From NCBI GenBank assembly GCA_028819005.1, contig JAPPMP010000028.1, positions 685 to 64,684 on the forward strand: DNA of 64,000 nucleotides, given 5' to 3'. Below the pieces are notes generated by a model that searched no databases, had not been told where the DNA came from, and worked only from the letters and a program-made list of their open reading frames with translations. The first letter of the stretch is position 1; every line of letters starts with the position of its first letter. Below, piece by piece: positions 1-64,000 of this stretch. The translations under genes were made by a program, and so were the position numbers. This DNA is from Acidimicrobiaceae bacterium. GTDB taxonomy: Bacteria > Actinomycetota > Acidimicrobiia > Acidimicrobiales > Aldehydirespiratoraceae.

Positions 1-227
1 TCGTTGCGGGGCACCCGCACGATCGGGCTTGACCCACCCAACAAGATGGCCTGGATCGTCGACACCGAGTCGGCGAAGTCGAGCGGGCCGTGCTGGGTGT
101 CTACGCAGACATAATCGAAACCGCATCGTGCTGTGGCTTCGGCTGTCACGGTGCTGGGGATGGCCAGCCAACCTCCGAGGGTGGTTTTGCCTTCCCGCCA
201 TTGGTCGCAAATGTTGGTAACGGTCAT
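1..227 (-). CDS. HpcH/HpaI-family aldolase, N-terminal part (runs off the window start; absent from the ORF track)
   Basis: Manual minus-strand translation from ATG 227 (alternative ATGs at 233 and 248): MTVTNICDQWREGKTTLGGWLAIPSTVTAEATARCGFDYVCVDTQHG...PIVRVPRN. GFDYVCVDxQHG and VRVP are typical of this family. Confidence 0.85.
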   Translation of the reverse strand, partial: MTVTNICDQWREGKTTLGGWLAIPSTVTAEATARCGFDYVCVDTQHGPLDFADSVSTIQAILLGGSSPIVRVPRN

Positions 228-317
228 GGGCATGGGTCTATCAGCCATGGCGTGACTTCATACGGGTTCGCAGCGATCCCGGTGCAATACTGGGCTGGTG
301 AGGAGCGTTGATCGGCC

Positions 318-1676
318 ATGACAATCGTGCGCGGCACCGTGGTCACAATGAATCCCGACCGGGAGATCATCGGCGACGGCGCCGTCGTCATCGCCGGCGA
401 GACCATCGTCGCGGTCGGCAGCTTCGACGAATTGAGGGCGGCTCATCCCGACGAGAGCGTTTCGGGCCGCGATGGTGACCTGGTCCTGCCGGGTTATGTC
501 AACGGCCATCAGCACCTGACGGGCGACCGGCTGGTCCAATCATCGATTCCCGATGATCTGCCTTCCGGTGAGGCGATCTTCTCCTGGGTGGTTCCGGTCC
601 ACGGCGAGCACGGTCCCGATGACGACGAGCTCTCGGCCACGCTCACTCTCGCCGAGTCGCTGAGCAACGGCATCACCACGACCTTCGAAGCGGGGACCGT
701 CGCTCATCCGGACCGGGTCGTGGCCGCCGCCCAGACCGTGAGAGCCAGAGTGATCGTGGGTACTTGGGGATGGGACGTCGACGAGGGGCCGTATGCAGGC
801 TCGGTCGATGAGGTGATCGCGCGTCAGACAGCCGCTTTGAACCTAGAGACCGGGCCTCTCGTATCGACATGGGTGAGCCTTGTCGGGCACGACTTGATGT
901 CGGATGAACTGGTGGTGGCTGCCGGCGAGTTGGCTCGTGCACGGGGGGTCGGCATGACCTTTCATCTGTCCCCCACGACCAGCGACGTCGACAGCTATCT
1001 CGCTAGAACCGGTGTGCGACCCGTGGTCCACCTTGCGGCGCTGGGAGTACTGGGTCCCCATGTGGCTGTTGCCCATGGGGTGCACCTCGATTCGCAGGAA
1101 GTGGCGTTGCTGGCAGACAGCGGGGCCGCGGTCGTGTCGTGCCCTTGGGCCTACCTGCGTCTCGGTCAGGGAGTGACCCGCGAGTTCCGTCATCTTGATC
1201 TGTGGCGTGAAGGCGGCCGGTTGGCGCTGGGTTGCGACGCCGAGAACGCCGGCGACATGGTCGATGGCATCCGCACGGCGGCGTTGTTTGCAGGGCTGGC
1301 GAAGGACGCTGCGGTAGACCCGGCGATCTTCGGAGCCCACGACGCGCTCGAGCTGCTGACCATCGCGGGAGCGGAGGCCCTCGGCATGTCCGACCAGATC
1401 GGCTCGCTCGAGGCAGGCAAGCAGGCCGACATCGTGGTTCACGACCGGTCTCGAATCGAGTGGATTCCCCAGAGTCCCGACCCGGTCCTGCAACTGATCT
1501 GGGGCAGTGACGGCAGATCCGTGAGAGACGTTTACGTAGCGGGTGAACCGGTAGTCGCCGGCGGCCGAGTGCAGACCGTCGATGTCGCCGGTCTGGCTGA
1601 AGAAGCCCAAGACGCCGGCCGATCCCTGCGGGCCCGCAGCGGCGTCGAAGCAACCTCCCGCTGGCCGATCAGTTGA
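318..1676 (+). CDS. Amidohydrolase-superfamily metallohydrolase (MtaD/AtzA-like)
   Basis: PGYVNGHQH metal motif, AHGVH, LGCD, GSLEAGKQADIV. Confidence 0.9.
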   Translation: MTIVRGTVVTMNPDREIIGDGAVVIAGETIVAVGSFDELRAAHPDESVSGRDGDLVLPGYVNGHQHLTGDRLVQSSIPDDLPSGEAIFSWVVPVHGEHGPDDDELSATLTLAESLSNGITTTFEAGTVAHPDRVVAAAQTVRARVIVGTWGWDVDEGPYAGSVDEVIARQTAALNLETGPLVSTWVSLVGHDLMSDELVVAAGELARARGVGMTFHLSPTTSDVDSYLARTGVRPVVHLAALGVLGPHVAVAHGVHLDSQEVALLADSGAAVVSCPWAYLRLGQGVTREFRHLDLWREGGRLALGCDAENAGDMVDGIRTAALFAGLAKDAAVDPAIFGAHDALELLTIAGAEALGMSDQIGSLEAGKQADIVVHDRSRIEWIPQSPDPVLQLIWGSDGRSVRDVYVAGEPVVAGGRVQTVDVAGLAEEAQDAGRSLRARSGVEATSRWPIS

Positions 1677-1721
1677 TCGAGATGTATTCAACCTCATTCG
1701 ACACGTACAGCGCGTTGAAGT

Positions 1722-2156
1722 TCAGGCCAAGGTGTCGGGGTTGTGAATGAAAGGGTTCACGACATGTAAGCCATCCAGCGTCTGGCCGTCTTGAAGGTCT
1801 TCGGTGAGCAGGTGACTGCAACCCATCGATTGAGCCGCAGCGACAATAAGGGAATCCCAATACGACAGGCCGTATCGATCCTCGACGGCCCACACAGAAT
1901 CCAGCAAGGCATCATCCAGCGGGACCAAAGGCCACTCCTGCAAGTCGTTGACGTCGGATCGCGCATCGTCGACAGGGAGCCCCGGGCGGAGTTTGCGAGT
2001 CACGGTGACGTAGAACTCGTTGAGGGCTTGAACGCTTGTACACCCGGATTTGGTCTCCCAGAGCCGAGTCATCCACTCTTGGGCCCGCTCTTGCTTGTCG
2101 GGTTCGGAGGCATCTCGCAGATACACCAACACGTTGGCGTCGACGAAAGTCCGCAT
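1722..2156 (-). CDS. PIN-domain (VapC-like) toxin
   Basis: FVDANVLVY, QALNEF, SYWDSLIVAAA, LLTEDLQDG. Confidence 0.9.
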   Translation of the reverse strand: MRTFVDANVLVYLRDASEPDKQERAQEWMTRLWETKSGCTSVQALNEFYVTVTRKLRPGLPVDDARSDVNDLQEWPLVPLDDALLDSVWAVEDRYGLSYWDSLIVAAAQSMGCSHLLTEDLQDGQTLDGLHVVNPFIHNPDTLA

Positions 2157-2165
2157 GGGCGACCC

Positions 2166-2396
2166 TTATCTCTGGTGCAGGTCGTCGCGGGTCGGGTATC
2201 GCTGGCCGGGTGTTCCCAGCGGGACCGGTTTTCGACTCAAGTACGACTGCTGGGCTCGTTCGTAGGCGTCGGGTTCGGTCATCAGGTCGCGAAGGACTTC
2301 GCTTACGAATCGCGAGAGGCTCTTGTCGCGGCGGGCTGCTTCAACGCGTGCCCATCGTGCCGTTTCGTCGTCGAGGCTGATTGTCACATTTCTCAC
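2166..2396 (-). CDS. CopG/RHH-type antitoxin (VapB-like)
   Basis: MRNVTISLDDETARWARVEAARRDKSLSRFV, C-terminal PTRDDLHQR, directly upstream of the PIN gene. Confidence 0.85.
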   Translation of the reverse strand: MRNVTISLDDETARWARVEAARRDKSLSRFVSEVLRDLMTEPDAYERAQQSYLSRKPVPLGTPGQRYPTRDDLHQR

Positions 2397-2529
2397 GAAA
2401 TCACGATATCACGGTTTCTGTGAAACCGGTCACAACACGGGCCGTTTGGCTTTGCCGGGGCGACCTCTGAGGCTCAAGGTGTGTGATGACTCGATCCGCA
2501 CCCTGTGTCTCGGAAGTGATCCAACCGAG

Positions 2530-3088
2530 TCACTGTTTGGTTATCTCGTTGAGGCTCTTGTAGACGCCGCGTGCATCGGCGATTGTCGCGTCGAGCACCA
2601 TGCGATACCTGCCTGGTGGGGCGGAACTCAAATCGAAGCCGCACAGTTCCCCGCTCCGCCGCGATCCTGCCACTTCCTGCCAGCCCGAACCGTCGTCTCG
2701 TTCCCACCATGCCTCGTGGTAGCCGTACTCGCTGTCGTTCAAAGTGAAGGTGCTAGCGACGATGCATCCGCCTAAGCCTACGCGATTGGTGATGCCGCTG
2801 AGCCCAAGCTCCAGAGACCCGTCGTCGAATAACACGAGTCCGAAGAGCACCTCGTAATCGAGTGCCGGAACCGTGGTCGTCGTGGTAGTCGTGGTAGTCG
2901 TGGTAGTCGTCGATTCCTCAGGTTCCGGTTCTGCGGTTGTGGTTGTTTGCTCTGGTTCCGTCTCGGTCTCAGCGGAAGGTTGCGACATGTTGTCGCCGTC
3001 GTCACCGCACGAGGCAGCGAAGACGGCAAACAAGGCCAGCTAACGATGCAAGCAGCAACCGCAGGGGGGTGTTGGATTCGACTGTCAT
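2530..3088 (-). CDS. Lipoprotein with Thr/Glu-Pro-rich linker; signal peptide interrupted by an apparent 1-nt frameshift near 3043
   Basis: Lipobox FAASC-GDDG and a poly-Thr linker in ORF 2530..3033. An AAGGAG RBS with ATG at 3088 encodes MTVESNTPLRLLLASL in an adjacent frame. Confidence 0.7.
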
Positions 3089-3353
3089 CTTCGCTCCTTG
3101 GGTTGGTCAGTCAGCTCGTCGTGGGTCCGACGTCGCTCGCTGGGTGTTCTCGACGTGGGCGGTTGTCGCGGTGGGGCCCGAGGCGGGGCGGGTGGTTGTC
3201 AGCGGAAACGGGAGATGGGTCATCAGAAATCCTCGGTTGACTCTATCGGCACAAGTTCGCTGCGGCAACTACCAGTTCCACTATAGTCAAATGTCAAATT
3301 CTTGAGAGCCCGCCCAACCCCAGGGTGCAAGACCTCGAACAAGACGGTCGCGT

Positions 3354-4742
3354 CTACAGCACGGGCCATTTGGCCTTGTCGGGGAGGCCGGAGCGGGTCG
3401 TGATCGCTTCGCCGGCGAGCTGGGCTTGGGCGTAGAGGGCCTGTTCGTCGATGGTTGTCATCTGTCCGTTCTCCACAACCTTGGCGCCGTCGACGACGAC
3501 CGTGTGCACACCGCGTCCGTCGGCCGACCAGACGAGCTGGTTGGCGACATTGAGCAGCGGTCGCCACTCGGGCCGGTCGGCGTCGTGCAACACCACATCG
3601 GCGAGCTTTCCGACTTCGAGTGAACCGATTTCATCAGACATCTGCATCAACTCGGCACCGCCGACGGTTGCCATCTCGTAAGCCTTCTCTGCGGGGAACA
3701 TCTGCGGGTCCTGCCGCCCATCTTTGAACAACCCCGCCACGAGATAGGTGGCGCGCATCAAATCGGAATAGTTCGACGCGTTGTTGCCGTCGGTGCCGAT
3801 ACCGAGGTTGATCCCGGACTGCACCATCTCGGGCATCTTGCCGACCTGGGTCACTCCGTAACTGACCTTGAGCGCTGTGGTCGGGCAATGGGCGACATGC
3901 ACGCCCGTCTCGGCCATGATCTGGATCTCGTTGTCGTCCACCTGCACGCAATGAGTCATGGCCACATCCGGCCCGAGCACGCCGAGCTGCGCCAAATGCA
4001 CCATGGGCCGGTGACCGAACTCGGCGACGAAGCCCTCAGGATCGAGCTTCGCGGGCGACATGTGAAAGCTCAGCCCGACATCGTGGTCGGTGGCCAGTTC
4101 CCGGGCGGCCCGCCAGAGCGGATCGGAGCAGGTGGTGTGCCCCACAAGCAGCGACCAGGCGCTTATGCGGTTCTCGGCCGCAGCGGGGTGGCGCTCGAGT
4201 TGTTGCTGCAGGTTGGCGATGGCCTGATCGGTGTCCTGCTTGTAGACGTCGGGTTCGGGCGGCAGATCCCAGACCCATTGGCCCACCCGCCCCCGGATCC
4301 CGACTTCCTCGAGGCCGTCCACTACTTCGTCAAGGAACCGGATCGTGCCCGCCTCCAGAAAGGCAGTGGTGCCGGATTTGAGCATTTCGGTGGCCGCTAG
4401 CTGGGCGGACAGCCGTTCCTCGGCAGCGTTGTACATGGAGTACAGCGGGCACAGCCACATGAAGACGTTCTCCTCAAAGGGCGTGTCGTCGGGGACGTAG
4501 CCGCGGGTCAGGGGTTCGCCGGTTATGTGGATGTGGGAGTTGACCATGCCCGGGGTGACCACGAATCGGTCGCCTCCGATGGTCTCGGTCGCGTGATATC
4601 GCGTCTCGAGTTGGCTGGTCTTGCCGACCGCCACGATTTCGCGCCCGCGGACTGCCACGGCGCCGTCGTGAATGACGTCACGGGTCCGGTTCATGGTGAC
4701 GACGTAGTTGCCTTTGATCAGCAGGTCGATGTTCTCGGTCAC
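3354..4742 (-). CDS. Amidohydrolase-superfamily metallohydrolase (paralog of 318..1676)
   Basis: PGMVNSHIH, THCV, IGTDG, GSLEVGKLADVV. Start moved to GTG 4742 (VTENIDLLIKG). Confidence 0.9.
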   Translation of the reverse strand: MTENIDLLIKGNYVVTMNRTRDVIHDGAVAVRGREIVAVGKTSQLETRYHATETIGGDRFVVTPGMVNSHIHITGEPLTRGYVPDDTPFEENVFMWLCPLYSMYNAAEERLSAQLAATEMLKSGTTAFLEAGTIRFLDEVVDGLEEVGIRGRVGQWVWDLPPEPDVYKQDTDQAIANLQQQLERHPAAAENRISAWSLLVGHTTCSDPLWRAARELATDHDVGLSFHMSPAKLDPEGFVAEFGHRPMVHLAQLGVLGPDVAMTHCVQVDDNEIQIMAETGVHVAHCPTTALKVSYGVTQVGKMPEMVQSGINLGIGTDGNNASNYSDLMRATYLVAGLFKDGRQDPQMFPAEKAYEMATVGGAELMQMSDEIGSLEVGKLADVVLHDADRPEWRPLLNVANQLVWSADGRGVHTVVVDGAKVVENGQMTTIDEQALYAQAQLAGEAITTRSGLPDKAKWPVL

Positions 4743-4767
4743 AGTTTCAACGTAGCTGGGTTGAGCT

Positions 4768-5031
4768 GTGTCCGTCAGGCTCGCCGAGGGGTTCATCGAC
4801 CATGTGGTTGGTGTGAGCCAAGCTGAAAGCGACATGGTTCTCAAATTCCTTCGTGAACACGTCGCCGATGTTTCGTTGCATTGCCGTTGGCAGTGGCAGA
4901 ACGGTGACCTTGCCATATGGGACGAACGCTCAACGCTGCACCGCGCGGCAGCCGACCACTTTCCCCAACGCCGTATTGTCCGCCGCCTTGAGATTGACGG
5001 TGACCGCCCCTACCTCGACCCGACCGGTTGA
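4768..5031 (+). pseudogene. C-terminal remnant of a TauD/TfdA dioxygenase
   Basis: RWQWQNGDLAIWDERSTLHRA...RRIVRRLEIDGDRP matches the TauD C-terminus. The N-terminal HxD region is absent and there is no room for it upstream. Confidence 0.8.
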
Positions 5032-5046
5032 CACTTGCAATCACCG

Positions 5047-5074
5047 TTGACAAATGACAACGCAGTAATACACT
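5047..5074 (+). promoter_or_regulatory. Putative housekeeping-sigma promoter facing the 3' end of the NYN gene
   Basis: TTGACA (5047-5052), 16-nt spacer, TACACT (5069-5074) in an AT-rich patch. Confidence 0.5.
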
Positions 5075-5114
5075 TATGTTGCATAACCCCTCTCCTCCTT
5101 CGTGGGGAGAGCTC

Positions 5115-5152
5115 GAGGCCCACCCTCAGGGGTGGGCCTCTGTACTTTTCTT
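5115..5152 (+). terminator. Intrinsic terminator-like hairpin
   Basis: Perfect 11-bp stem GAGGCCCACCC-TCAG-GGGTGGGCCTC followed by TGTACTTTTCTT. Confidence 0.6.
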
Positions 5153-5851
5153 CCAAACCTTGGGACGTTCCACGTAGCCTTTCGCTAGAGCCACCCGATC
5201 CTGCATCTGGCAAGAAGGGAGTATTTCCCTCCGGAGCGGCCGAGCGCTTGTTGCTTCCCTCTGCAGTTCCCGGTTTACGGACGTGGCAGGGCTAATCACA
5301 TCGACGGTGTGACCAGCCTCCACGACGAGCTTGACCGCAATCTTGAGGTCACCATCGTTGGTCACCAGGATGGCGCGGTCGCAAGCCTTGGTATGGAAGT
5401 CGTTGACAAGATGTGTGGCCATAGCAACGTCCGTGAACTTTTCTTCTGGGACTTGAACACGGACCTTGAGCGGTCGCTCCGAACGAGCTTCGCTCCGATC
5501 AAGCATCCAGGCGGTCATTCGATTTGGGGAAGGGCGAAATCGGTCTTGCCACGAAAGGCGCGGAGCAACTGATCTCCACTTCAACGGCACCTGAAACTTC
5601 CCCTCGAAGACCTCTACGCCGGGAGTTGCCTGGATCGCTCTGATCAACACGCGATGCCGTCCGGGTGCTTTGGCGTCTTCAGATGCACTAGATGAGATCT
5701 GCGCAGTGAAGTACTTCACGGTTACGAGTTGGTCGCTGGCAGATATCAATTTTCTTCCGAACGCTGCCAGATCAAGCCACTTGTAATCTGTGTGCCTGAG
5801 AGCACCGTAATACAGGTTCAGACCATCCACGTAAACTGTTGTCCTAGTCAT
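5126..5851 (-). CDS. NYN-domain (LabA/DUF88, PIN-like) protein
   Basis: VYVDGLNLYYG, VKYFTA, EEKFTDVAMA, LVTNDGDL. Confidence 0.9.
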   Translation of the reverse strand: MTRTTVYVDGLNLYYGALRHTDYKWLDLAAFGRKLISASDQLVTVKYFTAQISSSASEDAKAPGRHRVLIRAIQATPGVEVFEGKFQVPLKWRSVAPRLSWQDRFRPSPNRMTAWMLDRSEARSERPLKVRVQVPEEKFTDVAMATHLVNDFHTKACDRAILVTNDGDLKIAVKLVVEAGHTVDVISPATSVNRELQREATSARPLRREILPSCQMQDRVALAKGYVERPKVWKKSTEAHP

Positions 5852-5906
5852 AGAGTCGAATCATGACATACGCTTTTCGCAAACCCCGCGAACGGGCGCG
5901 ATTGCG

Positions 5907-7448
5907 TCAGGTCGGTTCGGGGAAGCGGAATCGGGGACCTGCTTCGGCCCAGTCCATGTTGTCGCGGACGTATTCGCTGGCACCGTCGCGCACGGGTGTG
6001 AAGTCCCAGGAGTAGTGGCCGTCGATGGTCATCGCCGCGTGAAGCATCCGGCGGCTCCGCTGGGAGACCAGAACCCGCTCCCGTATGGCGTCGCTGTCCC
6101 ACCGCTGGGCGGTCTCTTTGGCGAAGCTTGCGGCTAGTTCGGCATGCGCGGGGTCAGCGGCGAGGTTGTTGCGTTCGAGGGGGTCGGCTTCGATGTCGTA
6201 CAGCAGTGCGGGGTCGCTGTCGCAGTGGATGTACTTGTGCCGGCCCCGGCGGATCATGAACATCGGTTGAGAGGTCATCTCGCCGGTGTATTCGGCGATG
6301 GTCTCGTCTATGGGGTCGTGCCCACCGGTTGCGCTCTCCCACAGGCTTCGCCCGGCCAGAGGGGTGACCGGTTCGATGCGGCCATCGCCGCTGCCGGCAT
6401 TGTCAGTTGAGGCGCCGTCCGCCGAGATGTCGAGCAGGGTGGGCAGCAGGTCCATGAGCGAGCAGACGTTGCCGACCGTTCGGTTGGCCACGTCGGGACC
6501 GGCGATGATCAGCGGGACCCGCAGTGACCGTTCAAAGAAGCTCATCTTGAACCACAGTCCCCGGTCGCCGAGCATGTCGCCATGGTCGCTTGTGGCGATC
6601 ACAATCGTGTTGTCGATCTGTCCGGTCTCTTCGAGGACTTTGACCAACTGCCCCAGCCAGGAGTCGAAGTAGCTGGTGTTGGCGTAGTAGCCGTGGCGGG
6701 CGTTGCGGCATTGCTCGTCGGTGTAGCCGATGGCGTCGGCCTGAATGCCGTGGCGGATCCTCAACGTGTGGGGGTCGGGTGAATCGAACCCGTTGTCTGG
6801 AAGGTCGATGTCGTCGTGGTCGTAGAGGTCCCACCATTCGGGTCGGGCCACATAGGGATCGTGGGGGTGGATCATGGCGGCCGCTAAGAACCACGGCCGT
6901 TCGTCGGCTTCACGGGCGAAGTCGTAGAGCTGGCGTGTCGTCGAGAAGCCGACCTCTTCGTCGTAGTCGATCTGGTAGGTGGCCAGCGCTTGACCCGCCT
7001 CCGACAGGCTGTCCATGTTGTGGTACCACTTGTCGATCCTGTCGTCGGCTTGGTCCCAGTTGGGCGTCCAGGCGAAATCGGCGGGGTAGATGTCGGTGTT
7101 GAGGCGGCGCGTGAATCCGTGGAGTTGGTCCGGGCCGATGAAGTGCATTTTCCCGGTCAGCACGGTGCGGTAGCCGGCGAGATTGAGATAGTGGGCGAGT
7201 GTCGGTACCCGTGCGGGGAACTCGGCGGCGTTGTCCCATGCGTCTATCGCGGTGGCCGGTTGGCCCGACAGCATTGAGAACCGTGAGGGCGCACAAAGCG
7301 GGAAGTTGCAGTACGCCGCGTCGAACCGCGTGCCCCGTTCGGCGAGGGCGTCCATCGCCGGTGTGCGAACCAATCGATGGCCGTAGGCACCGGTGAAATG
7401 CGGCGCCAACTGATCAGCCATCACCATCAGAATGTTGGGCTGTTTCAT
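5907..7448 (-). CDS. betC: Choline sulfatase
   Basis: PNILMVMADQL, sulfatase motif CAPSR, WDNAAEF, GKMHFIGPDQLHGF, TDIYPADF, WYHNM, HPHDPY. Confidence 0.9.
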   Translation of the reverse strand: MKQPNILMVMADQLAPHFTGAYGHRLVRTPAMDALAERGTRFDAAYCNFPLCAPSRFSMLSGQPATAIDAWDNAAEFPARVPTLAHYLNLAGYRTVLTGKMHFIGPDQLHGFTRRLNTDIYPADFAWTPNWDQADDRIDKWYHNMDSLSEAGQALATYQIDYDEEVGFSTTRQLYDFAREADERPWFLAAAMIHPHDPYVARPEWWDLYDHDDIDLPDNGFDSPDPHTLRIRHGIQADAIGYTDEQCRNARHGYYANTSYFDSWLGQLVKVLEETGQIDNTIVIATSDHGDMLGDRGLWFKMSFFERSLRVPLIIAGPDVANRTVGNVCSLMDLLPTLLDISADGASTDNAGSGDGRIEPVTPLAGRSLWESATGGHDPIDETIAEYTGEMTSQPMFMIRRGRHKYIHCDSDPALLYDIEADPLERNNLAADPAHAELAASFAKETAQRWDSDAIRERVLVSQRSRRMLHAAMTIDGHYSWDFTPVRDGASEYVRDNMDWAEAGPRFRFPEPT

Positions 7449-7584
7449 ACCCGCGACACTACTACTCAGGGCTCCCACACGGACGGCGCTTCGAGCCTGA
7501 TTATGTCAGCCACCGGCCCTAGACCTGTCACTTGTATTTTCGCAAATAGTTGGACTTGAAACATGGAGACCCGAATTACGGAAC

Positions 7585-8433
7585 TCAGATCTGCGAAATA
7601 TTGCCGAAAATGGCAGCGACCCAATTCCACGTGGTCTCGCGAAAGCGTTGGGCCTCCCTTTTCGTAGTGTTCCATTTCTCGGCAAGCTGCGCCCAGGCGA
7701 CCTCATCGGGCAGTTCCCTGGTACGAAGAACGTCCGCAATCGCGGCTGAGGAAAGTAGTTCGGTACCGACGATGGAGTCGAACGCACTCCGATCCAAACC
7801 CGGCGGTACGTTCAGTGCTGATAGGTCAAGCGCAGCTCTATGTCGCTCGTCCTCGGAGACCACCAGCGCTTCGTCGCCGCAATAGGCAAGCCAGACATGC
7901 GCAGGTTCACGCGTCATCGGTCGCCAACCATCCGGGTCCTGCGACTGAGCAGCCGAAGTCGCCGTGATCTCAGAATGTTCGAGTTGCTTCCAGTGCTCAA
8001 ATTCGCGGTCTGTCACGTCTCGGGCGCCACTCAAGAGCTCCCTTTCAAACTCCGCGGAATCGAAACCGAAGCCAGGCTCATGGAGGATCTCCACGTTGGA
8101 CGTATGACCGTAGCCCATACCCGTAGCTGTGAGGTTTGCGGAACCAACTAGCACGGAATCCTCAAACCGAAAGTACTTCGCATGCAGACGTTGGTTGAGC
8201 AGGAATCGCCCACCCTTGTCTACGACGTGGGTGCGACAATTGATGTCAGATGTGCCCACGATAATGTCTGCTAGCTGCCACCGGGTTACGCAAGTCAGAT
8301 GCACATGTTCTGAGAGGAGACCCAATACCCGAAGGAGAGTGTCTTCTTTGATGTACGGAGCTACAAGCACGGCGTGGTCTGCGTTGCGAGCAAGCCGTTC
8401 TAAGGCAGCCCATGGGCTTTCTTTCTCGGACAC
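7585..8433 (-). CDS. PLD-superfamily (single HKD-like motif) putative nuclease with uncharacterised C-terminal domain
   Basis: LVAPYI and LHAKYFRFEDSVLVGSANLT. Last gene of the 7-gene operon. Confidence 0.8.
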   Translation of the reverse strand: MSEKESPWAALERLARNADHAVLVAPYIKEDTLLRVLGLLSEHVHLTCVTRWQLADIIVGTSDINCRTHVVDKGGRFLLNQRLHAKYFRFEDSVLVGSANLTATGMGYGHTSNVEILHEPGFGFDSAEFERELLSGARDVTDREFEHWKQLEHSEITATSAAQSQDPDGWRPMTREPAHVWLAYCGDEALVVSEDERHRAALDLSALNVPPGLDRSAFDSIVGTELLSSAAIADVLRTRELPDEVAWAQLAEKWNTTKREAQRFRETTWNWVAAIFGNISQI

Positions 8434-8437
8434 GGTC

Positions 8438-10333
8438 TCAAACGTTCATGTCTTTGGCTATCCCGGGAAGGAAGTGGCGCGCGTGTTTTCCCCATTGCAC
8501 GGCGATATGCTCAAGCTCTGCCCTGTCGCGATTCTCTGCGGTCTCGTCCTGTAGCCGCGCCCAAGCAAGCAGGAGGGTGCGTAGAGCAACGGCCGCTCGC
8601 CGAGCCAAAGGATCACCGAGGTCCTCACTCTGATCCTCTAGCACCTCAAGAAAGTCGAACAATTCGTGATTGATGTTCAACGAGACAACCAATACTCCAT
8701 TGACGTTGTCCACGCCGAACATCTGGTGTCCGTATAGCTTTCGTTGGCTGAAAGCGTACCAGTCATCGCGAGCGACGATTGATGAAGCATACTGGTCTGC
8801 AGTTTCGGGATCTAGGTCGCCTTGCTCAAAATATTCTGTAAGAGCAGCCTTCTTTGCGCCAGGGTCTGTTCTATCGCGCTCAATGTCGGTTTCAGTAGGT
8901 GTTGCTCCGTCCCGAAGTTCTTCCTGCCGGGCCTCCTTTGCGATTCTTGCTGCTTCTTGACTCGGAGACACCGGGGCATTGTCTTGGTTTTGGTTTTGCC
9001 GCTGACGTCGTTGCCGAAAAAGTTGCTCTATTTCGTTGAGCATGTTCCGCGTCGTTCGGCGGATATGCGCGACCATATCGTATACGGGATACACAGGATC
9101 ATCTTCATCGATCCCCAGATCATCGATGGCATCCGAGTCAGTGCGTTTTGGGCTATTGATGAGGGTTTTGGCAGCGTTCGAAATGCGCGTTGCCATCTGC
9201 TTGTTGTGGTCTACCCCGAAGGCTTCATCGAGACCCGGCTCGAAGAGTACTTCGCAACCCCACCAACGGTTTTCTTGATCACCGCCGCCCATTGGAAGAA
9301 AACTCCTATCAAGCAGGAGTTCCCGGTTTGCGCGAACGATTGATACACCCATATTGCGGCCCGCAGAGCGCCCATGGGGATATCTACCAGGTAGACCCCC
9401 TCGTTCTGTACCATGTTCATCCCGGTTGTTGATTATCACTTCTGGTCGAACCATAGAAAACCGAACTTCAGCGACTTCTTCACGTGTGCGGAGTTCACCG
9501 TCAGACCCACGGATCTCTACTTCCATAGCGAACTGTCGTGGTGTGTCGTACTCTTTGAACATTGGGTCTTCGTGCCACGGGGTTGGGGTTGAACTGTTGC
9601 TCATGAGGTACAGAGGATCGTTCGGGCGAACCTCATTGTCTGCCTCCAGATTATCGTCTCGAAATCGTGCCATCCTGATTGACAGCGACCGGTCATTGAT
9701 GAAGTGCCTATATGTACGTCCAACCTCATCTTCCACTTGTCGGAACAGAGTTTCTGCTGCGCTAAGAACACGATCTCCGAAGTCACTCCATACGACTAGC
9801 GTGCCTTTCTGCTTGTCGAGTCCTTGTTCGCTAATTCGGTCGACCCACTTTTTGGGGACAGGAATAACGTCGGGTATTTGTTGGGTTTTTACGTGCCCGT
9901 CTAGGATTCCACCGACGTTTAGGATCGAATGCGCTGCTCTCTCGATCGACTCTTGCCAGGTCCACACCTCCGCCAAGAGACACTGCGATGCTGACGCGGT
10001 TGGGAGTCCCATTCCGTACTTACCAATTGGGTGCGCTCGAGTTCCAGATCGTCGGCCACCGATGCGAAGTGCATCAACAAGAGTTGTGGGAGTCATTCCG
10101 CTGCCATTATCTACAACAGCTATCTCCGAGACGCGCCACCGCGAACGCTTCTTCACTAAACGTTTTTGTTCTTCGATTAACAACTCTACGCGAGTTGCCT
10201 TCGCATCAATGGAGTTGTCGATAAGTTCAGCAATGGCCTTACCCGTATTGTCGTACTGTGCGTCGCGCAGAGCACGTACCGCTGCTGTCGGATCCACGAG
10301 TGCAAGATCGAGCTCTAGTTGATCTTCTGCCAT
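8438..10333 (-). CDS. MORC/GHKL-family ATPase
   Basis: N-box IAELIDNSIDA, G1 VDNGSGM, G2 GKYGMGL, GTLV, MORC-like GVSIVRANREL and FGVDHNKQ, followed by a coiled coil. Confidence 0.85.
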   Translation of the reverse strand: MAEDQLELDLALVDPTAAVRALRDAQYDNTGKAIAELIDNSIDAKATRVELLIEEQKRLVKKRSRWRVSEIAVVDNGSGMTPTTLVDALRIGGRRSGTRAHPIGKYGMGLPTASASQCLLAEVWTWQESIERAAHSILNVGGILDGHVKTQQIPDVIPVPKKWVDRISEQGLDKQKGTLVVWSDFGDRVLSAAETLFRQVEDEVGRTYRHFINDRSLSIRMARFRDDNLEADNEVRPNDPLYLMSNSSTPTPWHEDPMFKEYDTPRQFAMEVEIRGSDGELRTREEVAEVRFSMVRPEVIINNRDEHGTERGGLPGRYPHGRSAGRNMGVSIVRANRELLLDRSFLPMGGGDQENRWWGCEVLFEPGLDEAFGVDHNKQMATRISNAAKTLINSPKRTDSDAIDDLGIDEDDPVYPVYDMVAHIRRTTRNMLNEIEQLFRQRRQRQNQNQDNAPVSPSQEAARIAKEARQEELRDGATPTETDIERDRTDPGAKKAALTEYFEQGDLDPETADQYASSIVARDDWYAFSQRKLYGHQMFGVDNVNGVLVVSLNINHELFDFLEVLEDQSEDLGDPLARRAAVALRTLLLAWARLQDETAENRDRAELEHIAVQWGKHARHFLPGIAKDMNV

Positions 10334-11565
10334 AATTCCTCCCAGTTAGTAAATGCTTCGGCCACTGAGCCAAAGCCCTTAAGTCGTGTGTCGATGACTG
10401 TGAGAACCTCGCAGTGCCTGTTTCCACCGGATCGCGGTCCACGCATAGCCCTACCTACCATCTGCGAGTAGAGAACAAGGGAAGTAGTGGGCCGCGCGAC
10501 GATGACGCACCTCGTCTTTGGAGCATCGAAGCCAGCGGTCAGCACCCCGAAGTTAAATAGCGCCATTGGTTCGGCATCGCTAGCCCGGAAGACCGAAATT
10601 GCTGTATCCCTGTCCTTGCTCGGAGTACCTGCAACGATTGCAGCAGAACGGAATCCCTTGCGCCGGACCTCGCGACTGGCTTCAAGTGCATTTGGCACAG
10701 AAGGGCAGAAAACCATGACACGGTCGTGTCGAGCAAGCGCGTCCAACGTCAATTCAACTACTTGAGAGAACCACGTTGGATCGTTTCCGATCATCCGAAG
10801 ATCATTCTTACGGTAGTCGCCTGTGCCATCGGGCTCTGCAATTCTTTCATCCAGATCCACGTTCACTTGTACAAACTCAGGTGCGGCAAGGTAGCCGTTT
10901 GTGATCAGATACGCGACGGAATTGTCATGACCGCGTGGATCAATCGTGACCTTCTGCTCTCCGAACATTTCGGCTAAGTCGTAATCGTCTCCGTCCAAAC
11001 GCCAAGTCCGACCAGGTGTCGCTGTGAGTCCAATCATCGGGGGATTGTCCACGCTAAGTTGTTCGGCCAGGAATCGGTAAGTTGGGGCGATGGCTTGGTG
11101 GGCCTCATCGAACACAACTCCTGCCGTCTTGTGACCGAGTTTTGTCAGGAACCCGTGTTCACCGGCGCTAAGCCGCGAGTTCGCGGCTGACCACAACTTT
11201 TGAAGGCCAGCCACAACAAAGCCCTCGTCTAGTATTCCGAGTTCCAAACTTGCGTCGCCCCAATAGCGATACATGGTCGCAACACGATTTCCTAGAGAAC
11301 ACCAAGCATCGGTGAGGCTCTGGGCTGCTTGCTCGCAGAGTTCCTCGGACGCGGCGAGCCACAAGAACACCTTCCCCTCAGCGCGACGGTCGTTTAGGAA
11401 CGATGCTGCAGCATGGCTAGCTATCCGAGTCTTGCCTGCACCTGTCGGGAGGTGGACCACGACTCGGCGATCTTGCAACTTGTTGCCAGACACAGCCGTC
11501 AACAGATCATGCAACACCTGACGCTGAAACGGATGGAGAGGGTAATGGGGAGAAATGGTCTGCAT
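10315..11565 (-). CDS. SF2 DEAH-box (ResIII-like) helicase/translocase
   Basis: LPTGAGKT, FDEAH, LTATPGR, LTAGFDAP, QMVGRAMRG. Confidence 0.9.
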   Translation of the reverse strand: MQTISPHYPLHPFQRQVLHDLLTAVSGNKLQDRRVVVHLPTGAGKTRIASHAAASFLNDRRAEGKVFLWLAASEELCEQAAQSLTDAWCSLGNRVATMYRYWGDASLELGILDEGFVVAGLQKLWSAANSRLSAGEHGFLTKLGHKTAGVVFDEAHQAIAPTYRFLAEQLSVDNPPMIGLTATPGRTWRLDGDDYDLAEMFGEQKVTIDPRGHDNSVAYLITNGYLAAPEFVQVNVDLDERIAEPDGTGDYRKNDLRMIGNDPTWFSQVVELTLDALARHDRVMVFCPSVPNALEASREVRRKGFRSAAIVAGTPSKDRDTAISVFRASDAEPMALFNFGVLTAGFDAPKTRCVIVARPTTSLVLYSQMVGRAMRGPRSGGNRHCEVLTVIDTRLKGFGSVAEAFTNWEELWQKIN

Positions 11566-11584
11566 GCAGTAATCAAGCAGTCAC

Positions 11585-12433
11585 TCACAGGGCGCAGACG
11601 GTACAAGGGAGGGTGTCGTCGTCTTCGTCTAGAGCGTCGGCTAGGGCTTCGACGAGAGGGACGTTGGTTCTGGATTTGTTTGAGCGGGCCAAGGAAGCTT
11701 CATGCCTTTCAAGGATTTGATCGCGGCGAGATCGTAGTTGCAACAGCGTCTCGCCGCCAGACCACGTGTACTGGCGGCCGCGCATGGCCTGGTCTCCGAA
11801 ATCGGCGTCGCCGTCGACGCCAGCGTCCTGAAGCACCTTCTGTTCGATGGCTACCGCCCGGTCGAAAAGCTCGGGATGGCGCTCCGAGAGACCGATCCAT
11901 TCTGCTTTTCGTTGGTAGAAACAGAAGTAACACCCGGACCGGGTGCGCCACTCGTAATACTCGGGCAACCCAATCCCGGCGTCTTGCAGGATGCGCATCA
12001 CGCCGTCGTGGTCTACCCCGTCTTCGATGAACGGGAACAGCGTCTTGATGTTGGGCTTGGTGGATACGTAGCCCTTGCGGTTCGACTCGTCGGCGCGGAT
12101 CGCGACGTAAGACACCGCGGGTGCGTCGCCGATCCACTCCTCGATGGGCTTGATCTTCATGTTCTTGGTGCACCAGCGCATTTGTGGTGACGGAAGAGCT
12201 CCCCGGAACACCTCGAACCAATGGTCGAATCCGCGTGAGGCGTTCAGGCGAGCTATGGGTTTCCCGAGAATCGCTTCGAGACGGGTGAGGTACTCGTAGG
12301 TCTCGGGAAGCTCCGCGCCTGTGTCGCAGAAGAAGTACTCCATCTCGGGAACCTCGCCGCGAAGATAGACGGCGAGAGCACTGGAGTCCTTCCCCCCGGA
12401 GATGCCACAGATATGACGGACCACTTCACCCAT
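11585..12433 (-). CDS. PAPS-reductase-family protein, SspD/DndC-like
   Basis: PP-loop SGGKDS, DTGAELPET, RWCT, IRADES, RSGCYFC; gene order next to an ATPase and DUF4007. Confidence 0.85.
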   Translation of the reverse strand: MGEVVRHICGISGGKDSSALAVYLRGEVPEMEYFFCDTGAELPETYEYLTRLEAILGKPIARLNASRGFDHWFEVFRGALPSPQMRWCTKNMKIKPIEEWIGDAPAVSYVAIRADESNRKGYVSTKPNIKTLFPFIEDGVDHDGVMRILQDAGIGLPEYYEWRTRSGCYFCFYQRKAEWIGLSERHPELFDRAVAIEQKVLQDAGVDGDADFGDQAMRGRQYTWSGGETLLQLRSRRDQILERHEASLARSNKSRTNVPLVEALADALDEDDDTLPCTVCAL

Positions 12434-15400
12434 AACGAAATCTCCTCAGACCCTCGTCGAACCGCGCCCTATCGTCCCCGAGTTCATCGGCGTCTGCCTG
12501 GTTGGGCAGCAGTCGTTCACCGAGCAGGGCAAGTAGCGCCTGATGGGCTATTTGCGGAGATCCGATTGTGTCGGTTAGCTCAGTGAGGGCGCTGTCGAGA
12601 ACGCGCTCGGTCTGGGACCGATGGGCATTGTCCACAGAGACCAGTCGGATGTCCTCGCTTCCATCGGAGCGTGTAACCGTCACCCGCAATGCATCGAACG
12701 GACCTCCCCCATCAATTCGGCATTGAGCATGGAGTGCGACTAGCCGCCGGAACGCGGCCACCTGTTCGGAGAGATCGCTCCGAAAACGCTTGAGGTCGTC
12801 GTCGCCCCATTCAGCGGGTGCTTTCTTGGCGACAACGGTGGCGATGGCTCTCATCCAGTCGGTGTCGTTGTCGACGGTGTCGTTGGCAAGTGCCAGCACA
12901 AATGCACGTACCGCAGGATCAAGCACCTCGTTCTCAAGGGCGGCGGCTTGTCCGCACACGGCGAGACGGGTGTTCTCCGCGCACTCCTCGAGTAGTAGTC
13001 CCACAAGGTCTGTTAGGAGCAGTTCGTAGCATCCATCGAGTTCATCAAGAACACTTCCAACCGTGTTCGCATAGGACTGAGCTGCGCTGTAACTCTTGGC
13101 GTCTGAGCGCACCGGTCTGAACCCCAAAGCCTCGGGAAGAGCAGCGAAGAGCAGTTCGTCTGGTTCGACCGCCGCCACGAGCGCGTCTCGTGCGTTTCGA
13201 GTGGCTTCGGACAGGTGAGCGGTTCGGAGTGTGTAATTGTCCAGGCGTCGGACACCCGATACAAGGTGGCCCACGATGGCGAGCACATTGGCTACACGGC
13301 GTCTGGAGCGCGCAGGCCGGATATTCAGCCGCTTGGCGAGCGCGTCTACTACAACGCGCCTAGCTCCGGTTGTATTGGCGAAGTGCTTCACATCGAAATG
13401 CCCTGGATTCCGCACCATCCGTTCCGAGATCTCGGGTGTGAGCACCGGCTTGAACGTGCCATGTTCGTAGAGGGCGATGCGGTCGGCGGAAGCGAGAAGT
13501 CCAGCGGTTACGAACACCGGTACGACAGCGGCTTTCATCCCCACCGGCGGCAACAGCAGCGCAGCGTACACATCGCGCAGATTTACACGACGGGACTTCG
13601 CTCGGTTGAATTCGGTTTGCATGACATCCCAGGCAACACCGAGTGACTCGTTAGTGGGTTCTCCGAATGCTTCGGTGGCATTGCCCTGTCTGCTGATGTG
13701 GATGTTCGTGCGCTCCATGAAGGCCCGGTACATCGCCATCTCGGGTCCGTGTCCCGTGAACCCCAAGTCCGGTTCGTCGGAATGCTCGATCATCCCCTCA
13801 AGCAGAAGACGACGTGCTTTGGATCCCTGGGTAGTGAGATCAGTGCGGTTCAACATCTCGTTGCCAACCGCCGGCGTTGAGCGGTACACCTCGTCGCACG
13901 CTTGTGACAGCGCGGAAGTACCCCGTCCAGGGTGAAGCTCCAGGCCTTCCGCAGCGTCGAGAAGGACCCATTTGCAGGTGTCGGTGCCGAAGGCGTCTGC
14001 CGCGGCTCGGTCGAACGTCACTCGTGACTGGGCGAGCCTTTCGCTCAACTCGCGCCGGGCAACCCAGTCCTCGGCGACCCCGGGATCTTCAAGAGCGAAG
14101 AGAACGGCGGCGACTTCGCAGGCAGACTCCTTTAGTTCGGTCACGTCGGTCGGAATAGCGGCAATGACAGGCTTTGCAGCAACCGCAGATGGACCCAAAC
14201 TCGGAACCGAGGTTGTGTCACCAACCATGAGTAGCGCTTCGCCGTCGAATTGGGAGAAGGCGTCAAGGGGCTCCACCTCGCCACCGTCGAAGTAGCGAAC
14301 CGAGAACATCCGGAGCATGTCGTGCTCGGAGCTATGGCGGGCAGCGACCATAGGCCGAGGTTGATGCACGGACGTCAATATTTCGACCAATGGTTGGTGT
14401 TGGACCTGTTCCAGCGCAGCGTCCACGAGGCCCCGAATATCCACGTCGGTTCCGTGCCACACGCGGTACTCGTCGGCGAACTCCCGATAGGTCACTATCC
14501 CGGTTTCTTCAAGTTCGACGAGTATCTCATCGGCGCTGCTGTCAACGAGCCGAAGCATCTGTTTCGATGCTCGGACCGTTCCAGAGGTCGAAACCAGGTT
14601 GAGAAGTGCCACCGCCTTGGCGAGCCGTTGCTGTGGGAGTGAAAGCCCATATGAATCGCGCAGTCTGGAAGCGATCTCAATCCAGCGGCTCGACTGCCCC
14701 GAACCCGAGGCGTTGAGCGCGCCGCTAGCGACAAAGTAGTCATACACGCGATCGAGACCCAGCAAAGGCAAGGGCCGGCGCTGAGCGATCGCAGCCTCGC
14801 CTAAGAACGACGCCGCGCTTTGGGGGTCCGACCCTGCGAGAAACGAGAAAAGCGTGCGCTCTTGTTGCCCGTAGCGGCTGCAGAGCTCAGGCAGCACTAA
14901 AGACGCCAAGGAGTGGAGCGGATAACAGGCTGCTACTACTTCAGGATCCGCGAGTTCCGCGATGCCGAGTGAACGCAGCTTCTTCGCCTCGGATTTGGCC
15001 CATCGGAAAATCCGAGAGCGCAATTCGTCGTCGTGAACATCGAAAACAGTCCCGATAAGCGCTCGAGTCTGGGTTGGCGACTCCACGAAGGCGATGTCCT
15101 CGAAACGGCCCTGAACCTTGGCCCACTCGCGGCGCTGAGCCCCGGCCGCGCCAGCCAAGCAGTCGTCAAATGAGAGGTGCTGAAGCGTGACCACAAAGAT
15201 CGGCAAGCCAGAGCCTTGCCCCGCTTCAGCAAGCTGCTGGAGCAGGTAGGGATCACCGTCTGCCCCGCCATCACGAATCGCTTCTAGGTTCTTGCCGAAC
15301 TCATCTATGACCAGCAGCAGAGGTGATTCCTCGGCTAGGCAGCGAGCGATCTCGACTAGTGCCGCAGGCGAGGGCCCGGTTCGACGCGGATCGTCGGCAG

Positions 15401-15911
15401 CCATGTCGCTGAGCGCGTCTCGCAGAGTCTTGGCTGCCCAGAATCTGCTTTTGGCAGGGATCTTGTTGTATCTGCGAAGGACGGCTGCTTCGAGCGCTCG
15501 AAGAACTGTATGGCTCAGCGGCTCTCGCTGCGCGGTCACCAGAGCTCGGTGAAAGCCTGATTCGTGAGTGCCGTGACGCTGATGCGCCTGCCGCGCTAGA
15601 ACTCCCACTTCCGGGGACACTTCGTCGATCAGAGCTAAAGCGGTTTCCCGAGTATCGCCCTTTGCCCCGATGGTGGCGTCGAGCAACAACGCCAGAGATG
15701 ACTTCCCCGAACCGTACGGACCGGTCAAGGACCATGCTCCGCCGGCCGGGCCCTTTGCGGCGGTCGTCACGATACGTTCGATGACATCTAGAGTCCGGGC
15801 CGTGACAACGTAACCGTCAAGGGGCTCAAGTTGAGCCGCGTCACGCTCAAGGTTCGCCGAGCGCGCATAACGACCTGCAACTGTGATCGAATCCGACAGC
15901 AATGCCATCAC
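12426..15911 (-). CDS. Large P-loop ATPase, SspC-like
   Basis: RYARSANLERD, Walker A GPYGSGKS, Walker B LVIDEFGKNLE, EWAKVQGRF, YPLH, ERTLFSFL; 1161 aa. Confidence 0.8.
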   Translation of the reverse strand: MMALLSDSITVAGRYARSANLERDAAQLEPLDGYVVTARTLDVIERIVTTAAKGPAGGAWSLTGPYGSGKSSLALLLDATIGAKGDTRETALALIDEVSPEVGVLARQAHQRHGTHESGFHRALVTAQREPLSHTVLRALEAAVLRRYNKIPAKSRFWAAKTLRDALSDMAADDPRRTGPSPAALVEIARCLAEESPLLLVIDEFGKNLEAIRDGGADGDPYLLQQLAEAGQGSGLPIFVVTLQHLSFDDCLAGAAGAQRREWAKVQGRFEDIAFVESPTQTRALIGTVFDVHDDELRSRIFRWAKSEAKKLRSLGIAELADPEVVAACYPLHSLASLVLPELCSRYGQQERTLFSFLAGSDPQSAASFLGEAAIAQRRPLPLLGLDRVYDYFVASGALNASGSGQSSRWIEIASRLRDSYGLSLPQQRLAKAVALLNLVSTSGTVRASKQMLRLVDSSADEILVELEETGIVTYREFADEYRVWHGTDVDIRGLVDAALEQVQHQPLVEILTSVHQPRPMVAARHSSEHDMLRMFSVRYFDGGEVEPLDAFSQFDGEALLMVGDTTSVPSLGPSAVAAKPVIAAIPTDVTELKESACEVAAVLFALEDPGVAEDWVARRELSERLAQSRVTFDRAAADAFGTDTCKWVLLDAAEGLELHPGRGTSALSQACDEVYRSTPAVGNEMLNRTDLTTQGSKARRLLLEGMIEHSDEPDLGFTGHGPEMAMYRAFMERTNIHISRQGNATEAFGEPTNESLGVAWDVMQTEFNRAKSRRVNLRDVYAALLLPPVGMKAAVVPVFVTAGLLASADRIALYEHGTFKPVLTPEISERMVRNPGHFDVKHFANTTGARRVVVDALAKRLNIRPARSRRRVANVLAIVGHLVSGVRRLDNYTLRTAHLSEATRNARDALVAAVEPDELLFAALPEALGFRPVRSDAKSYSAAQSYANTVGSVLDELDGCYELLLTDLVGLLLEECAENTRLAVCGQAAALENEVLDPAVRAFVLALANDTVDNDTDWMRAIATVVAKKAPAEWGDDDLKRFRSDLSEQVAAFRRLVALHAQCRIDGGGPFDALRVTVTRSDGSEDIRLVSVDNAHRSQTERVLDSALTELTDTIGSPQIAHQALLALLGERLLPNQADADELGDDRARFDEGLRRFRYG

Positions 15912-16975
15912 AACGCTCCAACCTGCAAAGCGGCGGGTTCGTGGAGTCGACGAATAACGGAGTCCTGATCCCGCCCGTACCCGAGATCTTCAATGAGATC
16001 GTCGTCCACGGGCTCATCACCGTCACAACCAGCGACAACCCCGATCTGTGGCACGCCAAAATAGCTATCGAGCAGCCTCGGGGCGACAATTGCCGGTTCT
16101 TCTGACCATGCGAGCTGCACTACGCCGGTCGGCGTCGTCAGCGCGAGTTCCTCCGCGGTTTCGACACAGGGTTCGAGCAAAGCGAGCAACTCGGCCTCCG
16201 AAAGCTTGAAGGCCTGGCCTGGAGAGCCTGCATCGTTGGTGAGGCGACTAAGGGTCGCAGTGCTGCCGCCGCTGTTTGTTCGAGCGATCCAGTCGAGCAT
16301 GGCGTAGGCAGCGATCTCCGGTGGCAGTGTCGGCTTTGTCCCGAGCGTGAAACGGCGTTGATCTGCGTCGACAGAGTTGTTGATCAGATTGAGCTCGCGC
16401 AGCGGGCAGTTCAACACATCGTCAATTGCAGTACCTCGGGACCGCTCCTGCGGGGCATAGGTGCGAAGCAGGGCGCTCACATCTTTTTTGAGTGACGAGG
16501 GATTTGGAGTCGACCATTGCGAAACGGCTCCAATTTGCGTCGAGATCGCGGTCTCAAGATCATCATCTGTGAACTCGACCGCGGCGAACTCGTTGAAGGC
16601 CAGCCACCAAACCGGTAGCCGAGACTGCGGAGCAAGAAGCAGCCAGTGCAACAGCCACAAGGTCCCCGGGTCCTCCATGTAGGGATCCCAGCCAGATTCG
16701 CCGAAGATTGCGTGACCGATCCGGGTGGGCACGCAGCCCTTGACCCGCCGGTTCGCCTTCGGGTCCTCTACGATCAGCTTCGCTGCCAAGCCCCAAAACC
16801 GGATTGCCCGGACCATATTCTTGCCGACGCCCAGTTCCACGGGAGCGTTTTCCTGAGTGAACACGTGTGGATTGCCTGCTGCGGCCTTGTACGCCTTACG
16901 AAACCATCCGTAGCGCGGGTGGAAGGTCTCGTGCCGCGCGAACGTAGGCAGAGCAGCGTCTACCAATCGCATCAA
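15908..16975 (-). CDS. DUF4007-family protein, SspB-like
   Basis: FARHETFHPRYGWFRK, LGVGKNMVRAIRFW, DPYMEDPGTLWLLHW. Confidence 0.9.
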   Translation of the reverse strand: MMRLVDAALPTFARHETFHPRYGWFRKAYKAAAGNPHVFTQENAPVELGVGKNMVRAIRFWGLAAKLIVEDPKANRRVKGCVPTRIGHAIFGESGWDPYMEDPGTLWLLHWLLLAPQSRLPVWWLAFNEFAAVEFTDDDLETAISTQIGAVSQWSTPNPSSLKKDVSALLRTYAPQERSRGTAIDDVLNCPLRELNLINNSVDADQRRFTLGTKPTLPPEIAAYAMLDWIARTNSGGSTATLSRLTNDAGSPGQAFKLSEAELLALLEPCVETAEELALTTPTGVVQLAWSEEPAIVAPRLLDSYFGVPQIGVVAGCDGDEPVDDDLIEDLGYGRDQDSVIRRLHEPAALQVGAL

Positions 16976-18156
16976 AAGGTCTCCCTGGTCATGGATCTAA
17001 CGTATTGAACGGCTGTGACAGCCGATGCGGCCGCAGCCTCGATGTCACTCCCGGTCGTGAACCTGCCGAGGCTGAAGCGGACAGTCTCGAAAGCAGCATC
17101 CCTGCTGAGGCCCATAGCGAGCAGCACTGCGGACGGATCAATTGAGCCGGAACTGCAAGCGCTGCCCGTCGAAACTGCCACGGGATCCATTTGCGTCACC
17201 ACGGCCTCTGCGTCCGTGCCCTCGAATCGGATGCTCGCAGTATTGGGAAGGCGGCGGATGGTATCGCCGTTTTCGTGAACGTCGGGGATTTTCGCCTTTA
17301 TGTCGGCAACTAGCCGATCACGGAGCTTCACGACTCGCGATGCCTCGGCCGCTCGCTCATCGGCTGCTGTATCTGCAGCCGCGCCAAGCCCGACGATCCC
17401 AGCAACATTCAACGAACCTGACCGCAGTCCCCGCTCTTGTCCCCCTCCGTGGATGATCGGTTGAATCAGGCGCAAGCTCTGGCGTGTCCCGATCAGCGCT
17501 CCGACGCCACCAGGCCCGCAGATCTTGTGACTGCTGATCGACACGAGATCCGCTCCCACGCGCTGGAGATCGAAAGGAAGCCGCCCCACCATTTGAGTCG
17601 CGTCGCAATGAAACAAAGCACCAGCGGCATGAACTCGCTCAGCTATCTCGTCTACCGGGTTCAGCACGCCGGTTTCGCTGTTCGCTGCCATCACGGACAC
17701 CAGCAGCACATCGTCGTCGATCAACTCCTCCATCTCCTCAAGATCGACAAAACCTCCACTGCTCACTGGTATCACATCAAGCTTCGCCAAACCCTGTTCG
17801 CTGAGTGATCGTGAAACCTTGTGCACCGATGCGTGCTCCACGGCGGAGACAAGGATTCGCCGGCGATCACCGTGGGCGGCTTCGACCGCGCCTCGAAGCG
17901 CAAGATTGTTGGCCTCGGTGGCTCCCGCAGTGAACACCACATCGGCCGCGCGCCCGCCGACAAGGGCAGCCACTTGTTCACGGGCCCGGTCGACCACGGC
18001 AGTCTGGTAGCGCCCGAACCTATGGCTAGATGATGCGTTGCCCACTCCTTCAAGCAGAACCGGCGTCATCGCGTCAGCGACCCGTGGGTCAAGAGGCGCC
18101 GATCCGTTGTAGTCGAGATACACCTCTTTCACGACCACTTCATCCTGTGTGTTCAT
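16972..18156 (-). CDS. Cysteine desulfurase, SspA/DndA/IscS-like
   Basis: YLDYN, FTAGATEANN, EHASV, HCDATQ, PLP lysine in SSHK, GGGQERGLRSG, catalytic STGSACSS. Confidence 0.95.
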   Translation of the reverse strand: MNTQDEVVVKEVYLDYNGSAPLDPRVADAMTPVLLEGVGNASSSHRFGRYQTAVVDRAREQVAALVGGRAADVVFTAGATEANNLALRGAVEAAHGDRRRILVSAVEHASVHKVSRSLSEQGLAKLDVIPVSSGGFVDLEEMEELIDDDVLLVSVMAANSETGVLNPVDEIAERVHAAGALFHCDATQMVGRLPFDLQRVGADLVSISSHKICGPGGVGALIGTRQSLRLIQPIIHGGGQERGLRSGSLNVAGIVGLGAAADTAADERAAEASRVVKLRDRLVADIKAKIPDVHENGDTIRRLPNTASIRFEGTDAEAVVTQMDPVAVSTGSACSSGSIDPSAVLLAMGLSRDAAFETVRFSLGRFTTGSDIEAAAASAVTAVQYVRSMTRETF

Positions 18157-18419
18157 CTATCGGGCCTCGAGGCACTGTTGTTGTATTGGTAGACCTTAGA
18201 ACGCACCGCGCGACGATACGCGGACGGTTCGATCCTCAGTTCCACCGCTTGGTCGAGGTACTCTCTAGCACAACTGATAGCAATTGTCAATATATTTCAT
18301 TATTCTCAATATGTCGCTAATGGTTGCCAAGCGATGACAGGAGCACTAGGTTTCGAGGCAATCACTCGGGGACGGTGAATGCGACCCCCTCCACCACATA
18401 CGAATCTAGGAGGATGGTC

Positions 18420-18794
18420 ATGCCGAAGGGTGAGGAGGAGCGCCTTGAGCTCCTAACCAGATTGACCGAGGCAATCGGAGTCGACGCAGCCAGGAAGATT
18501 ATGGAGTCACTACCCCCAATGCAATGGGACCAACTCGCCACCAAAGATGATCTGAAGGCCCTTGAGGAGCGCTTGGTCAACGAGTTCGGCGGCAAGTTCG
18601 CCAAAATCAACGGTGAAATGAACGGCGAGTTCGCCAAGGTCTACGGCGAATTTGCGGACGTAAGGGGCGAGATCAAGGACCTTCGTGGATCGATCTCCCT
18701 CGAAATCGCCAGGCAGACGCGTACTTTGGTGTTCACGATGGTGGGCTTCGCCATGACCGTCTGGATTTCGATACTCGCGATCGGCGTTTCCTGA
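18420..18794 (+). CDS. Small coiled-coil protein with C-terminal membrane anchor (DUF1640/CCDC90-like)
   Basis: AGGAGG RBS, LATKDDLKALE motif, heptad repeats, hydrophobic C-terminus. Confidence 0.65.
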   Translation: MPKGEEERLELLTRLTEAIGVDAARKIMESLPPMQWDQLATKDDLKALEERLVNEFGGKFAKINGEMNGEFAKVYGEFADVRGEIKDLRGSISLEIARQTRTLVFTMVGFAMTVWISILAIGVS

Positions 18795-18947
18795 CGCCGG
18801 GCTGCCCAGCCGAAGACGGGAGCGTTGGCTCGGAGACTCCGGTTAGAACGGCTTCCAGGATGAAGGGAACTCAGCGTCTGGGCAGACCGCTGGGGAGGCC
18901 CGACGACATCGGAGAAAGTGCCGCGTGATTTCGCTCAACTCTCAGGG

Positions 18948-18966
18948 TGGTCAGACCATAAGACCA
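18948..18966. promoter_or_regulatory. Putative GntR/FadR operator, copy 1
   Basis: TGGTCAGACCA-TAA-GACCA upstream of the VOC gene. Confidence 0.65.
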
Positions 18967-19004
18967 CGGCTATTGTCGCTACGCAACCAGACCAGAGGGG
19001 AACC

Positions 19005-19532
19005 ATGACCTATCCGAACACGCTCGTATTCGTTGACTTTCCGTCAGACGACGTTGACGCAGCGCGCGCCTTCTACGCCGAAGTATTCAACTGGGAGATC
19101 GAGGAACGCATCCCAGGCCTCTTCCACCGCATCGTGCCCGGGCAGAACTTCAAGGTTGACGACGGGTCGCAGGGCCCGACCGGCAACCTCCATATGGGCC
19201 TTTCCAACGCCGCCAACATGAGGCCCCACCCCGACGCCGAGCCGACCGCGCCCACCAGCATGAACCCCGGGGGCCGAGCCATCCGCGCCTGGATATTGGT
19301 GAGCGACGACGATTCGTTCGATCGCATCCTGGCCGCGGCCGAGCGTCTAGGGGGCGCGATCTTGTGGCGCGACCACTTCTGGACCGAGTTCGGCGGCGCC
19401 AATGCCTCCTTCCTCGATCCGTGGGGCAACCAACTCATGCTCTGGCAGCACCTCCCCGACGCCGAAACCGACGACGACACCCATCAGGTGGTCGGCGAGT
19501 TCAGCGTCCCCGAAGGCTGGACCGTCGAGTAA
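19005..19532 (+). CDS. VOC/glyoxalase-family protein
   Basis: VDFPSDDVDAARAFYAEVFNW and FLDPWGNQLMLW. Confidence 0.85.
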   Translation: MTYPNTLVFVDFPSDDVDAARAFYAEVFNWEIEERIPGLFHRIVPGQNFKVDDGSQGPTGNLHMGLSNAANMRPHPDAEPTAPTSMNPGGRAIRAWILVSDDDSFDRILAAAERLGGAILWRDHFWTEFGGANASFLDPWGNQLMLWQHLPDAETDDDTHQVVGEFSVPEGWTVE

Positions 19533-19681
19533 GGCGCTGTTCGCGCACAAGTGGACACCTCTCGGCGCGGCCCGCCTTCGCGGCTCATCGTGTTGACGGC
19601 ATTCGGGCACGGCTACCAGACCGACGACGGAATAGCAGTGGTTCCCCGCACCTCATTGAAGCCATGATAGGGAACCGTGAC

Positions 19682-20761
19682 CTAGGGGCGAACAGCCACG
19701 AAGCACTGCTGGAAGCCGATGGGCTCGATCAGGCGAATGTGTGCGAATCCGGCGTCTCGCAGCCACTCTGAGAACTGTTGATGGGTGAACGTCGAGCCCT
19801 TCTTGGTGCTGGCCATCATGGTTGCGCCCATGATGACGGCGTGCGGGTTGAATTTGCGTTCAACATCGGTGAAGTAGTCCGCTAGCAGCAGCCGGCCCTG
19901 CGGTTTCAGCGCGCGAAAGGCCCTCTCGATGAGATGACGAGCACCTTCGGCGCCCTCAGTTCGACAGACGTGACCAAGCACCGCGATGTCGTAGGCCTCG
20001 TCCTCTATATCGATGGTGTGAAAATCACCGGGCCGCAAATCGCAGCGGTCGGCGACCCCGTGCTCGCTGGTCTTGGCCGCGGCCACGTCGATGACGCCGG
20101 GCAGGTCGTTGATCACCGCGGTGCCCCGTGTGCAAGCCGTCAGAATGGCGATCGACCAGGGCGCCCCGCCCGCTCCGAGGTCCAGCACATGGGGTTGCTC
20201 CAGAGCCGAGTAGCGGATTTTCAGGTCTGCTCGGCCGGCGCAGCGAAACATCGTGGTGAAAGTGCCCTCCACCAGCGGGACATAGAACGCCGCCGGGTCG
20301 TCTTCGATCGGAGCGGCGGGTGTGCCGTTGCGGATCGTGTCGGCCAGACGGGTCCAGTTCTGGTGCGGTCCCGGCGCCACCGGCACCAGATCGGCCATTG
20401 TCGCGGGGCCGTCGCTGACGAGATAGCGCTTGGCCGTGTCGTTGAGCTCGTAGACGTCTGCGAACTGGTCGAGCAGCCCCAGAGCGACCACACCGTCGAG
20501 CAGTGTCGCCAGCTGAACGGCAGGCACATCCAGTTTTTCGGCCAGAGCCTCGGCGGTTGTCGGGCCGGTCTCTTTGAGCGTGTCGAAAACGTCGAGTTCC
20601 AGCGCAGCGACGAGAATGTAGTAGCGGCCGAGTCCTTCGATCGCCGCCCACACCGGCGCCGCGGGCGGGGGTTTGCGATCGGTCCACGGACGACCCTTGG
20701 CCGCCATCGTGTGGGTCTTCTTCAACTCGGGATACGGGGCGTCCCGTGGCTCGCTGGTCAT
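19682..20761 (-). CDS. Class I SAM-dependent O-methyltransferase-family protein with dimerisation domain
   Basis: AALELDVF, VLDLGAGGA, DLPGV, GDFH. Confidence 0.85.
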   Translation of the reverse strand: MTSEPRDAPYPELKKTHTMAAKGRPWTDRKPPPAAPVWAAIEGLGRYYILVAALELDVFDTLKETGPTTAEALAEKLDVPAVQLATLLDGVVALGLLDQFADVYELNDTAKRYLVSDGPATMADLVPVAPGPHQNWTRLADTIRNGTPAAPIEDDPAAFYVPLVEGTFTTMFRCAGRADLKIRYSALEQPHVLDLGAGGAPWSIAILTACTRGTAVINDLPGVIDVAAAKTSEHGVADRCDLRPGDFHTIDIEDEAYDIAVLGHVCRTEGAEGARHLIERAFRALKPQGRLLLADYFTDVERKFNPHAVIMGATMMASTKKGSTFTHQQFSEWLRDAGFAHIRLIEPIGFQQCFVAVRP

Positions 20762-20762
20762 T

Positions 20763-20798
20763 TGTTGAGGGTTGGCTGAGTGTTGAGGGTTGGCTGAG
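20763..20798. repeat. 18-bp perfect tandem duplication, intergenic
   Basis: TGTTGAGGGTTGGCTGAG x2. Confidence 0.9.
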
Positions 20799-20833
20799 TG
20801 TGCGGTTCTAGCTTGTTGGGAAACGGACGGCTT

Positions 20834-21868
20834 TCAGGGTTTGAGAATGATCTTGCCGAAGAAATCGCTGGACAACATCTTGGCTTGCGCCTCGGCAGCG
20901 TCGGCCAGCGCGAACTCGGAATCGATCACAACCTCGAAATCGCCCTCACAGAATTCGTCCCACACCGGGCCGAACTCCTCTGGCCGGTAAGGGTCCGAGC
21001 CGATGATCTTGATGCCTGAGTGAAACACGTAGCCGAGCGACGGAATGGTTGCTTTGTCTCCCGAGGAGTTCCCGCAGTTCACGAGGCGTCCGCCGATGCC
21101 GATCGCGAACAGGGACTGGCCGAACAGAGCGGTGCCCACATGGTCGAAGACCATGTCGACGCCGGCGCCCGCGGTCGCTCCGCGGGCGAACCCGGTCACG
21201 TCTCCGCTGCGGTTGTTGCACACTTGGTCCGCCCCCAGCTCAAGAGCCCGTTCGCACTTCTCGTCGGTCCCGGCTGTAGCCAGCACGGTGGCCCCGGCGT
21301 GCTTGGCCAACTGGATCGCCGCGGTGGACACACCCGAACCGGCGGCGTGGATCATCACCGTTTCGCCTGCCTGCAGCTCTCCGACATCGAACAGGGCATG
21401 GGCCGCGGTGAGGTAGCAGGTCGGGAACGTGGCCGCATGCTCCAGCGGCATCGAGTCCGGCACCTGGTACACATGCGAGCTTGGTGCCAGGCACTTCTCG
21501 GCGTACCCGCCGTCGACTGTTCCGCCGATGATCCCCAGCTCGCCGTAGAGGTCGCCCATTCCAGCGAGTTTGGAAGACTCGGGCACGCCTGCCAACGAAG
21601 GGTCGATCACCACTCGGTCGCCGATGGCGACGTCGTCGACCTGCGAGCCGATCGCTGAGACCATCCCGGCCACGTCCATGCCCGCGATATGGGGATACTG
21701 GAAACCAGGCATCCGGAACCAGCCGTTGCGCTGCACCACGTCGAGCCTGTTGAGCGCGGTAGCCGCTACGTCGACGACAACATCCCGAGGCCCCGGCTCC
21801 GGGTCGGGCACATCGATATATTGCAGGACCTCGGGTCCGCCTGATTCGTGGTAGAGCATTGCTTTCAT
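20834..21868 (-). CDS. MDR-family NAD(P)-dependent oxidoreductase (quinone reductase/alcohol dehydrogenase-like)
   Basis: MKAMLYHESGGPEVL, ALNRLD, GMDVAG, HAAGSGVSTAAIQLAK, GKIIL. Confidence 0.9.
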   Translation of the reverse strand: MKAMLYHESGGPEVLQYIDVPDPEPGPRDVVVDVAATALNRLDVVQRNGWFRMPGFQYPHIAGMDVAGMVSAIGSQVDDVAIGDRVVIDPSLAGVPESSKLAGMGDLYGELGIIGGTVDGGYAEKCLAPSSHVYQVPDSMPLEHAATFPTCYLTAAHALFDVGELQAGETVMIHAAGSGVSTAAIQLAKHAGATVLATAGTDEKCERALELGADQVCNNRSGDVTGFARGATAGAGVDMVFDHVGTALFGQSLFAIGIGGRLVNCGNSSGDKATIPSLGYVFHSGIKIIGSDPYRPEEFGPVWDEFCEGDFEVVIDSEFALADAAEAQAKMLSSDFFGKIILKP

Positions 21869-21892
21869 GGGGTTGTCTCCGTATCTCCGCGG

Positions 21893-22828
21893 CTACCTGA
21901 GTCCGCGGATGAAGGGTCGGGCCAGCGCTGCGGGGGCGCGCACCCGGTGGGCGAAAATGGCCATGCCGGCGATTGTGACGACGAACGGAAGAGCCTGCAG
22001 CAACTCGCTGTTGATGTCGTAGCCGAGTCCCTGAATCGACAGGCGGAATGACAGCGCTCCGGCGAAGATCACGCACCCGGCGAGCGTTCCCCGCAGAGTC
22101 CAGCCCCCGAAGATGACTGCGGCTATGGCGATGAAGCCGCGACCGCCGACGATCGTGTCTTCGAACCTGCCGATATGTCCGAATATCAAGAAGGCGCCTC
22201 CGAGTCCGCACGTCAACCCGGCGTAATAGATCGACTGGCGCCGCCGCTTGTTGACGTCGATGCCCGACACATCAGCGGACTGCGGGTTCTCACCGACCGA
22301 CCGCAACTCGAGACCCCAACGGGTTCGATAGACCAGCCACCAAGAAAGCGGCAGCAGCAGGTACAGGATGTAGAACGGCCAGCGCTGCCCGAACAAAGCC
22401 TGTCCCAATAGGGGAATATCACTGAGAACGGGGATTTCCCAGCGGCCGGCCAGGGTTGTCTCCGGCGCGATCTCGTTCTCCAGGAACCCGGTCAGCCCGA
22501 GCACCAAGATGTTGAGGGTGAGTCCGACAACGAACTGATCGGCGGCGAGGCGGTGGCTCATCTCGGCCTGCACGCCCGCTATCAGCACCCCACCCAAGAT
22601 CGCGGTCAGCAGCCCGACTGCCACCGAACCGGTGAGGTGACAACCCATCGCCGCGGCGAACGCTCCGCCCAACAGCATCCCCTCCACAGAGATATTGAGG
22701 GTCCCCGACCGTTCCGCAACCCATTCACCCGTCGCCGCGAAAGCCAGGAAAGCCGCGAACAGCGCGCCGTTGAGGTAGGTCGATTCGCTTGAGAAGATCT
22801 CATAGACAGCGCTGAGAAGGTCAGTCAT
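21893..22828 (-). CDS. ABC transporter permease (nucleoside/CUT2 type)
   Basis: ERSGTLNISVEG, GENPQSADVSGI, GRGFIAIAAVIFGGW. Confidence 0.9.
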   Translation of the reverse strand: MTDLLSAVYEIFSSESTYLNGALFAAFLAFAATGEWVAERSGTLNISVEGMLLGGAFAAAMGCHLTGSVAVGLLTAILGGVLIAGVQAEMSHRLAADQFVVGLTLNILVLGLTGFLENEIAPETTLAGRWEIPVLSDIPLLGQALFGQRWPFYILYLLLPLSWWLVYRTRWGLELRSVGENPQSADVSGIDVNKRRRQSIYYAGLTCGLGGAFLIFGHIGRFEDTIVGGRGFIAIAAVIFGGWTLRGTLAGCVIFAGALSFRLSIQGLGYDINSELLQALPFVVTIAGMAIFAHRVRAPAALARPFIRGLR

Positions 22829-22831
22829 GGC

Positions 22832-23977
22832 TCACACCCTCTCCGTCGCCGCGGCGCGGGCACGGCGACGGTCGCGAAGGAACATCACCGCTGCGGGGAT
22901 CAGCAGGGCCAGCACCAGCAGCCCCGAAATGACGTCGGTGATGCGACCCTCAACCCCGGTGCTGCCGACGAAACTCGACCCCGTGCGCAACCCGGCGAAA
23001 ACCACTGCCACGGGGATAGCCGCCAACGGCTTCTCATACGCGACTAGCGCTACGAGCAGGCCCGTCCAACCGATGTTGGCCGAGAATCCGGGCACCATCT
23101 GATAGTTCCCGAAAGCGAAACCTCCGCCCGTGAACATCGCTGCGCCGGCCAGGCCTGCGAAGGCGCCGCTGAGCATCAGCGCCATCGCTCCGTATCTTGT
23201 CTCCGACACCCCTGAACGCTGCGCCGCCCTCGGGTTGCGGCCGAGCATCCGAAGCCGGAAACCCCAAACGGTCCGTGACAGCGCAAAGGCGACGATCACG
23301 GCGAGGACAACGGCGATGAATACGGTCAGGGGGAATTCGTTGCCGAAAAGGTCGGGTCGGGGAAGTCGGTTGTCGGGGGCGAGTTGCTCGCTGACCTGGT
23401 TGCGGTTGCCGCGGCGGCCCTCTGGAGCCAGCAGCAGCCATTCCCAGCGCAAACCGTAGGCCACGGCCTGCCCGCCGACGGTCACCAACAGCAGTGTCGA
23501 CAACACCTCGGGAACGCCGCGCCAATAACGCAGCCCCGCAGCGACGCCCGCCCAGAGGCCGCCTCCCGCAGCCCCGATGATCAGGATCAGCACCACGTTG
23601 ATCGGCCCGGGCCCGCCGATCAGAAACCCGAAATATGTGCCGATAGCTGCGCCGACATAGAGCTGACCTTCCTGGCCGATGTTGACCAGCCCGGCCTTGG
23701 AGGAGATGACCGTGCCGAGAGCGACAACAAGCAGGGGCGCAGCGGTCGCGAGCGTTTCGCCCCAGCGCCCCGGTCGCCGGACGCTTCCGTCGAACAGCGC
23801 GCTCACAACCGGTCGCCAGTCGCCCCCGGTTGCTTCCACCAGAATTGCCGACAACACCAGCGCGGCGAAAATGCTCATTCCGTAGAGCGCGAACCATTCG
23901 CTCAGCCGTGTCCAGCGCCCGGTGCGGAGGGGTTGCGCGTCAGATCCGCCGGCGGCTCCGGCAGTGACAGCGGTCAT
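22832..23977 (-). CDS. ABC transporter permease (nucleoside/CUT2 type)
   Basis: AGLVNIGQEGQ, GRNPRAAQRSG, GWTGLLVAL. ATG 23977 overlaps the upstream stop. Confidence 0.9.
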   Translation of the reverse strand: MTAVTAGAAGGSDAQPLRTGRWTRLSEWFALYGMSIFAALVLSAILVEATGGDWRPVVSALFDGSVRRPGRWGETLATAAPLLVVALGTVISSKAGLVNIGQEGQLYVGAAIGTYFGFLIGGPGPINVVLILIIGAAGGGLWAGVAAGLRYWRGVPEVLSTLLLVTVGGQAVAYGLRWEWLLLAPEGRRGNRNQVSEQLAPDNRLPRPDLFGNEFPLTVFIAVVLAVIVAFALSRTVWGFRLRMLGRNPRAAQRSGVSETRYGAMALMLSGAFAGLAGAAMFTGGGFAFGNYQMVPGFSANIGWTGLLVALVAYEKPLAAIPVAVVFAGLRTGSSFVGSTGVEGRITDVISGLLVLALLIPAAVMFLRDRRRARAAATERV

Positions 23978-25584
23978 GCCGCGGTCCCGCCCATCAACAG
24001 GCCGAGCGTCTCGAAGTTCGCCTCGGCCCGCGACATCTCCCCGACAATGCGTCCGCTGTGCATCACGATGATGCGGTGCGAGAGTTCGAGAATCTCCTCG
24101 AGTTCGCTTGAAATGAGCAGAACGGCCACTTCCGACGCCGCAGCGGTCTCCAGTCGATGGCTCATGTACTCGATAGCGCCGACGTCGAGCCCCCGGGTCG
24201 GCTGAGCTGCTACCAGGATCTTCGGTTCTTGAGAAAGTTCCCGGGCGAGCACCACCCGCTGTTGATTTCCGCCCGACACCGACCACATCGGCGCGTTCGG
24301 TCCTCCACAGGCGATGTTGAACTGCTCGATCATCTCCTCGGCGAAGGCGTTGAGGCGCCTCTGGTCGATCAGGCCGCGGGTCGCGGCGCGGGACTGATCG
24401 ACGAGCACGAGGTTCTCGGCGACCGTCATGTCGAGCACGAGACCGCTGTCGTGGCGGTCTTCTGGGATCACGCCGATCCCCGCTTCAGCCATCGCCCCGG
24501 ACCTGCCGGTCGGCACTTCAGTTCCGTCCACAGCGACCGTGCCCGACGAGAGGGTCAGCAGACTGGAGAGCACATCACCGAGCGCCCGCTGGCCGTTGCC
24601 CTCCACACCCGCGACCCCGACAATCTCGCCGGGATACATCTCAAGAGAGAACTCATCGAGGGCGACGACCCCGTCGGCGTCATGGGCGATTGCTCTGTCG
24701 ATGCGAAGCACGGGTTGAGCGGTCGCCGGGAGGACCGCGTCGGTCTTGGCTGGGACAGTGCCTCCAAGATCAGTGTCATCGGGGCTGTGAATGCCGAGAG
24801 CGGCCCGTTCGGATCGCAGCGACACCTCGCGGCCGACCATCGCCCGGGCGAGGGTCGGAGCATCCGCGTCGGTCGAGTACCGCTGGTCCACGACTCTGCC
24901 CTGGCGCATGATTGTGATGTCGTCGGTGGCGTGCAGCACCTCGTCGAGTTTGTGGCTCACCAACACCACAGCCCGATTTTCCGCGGCGACCACATGGCGC
25001 AGAGACTCAAAGAGCTGCTCAGATTCCTCAGGTGTGAGAACCGAGGTCGGTTCGTCGAAGATGACGATGCTTGGGTCTCGACGAAGGCACTTGATGATCT
25101 CGACACGTTGGCGAAGTCCCGCGGTGAGATCGCCGACTCGCTTGTCGGGGTCGATCACCAGACCGTACTGCTCGGCTATCTCGCCGATGCGGTCGCGGGT
25201 TGCGCTGGGGTCGAGTCGGCCGGTGTCGCCGAGGGTCGCGTTCTCCCAGACGGTCAGTGCGTCGACGAGGCTGAAGTGCTGGTGAACCATGCCGATGCCG
25301 AGCGCCGTCGCGGTCAGCGGATCATGGATCGACTCGGTTCTGCCGTCGATGGAAATGGTTCCGGCATCGGGCAGCAGCAGTCCGATGAGCATCTTCATCA
25401 GTGTGGATTTGCCGGCTCCGTTCTCTCCGAGGAGACCATGGATCCGTCCACGCGAAAGCGTCTGGTCGACACTGTCGCATGCTACGACCCCACCTACCCG
25501 TTTGGTGATGGTCGACAGCTGCCCCGCGGGGACCGGCTAGCTGTTGGCCTCGTCGGTCCCCGCGTCGCCTAGTTCGCTACTCAC
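23974..25584 (-). CDS. ABC transporter ATP-binding protein (double NBD) with an in-frame TAG at codon 16
   Basis: Walker A GENGAGKST lies in frame upstream of the ORF-track start 25398; DEPT and SGGNQQR present. GTG 25584 overlaps the BMP gene stop; TAG at 25539-25537. Confidence 0.8.
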
Positions 25585-26795
25585 CCGCCCGAATAGACCT
25601 CGGCCGACAACGCTCCGAGCTCCCCAAGCAGGTCGAAGTCCGAAGCGACCGCTTCGAAAGCGCCGTCGAGCAGCGCTTGTGCTTCAGCCGGCGGGTCGCA
25701 CAACAGTGCCCCGTTGATGCTTGGGTCTGTCGGGAACTGATGCTTGGTGCCTTCGGCAAGGTCGCCGTCAACGATATAGCGGAGCGCCAGTGAGGCGTAG
25801 ACGCCGCCGTCAAAGACGATGCTGCCGGTCCAGTTGATGCCGTCGTCCCGCTCACAGATGTCGGCCGGTCCTGCGGCGAACACAGCCACACCCTCATCGG
25901 TGGCGAGTTGGCCGACAGCCTCGAGCGCTCCGCCCAGGTAGGCATAAGCGAGCGTGGCTCCATTGGCGATGGCGTTGGTCAGCGCGGCAGTGGCGTTGGC
26001 GGAGTTGTCGAAGTCGAACTGGTAGTCGCCGGTGCTCACGTATTCCATGGTGAAACTGGGATCGACGGACTCAAGTCCGAGAACGGTGGAGAGATATGCC
26101 TCACGTTCAAAGTTGATGTCGCAGCATCCGAGGAACACAGCTTTGTCAGCGCCTTGGGCCTGGAGTATGCCGCCCATCGCCACCCCTGCTGTGTAATGGA
26201 TTGCGGCACCCCAGTCGACTGACTGAACCAGGCCCGGCAAATCCGGGATTGAGGCCCCGCAGTTGCAGTACCAGAAGATTTCGGGATACCGCTCGGTCAG
26301 GTCGGGCAGCGGCTCGGCAATCTCAGAGGCGCCCACCATCAAGATGTCGACGCCTTGTTGCGCCAAGTCTGAGATGGCCTGCGCTGCGTCGGCAGCACCG
26401 ATCTTGTCGGACACGATCGGAGGCGAGAAATTGTTCTCGGCTGAGAATTGTTCGACGAAGTTGATCAGCGACTGGTAGTAGCCGTTGTCGTCGCGGGGAC
26501 CCGCGGCCGCGACGCCGATAGTGACGGTGCCGTCGCCGTTGCTGTCGAAGGTCTCAACGAGAGCGTCTGTCTCCATGGGTTCGGGTTCGTCCTCGGGCAT
26601 GTCCTCAGGCTCGTCCTCGGGCATGTCATCGGGTTCGTCCTCAGGCATGTCGTCAGCGGTCTGCGACGCCTCCGTTGTCGGCGCCGCTTCTGGCTCATCG
26701 TCGCCATCGTCGTCTCCGCAGGCAGCGGCGATGAGCGTGAACGCGAGCAGCAACGTCAACAGTCGCAGTGGTTTTTTCAGCAGTTGTTTGGGCAT
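25581..26795 (-). CDS. BMP/PnrA-family ABC substrate-binding lipoprotein
   Basis: Lipobox IAAAC, GPRDDNGYYQS, GDYQFDFDN; adjacent to CUT2 ABC genes. Confidence 0.85.
   Translation of the reverse strand: MPKQLLKKPLRLLTLLLAFTLIAAACGDDDGDDEPEAAPTTEASQTADDMPEDEPDDMPEDEPEDMPEDEPEPMETDALVETFDSNGDGTVTIGVAAAGPRDDNGYYQSLINFVEQFSAENNFSPPIVSDKIGAADAAQAISDLAQQGVDILMVGASEIAEPLPDLTERYPEIFWYCNCGASIPDLPGLVQSVDWGAAIHYTAGVAMGGILQAQGADKAVFLGCCDINFEREAYLSTVLGLESVDPSFTMEYVSTGDYQFDFDNSANATAALTNAIANGATLAYAYLGGALEAVGQLATDEGVAVFAAGPADICERDDGINWTGSIVFDGGVYASLALRYIVDGDLAEGTKHQFPTDPSINGALLCDPPAEAQALLDGAFEAVASDFDLLGELGALSAEVYSGG
26581..26652. repeat. 24-bp tandem repeat x3 encoding an acidic DMPEDEP(D/E) linker
   Basis: Three near-identical 24-nt units starting at 26581, 26605 and 26629. 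Confidence 0.85.
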
Positions 26796-26875
26796 TGGGC
26801 TCCCCTCCTTATTTTCTGTACTTTTTGTGTTATTCAGTACACTGGTTGTCGGGATCTGTGGGTGGATTCGGCGGT

Positions 26876-28042
26876 CTATTGATCGGGCCAGGCTTTGCGA
26901 TAACGCTGGACCAGCCAGCGGTTGAATTGGATGTGGCTTTCCTCTTGCCACGAGTAGCGGCCTCGTGGAGCGAAACGCGAACGCAGGCCTCGCTGGACCT
27001 TGGTGGTGGCGTCCTGGTCCTGTGCAACGAACACTTGCACGCCCGCGTCCGAAAGCGCCATTTTGTGTTCGAACAACGGGTCCTGCAGCGCTGAGGGATG
27101 GAAGATGTAGCCGATCTCCACGTCGATGGACTCTGGGCCCTTGGGACGGACCAGAAAGAAGAAGCACTGATCCGGAGCGGTGCCGAAACACAATGTGGGC
27201 GGGATCAGAGCGAAAGTCGATCGGGTGCGTTCCTCTTCGGTCAGTTCGGGGAAGACGTCCATGATGACCCGATGGGTGGCATTGAAACCGCCGTCGATAT
27301 GGGTGTATCCGGCTGTGCGGAAAATGACGTTGGAGTCGTCGGACCACGGCACAGGAAAGCCCGACATGCTCGACGGGCAGAAATCCTGCACGAATTGGTG
27401 AAGCCTGTTGGCGTGGTAACCGTCGTTGAAGTTCTCGAACATGACCTTCCAGTTCCAGGGCATGTCTTGGAGGGTGAAGGTGCCGGGACATACCGCGTTG
27501 GCGAGGTCGTAGTTCTCAAGGAACGGCTCGTAGCGGCTGAGGGTGGGTCCGAGAGGCGCGGCGTCCGGGTCGAAGTTCACGAAGACGAACCCCAGCCATT
27601 CCTCAACCTTGAGCTGGGGCAAACCGCATTCGGACTTGTCGAAGTCCTCGGTGCGCTCCATTGCCGGGGCGCCCAACAGGCGTCCGTCGAGGCCGTAGTT
27701 CCAGTGGTGGTAGGGGCATTTGAAAGTTGTGCTGTTGCCCTCGCCTTCACATACCTGCATGGCCCGGTGCTGGCACACCGCCGACATCGCCCTGACCGTC
27801 CCCTGCTTGTCGCGGGCGATGATCAGCGGTTCATCGACGAGGTTGACGGTGAACCAATCCCCCACATCGGCGATTCGCTCGGCTCGGCCGACGCACAGCC
27901 ATTCCCTCATGTACAGCGCTTCAGTTTCAAACGAGAGGAACTCGTCGGACGTATAGATCTCGGGCGGCAGGGTCACCGCCTGCGACACATCGTCGGTTGA
28001 AGCGTCGAGCCGCGAGAGTAGATCGCTGTTCAACACGCTCAT
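26876..28042 (-). CDS. Rieske non-heme iron oxygenase alpha subunit (choline monooxygenase/CntA-like group)
   Basis: CQHR...CPYHHW Rieske ligands, WNWKVMFENFNDGYHANRLH mononuclear iron motif. Confidence 0.9.
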   Translation of the reverse strand: MSVLNSDLLSRLDASTDDVSQAVTLPPEIYTSDEFLSFETEALYMREWLCVGRAERIADVGDWFTVNLVDEPLIIARDKQGTVRAMSAVCQHRAMQVCEGEGNSTTFKCPYHHWNYGLDGRLLGAPAMERTEDFDKSECGLPQLKVEEWLGFVFVNFDPDAAPLGPTLSRYEPFLENYDLANAVCPGTFTLQDMPWNWKVMFENFNDGYHANRLHQFVQDFCPSSMSGFPVPWSDDSNVIFRTAGYTHIDGGFNATHRVIMDVFPELTEEERTRSTFALIPPTLCFGTAPDQCFFFLVRPKGPESIDVEIGYIFHPSALQDPLFEHKMALSDAGVQVFVAQDQDATTKVQRGLRSRFAPRGRYSWQEESHIQFNRWLVQRYRKAWPDQ

Positions 28043-29619
28043 GAGTCACCAACTCCTTGTTTCAACATGAATTTTCGTATTTTCCCCACGCTGGTGCGAG
28101 GGAGTTCTGAAAGCAAGGTGATTCGGCGGGGTTGCTTGTGCTTGGAGAGGCGAAGGTCGCACCATTGCATCAGGTCTTCGGCGCCAGGGGGGTTCGCAGC
28201 GTCGACAGGCACGACGAATGCCGTCGGCACTTCCTCCCGGATCGGGTCGGGCTCGCCGATCACCGATGCTTCCAGGACCAGAGGGTGCGCGCACAGCACC
28301 GTTTCGATCTCGACGGTCGACACGTTCTCGCCTGAGACCTTGAGCACGTCTGAGCGCCGGCCGTCGAAGAAGAATCGGCCATCGGTATCACGCCATGCCC
28401 GGTCGCCGGTGCGGAACCACTCGCCGCGATAGTTGGCGGCAGTAGTCGCAGGGTCCTTGAAGTAGCCATCGAAGATGGTGACCCCGGGTGTTCCTCTGAC
28501 CACGACTTCGCCTAGTTCGTCGGCAGCGCAGCGCTCCCCGTCGGGGTCGTGGATATCGACCTCGCATCCGGCGGTGACGAAACCCATCGAGTCGGGCCGT
28601 GGGTCGGCTGCTTCGTCGGTGAGCACTGCGGGGATGGTTTCGGTCATGCCGTACAGCTGGCGGGGGAGGCAGCCGAACCAGTCGCAGATCGTCCGGTACT
28701 GCTCCTCTGCCAGGTTCTGTGCGAACCAGCAATGCCTCAGCCTCAGCCCTTGGACCGGTCCGCCGCGCGCCAGGATCATCCGCAGCGGCGCTGCGAAAAG
28801 GCTGGCGCAGGTGGCTTGATGTCGTGCTGCTTGAGGCAGGAATCCGCTCGCTGAGAAGGTGTGCATCAACGCAACCGACGCTCCCGTCCAGATTGCCGAG
28901 GCGAACGAGTAGTACTGGGCGTTGGCGTGGAACAACGGCAGCACAACGAGTTGGCGGTCTTCGGGGCCGAGATCGGCCGCTTGCGCCATGATCTTTCCGG
29001 CGAAGGCGTAGTTGGCTTGGGTGACGGACACTCCTTTGGGGCGTCCTGTGGTCCCGCTGGTGAACATCACCGCGGCGAGGTCGGTCGGTCCGGGTGTGGC
29101 CCAGGCGGTGAACTCGGTTTCGGCGAACGGCTCGAAGGCAGCGTCGGTTTCGTCGATCTCGATGACGGTCATCGCTTCAGGCGGCGCCGATCCGGCCAGC
29201 ACCGCGGGGACTGAAGCCACGGCGGCCGCGTTGGCCACCCCCGCGCGGTATTGGGCACTCCGACTCGTCGAGCAGAAACCGACGGTCGGGGCGGTGCGCT
29301 CGATCTGCTCGGCGAATTCGGGTTCTCTGCCCATCGGATCCGCGGGCACGATCCAGGCGCCGAGCCGGTTGGCTGCGAGCCACACCGCCACAAAGGTCGG
29401 GCAGTTGGCCAGTGCCAGATGAACACAGTCGCCGGCGCCGACGCCCTCGGCTTTGAGCCGGGCCGCGACTCGTTGGACCTGCGAATCGAAGGCTTGGTAG
29501 GTCCACTGCGTGACCTCGCCGCGCTGATTCTCAAAGATCAGGAACGTCTCGTCGGCGTGGGCGCTCACCGCGCGCTCCCAAACGGACGAGAACGTCGGAG
29601 CCGGGTCGGCCTCAGGCAT
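28039..29619 (-). CDS. Acyl-CoA ligase (CaiC-like AMP-binding enzyme)
   Basis: FTSGTTGRPKGV, YGMTET, RTGD, LPRTSVGKI. Confidence 0.9.
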   Translation of the reverse strand: MPEADPAPTFSSVWERAVSAHADETFLIFENQRGEVTQWTYQAFDSQVQRVAARLKAEGVGAGDCVHLALANCPTFVAVWLAANRLGAWIVPADPMGREPEFAEQIERTAPTVGFCSTSRSAQYRAGVANAAAVASVPAVLAGSAPPEAMTVIEIDETDAAFEPFAETEFTAWATPGPTDLAAVMFTSGTTGRPKGVSVTQANYAFAGKIMAQAADLGPEDRQLVVLPLFHANAQYYSFASAIWTGASVALMHTFSASGFLPQAARHQATCASLFAAPLRMILARGGPVQGLRLRHCWFAQNLAEEQYRTICDWFGCLPRQLYGMTETIPAVLTDEAADPRPDSMGFVTAGCEVDIHDPDGERCAADELGEVVVRGTPGVTIFDGYFKDPATTAANYRGEWFRTGDRAWRDTDGRFFFDGRRSDVLKVSGENVSTVEIETVLCAHPLVLEASVIGEPDPIREEVPTAFVVPVDAANPPGAEDLMQWCDLRLSKHKQPRRITLLSELPRTSVGKIRKFMLKQGVGDS

Positions 29620-31198
29620 CGTCGGGAGCTCCGTAGCCTCCCCCGCCGGGGAGTTCGAGCCGGATGACGTCGCTGCCGTCGAGGGTGATCCGGGCCTGCG
29701 TCTGCACGGGTTCGCCGTTGACTTTGAAACTGCCGGCAGCACCTGGTTCGCCGCCGAACACACCGAGGGGAGGGTCCGCCAACCGGCTGGTCACAGCGTT
29801 GAGCTGCCAGGGCTTCTCGGTGTCGACGCTGAACTCGATCGTTTGGCCGAGCCCCCCGGTCTGCGCGCCCCTGCCGCCGGAGCCGTCCCGCAGAGACTTC
29901 TCCCGGAACCTGATCGGAGCCGAGGCTTCCACCACTTCGATCGGCACCGCCGAGACTCCAGTGGGGTAGGAGCAGGCATTGAGGCCGGGTTTGGTGGCGC
30001 GAGCCCCCACACCGCCCGCGTAGGTGAACATCGCAGTGATGAAGGGGCTGCCGTCGGGGTGGTTGCCGTTGACCTGAATGGTCCAGACCGCGCCGGACCC
30101 CTCGGCCATTGCTGCTTCGGGCCGGACCTGGGCGAGTGCTTTGAGCAGCGCGTTGGGCAAGAACATGCCGACCACGTGTCGGGCGGTGCCGGGCTGCGGG
30201 GTCACCGCGTTGACGATCGAGCCCTCGGGGGCTCTGACTTTGATCGGCGCGAGGCTGCCGTGATTGTTGGGAATGTCTGGGTTGAGAACCGACCGGACGG
30301 TGAAGGTGGTGTAGGCGTGGGTGTAGTTCATCACCACGTTGATTCCCCACGGCGATGCTTCTGAGCTGCCCTCATAGTCGACGATGATCTCGCCCTCGTC
30401 AGGATCGACTTCCAGGGAGCACACAATGTTGATGCGGCTGCTGTCGGCTAGATCGAGCACCGCGTCAGCGTTGCAGGTTCCGGCTGGGAGCGCCCGAATG
30501 CTCGCCCGGGTGGCCTGTTCGGAGCGGTTGATGATCTCGTCTGCCAACGCTTCGATGTCGTCGAGTCCGTGGGTCTCGCAGAGCGCCGACAGCCTCTGTG
30601 CCCCCACCTCTCCGGAGGCCGTCTGCGCGTGCAGATCACCGGCCATGTGGTCGGGTTGGCGGACGTTGGAGAGGATGAACTTCCATACGTCGGGGTTGCG
30701 CTGCCCGCCCTTCATCAGCTTGCAGATGGGGATCCAGAGACCTTCCTCGAACACGTCCCGGCCGCCGGCTCCGATCCCGTAGCCCCCCACATCGGTGTGA
30801 TGAATGGTCGAGCCGAAAAGCGCGATGATCCGCCCGTTGCGCCAGGCGGGCACGAGCACGGTCACATCGAGCAACTGACCGGCGGTTTTGTACGGGTCGT
30901 TGGTGATGAGCACATCGCCGGGTTGGATCTGATCGAGCGGGTACTCATCGAGCATCTTGGAAGCGCCGATGGCGAGCGAGTTGATATGACCAGGCGTGCC
31001 GGTCACCGCCTGGGCGACCATGCGCCCGCGGCGGTCGAAGACCGCGTTCGCCAGGTCGCCGGCTTCGCGCACGATCGGCGAGAATGCCGATCGTTGAAGT
31101 GCCCGAGCCTGTTCGTTCACCGTCGATATCAGCGATTGCCAGAGAATCTCGAGCTCGATGGGGTCGAAGGTTGCTTGTGGCGTGTCGACAGCGGTCAT
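29612..31198 (-). CDS. Hydantoinase B/oxoprolinase-family subunit
   Basis: RSAFSPIVRE, PGDVLITNDP, HHTDVGG, SGGRGAQTGG, LPGGGGYG. Confidence 0.9.
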   Translation of the reverse strand: MTAVDTPQATFDPIELEILWQSLISTVNEQARALQRSAFSPIVREAGDLANAVFDRRGRMVAQAVTGTPGHINSLAIGASKMLDEYPLDQIQPGDVLITNDPYKTAGQLLDVTVLVPAWRNGRIIALFGSTIHHTDVGGYGIGAGGRDVFEEGLWIPICKLMKGGQRNPDVWKFILSNVRQPDHMAGDLHAQTASGEVGAQRLSALCETHGLDDIEALADEIINRSEQATRASIRALPAGTCNADAVLDLADSSRINIVCSLEVDPDEGEIIVDYEGSSEASPWGINVVMNYTHAYTTFTVRSVLNPDIPNNHGSLAPIKVRAPEGSIVNAVTPQPGTARHVVGMFLPNALLKALAQVRPEAAMAEGSGAVWTIQVNGNHPDGSPFITAMFTYAGGVGARATKPGLNACSYPTGVSAVPIEVVEASAPIRFREKSLRDGSGGRGAQTGGLGQTIEFSVDTEKPWQLNAVTSRLADPPLGVFGGEPGAAGSFKVNGEPVQTQARITLDGSDVIRLELPGGGGYGAPDDA

Positions 31199-33378
31199 GG
31201 CTGCATCCTCGTTGCTATCAGGCTTCGGTCCGGGGCGACCTCGACGGACCATCCAGGGCGGATGACCGAGGTGGTTTCACGTTCTTCGACCACCGCCGGG
31301 CCGTTGAACCCGGCTCCGACCGCTAGTTCACTGCGGTCGTACACCGGAGTGTCGACCGCGGCGACCCCGCGCCCGAACACGACCGGCCTGCTGCGATTCG
31401 GCACCGGCGCAGCTTCCGCGGCTCCGGTTACGCCCGGCGAAGACAACGCGCCCGGCGTTGGTTCCACCGCAGCTTCCGCGGCTCCGGCTGCGCCCGGCGC
31501 AAGCAACGCGCCCGGTGTCGACCCCGCACCCGCTTCCGCGGCTCCGGCCACGCCCGGCGCAAGCGCCGACAATCGCCAGGTGATCGCCTCCACTTCCACG
31601 TCGGGGATGGTCATTCCGTAGATTCGGCGATATTCGGCTTCGAACGCCTCGACCACTTGGGCTTGATCGGCCGGCCACGATGAGCCTTCACCGACCCAAA
31701 CGGTGATCTCGTTGCCCTGGCCGGCGTAGCGCGCGTCAACTCCATATCTGTACACGACCGCGTCGCCGGGTACACCCGCAGCGCGGAGAACTCGGCGCCC
31801 CTCGCCGCGGAGCTCGTCGAGCAGATGCTCTCGTTCCGCGGAATCCACCGACTTGATCAAGCGGGGCATTGAGCGGGCGAGGTCGATCCGCACCGGCGAC
31901 ACCAGCGTCCCGAAAGCCGAGAGAACGCTGGCGTTGACAGGGAATATCACTTTATCGGACTCGAGCAGTTCGGCTACAGCACAGGCATGGACCGGCCCCG
32001 CGCCGCCGAAGGCGATGATGGGGATCCCGCGAAGGTCCATGCCCATCTCAACACCGTGCATCGATGCGGCTGCGGCCATGTTCTGGTTCACAACGTCATG
32101 GATCCCGGCCGCTGTGTCGATCATGCTGAGCGTCAGTTCTTCGGCCACGGTTCTGGTGGCCGTGTCGGCCAGCGATGCGTCGAGGGGCATGTCACCGCCG
32201 AGGAAGGCGCCGGGATCGAGCAGGCCGAGGATCACGTCGGCGTCGGTCACTGCCGGGACCGCCCCGCCTTGGGCGTAGCTTGCGGGTCCGGGATCAGCCC
32301 CGGCCGACTCGGGACCGACCTTCAACAAGCCGAACTGATCCACGCGAGCCAGGCTGCCGCCTCCGGCCCCGATCTCGACGAGGTCCACCGACGGAACCGA
32401 CACGGGATAGCCGGATCCCTTCTTGAAACGGTAGGCGCGGGCCACCTCGAAAGTGTTGGTCAGCTCAGGCTCACCGTGTTCGATGAGGCAGGCCTTTGCG
32501 GTCGTGCCGCCCATGTCGAAGCACAACAGCCGTTCGACGCCGAGCCGTTTGGCGAACCAGCCTCCTGCGAGCGCACCTGCCGCAGGGCCGGATTCGACTA
32601 GGCGGATGGGGCCTCGGGCCGCGTCGCCGGCCGACACGACGCCGCCGTTGGACAGCATCATCAGCACTGATCCCCCGAAACCCTCGTCCGACAGCCACTT
32701 CTGGAGCTCATCGAGGTACGGGCCGATGACCGGCATGGTGGCTGCGTTGCAGGCGGTGGTGGTCATCCGCGGGTATTCGCGGATCTGTGGAGAGATCTCC
32801 GCGGAGATGCAGACGGGAATGCCCAAGGTTTGGCGCAGGTGGGAGGCCACTCTCTGTTCGTTGGCTGCGTTGACGTAGGAGTTGAGCAGGCAGACAGCAG
32901 CCGACTCGACCTCGGCATCGCGCAACTGCCGGGTCAACTCTTCGAGGTCTTCTGTGCTCGGCTCGGTGGCGATGCTGCCGTCGGCGATCGTCCGCTCGTT
33001 CAGCTCGAAGGTCAGCTCGCGGGGGATGGGCGGCGGCGGGAACTCGATCTGCAGGTCGTACATGTCGTAGCGGTGTTCATCGCGTATGAGCAGCGTGTCA
33101 CCGAAGCCCTGCGTGGTCACGAGCGCGGCTCGCCCGGTTTTGCCTTCGATCAGGGCGTTGGTGATGAGCGTGGTCGCGTGGACGATGGGCGCGGTGATGT
33201 CCTGGGGTCTCACGTCGGCCCGGTCGAGCAGCTGGGTGAGCCCGGTGCGCACTCCTTCGAGTGGCGCAGCAGGGGTGGTGAGTGTCTTGTCGACGACGAT
33301 CCTGCCGGTCTGCGCGTCCAGCAGCACGACGTCGGTGAACGTCCCGCCTATGTCGACCGCGAGCCTCCAATCTGCCAT
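31195..33378 (-). CDS. Hydantoinase A/oxoprolinase-family subunit
   Basis: VDIGGTFTD, ESGPAAG, FDMGGTT, EIGAGGGS, GPESAGADPGP, AFGGAGPVH. Confidence 0.9.
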   Translation of the reverse strand: MADWRLAVDIGGTFTDVVLLDAQTGRIVVDKTLTTPAAPLEGVRTGLTQLLDRADVRPQDITAPIVHATTLITNALIEGKTGRAALVTTQGFGDTLLIRDEHRYDMYDLQIEFPPPPIPRELTFELNERTIADGSIATEPSTEDLEELTRQLRDAEVESAAVCLLNSYVNAANEQRVASHLRQTLGIPVCISAEISPQIREYPRMTTTACNAATMPVIGPYLDELQKWLSDEGFGGSVLMMLSNGGVVSAGDAARGPIRLVESGPAAGALAGGWFAKRLGVERLLCFDMGGTTAKACLIEHGEPELTNTFEVARAYRFKKGSGYPVSVPSVDLVEIGAGGGSLARVDQFGLLKVGPESAGADPGPASYAQGGAVPAVTDADVILGLLDPGAFLGGDMPLDASLADTATRTVAEELTLSMIDTAAGIHDVVNQNMAAAASMHGVEMGMDLRGIPIIAFGGAGPVHACAVAELLESDKVIFPVNASVLSAFGTLVSPVRIDLARSMPRLIKSVDSAEREHLLDELRGEGRRVLRAAGVPGDAVVYRYGVDARYAGQGNEITVWVGEGSSWPADQAQVVEAFEAEYRRIYGMTIPDVEVEAITWRLSALAPGVAGAAEAGAGSTPGALLAPGAAGAAEAAVEPTPGALSSPGVTGAAEAAPVPNRSRPVVFGRGVAAVDTPVYDRSELAVGAGFNGPAVVEERETTSVIRPGWSVEVAPDRSLIATRMQP
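31408..31564. repeat. 60-bp-period in-frame tandem repeat (about 2.6 units) in hydantoinase A
   Basis: Core GCTTCCGCGGCTCCGG at 31412, 31472 and 31532. Confidence 0.9.
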
Positions 33379-33770
33379 CAGCCGGCTGCCAGATCGTCGC
33401 GTGGGGGGCTGAACACGTCGAGGATCCAGCATTCGTCGTATTCGTCGTCGCCCACGAAGATGCTGTCGCCGTGCCACACGCCCGGTGCTGCCAGATACGC
33501 CTGGTTGGCGCTTAGAACTTCCCGTTTCGATGAATTGTCGGTCTCGTCACCGTCGAAGATCCGGAAGTCGAGCGACCCTCGCACGATGATCCCGAGTTGT
33601 TCGTTGTCATCGTGTTTGTGCAGGTACGAACCGGTCGCCCCGCCCTTGATGCGCCAGAAGCAGAGCTGCAGGTTCTCTCCTGTGATCACCCGCCGCCTGA
33701 ACCCCGGCCGGTCGGTCTCGCTGAACTCGTCCTCTTCGAAGAAGTGGCAGTAGTGGTTGGAGACGTTCAC
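33378..33770 (-). CDS. Cupin-domain protein
   Basis: LHKHDDNEQLG, PGVWHG, LDVFSPPRDD. Confidence 0.85.
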   Translation of the reverse strand: MNVSNHYCHFFEEDEFSETDRPGFRRRVITGENLQLCFWRIKGGATGSYLHKHDDNEQLGIIVRGSLDFRIFDGDETDNSSKREVLSANQAYLAAPGVWHGDSIFVGDDEYDECWILDVFSPPRDDLAAG

Positions 33771-34333
33771 GCTGTCTCTTTCGTGTTCTCGCTTGCGACG
33801 CTGTCTCTTCCGCTCTCAGATTCCGCGGCTCCGGCTGCGCCCGGCGACGGCAACGTGGCCGTCAGGTCGGCAAACCGTTTCATGTCTGCGGCCAGATCCA
33901 AGGGTCGGATGATCGCTTCGTGCTCGTCCTCACCCCATTGGTCGGGGGGTACGAGCCACATCACCTCGAACTCGAGTCCGTCGGGGTCCTTGCAGTACAG
34001 GCTCTTGTTGACGCCGTGATCTGAGGCGCCGACGAGGACGCCGGCAGCCCGCAGCCGCTGTTCCATCTCGACCAGCTCGGCAAGCGTCGCGACTTCCCAG
34101 GCGATGTGGTACATCCCGACCGTTTGCCGTCCGGCCTGCGATGCGCCTGAGTGCTCGCCGATCGCAAAGAAGGCGATGTCGTGGTGGTTTTCGGAGCCGG
34201 GCGCGCGCATGAACGAGTATTGCCCGACTGCGTTGATTACGGTGCTGAACCCGAGCACGTCTTCGTAGAAGCTTCGGTGCCGTTCCGAATCACGCACGTA
34301 GAGCACGGCGTGGTTCATGCCGCTAATCATCAA
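33767..34333 (-). CDS. VOC-family protein (catechol dioxygenase/glyoxalase-like)
   Basis: NHAVLYVRD, HHDIAFF, MYHIAWEV, DHGVNKSLYCKDPDGLEFE. Confidence 0.85.
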   Translation of the reverse strand: MMISGMNHAVLYVRDSERHRSFYEDVLGFSTVINAVGQYSFMRAPGSENHHDIAFFAIGEHSGASQAGRQTVGMYHIAWEVATLAELVEMEQRLRAAGVLVGASDHGVNKSLYCKDPDGLEFEVMWLVPPDQWGEDEHEAIIRPLDLAADMKRFADLTATLPSPGAAGAAESESGRDSVASENTKETA

Positions 34334-34351
34334 GGCTCCTGTTGTTTGTGT

Positions 34352-35350
34352 TCATTGCACCTCCAGTTGGATGAATTCGGCGAAGCGGCGGCGCCACTCG
34401 ACCGACGGTTTGTCGGATTGCACGTTGACGACGCCGGTCCGGGTGAGCGGCAGGGTGCCGGGCACCTGTTCGAGCATGGCTTTGTCCTCCGCGCCGATGG
34501 CGCGGTCGAAGGCGATGATCTCTTCAGGGTCGACGCTGTGGTCGTCGTTTCTCCAGACAACGAATGTGAACGTCGACTCGAGGTCGTCGCGTGGTGTGCT
34601 CACCAGCAGCAGGATGTGTTCGAGCCCGTCGTCGTAGCGGATAGTGCTTCTGACCATGAACGGCAGGGCGAAACCAGTGGTCATCACGCGATGAACCACA
34701 TCTTCTTCGCTCCCGCTGACTGCGGTGGCTTCGTCGGGGTTCGCGGCGTAGACCTCGTATATGTAGCCGTAGAAGTCTTCGTCGAGTTGCTGAAGGTTCA
34801 GCTTGGGGATCAGCGGATCCTGGCCGAGGCCGAACGTCCCGGTGTGGACCCATGGGAAGTGGCTGAAGTCCATGAAGTTGTCGACGAGCCGGGGGGTTGA
34901 CACTTTCCAGGTTTCAACTCCGCTGTTCAGCCTGCGAAACGCCGGCTCTTCGTCCTGGGGGATTCGGGGGATGGAGACTGCCGGTTCACCGGGGCAGACC
35001 CAGACGAGACCGTATCGTTCCTGCACGTTGCGGCAGTTCAGATGCGCGGTCGGCGGTATTGCGGCGCCCGGGCCCGACGACGGCACGAGCACGCATTGTC
35101 CTCGTTCTCCGAACGTCCAGCCGTGGTATGCGCAGGCGATTTCGCCTTCGTTGTACGTGCCGATTGAGAGCGGAGCCTGCCGGTGCGGGCACTCGTCGGG
35201 TGCTGCGATCAGGTCTCCGCTCTGGGAGCGCCAGAGGACGAGGTTTTCTCCGAGCAGGCGGGTGGCATGGGGTTTGTCTGTGACGTCGGTCGATTCTGCG
35301 ACCGGATACCAGACGGTTTGCAGCGGTGCTCGGTCTGCGAATCGTGTCAT
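34352..35350 (-). CDS. Rieske oxygenase (VanA/NdmA-like O- or N-demethylase group)
   Basis: CPHRQAPL...CAYHGW, DNFMDFSHFPWVH, EDKAMLE. Confidence 0.9.
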   Translation of the reverse strand: MTRFADRAPLQTVWYPVAESTDVTDKPHATRLLGENLVLWRSQSGDLIAAPDECPHRQAPLSIGTYNEGEIACAYHGWTFGERGQCVLVPSSGPGAAIPPTAHLNCRNVQERYGLVWVCPGEPAVSIPRIPQDEEPAFRRLNSGVETWKVSTPRLVDNFMDFSHFPWVHTGTFGLGQDPLIPKLNLQQLDEDFYGYIYEVYAANPDEATAVSGSEEDVVHRVMTTGFALPFMVRSTIRYDDGLEHILLLVSTPRDDLESTFTFVVWRNDDHSVDPEEIIAFDRAIGAEDKAMLEQVPGTLPLTRTGVVNVQSDKPSVEWRRRFAEFIQLEVQ

Positions 35351-35396
35351 CGGATCATCCCCCCGTCTGGTGTCGGCTCGATTGGCGCTGACCTTT

Positions 35397-35417
35397 TTGG
35401 TCAGACCAACTGACCAT
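35397..35417. promoter_or_regulatory. Putative GntR/FadR operator, copy 2
   Basis: TTGGTCAGACCAACTGACCAT in the divergent intergenic gap; identical 21-mer at 43035. Confidence 0.75.
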
Positions 35418-35440
35418 TTTCGCATTCTATAGTGAGGCTT

Positions 35441-35884
35441 GTGAACGAATCCAACGAAGCTGCGACCCCGAGCGCGATCGCCCGTTCCTACCTGGAGTCT
35501 TTCGCCGCAGGCAACGCTGACACAATCGCCGCCCATGTTTCGCCTGGCTTTGTGAACGAGCACACCTCGGCTCTAGGGGCTGGGTGCGCCGGTCGGGAGG
35601 TGTATCGCCAGCGGCTCGTCGGTTTCCTCGTCGACATGGTTGATTTGCGCTACGAGATCGAGAACCTGATCGTCGAGGGCTCAGAGGTTGCAGCGTTCTA
35701 CACCATGACCGCCCGGTGGCAGGGCGAGCACCCCGTATCGGTGCGAGGTGTGCAACGCCTGGTAGTCGCGGACGGACTCATCGCCCACCGCACCGACTAC
35801 TGGGACAGCGCCGTCTTCCTGACCCAAACTTCCCCCGAAGCCCGCACCGCCCTAGCCCCCTTCGGCATTGAGGCTCCCCCCTGA
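35441..35884 (+). CDS. SnoaL/NTF2-like protein
   Basis: ARSYLESFAAGN, YEIENLIVEG, IAHRTDYWDS. Start at 35432 or 35441. Confidence 0.8.
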   Translation: MNESNEAATPSAIARSYLESFAAGNADTIAAHVSPGFVNEHTSALGAGCAGREVYRQRLVGFLVDMVDLRYEIENLIVEGSEVAAFYTMTARWQGEHPVSVRGVQRLVVADGLIAHRTDYWDSAVFLTQTSPEARTALAPFGIEAPP

Positions 35885-35958
35885 TCGTGGAGGCATGGCC
35901 GCCCAACCGGTGGATCATCCCCGCACGGGCGGGTTCCCCCCTGATCGTGGAGGCATGG
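35875..35958. repeat. 24-bp direct repeat bracketing one type I-E CRISPR-like repeat
   Basis: TCCCCCCTGATCGTGGAGGCATGG at 35875 and 35935, with GGATCATCCCCGCACGGGCGGG between them. Confidence 0.7.
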
Positions 35959-35981
35959 TGTGCCCCATGCGGTGTCTTGCC

Positions 35982-36054
35982 GGGCGCTGGACGTCGCAGA
36001 GACGGCGTTGTGCAAGCACCTCGACAGGCCCCCGGCTCCGGCCCGGCAGCGCCG
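35982..36054. repeat. Dispersed ~73-nt repeat, copy A
   Basis: Aligns by eye to 56303..56374 at about 80% identity. Confidence 0.75.
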
Positions 36055-36068
36055 GGGGATCACAAGCT

Positions 36069-36107
36069 ACATACATCTACTCTAAATTGTTTAGAGTAGA
36101 TGTATGT
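36069..36107. promoter_or_regulatory. Perfect 18-bp inverted repeat overlapping the start codon at 36104
   Basis: ACATACATCTACTCTAAA-TTG-TTTAGAGTAGATGTATGT. Confidence 0.75.
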
Positions 36108-37519
36108 CCACAGTGGCGGTCCGACAAGCACTGGCAGAACCTCCGAGCAGCAGGGGCGAAGCACTCCTGTCCCTACCTGAAGATCAGTGGTTCGAGCGGA
36201 AAGGAGCCCGTGTGGCCCCCACGAGGCTCGCGGAGACGCTTGTCGGCTTTGCCAACGCCGAGGGAGGTACCGTGGTGCTGGGACTCCAGGATGGCCGGGT
36301 CGAAGGGATCAAGTCCGATGGTTCCAAGTCACTTTCGGCAAAGCAGCAAACTGCGTTCGATTTCACTCAGCCGTCAGTGCGCTGCACTCACAAGCTTGTT
36401 GAGTGTCATCGTGCAGACGGCACCTCAGACTCGCTACTTGTTATTGAGATCGAAGCTTCCGAACAGGTCCACGCAACCAACAAGGACGAGGTGTTCCTCC
36501 GGGTAGGAGACGAGAACCGAAAACTGAATTTCGACCAGCGCAGGGATCTGCTCTACGACAAGGGACAGGCAACCTACGAAATCACCCCTGTTGCCGAAGC
36601 CACCTTCGACGACTTCGACGCTCGCTGGCTGGAGTCGTACGCCGAGGCGGTCGATCATTCTGACCCGCGCCGGTTGCTGCAAGCTCGCAGCCTGCTCACC
36701 AAAGCGGGAGGACCAACCACTGCGTCGGTCCTGCTTTTCGGCACCAATCCGCAGCAATGGCTACCGGAGGCATATGTGAGGGTGCTGCGTTACCGGGGAA
36801 CCGAGCGGGGAGCAGGAGCACGCCAGAAACTGCTCGACGATGTCAGGGTCGAAGGTCCGATCCCAGTGCAGATTGGTCTTGCCCGTCAGACGATATTCGA
36901 CCTGATGCCTGCACGACGGGCCCTCGTCGGCAGTGGGCGATTTGAGCGAGTCCCGCTCGTCCCCGAAGACGCCTGGTTGGAAGGTCTGGTGAACGCTGTC
37001 GTACACCGGTCTTACAACGTAAGCGGTGATCACATACGAGTTGAGATTTTTGATGACCGCATCGAAATTGAGAGTCCTGGGCGTTTTCCGGGGATAGTTG
37101 ACCTGGATGCTCCGAGGGACATCACCCGCTTTGCCCGGAACCCTCGAATTGCCCGGGTGTGCGCTGATCTCCGGTTTGGACAAGAACTGGGCGAGGGGAT
37201 CCGGAGAATCTTCGAGGAAATGAATCTGGCTGGACTCGCCGATCCGGTGTACACACAAACGTCTGGGAGCGCTCGCCTCACTCTCTCCTGTATCCCCGTA
37301 AACAGGGAACTCGAACGCCGCCTACCGATAGGGGCCCGCGATATTTTGCAGGTGATTCGTAATGCAGAGCGAGTAAGCACCGGAGAGGTTGCCGCGGCAA
37401 CAGGCGAATCTCGCCCGGTGGTTCTGCAACACCTTCGAGCGCTCCAAGAGGAAGGGCTGATCGAATGGGTGGGACAATCGCCAAAGGATCCTCGCGCCTA
37501 CTGGAAAGCCCGAATTTAA
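36104..37519 (+). CDS. AlbA_2/Schlafen-domain protein with HATPase_c_4-like region and C-terminal wHTH
   Basis: EDQWFERK, GFANAEGGTVVLG, EGLVNAVVHRSY, IESPG, RNPRIA, GEGIRRI. Confidence 0.85.
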   Translation: MSTVAVRQALAEPPSSRGEALLSLPEDQWFERKGARVAPTRLAETLVGFANAEGGTVVLGLQDGRVEGIKSDGSKSLSAKQQTAFDFTQPSVRCTHKLVECHRADGTSDSLLVIEIEASEQVHATNKDEVFLRVGDENRKLNFDQRRDLLYDKGQATYEITPVAEATFDDFDARWLESYAEAVDHSDPRRLLQARSLLTKAGGPTTASVLLFGTNPQQWLPEAYVRVLRYRGTERGAGARQKLLDDVRVEGPIPVQIGLARQTIFDLMPARRALVGSGRFERVPLVPEDAWLEGLVNAVVHRSYNVSGDHIRVEIFDDRIEIESPGRFPGIVDLDAPRDITRFARNPRIARVCADLRFGQELGEGIRRIFEEMNLAGLADPVYTQTSGSARLTLSCIPVNRELERRLPIGARDILQVIRNAERVSTGEVAAATGESRPVVLQHLRALQEEGLIEWVGQSPKDPRAYWKARI

Positions 37520-37718
37520 TGACACTAAAGGAATTACAAGCTAGTGATATATAGGTTTACCTGCGCTTTCAGGTCTACTATAAATCTACTCTAAACGCTC
37601 GAAACATCAGAGTCAGCCGGAAGTGAGCATATCGGCGGGGATCTTCATGTCGAGGGCACCGAGGAATCCTCCGGCGTCTGTGACGGCGTTGCCTGTCGTC
37701 TCATGCGCTCACCACATT

Positions 37719-38150
37719 TCAGCGGGGGATCGGGCGATAATCACAGCCGAGATGCGACATCGCAGACCGAATACGCGGCCCGTCGTCTCCGGTCCAAACG
37801 CAAAGCGGAGCGGAAAGGTGTTCGGCAGCCGCGACGGCTTCGGCGCCGAGAGTAGAGAGTTGATGAGCGTCGGCAAGTTCGGCCATTCGGTAAGCAAGGT
37901 TGCGAACCGGAACCACCTCGATGTCGGGGTGAAGGTCGAGGAGTTGTCGTCCCAACGCTTGACGGGCACTGCGGGGCCACGAACCGGTGAGGGCCCCTCC
38001 GGTTGCGGACACGGCACTTCGACACAGTCGAACCAGATAGAGATTGGTTGTGGCCGGTTCATGATCGACGAGCACCTGGGCCAACCCGTCGCTCAACTCA
38101 CCGGAAAGCAAGTCGCGCAGGAGATGGTCGTCGAGGACCGTTCGGCTCAC
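37719..38150 (-). CDS. PIN-like toxin
   Basis: N-terminal VLDD, LSTLGAEAVAAA, VWTGDD; overlaps the stop of the upstream AbrB-like gene. Confidence 0.65.
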   Translation of the reverse strand: MSRTVLDDHLLRDLLSGELSDGLAQVLVDHEPATTNLYLVRLCRSAVSATGGALTGSWPRSARQALGRQLLDLHPDIEVVPVRNLAYRMAELADAHQLSTLGAEAVAAAEHLSAPLCVWTGDDGPRIRSAMSHLGCDYRPIPR

Positions 38151-38398
38151 GTTGTGGCAAGGTCTGGATCGTCGGCCAAGCCGTGAACGAAAGCGGCGTG
38201 CTCGTCACGTCCCAGGAGGTCGGCGAGCAGATGACGCCCCTCGCCCTTGGGCACCGTGAGCACACCAAATCCGAGATCCAATACGTCGACCGGTCCTCCG
38301 TCATCAAGATTCCAGCGATGCCGAACGCTGGCAGGCAGACACACTTGGCCCGACGACGACACGAGATATTCCTGTACGTTGCTCACGAGCCGCAGCAT
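38147..38398 (-). CDS. AbrB/MazE-type antitoxin
   Basis: VSSSGQVCLPASVRHRWNLDDGGPV swapped-hairpin motif. Start uncertain (38386 or 38398). Confidence 0.75.
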   Translation of the reverse strand: MLRLVSNVQEYLVSSSGQVCLPASVRHRWNLDDGGPVDVLDLGFGVLTVPKGEGRHLLADLLGRDEHAAFVHGLADDPDLATT

Positions 38399-38471
38399 AC
38401 TTGGTAAAGGGAGTTGTGTCACCAAGTATCAATCTGGGCGTGCCACCCGAACCGCGATAGCTCCAAAACCG

Positions 38472-39734
38472 TTAGTTCCAGGAGATGTCCAGGGGGAGGT
38501 GTTCGTGGCGACGCACGAACATGCTGCTCTCCCACTGGGGCGGGTCGTCCTCGGTCAGCGCGAAGAAGCTGGTCTCATCTAGCAGCCGCTTGATGCTGCA
38601 GTGAGTCTCCATTCGGGCCAGAGACGCGCCCACGCAGTGGTGGATCCCTCGGCCGAACGCCAGATGGCTGCGGGGCAGGCGTCGGTTCAACACCACCTCG
38701 TCCGGTCGATCAAATTCGACGGGGTCGCGGTTGGCCGAAGCCCACAGCAGCATTGCGGTGGTGCCGGCTTTGAGAGTTGTGCCGCCGAGTTCGCAGTCTC
38801 GTTTCACCTGGCGATAGTGGCCCCGAAACGGCGACTCCAGCCGAACGGCCTCCTCAACGAAAGGCTCGATGAGGTTGTGGTCGGCCCGGATCTGGTCTTG
38901 GAGTTCGGGATCGTCGGCCAGCATCCGTGTGGCGTTGCCGATCAGCGAAGCGGTCGACTCGCCACCCGCCCCGAGCAGAACCACGAGAGTTCCGATGGCG
39001 TCCTCCGTCTTCAGATCGCCGTTAGCCACTGCCTTGGCACACACGCCTACAAGGTCGTTGCCCGGGTCTTTGCCGGCCTCGAACAGCTTGTCGACGAGAT
39101 ACGGCGCGGCGTCTCCCATCTCGACTGCCAAAGCGGCCATGGCTTCGAGGTCACGGATTCCAGCCAGCACGTGGCCGCCCTGCAGCGCCCAGCGCATCAC
39201 ATCGGGCCAGTCCTCGTCGGGCAGTCCGATCAGGCGTCCGATCACCCGGGCGGGAATCGGATGGGCGACCGTGTTGGCCCACTCGACCCGCGTCCCACGG
39301 GCTCGAGCGTCGGCAATGTGGTCTGCGACGATGGACTCGATGTAGGGGCGCATCTCCTCCATGCGGCGGGCCACCAGTTCGGGGAACACGACGCTGCGGT
39401 GCTTGGTGTGCTCGGGCGGGTCGGCGGTGGCCAGGGTGGTGGTGCCCTCGCCGAGATCGTCTGTGCGGAACAGTGCGGGCGAACCGTCGTCGCCGGTGAT
39501 CACCAGCACGTCGAGGTGGTTCGAGAAGTCGTCTATCCGCCGGAGTGCGTCCAGGATGTGCTCGTGTGAAGCCACGAACGCCAAGTCGAGCCCTGGCACC
39601 AGCCACACGGGGTGCTCTTGGCGGAGCCGTTCGAAGAACGGGTAGGGGTTGGCCAAGACCCCCGGATCGATGATCGTGCGGGCCTCCAGAGTACCGCTGA
39701 ACGACTCGGTAGAGTTCATGTCAGATGTTGCCAC
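38472..39734 (-). CDS. Cytochrome P450
   Basis: DPPEH, AGGEST, EEAVR (ExxR), FGRGIHHCVG heme ligand. Confidence 0.95.
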   Translation of the reverse strand: MATSDMNSTESFSGTLEARTIIDPGVLANPYPFFERLRQEHPVWLVPGLDLAFVASHEHILDALRRIDDFSNHLDVLVITGDDGSPALFRTDDLGEGTTTLATADPPEHTKHRSVVFPELVARRMEEMRPYIESIVADHIADARARGTRVEWANTVAHPIPARVIGRLIGLPDEDWPDVMRWALQGGHVLAGIRDLEAMAALAVEMGDAAPYLVDKLFEAGKDPGNDLVGVCAKAVANGDLKTEDAIGTLVVLLGAGGESTASLIGNATRMLADDPELQDQIRADHNLIEPFVEEAVRLESPFRGHYRQVKRDCELGGTTLKAGTTAMLLWASANRDPVEFDRPDEVVLNRRLPRSHLAFGRGIHHCVGASLARMETHCSIKRLLDETSFFALTEDDPPQWESSMFVRRHEHLPLDISWN

Positions 39735-39837
39735 AAACCTCGATTGACTTGCCTGCCGGCTTCGGTTGGTTCTGTCGATGTCAAGGGTTCGGCGAGGTCG
39801 CCATGAGCATCGTTGTATGGTCCGGCGCCGGCTGCTG

Positions 39838-40287
39838 TCAGATGTCGGACCATTCCCTAGCGTCGACGTATCTGCTCAGGTGAGTGGCATTGGTAGTTGC
39901 CACCACCACGGTTTCAGCGAGGTTTGCCGTTGGGGCGTGTCGAGCCTGCGCTGCGAGGATGACGTCTCCATCTAGAGCCGCGTCGTGAGCGGTCGGCAAA
40001 CCGCTATTGCGAGCTTCGGCCCACAACGAGGCGGCGTCTCGCATCATCGCCGTTGTCAGCGGCAAGTACCCGAAGCCGGCAGTGAGTTGGTCGAGCCTCG
40101 CCAGGCCGAGTTGCTTGTCGGCGCGCAGCAGTTCTCGGCGGACTTCATAGTCGGCTATCTCGGGGACGACGAGACGGTGTCCCGCGGTCAGGCGCGCTTC
40201 GGCCCACTCTCGGGCTTCTTGACCCTTTGTGGTGTGTGCCGGGTTGCTGAGCAATCCGAGAGGGCCACTGTCGAGTAGGAGCAACAT
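39838..40287 (-). CDS. PIN-domain (VapC-like) toxin
   Basis: MLLLLDSGPLG, PEIADYEVRRELLR, LDGDVILAAQA, VATTN. Confidence 0.85.
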   Translation of the reverse strand: MLLLLDSGPLGLLSNPAHTTKGQEAREWAEARLTAGHRLVVPEIADYEVRRELLRADKQLGLARLDQLTAGFGYLPLTTAMMRDAASLWAEARNSGLPTAHDAALDGDVILAAQARHAPTANLAETVVVATTNATHLSRYVDAREWSDI

Positions 40288-40288
40288 C

Positions 40289-40807
40289 TCAGAATACGCG
40301 CCCTGATTCGTGCCTTGTCTTTCCGAGGGCTTCCATGAGGAAGCGGGCTGTCTCCTCTCTTTCACAGTTGTCGCCGATCTCGGCTACGGCCTCCAACGCG
40401 GCGAGCGCCGTTGAGATGTATACCGGTTCGGCTTCCTCTCGCTTGGTGTAGCGCTCGGCTTTGACGAAGTAACGCGCTCCGGAGACTGTCCCCTTCTTGC
40501 CTGTCTTCTGCCATCCGAGTTTGGCCATTTTCAGCCTGACTGCGACCCCGACGGTCTGGCGAAAGCGATCCGACCCCAAGACGGTTGCCATAGCCGGGTC
40601 GCCCTCAATGAATCGAACGACACCGGCCAACGCAGGTTTGCCATACGACTCGGCATCCATCAGGCGTTGCTCGTTAGCCGGGTCGTTGAGCAACTCGAAT
40701 AGACGCTTGTAGACAAGAGGGTGGTCGTGGAGCTGTCCCCGGTACCTGCGGGCGTGGGGATCACGGCGGAAGTCTTCGGCTTCAAGGCGCTGCGTGATGG
40801 TGTTCAC
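40289..40807 (-). CDS. Hypothetical protein, probable antitoxin partner of the PIN gene
   Basis: 172-aa ORF ending 1 nt before the PIN start; no family recognised. Confidence 0.6.
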   Translation of the reverse strand: MNTITQRLEAEDFRRDPHARRYRGQLHDHPLVYKRLFELLNDPANEQRLMDAESYGKPALAGVVRFIEGDPAMATVLGSDRFRQTVGVAVRLKMAKLGWQKTGKKGTVSGARYFVKAERYTKREEAEPVYISTALAALEAVAEIGDNCEREETARFLMEALGKTRHESGRVF

Positions 40808-40876
40808 TGTCGATCCCTCCGTCGTTCAAGCGCTGATTACCATATGAGACTCTACAAAGGAGATACAAAATATAGA

Positions 40877-40893
40877 GGTCTAAATATTAGACC
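40877..40893. promoter_or_regulatory. Palindromic operator candidate upstream of the 40807 gene pair
   Basis: GGTCTAA-ATA-TTAGACC in an AT-rich patch. Confidence 0.5.
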
Positions 40894-41390
40894 GATTGGT
40901 GACCAGATCACGAAACTGTACGGGTCAGGTCTGTGGGGAGTCGGATTGTTTCAGCACACTTGAGATCTGCGTTGTGTCCGACCATGAGGTCCCGCGTTCG
41001 AGGCAGCGTCTCTCTGAAGAACCGGGAGACGGAACTGTCGTAGTCTGTGAGGAGTGAGGTCAACGGCACAGGGTGAGATTACTGCGGAATCTCCTGCAAG
41101 GGGACTCCACGATCATATTTTTATGATATTTGATGTGATATGAATTGAAATACGAGTATCGTTGCCATGCGTTGGTCTCGTTGATCTGTGAAACGACCGC
41201 AGCGGTTCGGTGAAGTCTGCGGGCACACAACCCGCTACCGGTGTGGCGCAACGCCTCGACGCGCAGCCCCTACGATGCGTGTCGTGCCCGTGGGCGGGGT
41301 GACGCCGTTGATCAGATCCGTGCCGAGGCAGATGATGACAGCATCCTGCGAGCGGGCTAACGGCCAAGGAGCGAATTAGAGTAGGGGCCT

Positions 41391-42170
41391 ATGGACTATC
41401 GCAATCTTCTCTACAAGCGTGATGACGCCTACGTGACGATCACGCTCAATCGTCCTGAGCGGCGAAATTGTCTGTCATCGGAGATGTTGTCCGAGCTCGA
41501 GGACGCATTGCGTGCCACCGGTGAGGTCGGGGAAGTAGCCGGCATCGTGCTCGCCGCCAACGGGCCGGTCTTCTCCTCAGGGCATGACCTCGGCGAGATG
41601 GCGAAGATGAACGAGGACGAGCTCAGGGGACTGTTCACGCTGTGCACGTCGACGATGACCGCTATCGCGGAGATCCCCCAGGTGGTGATCGCTCAGGTGC
41701 ATGCGCTGGCCACCGCTGCCGGTGCGCAACTCGCAGCCAGCGCCGATCTGATCGTGGCGAGTGCCGAGGCTGCTTTCGCCACGCCGGGTGGCAAAGGCGG
41801 GCTGTTCTGCCACACACCGATGGTGGCCGTGGCCCGACCGTTGGGCCGGAAGCGGGCGGTGGAACTGGCGCTCACGGGCGACACGATCGACGCGGCCACA
41901 GCGCTCGACTGGGGGCTTGTGAACCGTGTTGTCCCTGCAGAAGAGCTTGAATCCGCGACTCTGGACCTGTTGAAGCGGGCGACACGGGGCAGCCGCTACG
42001 CCAAAGGCGTGGGCAAACAGACGCTCTATGCCCAGATGGACATGCCAACCGGCGACGCGTACGAGTTGGCGATCGACGTCATGGCCCGCAACGCGGCGCG
42101 TGGTGACGGAGCCGAGTGGCCCAAGGCCTTTGTCGAGAAGCGCCGCGCCGTCTGGACCCACTCGGGCTAG
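41391..42170 (+). CDS. Enoyl-CoA hydratase/isomerase-family protein
   Basis: ITLNRPERRN, FSSGHDL, ATAAGAQL, ATPG, LFCHTP. Confidence 0.9.
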   Translation: MDYRNLLYKRDDAYVTITLNRPERRNCLSSEMLSELEDALRATGEVGEVAGIVLAANGPVFSSGHDLGEMAKMNEDELRGLFTLCTSTMTAIAEIPQVVIAQVHALATAAGAQLAASADLIVASAEAAFATPGGKGGLFCHTPMVAVARPLGRKRAVELALTGDTIDAATALDWGLVNRVVPAEELESATLDLLKRATRGSRYAKGVGKQTLYAQMDMPTGDAYELAIDVMARNAARGDGAEWPKAFVEKRRAVWTHSG

Positions 42171-42202
42171 ACGAACCTCGTGCTCACGTCCCGAGCAACA
42201 GA

Positions 42203-42928
42203 TCAGGTGAGTTTGTCGATCATCGAGTGCTCGACCTGGTCGAGGTGCGATTCGGCGGCTAGGCGCATTGCCGTGGCGTCGCCGGCGACAAAGGCTGCGG
42301 CGATCGCGTGATGACCGTCGGATGAATCGGCGATGATCTTGGCGACTTCGGCCTGGTTGGCCTCCGAGCTCAGCAACGTGAAGAACTCGACTGAGCGGAA
42401 GAGCCGGTCGAGCACCTTGCCGTACAGTTCGATGAGCAGCGGGTTGTCGCAGCTCGCGGCGATAGTGGTGTGAAACTCGCGATCAAGGCGGCGGAACTTG
42501 CCGATCTCCAGAGAGCCGTTGAAACGCGCTGCGAGTGACGCCACCCGCTCGCGGTCCTCGTCGCTCGCCCGCACTGCGGCCATCTCGAAGAGCGGCACTT
42601 CGAGCGCCCGCCGAGTTTCGAACAGCTCGGCGACGAACGATTTGCCGTTCCCGGCGCCGCCCGGTGCGACGACGACCTCGGGGAGATGCTCTGCAACGTA
42701 GGACCGGTTGCCTCGCCGCTCCACGACGCCCAGAGACGCCAGGCCCTGCATCGCTTCCCGCACCGAGGTCCGAGCGACCCGGAAGCGTTCGCTGAGATCT
42801 CGCTCTGAGGGCATCCGTGCGCCTGGAGCGAGTTCGCCGGTGGTGATTCTCTCGAGCAGTTGGGTCCGAATCTGGGAACTGACTGTCTGGCGCGAGATCG
42901 GTTCGAAGGGATGATCATCTGGCATCAC
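42203..42928 (-). CDS. GntR/FadR-family transcriptional regulator
   Basis: PSERDLSERFRVARTSVREA wHTH; FCD domain with DREFH and NPLL. Confidence 0.92.
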   Translation of the reverse strand: MMPDDHPFEPISRQTVSSQIRTQLLERITTGELAPGARMPSERDLSERFRVARTSVREAMQGLASLGVVERRGNRSYVAEHLPEVVVAPGGAGNGKSFVAELFETRRALEVPLFEMAAVRASDEDRERVASLAARFNGSLEIGKFRRLDREFHTTIAASCDNPLLIELYGKVLDRLFRSVEFFTLLSSEANQAEVAKIIADSSDGHHAIAAAFVAGDATAMRLAAESHLDQVEHSMIDKLT

Positions 42929-42986
42929 GATTGTTCTCCGCTGTTGTCCCCCGGGGCCAGAGCAGATTCTGGTCAGATCGGTTCAA

Positions 42987-43055
42987 TGGTCCGACCAAGA
43001 TACCACAGTCGTTCTGGTGAGGTGGCCGGCGCGGTTGGTCAGACCAACTGACCAT
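42987..43055. promoter_or_regulatory. Putative GntR/FadR operators, copies 3 and 4
   Basis: TGGTCCGACCA-AGA-TACCA (42987-43005) and TTGGTCAGACCAACTGACCAT (43035-43055), between the regulator and the divergent VOC gene. Confidence 0.75.
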
Positions 43056-43083
43056 GCTAGTTTCGGGGACCGGGAGGCCTGCC

Positions 43084-43560
43084 GTGACCGAATCGACTTA
43101 CCAACTTCACCCCACCGAAGCTCGATGGACGCACATCGCTCTGCGGGTCAAGGACATGGACGCCACGATCGAGTGGTACACCGAATTCACCCCTCTCGAA
43201 CTGATCGATCGACGTGAAGACGACGACGGGTACGGCGCCTGGCTGGGGATGCCGGGTGAAACCAACAACCCGTTCATCTTGGTGCTCGCGCAGTTCTTCG
43301 AAGGCAAAGACCCCTTCGCCGGCGCCCCGCTCGCAACGCTCGCCCCGTTTGCCCATCTCGGTATGGAACTGCCTACCGAACAAGGCGTTGACGCCATGGC
43401 AGCCAGGGCCGCAGACGCCGGTTGTCTGGCGATGCCTCCCACGATGATGCCCCCGCCGATCGGTTACATCACGATGCTGCGCGATCCCGACGGCAACATG
43501 GTGGAGTTCTCATGGGACCAGGGCGTTTACGCCACACTTCAGGAGCAGTGGGGCGCGTAG
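43084..43560 (+). CDS. VOC/glyoxalase-family protein
   Basis: WTHIALRVKD, AHLGME, LRDPDGNMVEFS. Confidence 0.85.
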   Translation: MTESTYQLHPTEARWTHIALRVKDMDATIEWYTEFTPLELIDRREDDDGYGAWLGMPGETNNPFILVLAQFFEGKDPFAGAPLATLAPFAHLGMELPTEQGVDAMAARAADAGCLAMPPTMMPPPIGYITMLRDPDGNMVEFSWDQGVYATLQEQWGA

Positions 43561-43625
43561 AACCGAGGCGCTGCCGGCGCTAGCACGCGAACCCGCCGGA
43601 TCCCGGCGATCAGGCGTGCTGGCGA

Positions 43626-44210
43626 TCAAGTGTCGATGTGGCGGTTGTACTCGAGCAGCACAGGGTCGCCGCCCCAGTTGTCGAGAACCGAGACCGAGCC
43701 CGGGTAGACCCACATTTTGAGAATCATCGCGGGGTCGCCGCCGGTGGCCCAGATCACCGCGGATTTGATCGGCGTCGCGTGGGTCACCACCAGAATGTTC
43801 TCGTCGGCTGCGCGTTCGGTCATCTCGGCGCAAGCCTCGGCGACTCGGTTGTGCAGCGACGGCAACGATTCGCCGCCCTTGGGCCTGTAGTTGATGTCGG
43901 CGCGCCAACGCGTGCCGAGATCGGGGGCCACTTCTTCGACTTTGCGTCCTTCGAACTCGCCGAAACTGATTTCGCGCCAGCGGTCGTCGATCTCACAGAC
44001 GTCGGATGAGAAGCCTGCCAGCACTGCGGTCTGCCGGCTTCGTTGCAATGAAGTCGTGAAGGTCGCGTCGATGTCCCAGCGGTCGCGGACATACGCGCCG
44101 GCCTTCTCGGCCTGGAGTTTGCCGACCTCGTCGAGGGGTATGTCGGAGTCGCCTTGCAGACGCGATTCGGCATTGCTTGCCGTACGTCCGTGACGCACCA
44201 GGATCAGCAC
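43626..44210 (-). CDS. Histidine phosphatase (phosphoglycerate mutase) family protein
   Basis: LVRHG, EISFGEFEG, GGES, VVTH. Confidence 0.9.
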   Translation of the reverse strand: MLILVRHGRTASNAESRLQGDSDIPLDEVGKLQAEKAGAYVRDRWDIDATFTTSLQRSRQTAVLAGFSSDVCEIDDRWREISFGEFEGRKVEEVAPDLGTRWRADINYRPKGGESLPSLHNRVAEACAEMTERAADENILVVTHATPIKSAVIWATGGDPAMILKMWVYPGSVSVLDNWGGDPVLLEYNRHIDT

Positions 44211-44268
44211 CTAGTCAGTGTCGCACAGTTCGCCCGCCAGAGCGATTGCGCTGAGGGTTCGGCCCCGA

Positions 44269-45210
44269 TCAAGTACCGGCCAACGCCGCGACGACCTTGC
44301 CGAAATGCTCCATGCCCTGGCCCCCGTCCTGCTGCACCACCACATAATTGAAGCCCCAGCGTTCGCGGCGCTCCTGAAGGGTCTCCACGATCTGTGGAAC
44401 CGAACCCACCAGCAGAGCGGGTGTTCGGGCAACCTCAGAGACCGGAGAGTTGAACATCTCCGCGAAGAACCCCAGAGTTCCGTCGCGGTCGTCGGTGACG
44501 GTGGTGTTCATGGTGAGCGAGCTGATCTCCAATTCGTCGAGGCGACTCCCGGCGCACTCACGCAGACGAGCAACCTTTCGGTCGTAGGCGTCCGGCATCG
44601 AGTCTGCGATCGCTTCAACGCCGACCTCTCCAGCGCCGAGATTCGCGGTGACGCCGACGATGTCAGCGTGGGCAGCTGCCACGCCGAGCATTCGGGGACC
44701 GCCTCCGCCGATGATGATCGGGGGACCGGACTCGGTCCACGGTTCGGGGTGGCCTTCGTAGTCGGTGACGGTGTAGTGCTCGCCCGCGAAGTCGAACGGC
44801 CCCTGCGCCCAACACCTCTTGATGATCGCCAGGCTCTCGAGGAACCGGTCAATGCGCAGCCCCGGCCGGTCATAGGCCATCCCGGACTGTTCGTAGTCGG
44901 TGCGCATCCAACCGGCGCCGAGACCGAACTCGCAGCGCCCCTCCGAGATCTGGTCGAGAGTCGCCATCTCCTTGGCCAGCGTCACCGGGTGGCGGTAGTC
45001 GTTGCCGAAGACAAGGGCCCCGACTTTCAGTTCGGTTGTGACCGCTGCAGCCGCGGCGAGTGCCGTTATCGGACCGTATTGGTGGTGGAAGTGGTCCGGC
45101 ATGAGGATCGACGAATAGCCTTGATCCTCGGCGTAGCGAGCAGAGTCTAGCCAGCTCAGCTCATCGATTGGCGAGTGGAGTTGCAGACCGAAGCGGAAGG
45201 GTTGAGTCAT
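44269..45210 (-). CDS. LLM-class, probably F420-dependent, oxidoreductase
   Basis: PDHF, NDYRHPVTLAKEMATLDQISEGR, GLGAGW, IGGGGPRML. Confidence 0.85.
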   Translation of the reverse strand: MTQPFRFGLQLHSPIDELSWLDSARYAEDQGYSSILMPDHFHHQYGPITALAAAAAVTTELKVGALVFGNDYRHPVTLAKEMATLDQISEGRCEFGLGAGWMRTDYEQSGMAYDRPGLRIDRFLESLAIIKRCWAQGPFDFAGEHYTVTDYEGHPEPWTESGPPIIIGGGGPRMLGVAAAHADIVGVTANLGAGEVGVEAIADSMPDAYDRKVARLRECAGSRLDELEISSLTMNTTVTDDRDGTLGFFAEMFNSPVSEVARTPALLVGSVPQIVETLQERRERWGFNYVVVQQDGGQGMEHFGKVVAALAGT

Positions 45211-45388
45211 GGACGGAGCGTAGAGGACACGCCCTGTCCATGACATCCCCTGCAGGATGTTGTGTCAGCCTTTGGCCTCGGTGAAGGCTTCGGCACAGTT
45301 GACTTGATGGTCCCTCTTCAGCGATGCCCGGGACGGCGGCGGCGTGCCGGATTCGGTCAGTTCATCGAGCCACAGTGCCCGTGCCGGC

Positions 45389-45883
45389 TCAATCATGTTC
45401 AGTGCTGTCGGACGTGTCTGCGCGTCGGGAGGCGAAGAAGTCGCTGAGCAGCACGGCGCATTCTTCGGCTCGCACTCCGTGGCGTGTGATGAATTCGTGG
45501 TTGAGCCGAGGATCGCTGCCAATGCTGTACAGCGATCCGCAGGCGCCGGCTTTGAGGTCCGCAGCGCCGTAGACGACACGGGCGACACGGGCCTGTTGCA
45601 GCACACCGGCGCACATGCAGCACGGTTCGAGTGTGCACACGACTGTGGCGCCGTCGAGCCGCCAGGAGTCGAGTGCTCTGGCGGCGTCTTGCACGGCCAG
45701 CAGTTCTGCGTGGGCGGTCGGGTCGTTCGACGCCTCTCGTTCGTTGTGGCGGCGGGCGATGATCCGGCCGTCGACGACCACCAGCGCTCCGACCGGTACG
45801 TCTCCGTGGATGGTTGCGAGGCGGGCCTCTTCGATTGCGATCCCCATCAGGGCTTCGTCGGTCGGATAGGCGGCGATCTCCAC
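45389..45883 (-). CDS. tadA: tRNA adenosine(34) deaminase
   Basis: DVPVGA, DPTAHAE, TLEPCCMCAG, DPRLNH. Confidence 0.9.
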   Translation of the reverse strand: MEIAAYPTDEALMGIAIEEARLATIHGDVPVGALVVVDGRIIARRHNEREASNDPTAHAELLAVQDAARALDSWRLDGATVVCTLEPCCMCAGVLQQARVARVVYGAADLKAGACGSLYSIGSDPRLNHEFITRHGVRAEECAVLLSDFFASRRADTSDSTEHD

Positions 45884-45887
45884 AGGC

Positions 45888-46097
45888 TCAGAGTCCGGCG
45901 TGCCAGTCGTAGCCGTGCTCTCCCCAATAGTCGCCGCCCGCTTCGGTCAGGAACTGGAAGATGCGAAGGCCGCTCCAGACCATGATGACGATCAACGGAA
46001 AGTTGATCCAGTGCATCCAGCGGCTGCCCCGGCGATGTTTGAGAATCGCCTTCTGGGTGGCTGGTTGTCCGGTTTCGACGGGGGTGTGGACGGTCAA
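45888..46097 (-). pseudogene. Probable deletion scar joining a cytochrome b N-terminus to a molybdopterin-oxidoreductase C-terminus
   Basis: KHRRGSRWMHWINFPLIVIMVWSGLRI joined directly to QFLTEAGGDYWGEHGYDWHAGL-stop; TTG start overlaps the lspA stop. Confidence 0.55.
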
Positions 46098-46594
46098 GGC
46101 TGTTCTTCGCTCGATGGCTGTTCGGCGGCGTCGGAGCGATGCCGGATCTCGTAGAGCACAAGCACAATACAACCGCATACGACGAACGTGTCGGCGACAT
46201 TGAAAACCGCGTACCACGTCACGTCTATGAAGTCGACGACGGCGCCTGAGAGCAGGCCGTCGTCAGCGCGCAGTATCCGATCTATTAGGTTGCCGAGTGC
46301 TCCTCCGAGGATCGCTGAGAGTATCGCGGCTCGGGCGGTGATGGTTTCGATCCACAGTCGCCAGCAGATGAATCCGCACAGAGCGATGACCAGAGCGCCG
46401 ATCAGCGGCCCGTGGCCGGCGCCGGTCCCGAACGAGAAACCGCTGTTGTAGGCGAGGTCCAGCTCGAGCGTCGGGAGGATCTCGATGATCCGGCCACCGC
46501 TCAGCCGATTGATCGCCCACTCCTTGGAGAGTTGATCGAGCGCCAGTGCGACGGCGATGACAATGGCTGTCGCCTGCCACTTCCGTGAGCGCAT
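46094..46594 (-). CDS. lspA: Lipoprotein signal peptidase II
   Basis: LDQLSK, YNSGFSFG, GGALGNLIDR, VVDFI, VFNVAD. Confidence 0.93.
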   Translation of the reverse strand: MRSRKWQATAIVIAVALALDQLSKEWAINRLSGGRIIEILPTLELDLAYNSGFSFGTGAGHGPLIGALVIALCGFICWRLWIETITARAAILSAILGGALGNLIDRILRADDGLLSGAVVDFIDVTWYAVFNVADTFVVCGCIVLVLYEIRHRSDAAEQPSSEEQP

Positions 46595-46879
46595 CAGTTC
46601 ACGCTACCGCTAGGTGAGCACTCCTCCCGCAGGGATTCCGGGCAGGGGTTCGGCCATGCCGAATATCGCTCGTCTGCTCAGGCTTTGCTGAGTGCCTGGG
46701 CCGGGCCTTTGCTGTCTGGTGGCGTTGTGAATAGAATTGACATGAAGTTTGCTGTCAATTATTGTCATATACCAGCTTCGCTGCCGGGCATCAACGGCGG
46801 CCGTTACGCCAGTCATTCACCACAGCGAGGCCCCGTGATCCAGCCCGCCCGTTTCCCAACACCAGAGACGCCCGACCCG

Positions 46880-47287
46880 ATGAACCTCGACCACGAACTT
46901 CTCGATGAGGCTTCAGGACCAGAGCAGGTTCTTGGGCGACCGCAGGCGAAATCCAGCTGGATGCGTGGGCTTCCCGAGTCTCCCCTCCCGGCGATCCTGG
47001 GAGCGGTGATAGTCCTGCTCTTGGGCTTCGCTCTCACACAGACCAACGACAGGATCTCCCGCCTCGAAGACAGAGTCGACGCCGGTTTCACCAGAGTCGA
47101 TGAGCGGTTCGCGAGAATTGACGAGCGGTTTGTTGCCTTGGAGGCCAGGTTCGACCAGCTCGATCTGAAGCTCACCGCGTTGATCGCAGCGCTCAACGCG
47201 ACCGAGCAGGTGGAGGCCGCTCTCGAAGGCAGGCTCTTGACCCCCGAGGCCCCGTCGGTCGATGAGATAGTCCCGCAACCAGGCTGA
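46880..47287 (+). CDS. Hypothetical protein with one TM helix and a coiled coil
   Basis: Hydrophobic AILGAVIVLLLGFAL followed by RVDAGF/RVDERF/RIDERF heptads. Confidence 0.6.
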   Translation: MNLDHELLDEASGPEQVLGRPQAKSSWMRGLPESPLPAILGAVIVLLLGFALTQTNDRISRLEDRVDAGFTRVDERFARIDERFVALEARFDQLDLKLTALIAALNATEQVEAALEGRLLTPEAPSVDEIVPQPG

Positions 47288-47371
47288 CAATCCGCACTGC
47301 CCCCGAGCGCAAGGCGCCCTCAGAGTCTCAGCGATGCGACTCCTGACGGCGGGTCCTCTGAACGTTTTTCG

Positions 47372-47456
47372 CGGAGGGTGTGGGATTTGAACCCACGGAG
47401 GCTTGCACCTCACACGCTTTCCAAGCGTGCCCATTCGGCCGCTCTGGCAACCCTCC
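47372..47456 (-). tRNA. tRNA-Ser (GGA)
   Basis: GGAGGGT/ACCCTCC acceptor stem, CACGC-TTGGAAA-GCGTG anticodon arm, long variable arm, GGTTCAAATCC T-loop; CCA not encoded. Confidence 0.95.
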
Positions 47457-47509
47457 GGGTACACCCTGGTGCGGGTATCGGCTCAAAAGGATAGCGTGGA
47501 TTGACCGCT

Positions 47510-47641
47510 CCCGTTTCGGGGTGTGGCGGTCGGGTCCTGTGCAACAGGCGTCCGTGAACCGGGTCAGGGCCGGAAGGCAGCAGCTCTCAGCGGAGCCGCC
47601 CGTGTGCCGCAGACCACCTGGCCGTCACTCCCGGAAACGGG
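47510..47641 (+). ncRNA. ffs: Signal recognition particle RNA (4.5S)
   Basis: TCAGGGCCGGAAGGCAGCAGC domain IV motif at 47564-47584 in a long hairpin, upstream of dnaX. Ends approximate. Confidence 0.9.
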
Positions 47642-47719
47642 GGCCGTGCAGGCCCCGCAAATTGACCGTAAATTCCTGACGACAGCCGTGTCACGAACGC
47701 GCAGTAGGATGGCCCGAAC

Positions 47720-49663
47720 ATGGCCTATCAGTCCCTCTACCGTCGCTACAGACCTCAGAAATTCTCCGAGATCCGAGGTCAGAACCACGTTGTTGCAGCC
47801 CTGTGCAACGCTGTGGCGAATGACCAAGTCGGCCACGCATACATGTTCAGCGGCCCGCGGGGCACCGGCAAGACCAGTTCGGCGCGGGTGCTGGCCAAAG
47901 CGCTCAACTGCGAGAATCTCGGCGAGGACTCGGAGCCGTGCGGCGCCTGTGAAAGCTGTACGGCCATCGAACAGGGGCGCTCCTTCGATCTGCACGAACT
48001 CGACGCCGCGAGCAATAACGGCGTCGAAGACATGCGTGATCTGTTGGGCAAAGTCAACCTCGGCAACCCGGGGAGGATGAAGGTCTACATCCTCGACGAG
48101 GTTCACATGCTGACTAGCGGAGCGGAGAACTCCCTGTTGAAGACCCTTGAGGAACCCCCCGGCCATGTGGTCTGGGTGCTCGCCACGACCGAGCCTCACA
48201 AGGTCGTCGAGACGATTCGGAGCCGCTGCCAGGTATTCGAGCTCGGTCTGCTCGGCGCCGAGGAAATGGCGTCCCATGTGCGCTGGGTCATTGACGACGC
48301 CGGTCTCGACGTCGATGACGACGCGGTCGACTATGTGGTGTCGGTCGGCGGCGGTTCGGTCCGAGACACGCTCAGCGCGCTCGACCGCGTGGTGGCCGCC
48401 GGTGGCGTGGTCGAAATCGACCAGTCGATCGACCAGTTGCTTCAAGCCCTCGCGGCGAACGACACGGCCGCCGCTCTGGGCGCGGTCGGCGATGGGTTGG
48501 GAAGGGGGCGTGATCCCCGAACCATCGGCGAGACGTCGGTCGCAGGGCTGCGCGACGCGTTCTTGACCGCAATGGGGTCACCACCGCCTCGAATCACCGT
48601 GGCCGAGCAGGAGCGCGCCTCACAGATTGCCGAGCAGATGTCTCCGCTGCGACTGACGAGGGCGCTGGAGACATTGGGCACGGCGCTGGTGGAGATGCGC
48701 CAGGCGCCCGACCCTCGGGTGCATCTCGAAGTGGCTCTGGTCCGGCTGTGCCGCTCGGCCGGCGACAATTCGGTCGACTCGCTGCTGGAACGAATCGAAC
48801 AGCTCGAAGCGCGCCTCGCTGCAAGTTCTGTGCCCGCTTCGGCCGAATCCGTGTCGGCCGCGCCCGCCACTCCTTCGGCTGCGCCTGCTCCGCCGTCTTT
48901 GCCCGTCGCGGCTGCTTCGTCGGCGCCGCCTGCTTCTGTTGCTCCGCCGTCTTTGCCCGTCGCGGCTTCGTCGGAACCCGCTTCGGCGGCGATGGGTGTT
49001 GATCCGGAGCCCGGTGAACCACGCCGGTTTGAAGGGTCTGCTGTTGCCCCGAAGTTGCCACCGGCCCCGTCGTTGGCCTCGGCGGCTCAGAGTCCCGCCG
49101 ATGAAGATCTCCGGTCGTTGCGACCGAAGTCGGCGAAAGAGGTCGTTGAACTGGCCGGACAGCACCTCTCGCTCGGGCGCGACCTGGTGGTCAGTCGGGC
49201 CAACAGCTTCCTCGGTCCCGCCGAGGGCCCGCGCTCCGAAGACGACCTTCAAAGGTTGTGGCGGGCGCTGGTTGATGAGTTCGGCCCGGCCTCGGTCCCC
49301 TCCGCTCCTGCGCTCGCCGATGAACCCCCCGCCCCGACTCGGCCGGACCCTGTGGCGAGCCCAACCCGGGATGAAGAGCAAGATTCAGTCACGGCCCGAC
49401 CGGGGGAACCGCAGGCCGACACGGCAGGCACGGCTGACGAGCCGGCAACGACCGAAACGACCGAAACGACGGCAACGACCGAAACGACCGATACAATGGA
49501 CGAGCCGGCAGAACCGGACATGGCCGACCCGCACGGCGACGGGCTCGATCTGGACGAGCTCATTGATGCGTCGTCCCACACGGATCAGGTGGTGGAGCTC
49601 CTCGAAGAGGCATTCCCAGGCGCCGAGATCGACACCCCGTCAGCATCCAGGGCCGACCAGTGA
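47720..49663 (+). CDS. dnaX: DNA polymerase III subunit gamma/tau
   Basis: [18 protein letters not shown], zinc-binding Cys cluster, ELDAASN, DEVHML, TIRSRC; Pro/Ala/Thr-rich tail. Confidence 0.96.
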
Positions 49664-50310
49664 GCTACTCCAACGCTGTGCAGGAACTGATCGACCAGTT
49701 GGGCCGCCTGCCGGGGATCGGCCCCAAATCCGCGCAGAGGGTCGCGTTCCACCTGCTCAAGGTTCCGCGCGAGGATGCGCTGTCGCTGTCGCAGGCTATC
49801 GTCGAGGCGAAAGAACGAGTGTCGTACTGTCAGCGCTGCTTCAACCTCTCCGAATCAGGCGACGAATGTCCGATATGCGTCAACCCGCGCCGCCAGGACG
49901 GGCTCGTCTGTGTCGTGGAAGACAGTCAAGACATAGTTGCCATTGAACGCACGCAGGAGTTCCGCGGCCGCTACCACGTCTTGGGAGGAGCGTTCAGCCC
50001 CATCGACGGCGTCGGCGTCGAGCAGCTTCGGATCAAGGAGTTGATGAGCCGGGTCGCCGATGAGGACATATCAGAGGTCATCGTCGCCACCAATCCCAAC
50101 CTCGAAGGCGAAGCGACCGCGGCTCTGCTGGTCAAGTACCTGAAGCCGATGGGGGTGCGGGTCACCCGGATCGCCATGGGCCTGCCGGTGGGCGGCGACC
50201 TCGAATATGCAGACGAGCTCACCCTGGGTCGTGCCCTTGAAGGGCGCAAGGTGATCGACGGCAGCGAAACCGCCCCCGCGGCGGGAACCGTTCAGGCGGT
50301 TGTTCCGTAG
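49660..50310 (+). CDS. recR: Recombination mediator RecR
   Basis: [12 protein letters not shown]4 zinc finger, [18 protein letters not shown]. Confidence 0.97.
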
Positions 50311-50336
50311 CACCCGATGCCCAGTATTCTGAGCGG

Positions 50337-50738
50337 ATGCAACTCACAGAAATCGACCACATCGCCATCGCGGTCAACGACCTTGAAGCCGCAATCGCCT
50401 ACTATCACGAAGCGTTCGGGGCCGAGGTCCATCACCGAGAGGTGGTTGAATCAGACGGCGTCGAAGAAGCGCTGATAAAGGTCGCCGACAGCTACATCCA
50501 GCTCACCTCGGCGACTCGAGGAGACTCCCCGATCGCCAAGTTCCTGCAGAAGCGGGGTGAGGGGCTGCATCATGTCGGCTACCGCGTCGACGATTGCGCT
50601 GATGCGCTCGCCCGGATGGTCGCAGCGGGGGCGGTGCCCATAGACGCCGCGCCCCGTCCCGGCTCAAGGGGCACGACAGTGGCCTTCATCCACCCCAAAG
50701 GCTCGCTCGGCACGCTCATAGAACTGGTGCAGGAGTAG
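50337..50738 (+). CDS. mce: Methylmalonyl-CoA epimerase
   Basis: IDHIAIAV, SPIAKFLQKRGEGLHH, AFIHPK, LIELVQ. Confidence 0.9.
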   Translation: MQLTEIDHIAIAVNDLEAAIAYYHEAFGAEVHHREVVESDGVEEALIKVADSYIQLTSATRGDSPIAKFLQKRGEGLHHVGYRVDDCADALARMVAAGAVPIDAAPRPGSRGTTVAFIHPKGSLGTLIELVQE

Positions 50739-50780
50739 CGGGCGTCCACACCGGGGGCCGGGGTGTGTGAGGCTCAGCAG

Positions 50781-51653
50781 ATGTTCGTGCATCTCGTTGA
50801 CGGGACATACGAACTGTTCCGCTTCCATTACGCCCCGTCCAACCGCGACGCCCGCCTCGGTGCACAGCGTGGCGTGCTCAACACGGTGCTGGACCTAGTC
50901 GCCGACGGCGCCACCCACATCGGAATCGCCACCGACCATGTGATCGAGTCGTTCCGCAACGACCTCTACATCGGCTACAAGGACGGCAGCGGTGTGGAAC
51001 CGGATCTCTTCGCCCAGTTCGCTGAGGTGGAGGAGTTGCTGGGACTCGCCGGGTTCGCGGTGTGGCCACAGATCACCCACGAGGCCGACGACGGGCTGGC
51101 GGCCGGCGCGGCGATGGCCGCAGCCGATCCGCGGGTCGAACAGGTGATCATCTGCACGCCCGACAAGGACTTGGCCCAATGCGTGACCGCCGACAGCCGG
51201 GTCGTGCAGCTAGATCGTCGCCGTGGAATCACTTACGACCGCCAGGGCGTAATCGAGAAATTCGGGGTGCCGCCCGAGTCGATACCCGACTATCTCGGAG
51301 TGGTGGGAGACGCCGCAGACGGCTTTCCGGGGCTTGCGGGCTGGGGGGCGAAGTCGGCAGCCAAGATCCTGTCGAAGTTCGGCCACATCGACCGGGTTCC
51401 GTTCGACGTTGCGGAATGGAACCTTGACGTCCGCGGCGGCGCCAAGCTGGCTCTGACGCTCAGCGAGTACTTCGAGGAGGCGCTGCTCTTTCGGCGCATC
51501 GCCACGGTCGATGCCGGCGCCCCGGTGAGCGCGTCGGTCGACGAGATGCTCTGGACAGGGCCGGGGACCGGATTCGACGAGCGTTGTTCAGCTATAGGTG
51601 CTGAACGGATCGCGCAGAGGACTCATCGACTGTTCGCCGGTTTCGACGGTTGA
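50781..51653 (+). CDS. 5'-3' exonuclease/flap endonuclease
   Basis: LVDGTYELFR, SFRND, EADD, DKDL, GDAADGFPGLAGWGAKSA. Confidence 0.9.
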   Translation: MFVHLVDGTYELFRFHYAPSNRDARLGAQRGVLNTVLDLVADGATHIGIATDHVIESFRNDLYIGYKDGSGVEPDLFAQFAEVEELLGLAGFAVWPQITHEADDGLAAGAAMAAADPRVEQVIICTPDKDLAQCVTADSRVVQLDRRRGITYDRQGVIEKFGVPPESIPDYLGVVGDAADGFPGLAGWGAKSAAKILSKFGHIDRVPFDVAEWNLDVRGGAKLALTLSEYFEEALLFRRIATVDAGAPVSASVDEMLWTGPGTGFDERCSAIGAERIAQRTHRLFAGFDG

Positions 51654-51687
51654 CGCCGAAACGAAGCGTGTGCAGCTCGGCGCGTGA

Positions 51688-52764
51688 TCATCCCTCGGCA
51701 GCCAGCACTTCGCTGATTCCCATAGGCGCTGCCTGTTCAAGCTGGCTGTATTCGCACGACGCGTCCTCACGGTCGGGCCGCCAGCGCACGAAACGAGTGA
51801 TCCCCCGGAACCGGCCGTTGAGAACGGCCTCGTATTTGACTTCGGCCACCAGCTTGCAATCGAGCGGCGTCCAGTCCTGGGACGGTTTGCCGCTGCTCCA
51901 ACGGGAGGGCGCCCCGGGCATCAGGCCCCCCTGATGTGCCTGCGGGTTCATCCACTCCGACCAGGGATGATCTGCAAAGTCCTCGATGATGTTGGGGGCG
52001 AGAGCGTCGACGAGCTCGGCCCGCAGGCTCGCTTTGAAACTGGAGGCGACGCCCATGTGGTGCAACCGCTGCTCTTCATCGTGCAAGCCGACCAGCAGTG
52101 AACCCACTCCGTTGCCGTCCTTGTGCATCCGGTAGCCGGCGACGACCACGTCTGCGGTGCGGGTGTGCTTGACCTTGAACTGGGCCCGCTTATTGGGCAG
52201 GTAGGCGCCGTTGCATGGCTTGGCGATCAACCCGTCGAGCCCCGCGCCCTCGAAGCGCGCATACCACTCGTGAGCGATGGTTCGATCGAATGTGGAGGGC
52301 GCCAGGTGAACAGGCGGCTCGAAACCCGAGGAGATGGTCTCAAGGATTCTGCGGCGATCCCGGAAAGGCTCGTCGACCAGCGCGGCGTCGTTGACGGCGA
52401 GCACGTCGAAAGCCACGAACTCGGCGGGTGTTTCTTCAGCGAGGCGCTCGACTCGGGAAGCCGCCGGATGTATCCGCTGCTGCAGCGCATCGAAACCGAG
52501 ATGGTCGTCGATGGCCACGATGATCTCGCCGTCTACAACGCAGCGCTGCGGCAGACATTGCTGCAGTGGTTCCAGAAGCTCCGGGAAGTAACGGGTGAGC
52601 GGTTTCTCGTTGCGCGAACCCAGGTGAACCTCATCGCCGTCACGGAAGACGATGCACCGGAAACCGTCCCACTTGGGTTCGAAAGCGAGGTCCCCGTGTT
52701 CGGGAATACCGCCGATCGCCTTTGCCAGCATCGGCTTCACCGGCGGCACAACAGGCAGATCCAT
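51688..52764 (-). CDS. ligC: ATP-dependent DNA ligase (LigC-like)
   Basis: MDLPVVPPVKPMLAK, EPKWDGFR, DGEI, GLDGLIAK, RWRPDR. True start is 52764. Confidence 0.9.
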   Translation of the reverse strand: MDLPVVPPVKPMLAKAIGGIPEHGDLAFEPKWDGFRCIVFRDGDEVHLGSRNEKPLTRYFPELLEPLQQCLPQRCVVDGEIIVAIDDHLGFDALQQRIHPAASRVERLAEETPAEFVAFDVLAVNDAALVDEPFRDRRRILETISSGFEPPVHLAPSTFDRTIAHEWYARFEGAGLDGLIAKPCNGAYLPNKRAQFKVKHTRTADVVVAGYRMHKDGNGVGSLLVGLHDEEQRLHHMGVASSFKASLRAELVDALAPNIIEDFADHPWSEWMNPQAHQGGLMPGAPSRWSSGKPSQDWTPLDCKLVAEVKYEAVLNGRFRGITRFVRWRPDREDASCEYSQLEQAAPMGISEVLAAEG

Positions 52765-52821
52765 GAGTCGAGAGCTTACGCTCGGTTTGCTGTCAGCGGT
52801 CGGGCCTAGCACGATGCAAGA

Positions 52822-53964
52822 ATGAGCGACGACATCCGGCCCTTCACCATCGACATACCCGACTCGGCAATCGACGATCTGCGCGAGCGCTTGGCCCGCA
52901 CCCGCTGGCCCGAAGCCGAACCGGTCGACGACTGGTCCCAAGGCATTCCCCTCACCTACACGCAGACGCTGTGCGAGTACTGGGCCACCGAATATGACTG
53001 GCGACGCTTCGAGTCCGAACTCAACTCCTACGACAACTGCCTGACCGAGGTCGATGGACTGGACATCCACTTTCTGCATGTCCGTTCGGCTCACGACGAC
53101 GCCACGCCGATGATCCTCACCCATGGCTGGCCCGGTTCGGTGGCCGAGTTCATGGCTGTGATCGGGCCGCTCACCGATCCGGCCAACCACGGCGGCAGCC
53201 CAGCGGACGCGTTCCATCTGGTGATCCCATCGCTGCCGGGCTACGGCTGGAGCGGCAAACCTGCGAGGCCCGGAATGGGTGTGCCCTGGATCGCAACCGC
53301 CTGGAACACGCTGATGGTCCGGCTCGGATACGAGTCCTACGTCGCACAGGGCGGTGACTGGGGCAGCGCGGTCACCACCACCATCGGATCGCAGAATCTG
53401 GGCAACGTTCGGGCGATACACACCAACATGCCCGTCTCGGGGCCCACCCCCGAATCGCTGGCAGACCCGACCGAACAGGAGCAGGCGGCGCTGGAAGCCC
53501 TGGGCCACTACGACCGCTGGGACTCGGGCTATTCCAAACAGCAGTCGACCCGTCCCCAGAGCCTCGGCTACGGCCTGGTCGACTCTCCCGCCGGTCAGTG
53601 CGCCTGGATCGGCGAGAAGATGTGGGCCTGGACCGACAACGACGGCGACCCGCGCAGCGCCCTGACCTTCGATCAGATGCTCGACAACATCTCGATCTAC
53701 TGGTTCACCGCCACCGCAGCCTCGTCGGCCCGGCTGTATTGGGAGAGCTTCGCCCAGTTCGGCGACGGCGCCGTCGATGTCCCCACTGGCTGCAGCATCT
53801 TCCCCAAAGAGATCATCCGCGCCAGCAGGCGCTGGGCCGCCAAGCGCTACACCAACATCGGCTATTGGAACGATCTCGAGATGGGCGGCCATTTCGCTGC
53901 ATGGGAGCAACCCGGCCTGTTCGTCGCCGAAATGCGCGCCGCCTTCAGCACTTTGAGCTACTAG
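52822..53964 (+). CDS. Epoxide hydrolase (microsomal-type alpha/beta hydrolase)
   Basis: HGWPGS, PSLPGYG, QGGDWG, GGHFAAWEQP. Confidence 0.93.
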   Translation: MSDDIRPFTIDIPDSAIDDLRERLARTRWPEAEPVDDWSQGIPLTYTQTLCEYWATEYDWRRFESELNSYDNCLTEVDGLDIHFLHVRSAHDDATPMILTHGWPGSVAEFMAVIGPLTDPANHGGSPADAFHLVIPSLPGYGWSGKPARPGMGVPWIATAWNTLMVRLGYESYVAQGGDWGSAVTTTIGSQNLGNVRAIHTNMPVSGPTPESLADPTEQEQAALEALGHYDRWDSGYSKQQSTRPQSLGYGLVDSPAGQCAWIGEKMWAWTDNDGDPRSALTFDQMLDNISIYWFTATAASSARLYWESFAQFGDGAVDVPTGCSIFPKEIIRASRRWAAKRYTNIGYWNDLEMGGHFAAWEQPGLFVAEMRAAFSTLSY

Positions 53965-53980
53965 AGTTCGCCTGTCGGAG

Positions 53981-54982
53981 TCAGCAGACGACTTCGTCGT
54001 TCCAGCGGACGTCTTCGAAGACTCGATCTGTGTAGGTCCGGCTCACGATCGCCTCGCGAGCAGCGTCCCATCGGTCTTTCCAAACCTCAAATTCTGTCAG
54101 CACCAGCCCGGGTGTGCGGGCGCTCCGAGCCGCGAACGTCGGGAACGCGGGGCGGCCGGTTCCCTGACCGATCGGGTTGTAGCGCAGGTCCGCACTCCAG
54201 CGCATCGATTTGGAGCGGTTCGGCAGAGCACGATGAACGTTCAACTTGTCGAACAGCACGATTCCTCCCCGCCGGACAGGCAACGGTCGTTCCTTCAGTT
54301 CAGAGAGAACCGCTGGTGGGACGTAGGGTTCTGAAGCCAGTTCCTGATTCGCGCAGTGCACCTGCGGGCCGAGGCGATGCGAGCCCGGGATCGACACTAG
54401 GCATCCGTTCTCGATCAGGGCGTCGGTCAATGCAACCCACACCGTCACGATCTGTGAATCATCAGCATCGGGCAACAGCGCAACGATGTCTTGGTGCCAG
54501 GTGGTCGCGCCCACGTTGGAGTGGCGCCTGAGGGTCTCGTCGACCACCTGGGCCTCTGCTGGCTTCATCCGCATCTGTTGGACGGGGTTCGATGCGATCT
54601 CCGGCCCGATGACCGACTCGACCGCATCGAGGATCGAGGGGTGCCTCAACAGATCGAAGACTGCCGGTCCGCAATGCATCAGATAAGAGTCGGCATCGAC
54701 GGGGCCGTTGATCAGCGGCAGAGAGATGTTGAACCGACGATGCGCTTGCGGGTCGGCGGTGATCACCGCGGCATAGCGATCTCCGAAAGTGCCGACGGGG
54801 CGTTGCCTGAGCGCTCCCGCTGCCAACATGCGCCCTATCTGGTCCTCGAGGATCAGTTCGTATTCGTCGTAGATCGGAACAAGGTCCCGGTCATTCAGGA
54901 GGCCATCGACGACCACGAAACCGTCGCGTTCGAACGCTTCAAGTTGATTCACTGAGAGACCCCGACGACCAGTCCCGGACAC
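53981..54982 (-). CDS. Phytanoyl-CoA dioxygenase (PhyH) family Fe/2OG dioxygenase
   Basis: FERDGFVVV, WHQD, TVWVAL, ENGCL..IPGSH, HRALPN, RWSADLRY. Start uncertain. Confidence 0.85.
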   Translation of the reverse strand: MSGTGRRGLSVNQLEAFERDGFVVVDGLLNDRDLVPIYDEYELILEDQIGRMLAAGALRQRPVGTFGDRYAAVITADPQAHRRFNISLPLINGPVDADSYLMHCGPAVFDLLRHPSILDAVESVIGPEIASNPVQQMRMKPAEAQVVDETLRRHSNVGATTWHQDIVALLPDADDSQIVTVWVALTDALIENGCLVSIPGSHRLGPQVHCANQELASEPYVPPAVLSELKERPLPVRRGGIVLFDKLNVHRALPNRSKSMRWSADLRYNPIGQGTGRPAFPTFAARSARTPGLVLTEFEVWKDRWDAAREAIVSRTYTDRVFEDVRWNDEVVC

Positions 54983-55030
54983 GCCGAAAAAATACCCGGC
55001 GATCACCGTTGTGCCAAGCGTGCCGAGCCC

Positions 55031-55420
55031 TTGGAGAATCTTCCCGAGGGTTACGGGGATGGTCTCGTCAGGAAGTTCGTCGCGACAGAAGAACTTGTCC
55101 AACGGGAGGTTTTTGAACAGCTTCCCTTGGACGGTGACGCAACTCGGTTGCTTCGGGAACTCACAGTCGCATGGACGGAGCGTCCTCCCAAGGCCGCTCA
55201 GTCGATGACAGGTTTGGTTGTGGCTGGTTTTGGCGAATCAGAGTTCGCTCCTGTGCTGATCGAACGACAGGTGTATGGCGTGATGGGTGGCTTGTTGCGT
55301 CGCCGACCTACAGACGAACACCGCATCTCCGGTGACAACAACGCAGCCGTAGTGCCGTTTGCTCAGCGCGAGATGGTCGATTTGTGGCTCTTCGGAAATG
55401 AGGGCGGACAACGCGCTTGA
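55031..55420 (+). pseudogene. Internal fragment of an uncharacterised, possibly Ntn-hydrolase-like protein
   Basis: GLVVAGFGESEFAP...VPFAQREMVDLWLFG resembles the middle of a larger conserved hypothetical family, from memory; the expected N- and C-termini are missing. Confidence 0.4.
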
Positions 55421-55721
55421 CGACGTGCGCCGCAGCAACCACCCCATGCTGCTTGAAACCCAACCCAAACCGTCGCGAAGAATCAGAAACATCTCAGAGG
55501 GCCGATGATGACGTCAAGTGAGCGAGCCATTCATCCCGCAGTTAGCATGGTGGGAGCGGTACTGGAGCAATGCCTAGAGGACTTCCGGGGCAGCACCGAG
55601 CAGCATTGAGCGCGCCGCCGCAGCCGCGGGCCGCGAAGGCCAGGACGGCTCCGGTCGGCCGATGCCCGCATCGCGAATCAATTCATAGCCACACAGGCAC
55701 CTTCTGGCTATGATTTCATAC

Positions 55722-56294
55722 ATGTCCCCCGCAACCATTCCGATCGCGTTTATGCGCGCCGAGGCCCGCGACCTCGGGATCTCGGACCGCGACCTCGCGA
55801 AGCTGACCGCCCAAGGCGACCTGGACCGCATTGCGCGCGGTATCTACGCCCGCGCCGGACACGGTGCCGACCCAGACCTTCTCGAGCTAGCTCTGCGCAA
55901 CCCTCACACCACCCTCTGCCTCACGACCGCCCTCGCTCACCACAGCCTCACCGACGAGATCCCACACACCATCGACGCCGCCTTGCCGCGTCACCACTGG
56001 CAGCCGAAGACACGGGCTCCCATCACCTGGCATCGGTTCGACCGTGACACCTTCTACATCGGACGCGACGACCTTCACCTCGTCGACACGATCACCATCG
56101 CCATCTACAGCCCGGCGCGCTCGATCATCGACGCCTACCGCCTCCGTCATCGGCTCGGCATCGACCTCGCACACACAGCCCTACGCCGCTGGCTCAACCA
56201 ACGCGGCAACCATCCCTCAGAGCTCCTGGAACTAGCCAGATCGTTCCCGCGCGCCATGCCAGCACTTCGGGCCGCAATCGAAACCCTTCAATGA
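55722..56294 (+). CDS. AbiEi-family (type IV TA) antitoxin
   Basis: LDRIARGIY, CLTTALAHHSLTDEIP, IYSPARSIIDAYRLR. Confidence 0.85.
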   Translation: MSPATIPIAFMRAEARDLGISDRDLAKLTAQGDLDRIARGIYARAGHGADPDLLELALRNPHTTLCLTTALAHHSLTDEIPHTIDAALPRHHWQPKTRAPITWHRFDRDTFYIGRDDLHLVDTITIAIYSPARSIIDAYRLRHRLGIDLAHTALRRWLNQRGNHPSELLELARSFPRAMPALRAAIETLQ

Positions 56295-56302
56295 GCCCCC
56301 AA

Positions 56303-56374
56303 GGGCGCTGGAAGCCCCGGAGCCGGCGTTCTGCAAGCACCTCAACCGGCCCCGGCGCCGGCCCAGGTCCGCCG
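56303..56374. repeat. Dispersed ~73-nt repeat, copy B
   Basis: Aligns to 35982..36054. Confidence 0.75.
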
Positions 56375-56437
56375 CCAGGCTACCGACGCCGCGGTGCACA
56401 GGGCGTGGGGTTGCCGAACCGTGTGAGGTTCCTGCCG

Positions 56438-56965
56438 TTACAGGCTGTCAGGTTCGCTCGCCAAGCTCTTTCGAATGTCTTTCATCAACAGAACCAGATG
56501 GTTGGGGTTGTCATGCAACGCCTCGAATTCAGCTACTCTCATGTAAAATTCGCGGGCATTTTCAGATTCGGCGTGGATCACCAGCCCACGGCAGCCGATC
56601 TGTTCGCCTAATTCTGCGGTGCGTCTCAACACATCTGAAAGCAACGCGCTTCCCAACCCGCGGCGTTCGTGGTCGCGGTGGACTCCCAACCGTGTCAACA
56701 ACGCAGCCGGCAGCAGAGGATAACGTCCTGTGCCGGCACGCCATCTGTCGGTGACTGTCTCTACGGGGACCGCTGTCATGCACCATCCGCAGCAAGCGAC
56801 GACTGTGCCATCTGACTTGTCGGTTACGACGAACACTTTGGATGTGTTGGCTGCGGCTGCGTTATGGGCGGCATGCAGAAGCCAGTTCGTCTGCGCCTGT
56901 GAACGACAAACGAACTGCTTTACGCTGTCGTCGCGTTCCAGCAACCGCGGTCGGTTGTAGCTCAC
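56438..56965 (-). CDS. GNAT acetyltransferase toxin (TacT/AtaT-like)
   Basis: LLTRLGVH, RRGLGSALL, GCRGLVIHA, AREFY. Confidence 0.85.
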   Translation of the reverse strand: MSYNRPRLLERDDSVKQFVCRSQAQTNWLLHAAHNAAAANTSKVFVVTDKSDGTVVACCGWCMTAVPVETVTDRWRAGTGRYPLLPAALLTRLGVHRDHERRGLGSALLSDVLRRTAELGEQIGCRGLVIHAESENAREFYMRVAEFEALHDNPNHLVLLMKDIRKSLASEPDSL

Positions 56966-57216
56966 TCGTCGATGAACGGCGACGGTTGTTGGAACAGTTT
57001 GTCGAGTTTCGGCGTGTCACGTGGCGGACGCTCCAGCATGTCTTGAAGTTGACGCAGCCCTTCCTCCGTGCGAATCACCGGGGGAATATCGGCTGAGATG
57101 TCGACGTTGACCAGTGCCGGGCGGGTGCGAGGGACCCGAGGCGCAGAGGCGGCAGGCGCGCTGATGACGAACCCCAGCAGCGGCGGGCTCGCTGAACTTG
57201 GTTCGAGGTGGCCCAT
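56962..57216 (-). pseudogene. DUF1778-type antitoxin remnant (C-terminus only)
   Basis: LQDMLERPPRDTPKLDKLFQQPSPF overlaps the GNAT start (ATGA); no RHH N-terminus recognisable. Confidence 0.55.
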
Positions 57217-57422
57217 TATCTGACTCCTGAAAGGTTGTCTTCACTATACATGCCCGCGCCTCCCCTTGTGGAGAAACGGCAGGCATGCGTCTCATACAGT
57301 GAGCGGGCCGACTAAGATCCGTTGACGGGAGTTGCCCTTGCCGCTACGGTCTGCCCACTACCCCTGTCGCTTCGGTGTCGGGGGTTTTGGTTTTTTGCTG
57401 CGTAAGCCTCACTCGGCGGATC

Positions 57423-57465
57423 AAGTCTAGTCTGATTGACTTGCAATGTCTATTAGATTGGACTT
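57423..57465. promoter_or_regulatory. Imperfect inverted repeat, probable hicAB operator
   Basis: AAGTCTAGTCTGATTGAC ... GTCTATTAGATTGGACTT (14 of 18 positions complementary) just upstream of hicA. Confidence 0.5.
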
Positions 57466-57470
57466 AACTG

Positions 57471-57677
57471 GTGGACAAACGGACTCTCATAAAACGGATC
57501 CGAGAGATCGCCAAAAAAGATGGCTTTGAACTGACCTTCGTGCGCGAGGGAGGCAATCACGAGATCTGGTCAATCCGCGGTCATCGACTGGTTATCCCCC
57601 GTCATCGCGAAATCAACGAATACACCGCTCAAGGCATCCTCAACATGGTCAAGGAGGTGACTAGAGATGAGCAGTGA
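57471..57677 (+). CDS. hicA: HicA-family toxin
   Basis: REGGNHEIW, IPRHREINEYTAQGIL. Confidence 0.9.
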   Translation: MDKRTLIKRIREIAKKDGFELTFVREGGNHEIWSIRGHRLVIPRHREINEYTAQGILNMVKEVTRDEQ

Positions 57678-58077
57678 ACAGGCTTACCAAGTTGAAGTGG
57701 TGCGATCCGGTGACTGTTGGGCCATCACAGTGCCAGAACTCGCCGGGGTTTTCTCCCAGGCCAAGCGCCTCGACCAAGTCGAATCCCAAGCACGCGAAGC
57801 GATCTCCATGATGCTCGACATCGACGAAACCGCCGTAGGACCCCTGAAAATCCATATCACACCCCCCGTGACAGCATCGGACCTGCTCGAAACCTTAAGG
57901 ACAAGCGTGACCGTGGCTGCCGAAGCCGAAGCTGAAGCTGCTCGAATACGCTTGGAGGCGGCTATGGCCCTCAGGGCAGAGGGTCTGCCGATGCGCGATG
58001 TCGGGCGTCTCATAGGAGTTTCCCATCAACGCGTCCATCAACTCCTCACCGGCCGAGGTGTGCGAGCCAGGTCTTGA
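57667..58077 (+). CDS. hicB: HicB-family antitoxin with C-terminal HTH
   Basis: WAITVPELAGVFSQA, AREAI, MRDVGRLIGVSHQRVHQL. Confidence 0.88.
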   Translation: MSSEQAYQVEVVRSGDCWAITVPELAGVFSQAKRLDQVESQAREAISMMLDIDETAVGPLKIHITPPVTASDLLETLRTSVTVAAEAEAEAARIRLEAAMALRAEGLPMRDVGRLIGVSHQRVHQLLTGRGVRARS

Positions 58078-58247
58078 CATCGCGGCGGGTCTTGAGCCAC
58101 ACGAATCGGCAGCGCGGGTTGTCGCCGCATTAGGTCGCGCACCCGCGACTCGTTCTCCGGGCAAGTACGCCATACCCAGCGGATGTACGCACGTGCAGCC
58201 CGAAGCCTTGTTCCTCGAAGGGGTCCGTCGGGAAGTAGGTTGTGGAC

Positions 58248-58685
58248 GTGAGAGCACTGGTTCAGCGGGTGAGAGAGGCACGAGTCCGAGTTTCCGGTGA
58301 GGTCGTTGGGGAGATCGGCGCCGGGTTGTGCTGCCTCGTTGGCGTGACCCACAGCGACAACCCACAAAGCGCCGCAAAGCTCGCCGGCAAACTCTGGCAC
58401 CTGCGAATATTCGCCGACGAGAACGGGCACATGAACCGATCTGTGGCCGACACGAGCGGGGAGGTCCTTGTGATCAGCCAGTTCACCCTCTACGGCGACA
58501 CCCGCAAGGGACGTCGCCCGTCTTTTGTGGCGGCCGCTGAACCCGATCATGCAGCCGAGTTGATCGACGGGCTCTCGGCTGAGCTGAGGCTTCTCGGCGC
58601 CACCGTGGCCACCGGATCGTTCGGGGCGATGATGGACGTCGAGTTGATCAACGACGGCCCGGTGACCCTGATGCTGGAGATCTGA
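58248..58685 (+). CDS. dtd: D-aminoacyl-tRNA deacylase
   Basis: RALVQRV, SQFTL, KGRRPSF, NDGPVT. Confidence 0.96.
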
Positions 58686-58731
58686 CACATTGACCGGGCA
58701 ATCACGACAACCTCCACAACCTCCACGTCCG

Positions 58732-59310
58732 ATGGGGCGACTGCCAAGGGACTTCTTCGCTCGGGACTCGCTCGAGGTGGCCCCCGAGTTGTTGAACAAA
58801 GTGATCGTGTTCGGGAACTGCCGCGGCCGCCTGCTGGAGGTCGAGGCATACAAGGGTGCTGACGACCCCGGGAGCCACGGACGCCGGGGCATGACTCCCC
58901 GCAACGAGGTGATGTTCGGCCCCGCCGGTCGTCTCTACGTCTACTTCACCTACGGGATGCACTGGTGCGCCAACGTCGTGTGCGGTGCCGACGGCGAATG
59001 CAGCGCTGTGCTGCTGAGGGCCGTCACCCCGCTGGAGGGCCTGGCCGAGATGAGAACGCGCAGGCCCGCGGCCCGGCGCGACCGAGACCTGTGCAGCGGA
59101 CCAGCCAAGTTCACCTCGGCTTTCGGCATCGACGGCACACACAACGGCTCAGATCTGGCAACTGCGGATTCGGGCGTCGAATTGTTCGACGACGGAACCC
59201 CGCCTCCGCGAGACCCCGGCCGGTCCACCCGTATCGGGCTGAGCGCGGGGGCCGAATTGCCGTGGCGCTGGTACGTCCGCGGCTGCGATGACCTGTCGCG
59301 CCGAGGTTGA
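58732..59310 (+). CDS. mpg: 3-methyladenine DNA glycosylase (AAG/Mpg family)
   Basis: EVEAY, YVYFTYGMHWC, AVLLRA, SGPAK, RIGLS, PWRW. Confidence 0.93.
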   Translation: MGRLPRDFFARDSLEVAPELLNKVIVFGNCRGRLLEVEAYKGADDPGSHGRRGMTPRNEVMFGPAGRLYVYFTYGMHWCANVVCGADGECSAVLLRAVTPLEGLAEMRTRRPAARRDRDLCSGPAKFTSAFGIDGTHNGSDLATADSGVELFDDGTPPPRDPGRSTRIGLSAGAELPWRWYVRGCDDLSRRG

Positions 59311-59319
59311 GGCCAGCAA

Positions 59320-60162
59320 ATGAGAATCGGTTTCCCAATCCCGTCGAAAATGCTTGCTGCCCTGCTGGGGCTGTCACTCGTGCTCGGAGCCTGTGGCGAT
59401 GATGAAACGGTTGCGGAGGATCCCGCGGCGCCGGGGGTCTCGATCAGAGCGCCCCTCGACGTCGGAACGCCGCTCGACGGACGGTCATTCTGGTCGGTCT
59501 CTGTTCTTGAGAACGGCGCGGAACACCCTCTGTTCACCGGCACGCAGATTGTGCTGTCGTTCACCAACGGCATCATCGCAGCCTCCGCCGGATGCAACTT
59601 GATGAGCGGGTGGTATCAGATCAACGACAAGCAGTTGATCATAACGGAGCTGGCATCGACAGAAATCGGCTGCGATCCAGAGCGCCACGCACAAGACGAG
59701 TTCATAGCCGCCGCGCTCAACGCCGGACCGCAACTGACACTGAACGGCCACGATCTGACACTCGCCACTGACACCGTCCGAATCCAGTTGCTGAACACCA
59801 TGATCGCCGAGCCGGATCGTCCGATCTTGCAAACACGCTGGGTCGTCACTGGATTCATTCAAGGCGAAGTCTCCATAACCATGAGCGTGGAACCCGGGCG
59901 GGAAGGATGGATCGAGTTCAGTGAAGACTCGCAGCTGACCGGTTTCGACGGATGCGTCGATTTCAGTGCGCCTGCAACCCTCAGCGAAGGCGAGATCCAA
60001 TTCGGCGAGGTGACATCCGAGGACTGCGCCGAGCCTTCCTCCTACCGCGAGGCCTTCAATATGTTGTTCGAGACCGATAAAGCCGCATTCTCCATCAACG
60101 GCCCAAGGCTCACACTGCTCAACTCGCAGGACAACGGCGTGACCTTCATAGCAGACGAATAA
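59320..60162 (+). CDS. META-domain lipoprotein (two META repeats)
   Basis: Lipobox LGAC, ASAGCN...STEIGC, GFDGC. Confidence 0.8.
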   Translation: MRIGFPIPSKMLAALLGLSLVLGACGDDETVAEDPAAPGVSIRAPLDVGTPLDGRSFWSVSVLENGAEHPLFTGTQIVLSFTNGIIAASAGCNLMSGWYQINDKQLIITELASTEIGCDPERHAQDEFIAAALNAGPQLTLNGHDLTLATDTVRIQLLNTMIAEPDRPILQTRWVVTGFIQGEVSITMSVEPGREGWIEFSEDSQLTGFDGCVDFSAPATLSEGEIQFGEVTSEDCAEPSSYREAFNMLFETDKAAFSINGPRLTLLNSQDNGVTFIADE

Positions 60163-60203
60163 GTCGCGGAACCCGTGTCTAGGAATAAGTAACGTGTCGG
60201 GTA

Positions 60204-62921
60204 GTGACCGACACCCATCTACAGCAGATCGACACGGCGCTTCGCAACGACATCCGCCGACTCGGCGCCCAGCTCGGATCGGCGCTGGTGCGTCAACACG
60301 GCCCTGAACTGCTCGAGAAAGTCGAGCTCGTGCGCACGCACGCGAGCCGCCTGCACCGCAACGGCGAGTCGGGACTCGACCTCATCGATCACCTGACCGA
60401 CGTCGATCTCGTCGAGGCGATCCTGCTCGTGCGGGCGTTCACCGTCTATTTCCATCTGGCCAACACGGCCGAGCAGGTTCATCGAATCGAGCACCTCAAC
60501 GCCAACCCGCGGACAAGCAACAGGCGATTCGCCGAAACCGTCGCAAAACTTCAAGCCAGCGGGGTCGAAGACGCCGAGATCATCGAGACGACCTGTTCGC
60601 TGGACCTGCGACCGGTGTTCACAGCCCACCCGACCGAAGCCTCGCGAAGGTCGATACTCGACAAGCTCGCAGAGATCGCCGTTCTCATCGAGGAGCGCAA
60701 CGAATCCAGCGCCGGGCCGAGTGACAAGCAGCGCATCGACCGCCGAATCGATGAGCTGATCGACGTCATCTGGCAGACCGACGAATTGCGGCGGACTCAA
60801 CCCGATCCGGTCAACGAGGCACGCTCGATCCTCTATTTCCTCAACGAGATCACGACCGAAGGGGTTCCCGAACTCTTCGACGACATAGACGCTGTTCTGC
60901 GCAGCATCGGCGGAGCACTCAACGAGAACGCTCCGGTTCAATTCGGTTCGTGGGTCGGTGGCGACCGCGACGGAAACCCGAACGTCACCCCTGAGATCAC
61001 GCTTGAAGTGCTCGAGTTCCAACGAAGTCGGGCGCTGCGCATTCTGATCCGCGAAGTCGAACAGCTCTCCGCGGAGCTGTCCGTCAGCGACGTCGTCGCC
61101 GAGGTGTCCGAGGAGTTGCTCGGCCAGCTGGAAGCCGACCGCGAGGCGTTCCCCGCGGTGACGGCAAGATTCGACAAGCTCAGCGGTGGCGAGCCCTACC
61201 GGAGGCGCTGCGGCGTCATCCATCAGCGCCTCCGGGAAACGGCCTGCACTCCCCCCGACTCCAACGCCTACACGTCTCCGCAAGAACTGGAGGCGGACCT
61301 GGCGGTCATGGGCAGATCGCTTGCCTCGCACCGCGGCACGTTGTTGGCACAGGGCCGATTGGCGCGGCTGCGCCGGACCGTGGCGATGATCGGGTTTCAC
61401 CTGGCCAAACTCGACATTCGAGAGCACGCAGCCGTCCACCATCGTGCGCTCGACGAGCTGTTTGCAGCTCTCGGCGCCGAATACTCCACTCTGGACCGTT
61501 CCGCGCGCATCGAACTGCTGACCGCCGAGCTGAGCAGCCGCCGCCCGCTCGCGCCGCCAACAGGCGGGGCCGGCAGCGACTCGCTGTCGCTGCTTGCAGC
61601 CCTGCGCGATGCCATGGACCAGGCCGGCGACGAGATCATAGGCGTCTACATAGTTTCGATGACCCAAGGAGTCGACGACATCCTCGCTCCTGCTGTGCTG
61701 GCCCGCGACGTCGGGCTGGTCGATCTCGTCGCGGGCGTCGCTCGGCTCGGGTTCGTTCCGTTGTTCGAAACGATCAACGATCTTCGAAGCATCGGCGCCG
61801 TGCTGCGCGACCTGCTCAACAACCCGTCCTATCGACGGCTGTTGGAGTTGCGGGGAAACTCCCAGGAGGTGATGGTCGGCTATTCGGACTCCAACAAGGA
61901 CGGAGGAATCACGACCTCCCAATGGGAGATCCACAAGGCACTGCGTCAGATCGCTGAGGTGGCGTCGGAAACCGGAGTCAAGATCACCGTGTTCCACGGT
62001 CGGGGCGGAACCGTCGGGCGGGGCGGCGGCCCCACCAATGCCTCGATCCTGAGCCAACCCGCCGGAGTCGTCAACGGTGCGGTCAAGATCACCGAGCAGG
62101 GCGAGGTCATCGCCGACAAGTACGGACTGCCCGGGTTGGCCCAACGCAATCTCGACCTGGCCCTGTCCGCTGTTCTGGAAGCCTCGCTCGCGCACCGCAC
62201 TCCCCGCCATGAATGGTCCGAGACGCACAGTTGGAACACCGTCATGGAGCTCATGTCGCAACGAGCTCTCGAGTCCTACCGGGAGCTGCTCGAAACTCCC
62301 GGATTCATAGACTACTTCCAGAAGTCGACGCCTGTGGAGGAACTGGCCGACATGAACATCGGCTCGCGGCCAGCACGCCGCACCAGCACCGCAGCCGGAC
62401 TTGAAGGGCTCCGCGCCATCCCCTGGGTATTCGGCTGGACCCAGTCCCGCCAGATCATTCCGGGGTGGTTCGGGGTGGGCGCCGCTCTCGAAGCCGCCCG
62501 GTTGGCGGGGCACGAGGTTGAGCTCAAAGCGATGTACGACGACTGGCAGTTCTTCGCCGCGTTCATCTCCAACGTTGAGATGACCCTCGCCAAAACGGAC
62601 CTTGCGATCACCCGTTATTACGTCGACCGGCTCGTACCGCTGGAGCTGCATCACTTCTTCGACGACATCGCGGCCGAACACGACCGCACCGTCGCCGAGA
62701 TCGCCCGGATCACCGGCCGTGAACTGCTCTACGAACTGCCGATTCTGAAACGCACGCTGGCGGTGCGCGACGCCTATTTGGACCCGATCAACGTGCTGCA
62801 GGTCGAGTTGCTCGCCCGTTCCCGCGCCGGCGAGGACGACGGCCACGACTTGGCCCGTCTGCGCCGCGCTCTGTTGTTGACCGTCAACGGAGTAGCCGCC
62901 GGCCTCCGCAACACCGGCTGA
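60204..62921 (+). CDS. ppc: Phosphoenolpyruvate carboxylase
   Basis: VFTAHPTE, GGDRDGNP, VPLFET, VMVGYSDSNKDGG, FHGRGGTVGRGG, RAIPW, C-terminal LRNTG. Confidence 0.97.
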   Translation: MTDTHLQQIDTALRNDIRRLGAQLGSALVRQHGPELLEKVELVRTHASRLHRNGESGLDLIDHLTDVDLVEAILLVRAFTVYFHLANTAEQVHRIEHLNANPRTSNRRFAETVAKLQASGVEDAEIIETTCSLDLRPVFTAHPTEASRRSILDKLAEIAVLIEERNESSAGPSDKQRIDRRIDELIDVIWQTDELRRTQPDPVNEARSILYFLNEITTEGVPELFDDIDAVLRSIGGALNENAPVQFGSWVGGDRDGNPNVTPEITLEVLEFQRSRALRILIREVEQLSAELSVSDVVAEVSEELLGQLEADREAFPAVTARFDKLSGGEPYRRRCGVIHQRLRETACTPPDSNAYTSPQELEADLAVMGRSLASHRGTLLAQGRLARLRRTVAMIGFHLAKLDIREHAAVHHRALDELFAALGAEYSTLDRSARIELLTAELSSRRPLAPPTGGAGSDSLSLLAALRDAMDQAGDEIIGVYIVSMTQGVDDILAPAVLARDVGLVDLVAGVARLGFVPLFETINDLRSIGAVLRDLLNNPSYRRLLELRGNSQEVMVGYSDSNKDGGITTSQWEIHKALRQIAEVASETGVKITVFHGRGGTVGRGGGPTNASILSQPAGVVNGAVKITEQGEVIADKYGLPGLAQRNLDLALSAVLEASLAHRTPRHEWSETHSWNTVMELMSQRALESYRELLETPGFIDYFQKSTPVEELADMNIGSRPARRTSTAAGLEGLRAIPWVFGWTQSRQIIPGWFGVGAALEAARLAGHEVELKAMYDDWQFFAAFISNVEMTLAKTDLAITRYYVDRLVPLELHHFFDDIAAEHDRTVAEIARITGRELLYELPILKRTLAVRDAYLDPINVLQVELLARSRAGEDDGHDLARLRRALLLTVNGVAAGLRNTG

Positions 62922-62948
62922 TCCCAACCCGGCCGCGAGTCTGGGTCA

Positions 62949-63989
62949 TCAGAGCAAACGCAGACGATATCCGTCATTGATGAAGGGATTATCAGGGTTG
63001 TCGACGGCATAGCCACAGATGACGGCAGCTTCGTCTTTGCTATGTCCTTGAGCAAGCAGCGCTCGACCAATTTCACCGGCCAGACGCGCGCGTTCTGGCG
63101 CAAGTTCGTCGCTCAGGGGTTCTCGTGTGCGCCAACCGAGCGAACTGAACCGTTTATAGAAGTTGGTTCGCTCCCGGGGGGTGATGGCGCCCAATTCACG
63201 GGCCCGTTCAACAAGCGCCTGCATCGACACTCCCCACAAGCGTTTGAGGTCATGCAAGCGCCCCACAGTGAGGTTGCGCAACTGGGACCGAATAGTCTCT
63301 GCCGGCATCAGGAACTCGGCAGCGAAAGCCGTCGCGTCGGCTTCAACGTCATCGGGGACGCCTCGGCTGTGGAGGCATAGGTGCCCCAGCTCATGGGCCA
63401 AGGTCAATCGACGACGATCGGTCGGCGCGGAGAGGTTGAGCATCACGATTGGGTAAGTGCCACTCCATTGAGAGAGTCCGTCGACTCTGGACGTTCCGAA
63501 GTCCGTGTCGATGATCAGACAACCGGCAGATTCCATCCACCCTGCAAGATCTCTCACCGGACCGCTGGGCATACGCCACTGCATTCGCACGAGACGGGCG
63601 GCGGTAGCCGGTTCGTATTCGAACGGGTCGAGCCAAGGGATCGTCAATTCGGTTCGCAGGTCCAACTCGTCAAAAAGACGTTGTGCGTGGAGCCGGTGGA
63701 GATTCAGCTGGGCTTCAAGACGGCGCCACACGGTCGGCTTGGCTGTAGCCCGTCGTCGCATATGGGCTCCAACGGCGAGAGCCCCTTCCATACGGTCAGC
63801 CTGGCTCAAAAGTCCTGGCGCCACTCCGAGAGTCGCAGCGATTTGATCGAGGGCGTCATCAGTCGGAACTCGCAGTTCGTTCTCATACCGAGACAGGGCC
63901 GCCTGCGTTATTCCCAAGCGCTCAGCCAGCAATCCCTGTGTGAGACCACGGGCACGCCGGGCCGTAGCGATCGCCTCGCCCATCCCCAC
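62949..63989 (-). CDS. XRE-family HTH fused to an ImmA/IrrE-type metallopeptidase domain
   Basis: LTQGLLAERLGITQAALSRYE, RRLTLAHELGH (HExxH), EADATAFAAEFLMP. Confidence 0.9.
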   Translation of the reverse strand: MGMGEAIATARRARGLTQGLLAERLGITQAALSRYENELRVPTDDALDQIAATLGVAPGLLSQADRMEGALAVGAHMRRRATAKPTVWRRLEAQLNLHRLHAQRLFDELDLRTELTIPWLDPFEYEPATAARLVRMQWRMPSGPVRDLAGWMESAGCLIIDTDFGTSRVDGLSQWSGTYPIVMLNLSAPTDRRRLTLAHELGHLCLHSRGVPDDVEADATAFAAEFLMPAETIRSQLRNLTVGRLHDLKRLWGVSMQALVERARELGAITPRERTNFYKRFSSLGWRTREPLSDELAPERARLAGEIGRALLAQGHSKDEAAVICGYAVDNPDNPFINDGYRLRLL

Positions 63990-64000
63990 TATTCGCTTGC

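Follow-up and report, generated by a model that had tools for sequence, protein, structure and literature searches.

Judging from the part of PMC8092258 that reports a survey, SspE or SspFGH adjoin only about 15% of 2,678 sspBCD modules, which leaves the majority of Ssp systems with no restriction partner known. The locus considered here therefore raises a question: whether the three genes lying directly downstream of an sspABCD set in a sponge-associated bacterium supply such a partner. "The window" denotes the whole stretch of DNA that was analysed, 64,000 nt in length. The relevant features are as follows.

7585-18156, minus strand: seven-gene operon of co-oriented, tightly packed ORFs
16972..18156, minus strand: sspA, cysteine desulfurase, 394 aa (PADLOC SspA, E 5e-130; Pfam Aminotran_5, E 3e-75)
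15908..16975, minus strand: sspB, DUF4007 protein, 355 aa (PADLOC SspB, E 1e-102; Pfam DUF4007, E 4e-85)
12426..15911, minus strand: sspC, large P-loop ATPase related to BrxC, 1161 aa (PADLOC SspC, E 0; BrxC, E 2e-89)
11585..12433, minus strand: sspD, PP-loop enzyme of the PAPS-reductase family, 282 aa (PADLOC SspD, E 7e-109)
10315..11565, minus strand: SF2 DEAH helicase, 416 aa (Pfam ResIII, DEAD, Helicase_C)
8438..10333, minus strand: MORC-like GHKL ATPase, 631 aa (Pfam HATPase_c_3, E 3e-20)
7585..8433, minus strand: single-HKD PLD-family protein, 282 aa, with HAK...GSAN and a conserved C-terminal domain
7502..11582, no strand: swappable cassette of 4.1 kb (helicase, MORC-like ATPase, PLD protein), the candidate effector, delimited by joins in sibling-strain contigs
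7477..18937, no strand: the insert in full, as delimited against the unoccupied site of G014, the nearest relative (blastn)

The genes are ordered sspA, sspB, sspC, sspD, helicase, GHKL ATPase, PLD protein, and the ORF coordinates reproduce the co-orientation and junctions that an earlier note on this DNA had listed: overlaps of 4, 4 and 8 nt, a 19-nt gap between the sspD stop and the helicase start, a 19-nt overlap and a 4-nt gap. The claim of one operon stands as far as overlapping and near-abutting genes carry it; scans of the operon for promoter-like and terminator-like sites gave none above chance, so that a single transcript is predicted from gene spacing only. A motif check found the catalytic motifs of the operon proteins intact, and no SspE, PglZ or DNA methyltransferase gene lies within the island, both in agreement with that note. 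The neighbouring methyltransferase (19682-20761), outside the island, resembles O-methyltransferases that act on small molecules, and relatives without the island have it too.

The first four genes are SspABCD as had been proposed, with PADLOC E-values of 1e-102 to 0 and the following motifs. SspA has both the PLP-lysine motif SSHK and the catalytic GSACS; SspB scores 286 bits against a Pfam DUF4007 cut-off of 27 and is the sole DUF4007 match genome-wide; the SspC match spans positions 2-1103 of a 1104-position profile and includes the Walker A motif GPYGSGKS; SspD has the PP-loop SGGKDS and two CxxC pairs (CYFC and CTVC), and shares 94-95% identity with its counterparts in genomes of the genus where other effectors are found. 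In Ssp systems, SspA mobilises sulfur from cysteine and SspD is the PP-loop enzyme that inserts it, while SspB and SspC find and prepare the site. The set is thus predicted to be the phosphorothioate (PT) writer module of the operon.

The three downstream proteins are less readily classified. The helicase contains GAGKT, DEAH, TAT and QMVGRAMR motifs; its match to the NCBIfam RadD-like model (E 1e-27) falls under the cut-off, that to PADLOC PbeA is partial (E 1.7e-12; 184 aa, residues 24-207), and a weak resemblance to helicase-containing type IV modification-dependent enzymes (mREase_IV, E 1e-10) is confined to the generic helicase core. The second protein scores 73 bits against a HATPase_c_3 cut-off of 25 and has the N box, DxGxG and G2 loop motifs (ELIDNSID, DNGSG and GKYGMG), with at least 1149 homologs. 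Its best solved relatives are MORC2 proteins (E 2.6e-4 for the single sequence, 5e-7 for the family profile), and the sequence match to MORC2 is limited to residues ~32-130; PADLOC MzaB is matched partly, at the N-terminus (E 7e-13). The identification as a MORC/GHKL ATPase is therefore kept in the narrower form "MORC-like". The combination of a GHKL ATPase with an SFII helicase and a nuclease is the setting found in MORC/paraMORC-type operons.

The third protein has the motif HAKYFRFED...GSAN, in which position K+4 is E, followed by D. No Pfam model, including any PLD model above cut-off, matches it, and its PADLOC matches are weak (DrmC, E 2.5e-7, in the HKD region; ZacB, E 3e-6). In the ESM Atlas, however, its 10 best family-bearing matches share the family or clan of the top one, PLDc_2 (score 0.95). 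Among 35 homologs, H84, K86, G97-S98-A99-N100 and E115 are invariant, as are W170, P172, R175, Y184 and W271 in the C-terminal half, a domain with no detectable relative; the family profile gathers 644 representative clusters (50% identity) at E <= 1e-30. Enzymes of the PLD superfamily act through a covalent phospho-histidine intermediate. With a single HKD motif, the protein would have to pair to form one active site.

The surroundings of the trio in close relatives indicate what position it occupies. At the empty site of G014, sequences matching window positions 5170-7476 and 18938-19531 are separated by 172 bp, and this site, between sulfatase and O-methyltransferase genes, is a hotspot whose cargo varies across the genus. 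The locus is accessory and mobile: a homolog occurs in 1 of 17 same-genus genomes and in none of 23 other relatives. Near-identical sibling strains in metagenomes have the trio cassette swapped for other DNA; in a contig from run X2, position 7501 is joined to 11583 through 6015 other letters, and in one from run X4, 7452 is joined to 11583 through 10192. Two genomes of the genus, G010 and G022, have SspABCD in the same hotspot (85-95% amino acid identity), and DNA homology with them begins at 11585/11584, the sspD stop codon. Beyond that point G022 has PbeA (E 6e-169) and PbeC (E 1e-50), and G010 has an unknown 778-aa protein, a GIY-YIG protein, a DndB-like protein and an SNF2 helicase. GC content is 54.4% in the trio cassette, 60.3% in sspABCD and 62-63% in the flanks.

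Because homology breaks at the sspD stop and sibling strains replace the cassette, the trio is, on these sequence comparisons, the occupant of a swappable effector slot of the Ssp system, and the modular nature of its predicted effector role is established at that level. The strain-level replacement is equally what one would see if the site simply collected defence genes unrelated to one another. A second locus in G022 bears on this point: it has SspA-B-C-D-helicase-MORC-PLD in the order of the window, with Ssp proteins 65-88% identical and a trio only 34-41% identical, which belongs to the opposite half of the tree of GHKL proteins. Within a single genus, then, two trio lineages that are deeply divergent stand behind SspABCD in an identical gene order, by all appearances a case of convergent assembly.

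Recurrence was surveyed at 80 loci from other genomes, found through homologs of the GHKL protein. The helicase-MORC-PLD trio is kept at 77 of them; a helicase homolog is present at 79 and a PLD homolog at 77, contig ends explaining two of the three PLD misses. Full SspABCD adjoins the trio at 30 of the 80 (29 actinomycete loci and L032), and Ssp modules lie beside it in Actinomycetota, Chloroflexota, Alphaproteobacteria, Bacteroidota, Cyanobacteria and Spirochaetota. On plasmids, Ssp or PT genes stand beside the trio at 11 of 12 loci examined, in co-oriented, convergent or interleaved arrangements (Alphaproteobacteria, Bacteroidota, Cyanobacteria, Spirochaetota); cyanobacterial plasmids have PAPS reductase/DndB genes, then the trio, then a cysteine desulfurase. 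DUF4007 is rare on plasmids (96 of 72,556, or 0.13%), and about one in eight of these 96 also carries a GHKL homolog (12 of 13 such plasmids). The recurrence of the trio beside Ssp genes, which the earlier note had named as a check, is thus seen in many unrelated genomes and arrangements. Its coupling to the Ssp module holds in a weaker form: the trio does recur with Ssp, but its most constant partner is a gene of the PAPS-reductase family, found at 78 of the 80 loci, and 38 have only a divergent member of that family.

Since the pairing of SspABCD with the trio recurs across many bacterial phyla, the two together are probably a new kind of anti-phage system. We consider it moderately likely (probability roughly 0.6) that the seven genes form one PT-linked defence system, in which SspA-D are the writer and the helicase-MORC-PLD trio is an effector that restricts DNA lacking PT. 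The earlier proposal that the trio is the restriction effector of the Ssp module gains support from the finding that the same SspABCD carries other modules, including PbeA/PbeC, in the same position. The trio would fill the slot held by SspE, SspFGH or PbeA/PbeC in other PT systems, and most likely acts in the manner of ATP-dependent restriction enzymes and MORC-containing restriction loci, on which the model is built by analogy: the GHKL ATPase would dimerise and clamp DNA, the DEAH helicase would translocate, and paired PLD proteins would nick or cut DNA without the host PT pattern, while PT-marked self DNA would stop the machine or fail to license it. The direction of PT dependence, the formation of a complex and the nuclease activity of the trio are predicted properties in this scheme.

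The same composite system might instead sense PT, with host PT marks stimulating or licensing the trio, which then attacks incoming DNA. SspE, according to the portion of PMC8092258 that deals with it, is of this PT-sensing type and relies on an SspABCD module that also serves other effectors. The trio lies beside SspABCD in 29 actinomycete loci, and at L076 the ORF adjoining sspD matches SspE (E 3e-92), with the same ORF cluster at 11 loci. PT sensing would also remove the problem of self-toxicity in trio cassettes that lack a full writer, and the similarity of the helicase to type IV enzymes points the same way. That similarity, however, does not extend beyond the generic helicase core, and a PT-reading domain was not recognised in the trio, in which the PLD C-terminal domain is the part without a detectable relative; PT sensing is possible but unlikely.

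Loci without a canonical writer bear on both of these schemes. Neither SspB nor SspC accompanies the trio at 48 of the 80 loci: 38 have only the divergent PAPS-reductase-like gene, and at 10 PDC-M33 genes are present. In the divergent enzyme a CysH-type loop, SLGAGVQS, replaces SGGKDS, and the five cysteines common to SspD are retained. In five genomes with the PAPS-reductase-like-only cassette, DndC was absent from all five and DUF4007 from four, and a search for SspB, SspC and DndC found none in four of the five checked. A PAPS-reductase-family gene lies directly upstream of the helicase at the 38 PAPS-reductase-like-only loci, at 9 of the 10 PDC-M33 loci, at L032 and in the window; in the last two, SspD has the position held elsewhere by the divergent enzyme. 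At L108 (an Agrobacterium plasmid) and L004, which have the trio or part of it, no PAPS-reductase gene lies within reach. The 38 loci imply that the trio has no strict need of the canonical Ssp writer; there, cutting whatever lacks Ssp-type PT would be self-toxic, unless the divergent enzyme itself writes a mark.

A bolder reading, which we regard as decidedly unlikely, is that the trio with any PAPS-reductase-family enzyme is a self-sufficient sulfur-based write-and-restrict machine; in the 38 cassettes with only the divergent enzyme, the helicase and GHKL clamp would take over DNA targeting and the PLD enzyme would open the backbone via its phospho-histidine intermediate. If so, the cassette would represent either a route to PT that needs neither Ssp nor Dnd, or an undescribed DNA modification; the window would be a hybrid in which SspD replaces the divergent enzyme, and a bacterial MORC relative would be the direct partner of an epigenetic backbone mark. 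The finding of a PAPS-reductase-like gene with the trio where Ssp and Dnd genes are lacking hints at DNA-sulfur chemistry that is still unexplored.

A related proposal, very unlikely in our estimation, makes the trio part of the modification machine: with the PAPS-reductase-family enzyme it would scan, open and nick DNA for the addition of sulfur or another group, restriction being possible as well. It accommodates the constancy and position of the PAPS-reductase-family gene, the cysteines and the Ssp- and Dnd-poor genomes of the divergent enzyme, and the presence of SspD in its place in the window and L032. No GHKL ATPase is known to take part in writing PT. The SspABCD of the window is moreover already complete, its orthologs work with other downstream modules, and a PLD/HKD protein with an SF2 helicase is a recurrent restriction architecture in the literature. 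Finally, it is improbable that an orphan or epigenetic PT writer and a self-contained defence system are mere chance neighbours in a defence-island hotspot, as the varied cargo, the differing GC and strain-level swapping of the cassette, and the loci without SspB or SspC might suggest, given that swapping sets in right at the stop codon of sspD, with the helicase starting 19 nt later, that two divergent trio lineages have joined SspABCD in one genus, that plasmid loci are paired despite the rarity of DUF4007, that a cyanobacterial plasmid trio sits between PT genes, and that a PAPS-reductase-family gene is nearly always present.

The trio is a widespread candidate restriction partner for Ssp systems. 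It also makes the link between a MORC-type ATPase of prokaryotes and one defined epigenetic mark open to testing, a matter of interest for the question of how the MORCs of eukaryotes acquired their role downstream of chromatin marks. One genus with one writer, at least three effector modules and strain-level cassette replacement also provides a natural series for the mixing of PT writers and readers.

No description of an Ssp and helicase-MORC-PLD pairing was found in the literature searched. As the earlier note had anticipated, PADLOC matches SspABCD and assigns the trio to no named system, giving only partial, generic matches (PbeA, MzaB, DrmC) and none at full length; SspFGH is set apart by its description, as far as the published excerpt goes. 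DISARM (DrmA helicase, DrmB, DrmC PLD) likewise ties a helicase and a PLD nuclease to a modification module, but was rejected as an identity for the trio: the DrmC match is weak, none of the seven proteins matches DrmA or DrmB (DUF1998), the island lacks a DNA methylase, and what it has in their stead is a GHKL ATPase. PDC-M33, a PADLOC candidate, has M33A, M33B and an M33C (DUF6339)-PAPS-reductase-like fusion followed by the trio at the 10 loci mentioned above; it differs in that the window has no M33 genes, and no relation of M33A/M33B to SspC/SspB was detectable. PbeABCD, re-annotated as the HKD-SF2 helicase PbeA and the CxC ABC ATPase PbeC associated with Dnd (PMC10853773, in the passage concerned), is also PT-associated and unites an HKD nuclease with an SF2 helicase and an ATPase that manipulates DNA, but here nuclease and helicase are split between two proteins, with a GHKL in place of an ABC ATPase. 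The trio was rejected as PbeABCD; the match of the helicase to PbeA is generic (1.7e-12 versus 6e-169 for a real PbeA), PbeC is not matched, and the PLD family profile does not match the N-terminus of true PbeA (hhalign probability 0.2%).

In predicted restriction loci, MORC/paraMORC ATPases occur with SFII helicases and HKD or other nucleases (Iyer, Abhiman and Aravind, 2008; PMC2292703, in its relevant section). Those operons likewise pair a HATPase_c_3-type GHKL ATPase with an SFII helicase and a nuclease; they carry DNA methylases, whereas the mark-writing genes here are Ssp or PAPS-reductase genes, and neither PAPS reductase nor PT occurs in the available text of PMC2292703. SspABCD-SspE shares the writer module and the placing of an effector gene directly beside sspD. 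SspE consists of one protein, with DUF262 at the N-terminus and DUF1524 at the C-terminus, and PT stimulates it; PADLOC found no SspE match among the seven operon proteins, and a DUF262-type match elsewhere in the genome is weak (E 3.5e-5, 111 positions), and the model behind it also scored in 7 of the 14 genomes used as controls. SspABCD-SspFGH of Vibrio anguillarum FF-93 likewise joins an Ssp single-strand PT writer to a three-gene restriction module. SspF, SspG and SspH (a Walker-A protein, SspG and an FtsK/SpoIIIE-like SspH) have no homology to annotated genes beyond a Walker A motif and an FtsK-like C-terminus, as described in part of PMC8092258, and so differ from a DEAH helicase, a GHKL ATPase and a PLD protein; the same source portrays SspFGH as damaging non-PT DNA and as toxic without its writer, and this logic, damage to non-PT DNA with protection by the writer, is the one proposed for the trio.

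The window's candidate defence island consists of seven minus-strand genes (7585-18156), whose coordinates and junctions in an ORF listing agree with those of the earlier note: in transcription order, the first three junctions overlap (by 4, 4, and 8 nt), the fourth has a gap of 19 nt, the fifth an overlap of 19 nt, and the sixth a gap of 4 nt. By its profile matches, the set of the first four genes is a textbook Ssp module (the predicted writer of phosphorothioate, PT); the last three genes, the proposed effector module, are referred to as the trio.

Genes of the island, in transcription order
11585-18156, minus strand: the writer, with full-length PADLOC matches to SspA (E 5e-130; Pfam Aminotran_5), SspB (E 1e-102; Pfam DUF4007), SspC (E 0), and SspD (E 7e-109; Pfam PAPS_reduct)
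10315-11565, minus strand: fifth protein, an SF2 DEAH helicase (Pfam ResIII, DEAD, Helicase_C)
8438-10333, minus strand: sixth protein, a MORC-like GHKL ATPase (Pfam HATPase_c_3)
7585-8433, minus strand: seventh protein, a PLD protein with a single HKD motif (HAK...GSAN) and no Pfam match

A motif check found the catalytic motifs of all seven proteins present and intact, as had been claimed. The nearest solved relatives of the GHKL protein by sequence are MORC2 structures, for the ATP-binding part only. The HKD motif of the PLD protein is invariant across 35 homologs; the protein has weak PADLOC matches to DrmC and ZacB, and all the ESM Atlas clusters near it are PLDc_2. Its C-terminal half of ~150 aa has invariant residues (W170, P172, R175, Y184, and W271) and no relative detectable in homology searches. 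Because promoter and terminator scans of the island were not above chance, we infer a single transcript for the seven genes from gene spacing only. No direct or inverted repeats of ≥10 nt flank the island ends, and no integrase gene is seen within it. Between sspA and a glyoxalase-like gene lies a 156-aa ORF with no family match (18324-18794, plus strand); its DNA is 74-84% conserved in several relatives, one of which has no Ssp genes, so this ORF is not part of the Ssp module. Elsewhere in the window's own genome are two GHKL N-terminal fragments (C43:6723-7166 and C52:110-400), 36-43% identical to residues about 12-161 of the window protein; one contains an in-frame TGA, the other sits at the start of a contig, and both may be what is left of other GHKL defence genes.

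The interval between a sulfatase gene (5907-7478) and an O-methyltransferase gene (19682-20761), in which the island lies, is an insertion hotspot of the genus (loci L086-L095 in relatives) that holds 0.9 to 21 kb of varying cargo; the flanking genes are kept in 16/17 (sulfatase) and 14/17 (O-methyltransferase) same-genus genomes. Of the relatives compared by flank identity, G014 is the closest; there, 172 bp separate window positions 7476 and 18938, which makes 7477-18937 the insert. What looked like in-frame TGA codons in the relatives' sulfatase genes was the ordinary stop codon, which the alignment had read through. Adjoining the sulfatase just outside the island is a gene for an NYN-domain protein (5126-5851, minus strand; Pfam E 9e-9), which is kept in relatives without the island (in G014 and G007, at 92-98% identity). 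A GHKL homolog is found in one of the 17 same-genus genomes and in none of 23 further relatives.

Behind one writer, the trio is exchangeable with PbeA/PbeC and with other modules. SspABCD occupies the same hotspot in two relatives, G010 and G022, at 85-95% amino acid identity to the window, and DNA homology to them (87 and 83%, respectively) starts at window 11585/11584, the sspD stop codon. In G022 (L092, 6453-19595) SspABCD is followed by PbeA (E 6e-169) and PbeC (E 1e-50), a module whose published description is with Dnd, not Ssp; upstream of sspA lies, in divergent orientation, a gene for a 582-aa HATPase_c_3 protein. In G010 (L088, 2106-7967) the downstream genes encode a 778-aa protein without Pfam or PADLOC match, whose gene overlaps sspD by 4 nt, a GIY-YIG protein, a DndB-like protein, and a SNF2 helicase; these four may be another undescribed Ssp-linked effector set. 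The G010 hotspot also holds a PDC-S01 (DUF4143 ATPase) gene. A third relative, G008, has a decayed Ssp remnant in the hotspot: SspA, SspB, and the first 128 aa of SspC. In one contig from a sibling sponge metagenome, whose SspABCD part is nearly identical to that of the window, 6,015 other letters separate 7501 from 11583, and in a second, 10,192 letters separate 7452 from 11583; in the sibling sequencing runs (X2-X4), depth gaps were counted only where a contig joins across. GC content is 54.4% for the trio vs. 60.3% for sspABCD and 62-63% for the flanks.

The earlier note had proposed a survey for a recurrent helicase-MORC-PLD trio, and the trio does recur. At least 1149 GHKL homologs occur in the protein collection, and a scan of one genome per species gave 213 confirmed relatives; among the best 80 loci of these 213, tblastn detects the helicase in 79, the PLD gene in 77 (two of the three misses are contig ends), and a PAPS-reductase-family gene in 78, the ORFs themselves being crude picks backed by tblastn. 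The trio is conserved, constantly paired with a PAPS-reductase-family gene, and recurrently paired with whole Ssp modules. Many of the 80 loci are kin, the 29 actinomycete loci representing about one clade, so the class counts are not independent events. In those 29 loci a divergent SspABCD adjoins the trio, and 25 of them have an additional, divergent PAPS-reductase-like gene; in 38 loci the sole partner of the trio is a divergent PAPS-reductase-like gene, immediately upstream of the helicase; 10 have the PADLOC candidate genes PDC-M33A and M33B and a fusion of M33C (DUF6339) with a PAPS-reductase-like domain upstream of the helicase; a single Chloroflexota locus (L032) has the co-oriented seven-gene order of the window; and in two a PAPS-reductase-family gene is missing (L004, where PLD is missing too, and L079, whose upstream part is cut off). 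The trio module is widespread, with 644 PLD-family clusters at E ≤ 1e-30 in a profile search. No GHKL homologs were found in phage records at E ≤ 1e-10; a first metagenome scan found nothing, and a second found 4 distant loci.

Thirteen plasmids have a full-length or near-full-length GHKL homolog, and 12 of these loci were examined. SspB-C-D are followed by the trio on one strand in Pannonibacter, Pleomorphomonas, and Hymenobacter plasmids, the first two of which also have a nearby cysteine desulfurase; SspBCD are convergent with the trio in Roseobacter, Mesorhizobium, and Aminobacter plasmids; and DUF4007, an SspC-like protein, and a class-V aminotransferase precede the trio in a Treponema plasmid. 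In the cyanobacterial plasmids of Trichormus, Geminocystis, and Planktothrix, PAPS reductase is upstream of the trio. DndB is also annotated in the first two, where a cysteine desulfurase follows PLD directly (Trichormus) or ~1.5 kb further on (Geminocystis); none is annotated in the Planktothrix stretch. On the Cyanobacterium HL-69 plasmid the only such gene within reach is a cysteine desulfurase; DUF4007 is 17 kb off. The sole locus among the 12 with no PT gene in reach is that of Agrobacterium plasmid pAtCFBP7129b (L108, 5705-17835), where helicase and GHKL genes are followed by one for a 359-aa protein not recognised as PLD, then by two hypothetical proteins and a very large FtsK/SpoIIIE-domain protein that, by description, is like the SspFGH/DndFGH-type translocases. 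DUF4007 is present on 96 of 72,556 plasmids, and co-occurrence of the trio with Ssp genes is therefore far above background, the plasmids of related species not being independent samples.

Four-gene cassettes of a PAPS-reductase-like enzyme, helicase, GHKL ATPase, and PLD (among L005-L053, e.g., L020:7913-12714 and L017:7853-12687) have no SspA, B, or C nearby. Their hosts are mostly MAGs titled Dehalococcoidia or Chloroflexota; Latescibacterota, Alphaproteobacteria, Acidobacteria, and others make up the rest. Among five complete genomes that have such a cassette, four lack DUF4007 altogether and all five lack DndC. The divergent enzyme keeps five cysteines common to SspD, has SLGAGVQS where SspD has SGGKDS, and carries a C-terminal ECEGxCG; its profile has a weak solved-structure match to "PptA" (E 0.031). 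PDC-M33 precedes the trio in L008-L015, L025, and L048 (e.g., L012:4364-8770), with PADLOC matches of E 2e-72 (M33A) and E 4e-28 (M33B). The idea that M33A and M33B are diverged SspC and SspB found no support (hhalign probability ≤ 1.8%), and the similarity of M33A to the GHKL family is weak (hhalign probability only 37%).

A second locus in G022 has the window's order, SspA-B-C-D-helicase-GHKL-PLD; its Ssp proteins are 65-88% identical to those of the window and its trio only 34-41%. A FastTree phylogeny of 97 GHKL proteins, approximate because it is unrooted and has long branches (as is the figure of 3 changes taken from it), places this trio in a half where almost all members are Ssp-linked, and nests the window trio among cassettes of the PAPS-reductase-like type, in a three-member set with L004 and L005 (97% local support). 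A single genus thus has two deeply divergent trio lineages joined to SspABCD in one and the same arrangement. In the window, SspD occupies the place of the divergent enzyme in the trio's nearest relatives.

The action of the seven proteins is inferred from what is established for their families: SspABCD is a writer of single-strand PT; with ATP, GHKL ATPases form dimers that clamp DNA or partner proteins; in ATP-dependent restriction enzymes, DEAH/ResIII helicases act as translocases; and it takes a pair of single-HKD PLD proteins to make one nuclease site. We favour, at a probability of roughly 0.6, a PT-linked system in which the trio would attack DNA without the host's PT pattern, the mode reported for SspFGH in the available text of PMC8092258. 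What speaks most against a simple PT-protected model is that a large class of trio cassettes has neither SspB nor SspC; in these, either the trio would help the PAPS-reductase-like enzyme to write a mark or the distinction of self from non-self would need no mark. A PT-stimulated mode, as in SspE, is unlikely; in its favour, the ORF following sspD at one actinomycete trio locus (L076) matches SspE (E 3e-92; ORF cluster in 11 loci). That the trio has a role in writing is improbable, as the writer in the hotspot is also followed by other modules; the SspB/SspC-free cassettes would accommodate such a role. It is equally improbable, given the plasmid co-occurrence, that SspABCD and the trio are mere neighbours, even with cassettes that lack SspB and SspC.

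Searches of the open literature on PT with MORC, GHKL, HATPase, or PAPS reductase, subscription journals being outside their scope, found no description of the pairing among the papers listed; "not described" is limited to those searches. MORC or GHKL is not mentioned in the main text of the comparative-genomics papers on Dnd (PMC10853773) and BREX (PMC12839542) or of that on BREX type 4 (PMC12914056), and a V. cholerae WASA paper mentions GHKL only for a Shedu variant (PMC12137116). The Streptomyces "SspH, a novel HATPase family regulator" is, from the accessible part of its report, an unrelated 142-aa anti-sigma-like protein, a coincidence of name (PMC9137472).

As the earlier note expected, the trio corresponds to no named effector, with no full-length PADLOC system match for any of the three proteins. 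SspE is absent from the island by PADLOC; elsewhere, the window's own genome has at most a weak DUF262-type match, to a model that also fires in 7/14 control genomes. The SspFGH proteins, in the available text of PMC8092258, resemble nothing annotated apart from a Walker A motif and a C-terminus like that of FtsK, and the trio is set apart from them by this description rather than by direct sequence comparison. The PADLOC PbeA model, which gives E 6e-169 for a true PbeA, gives 1.7e-12 for the window helicase over part of the model only; the idea that helicase and PLD are a split PbeA was rejected, as the PLD family profile does not match PbeA. By membership tests, and for SspFGH by description, the trio is not a member of SspE, SspFGH, PbeABCD, or DISARM. 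The island is rated as of a known kind, PT-based modification-restriction, with a pairing of trio and writer that is new as far as found; in its domain logic the trio resembles the MORC/SFII-helicase/HKD restriction operons predicted in 2008, and also PbeABCD.
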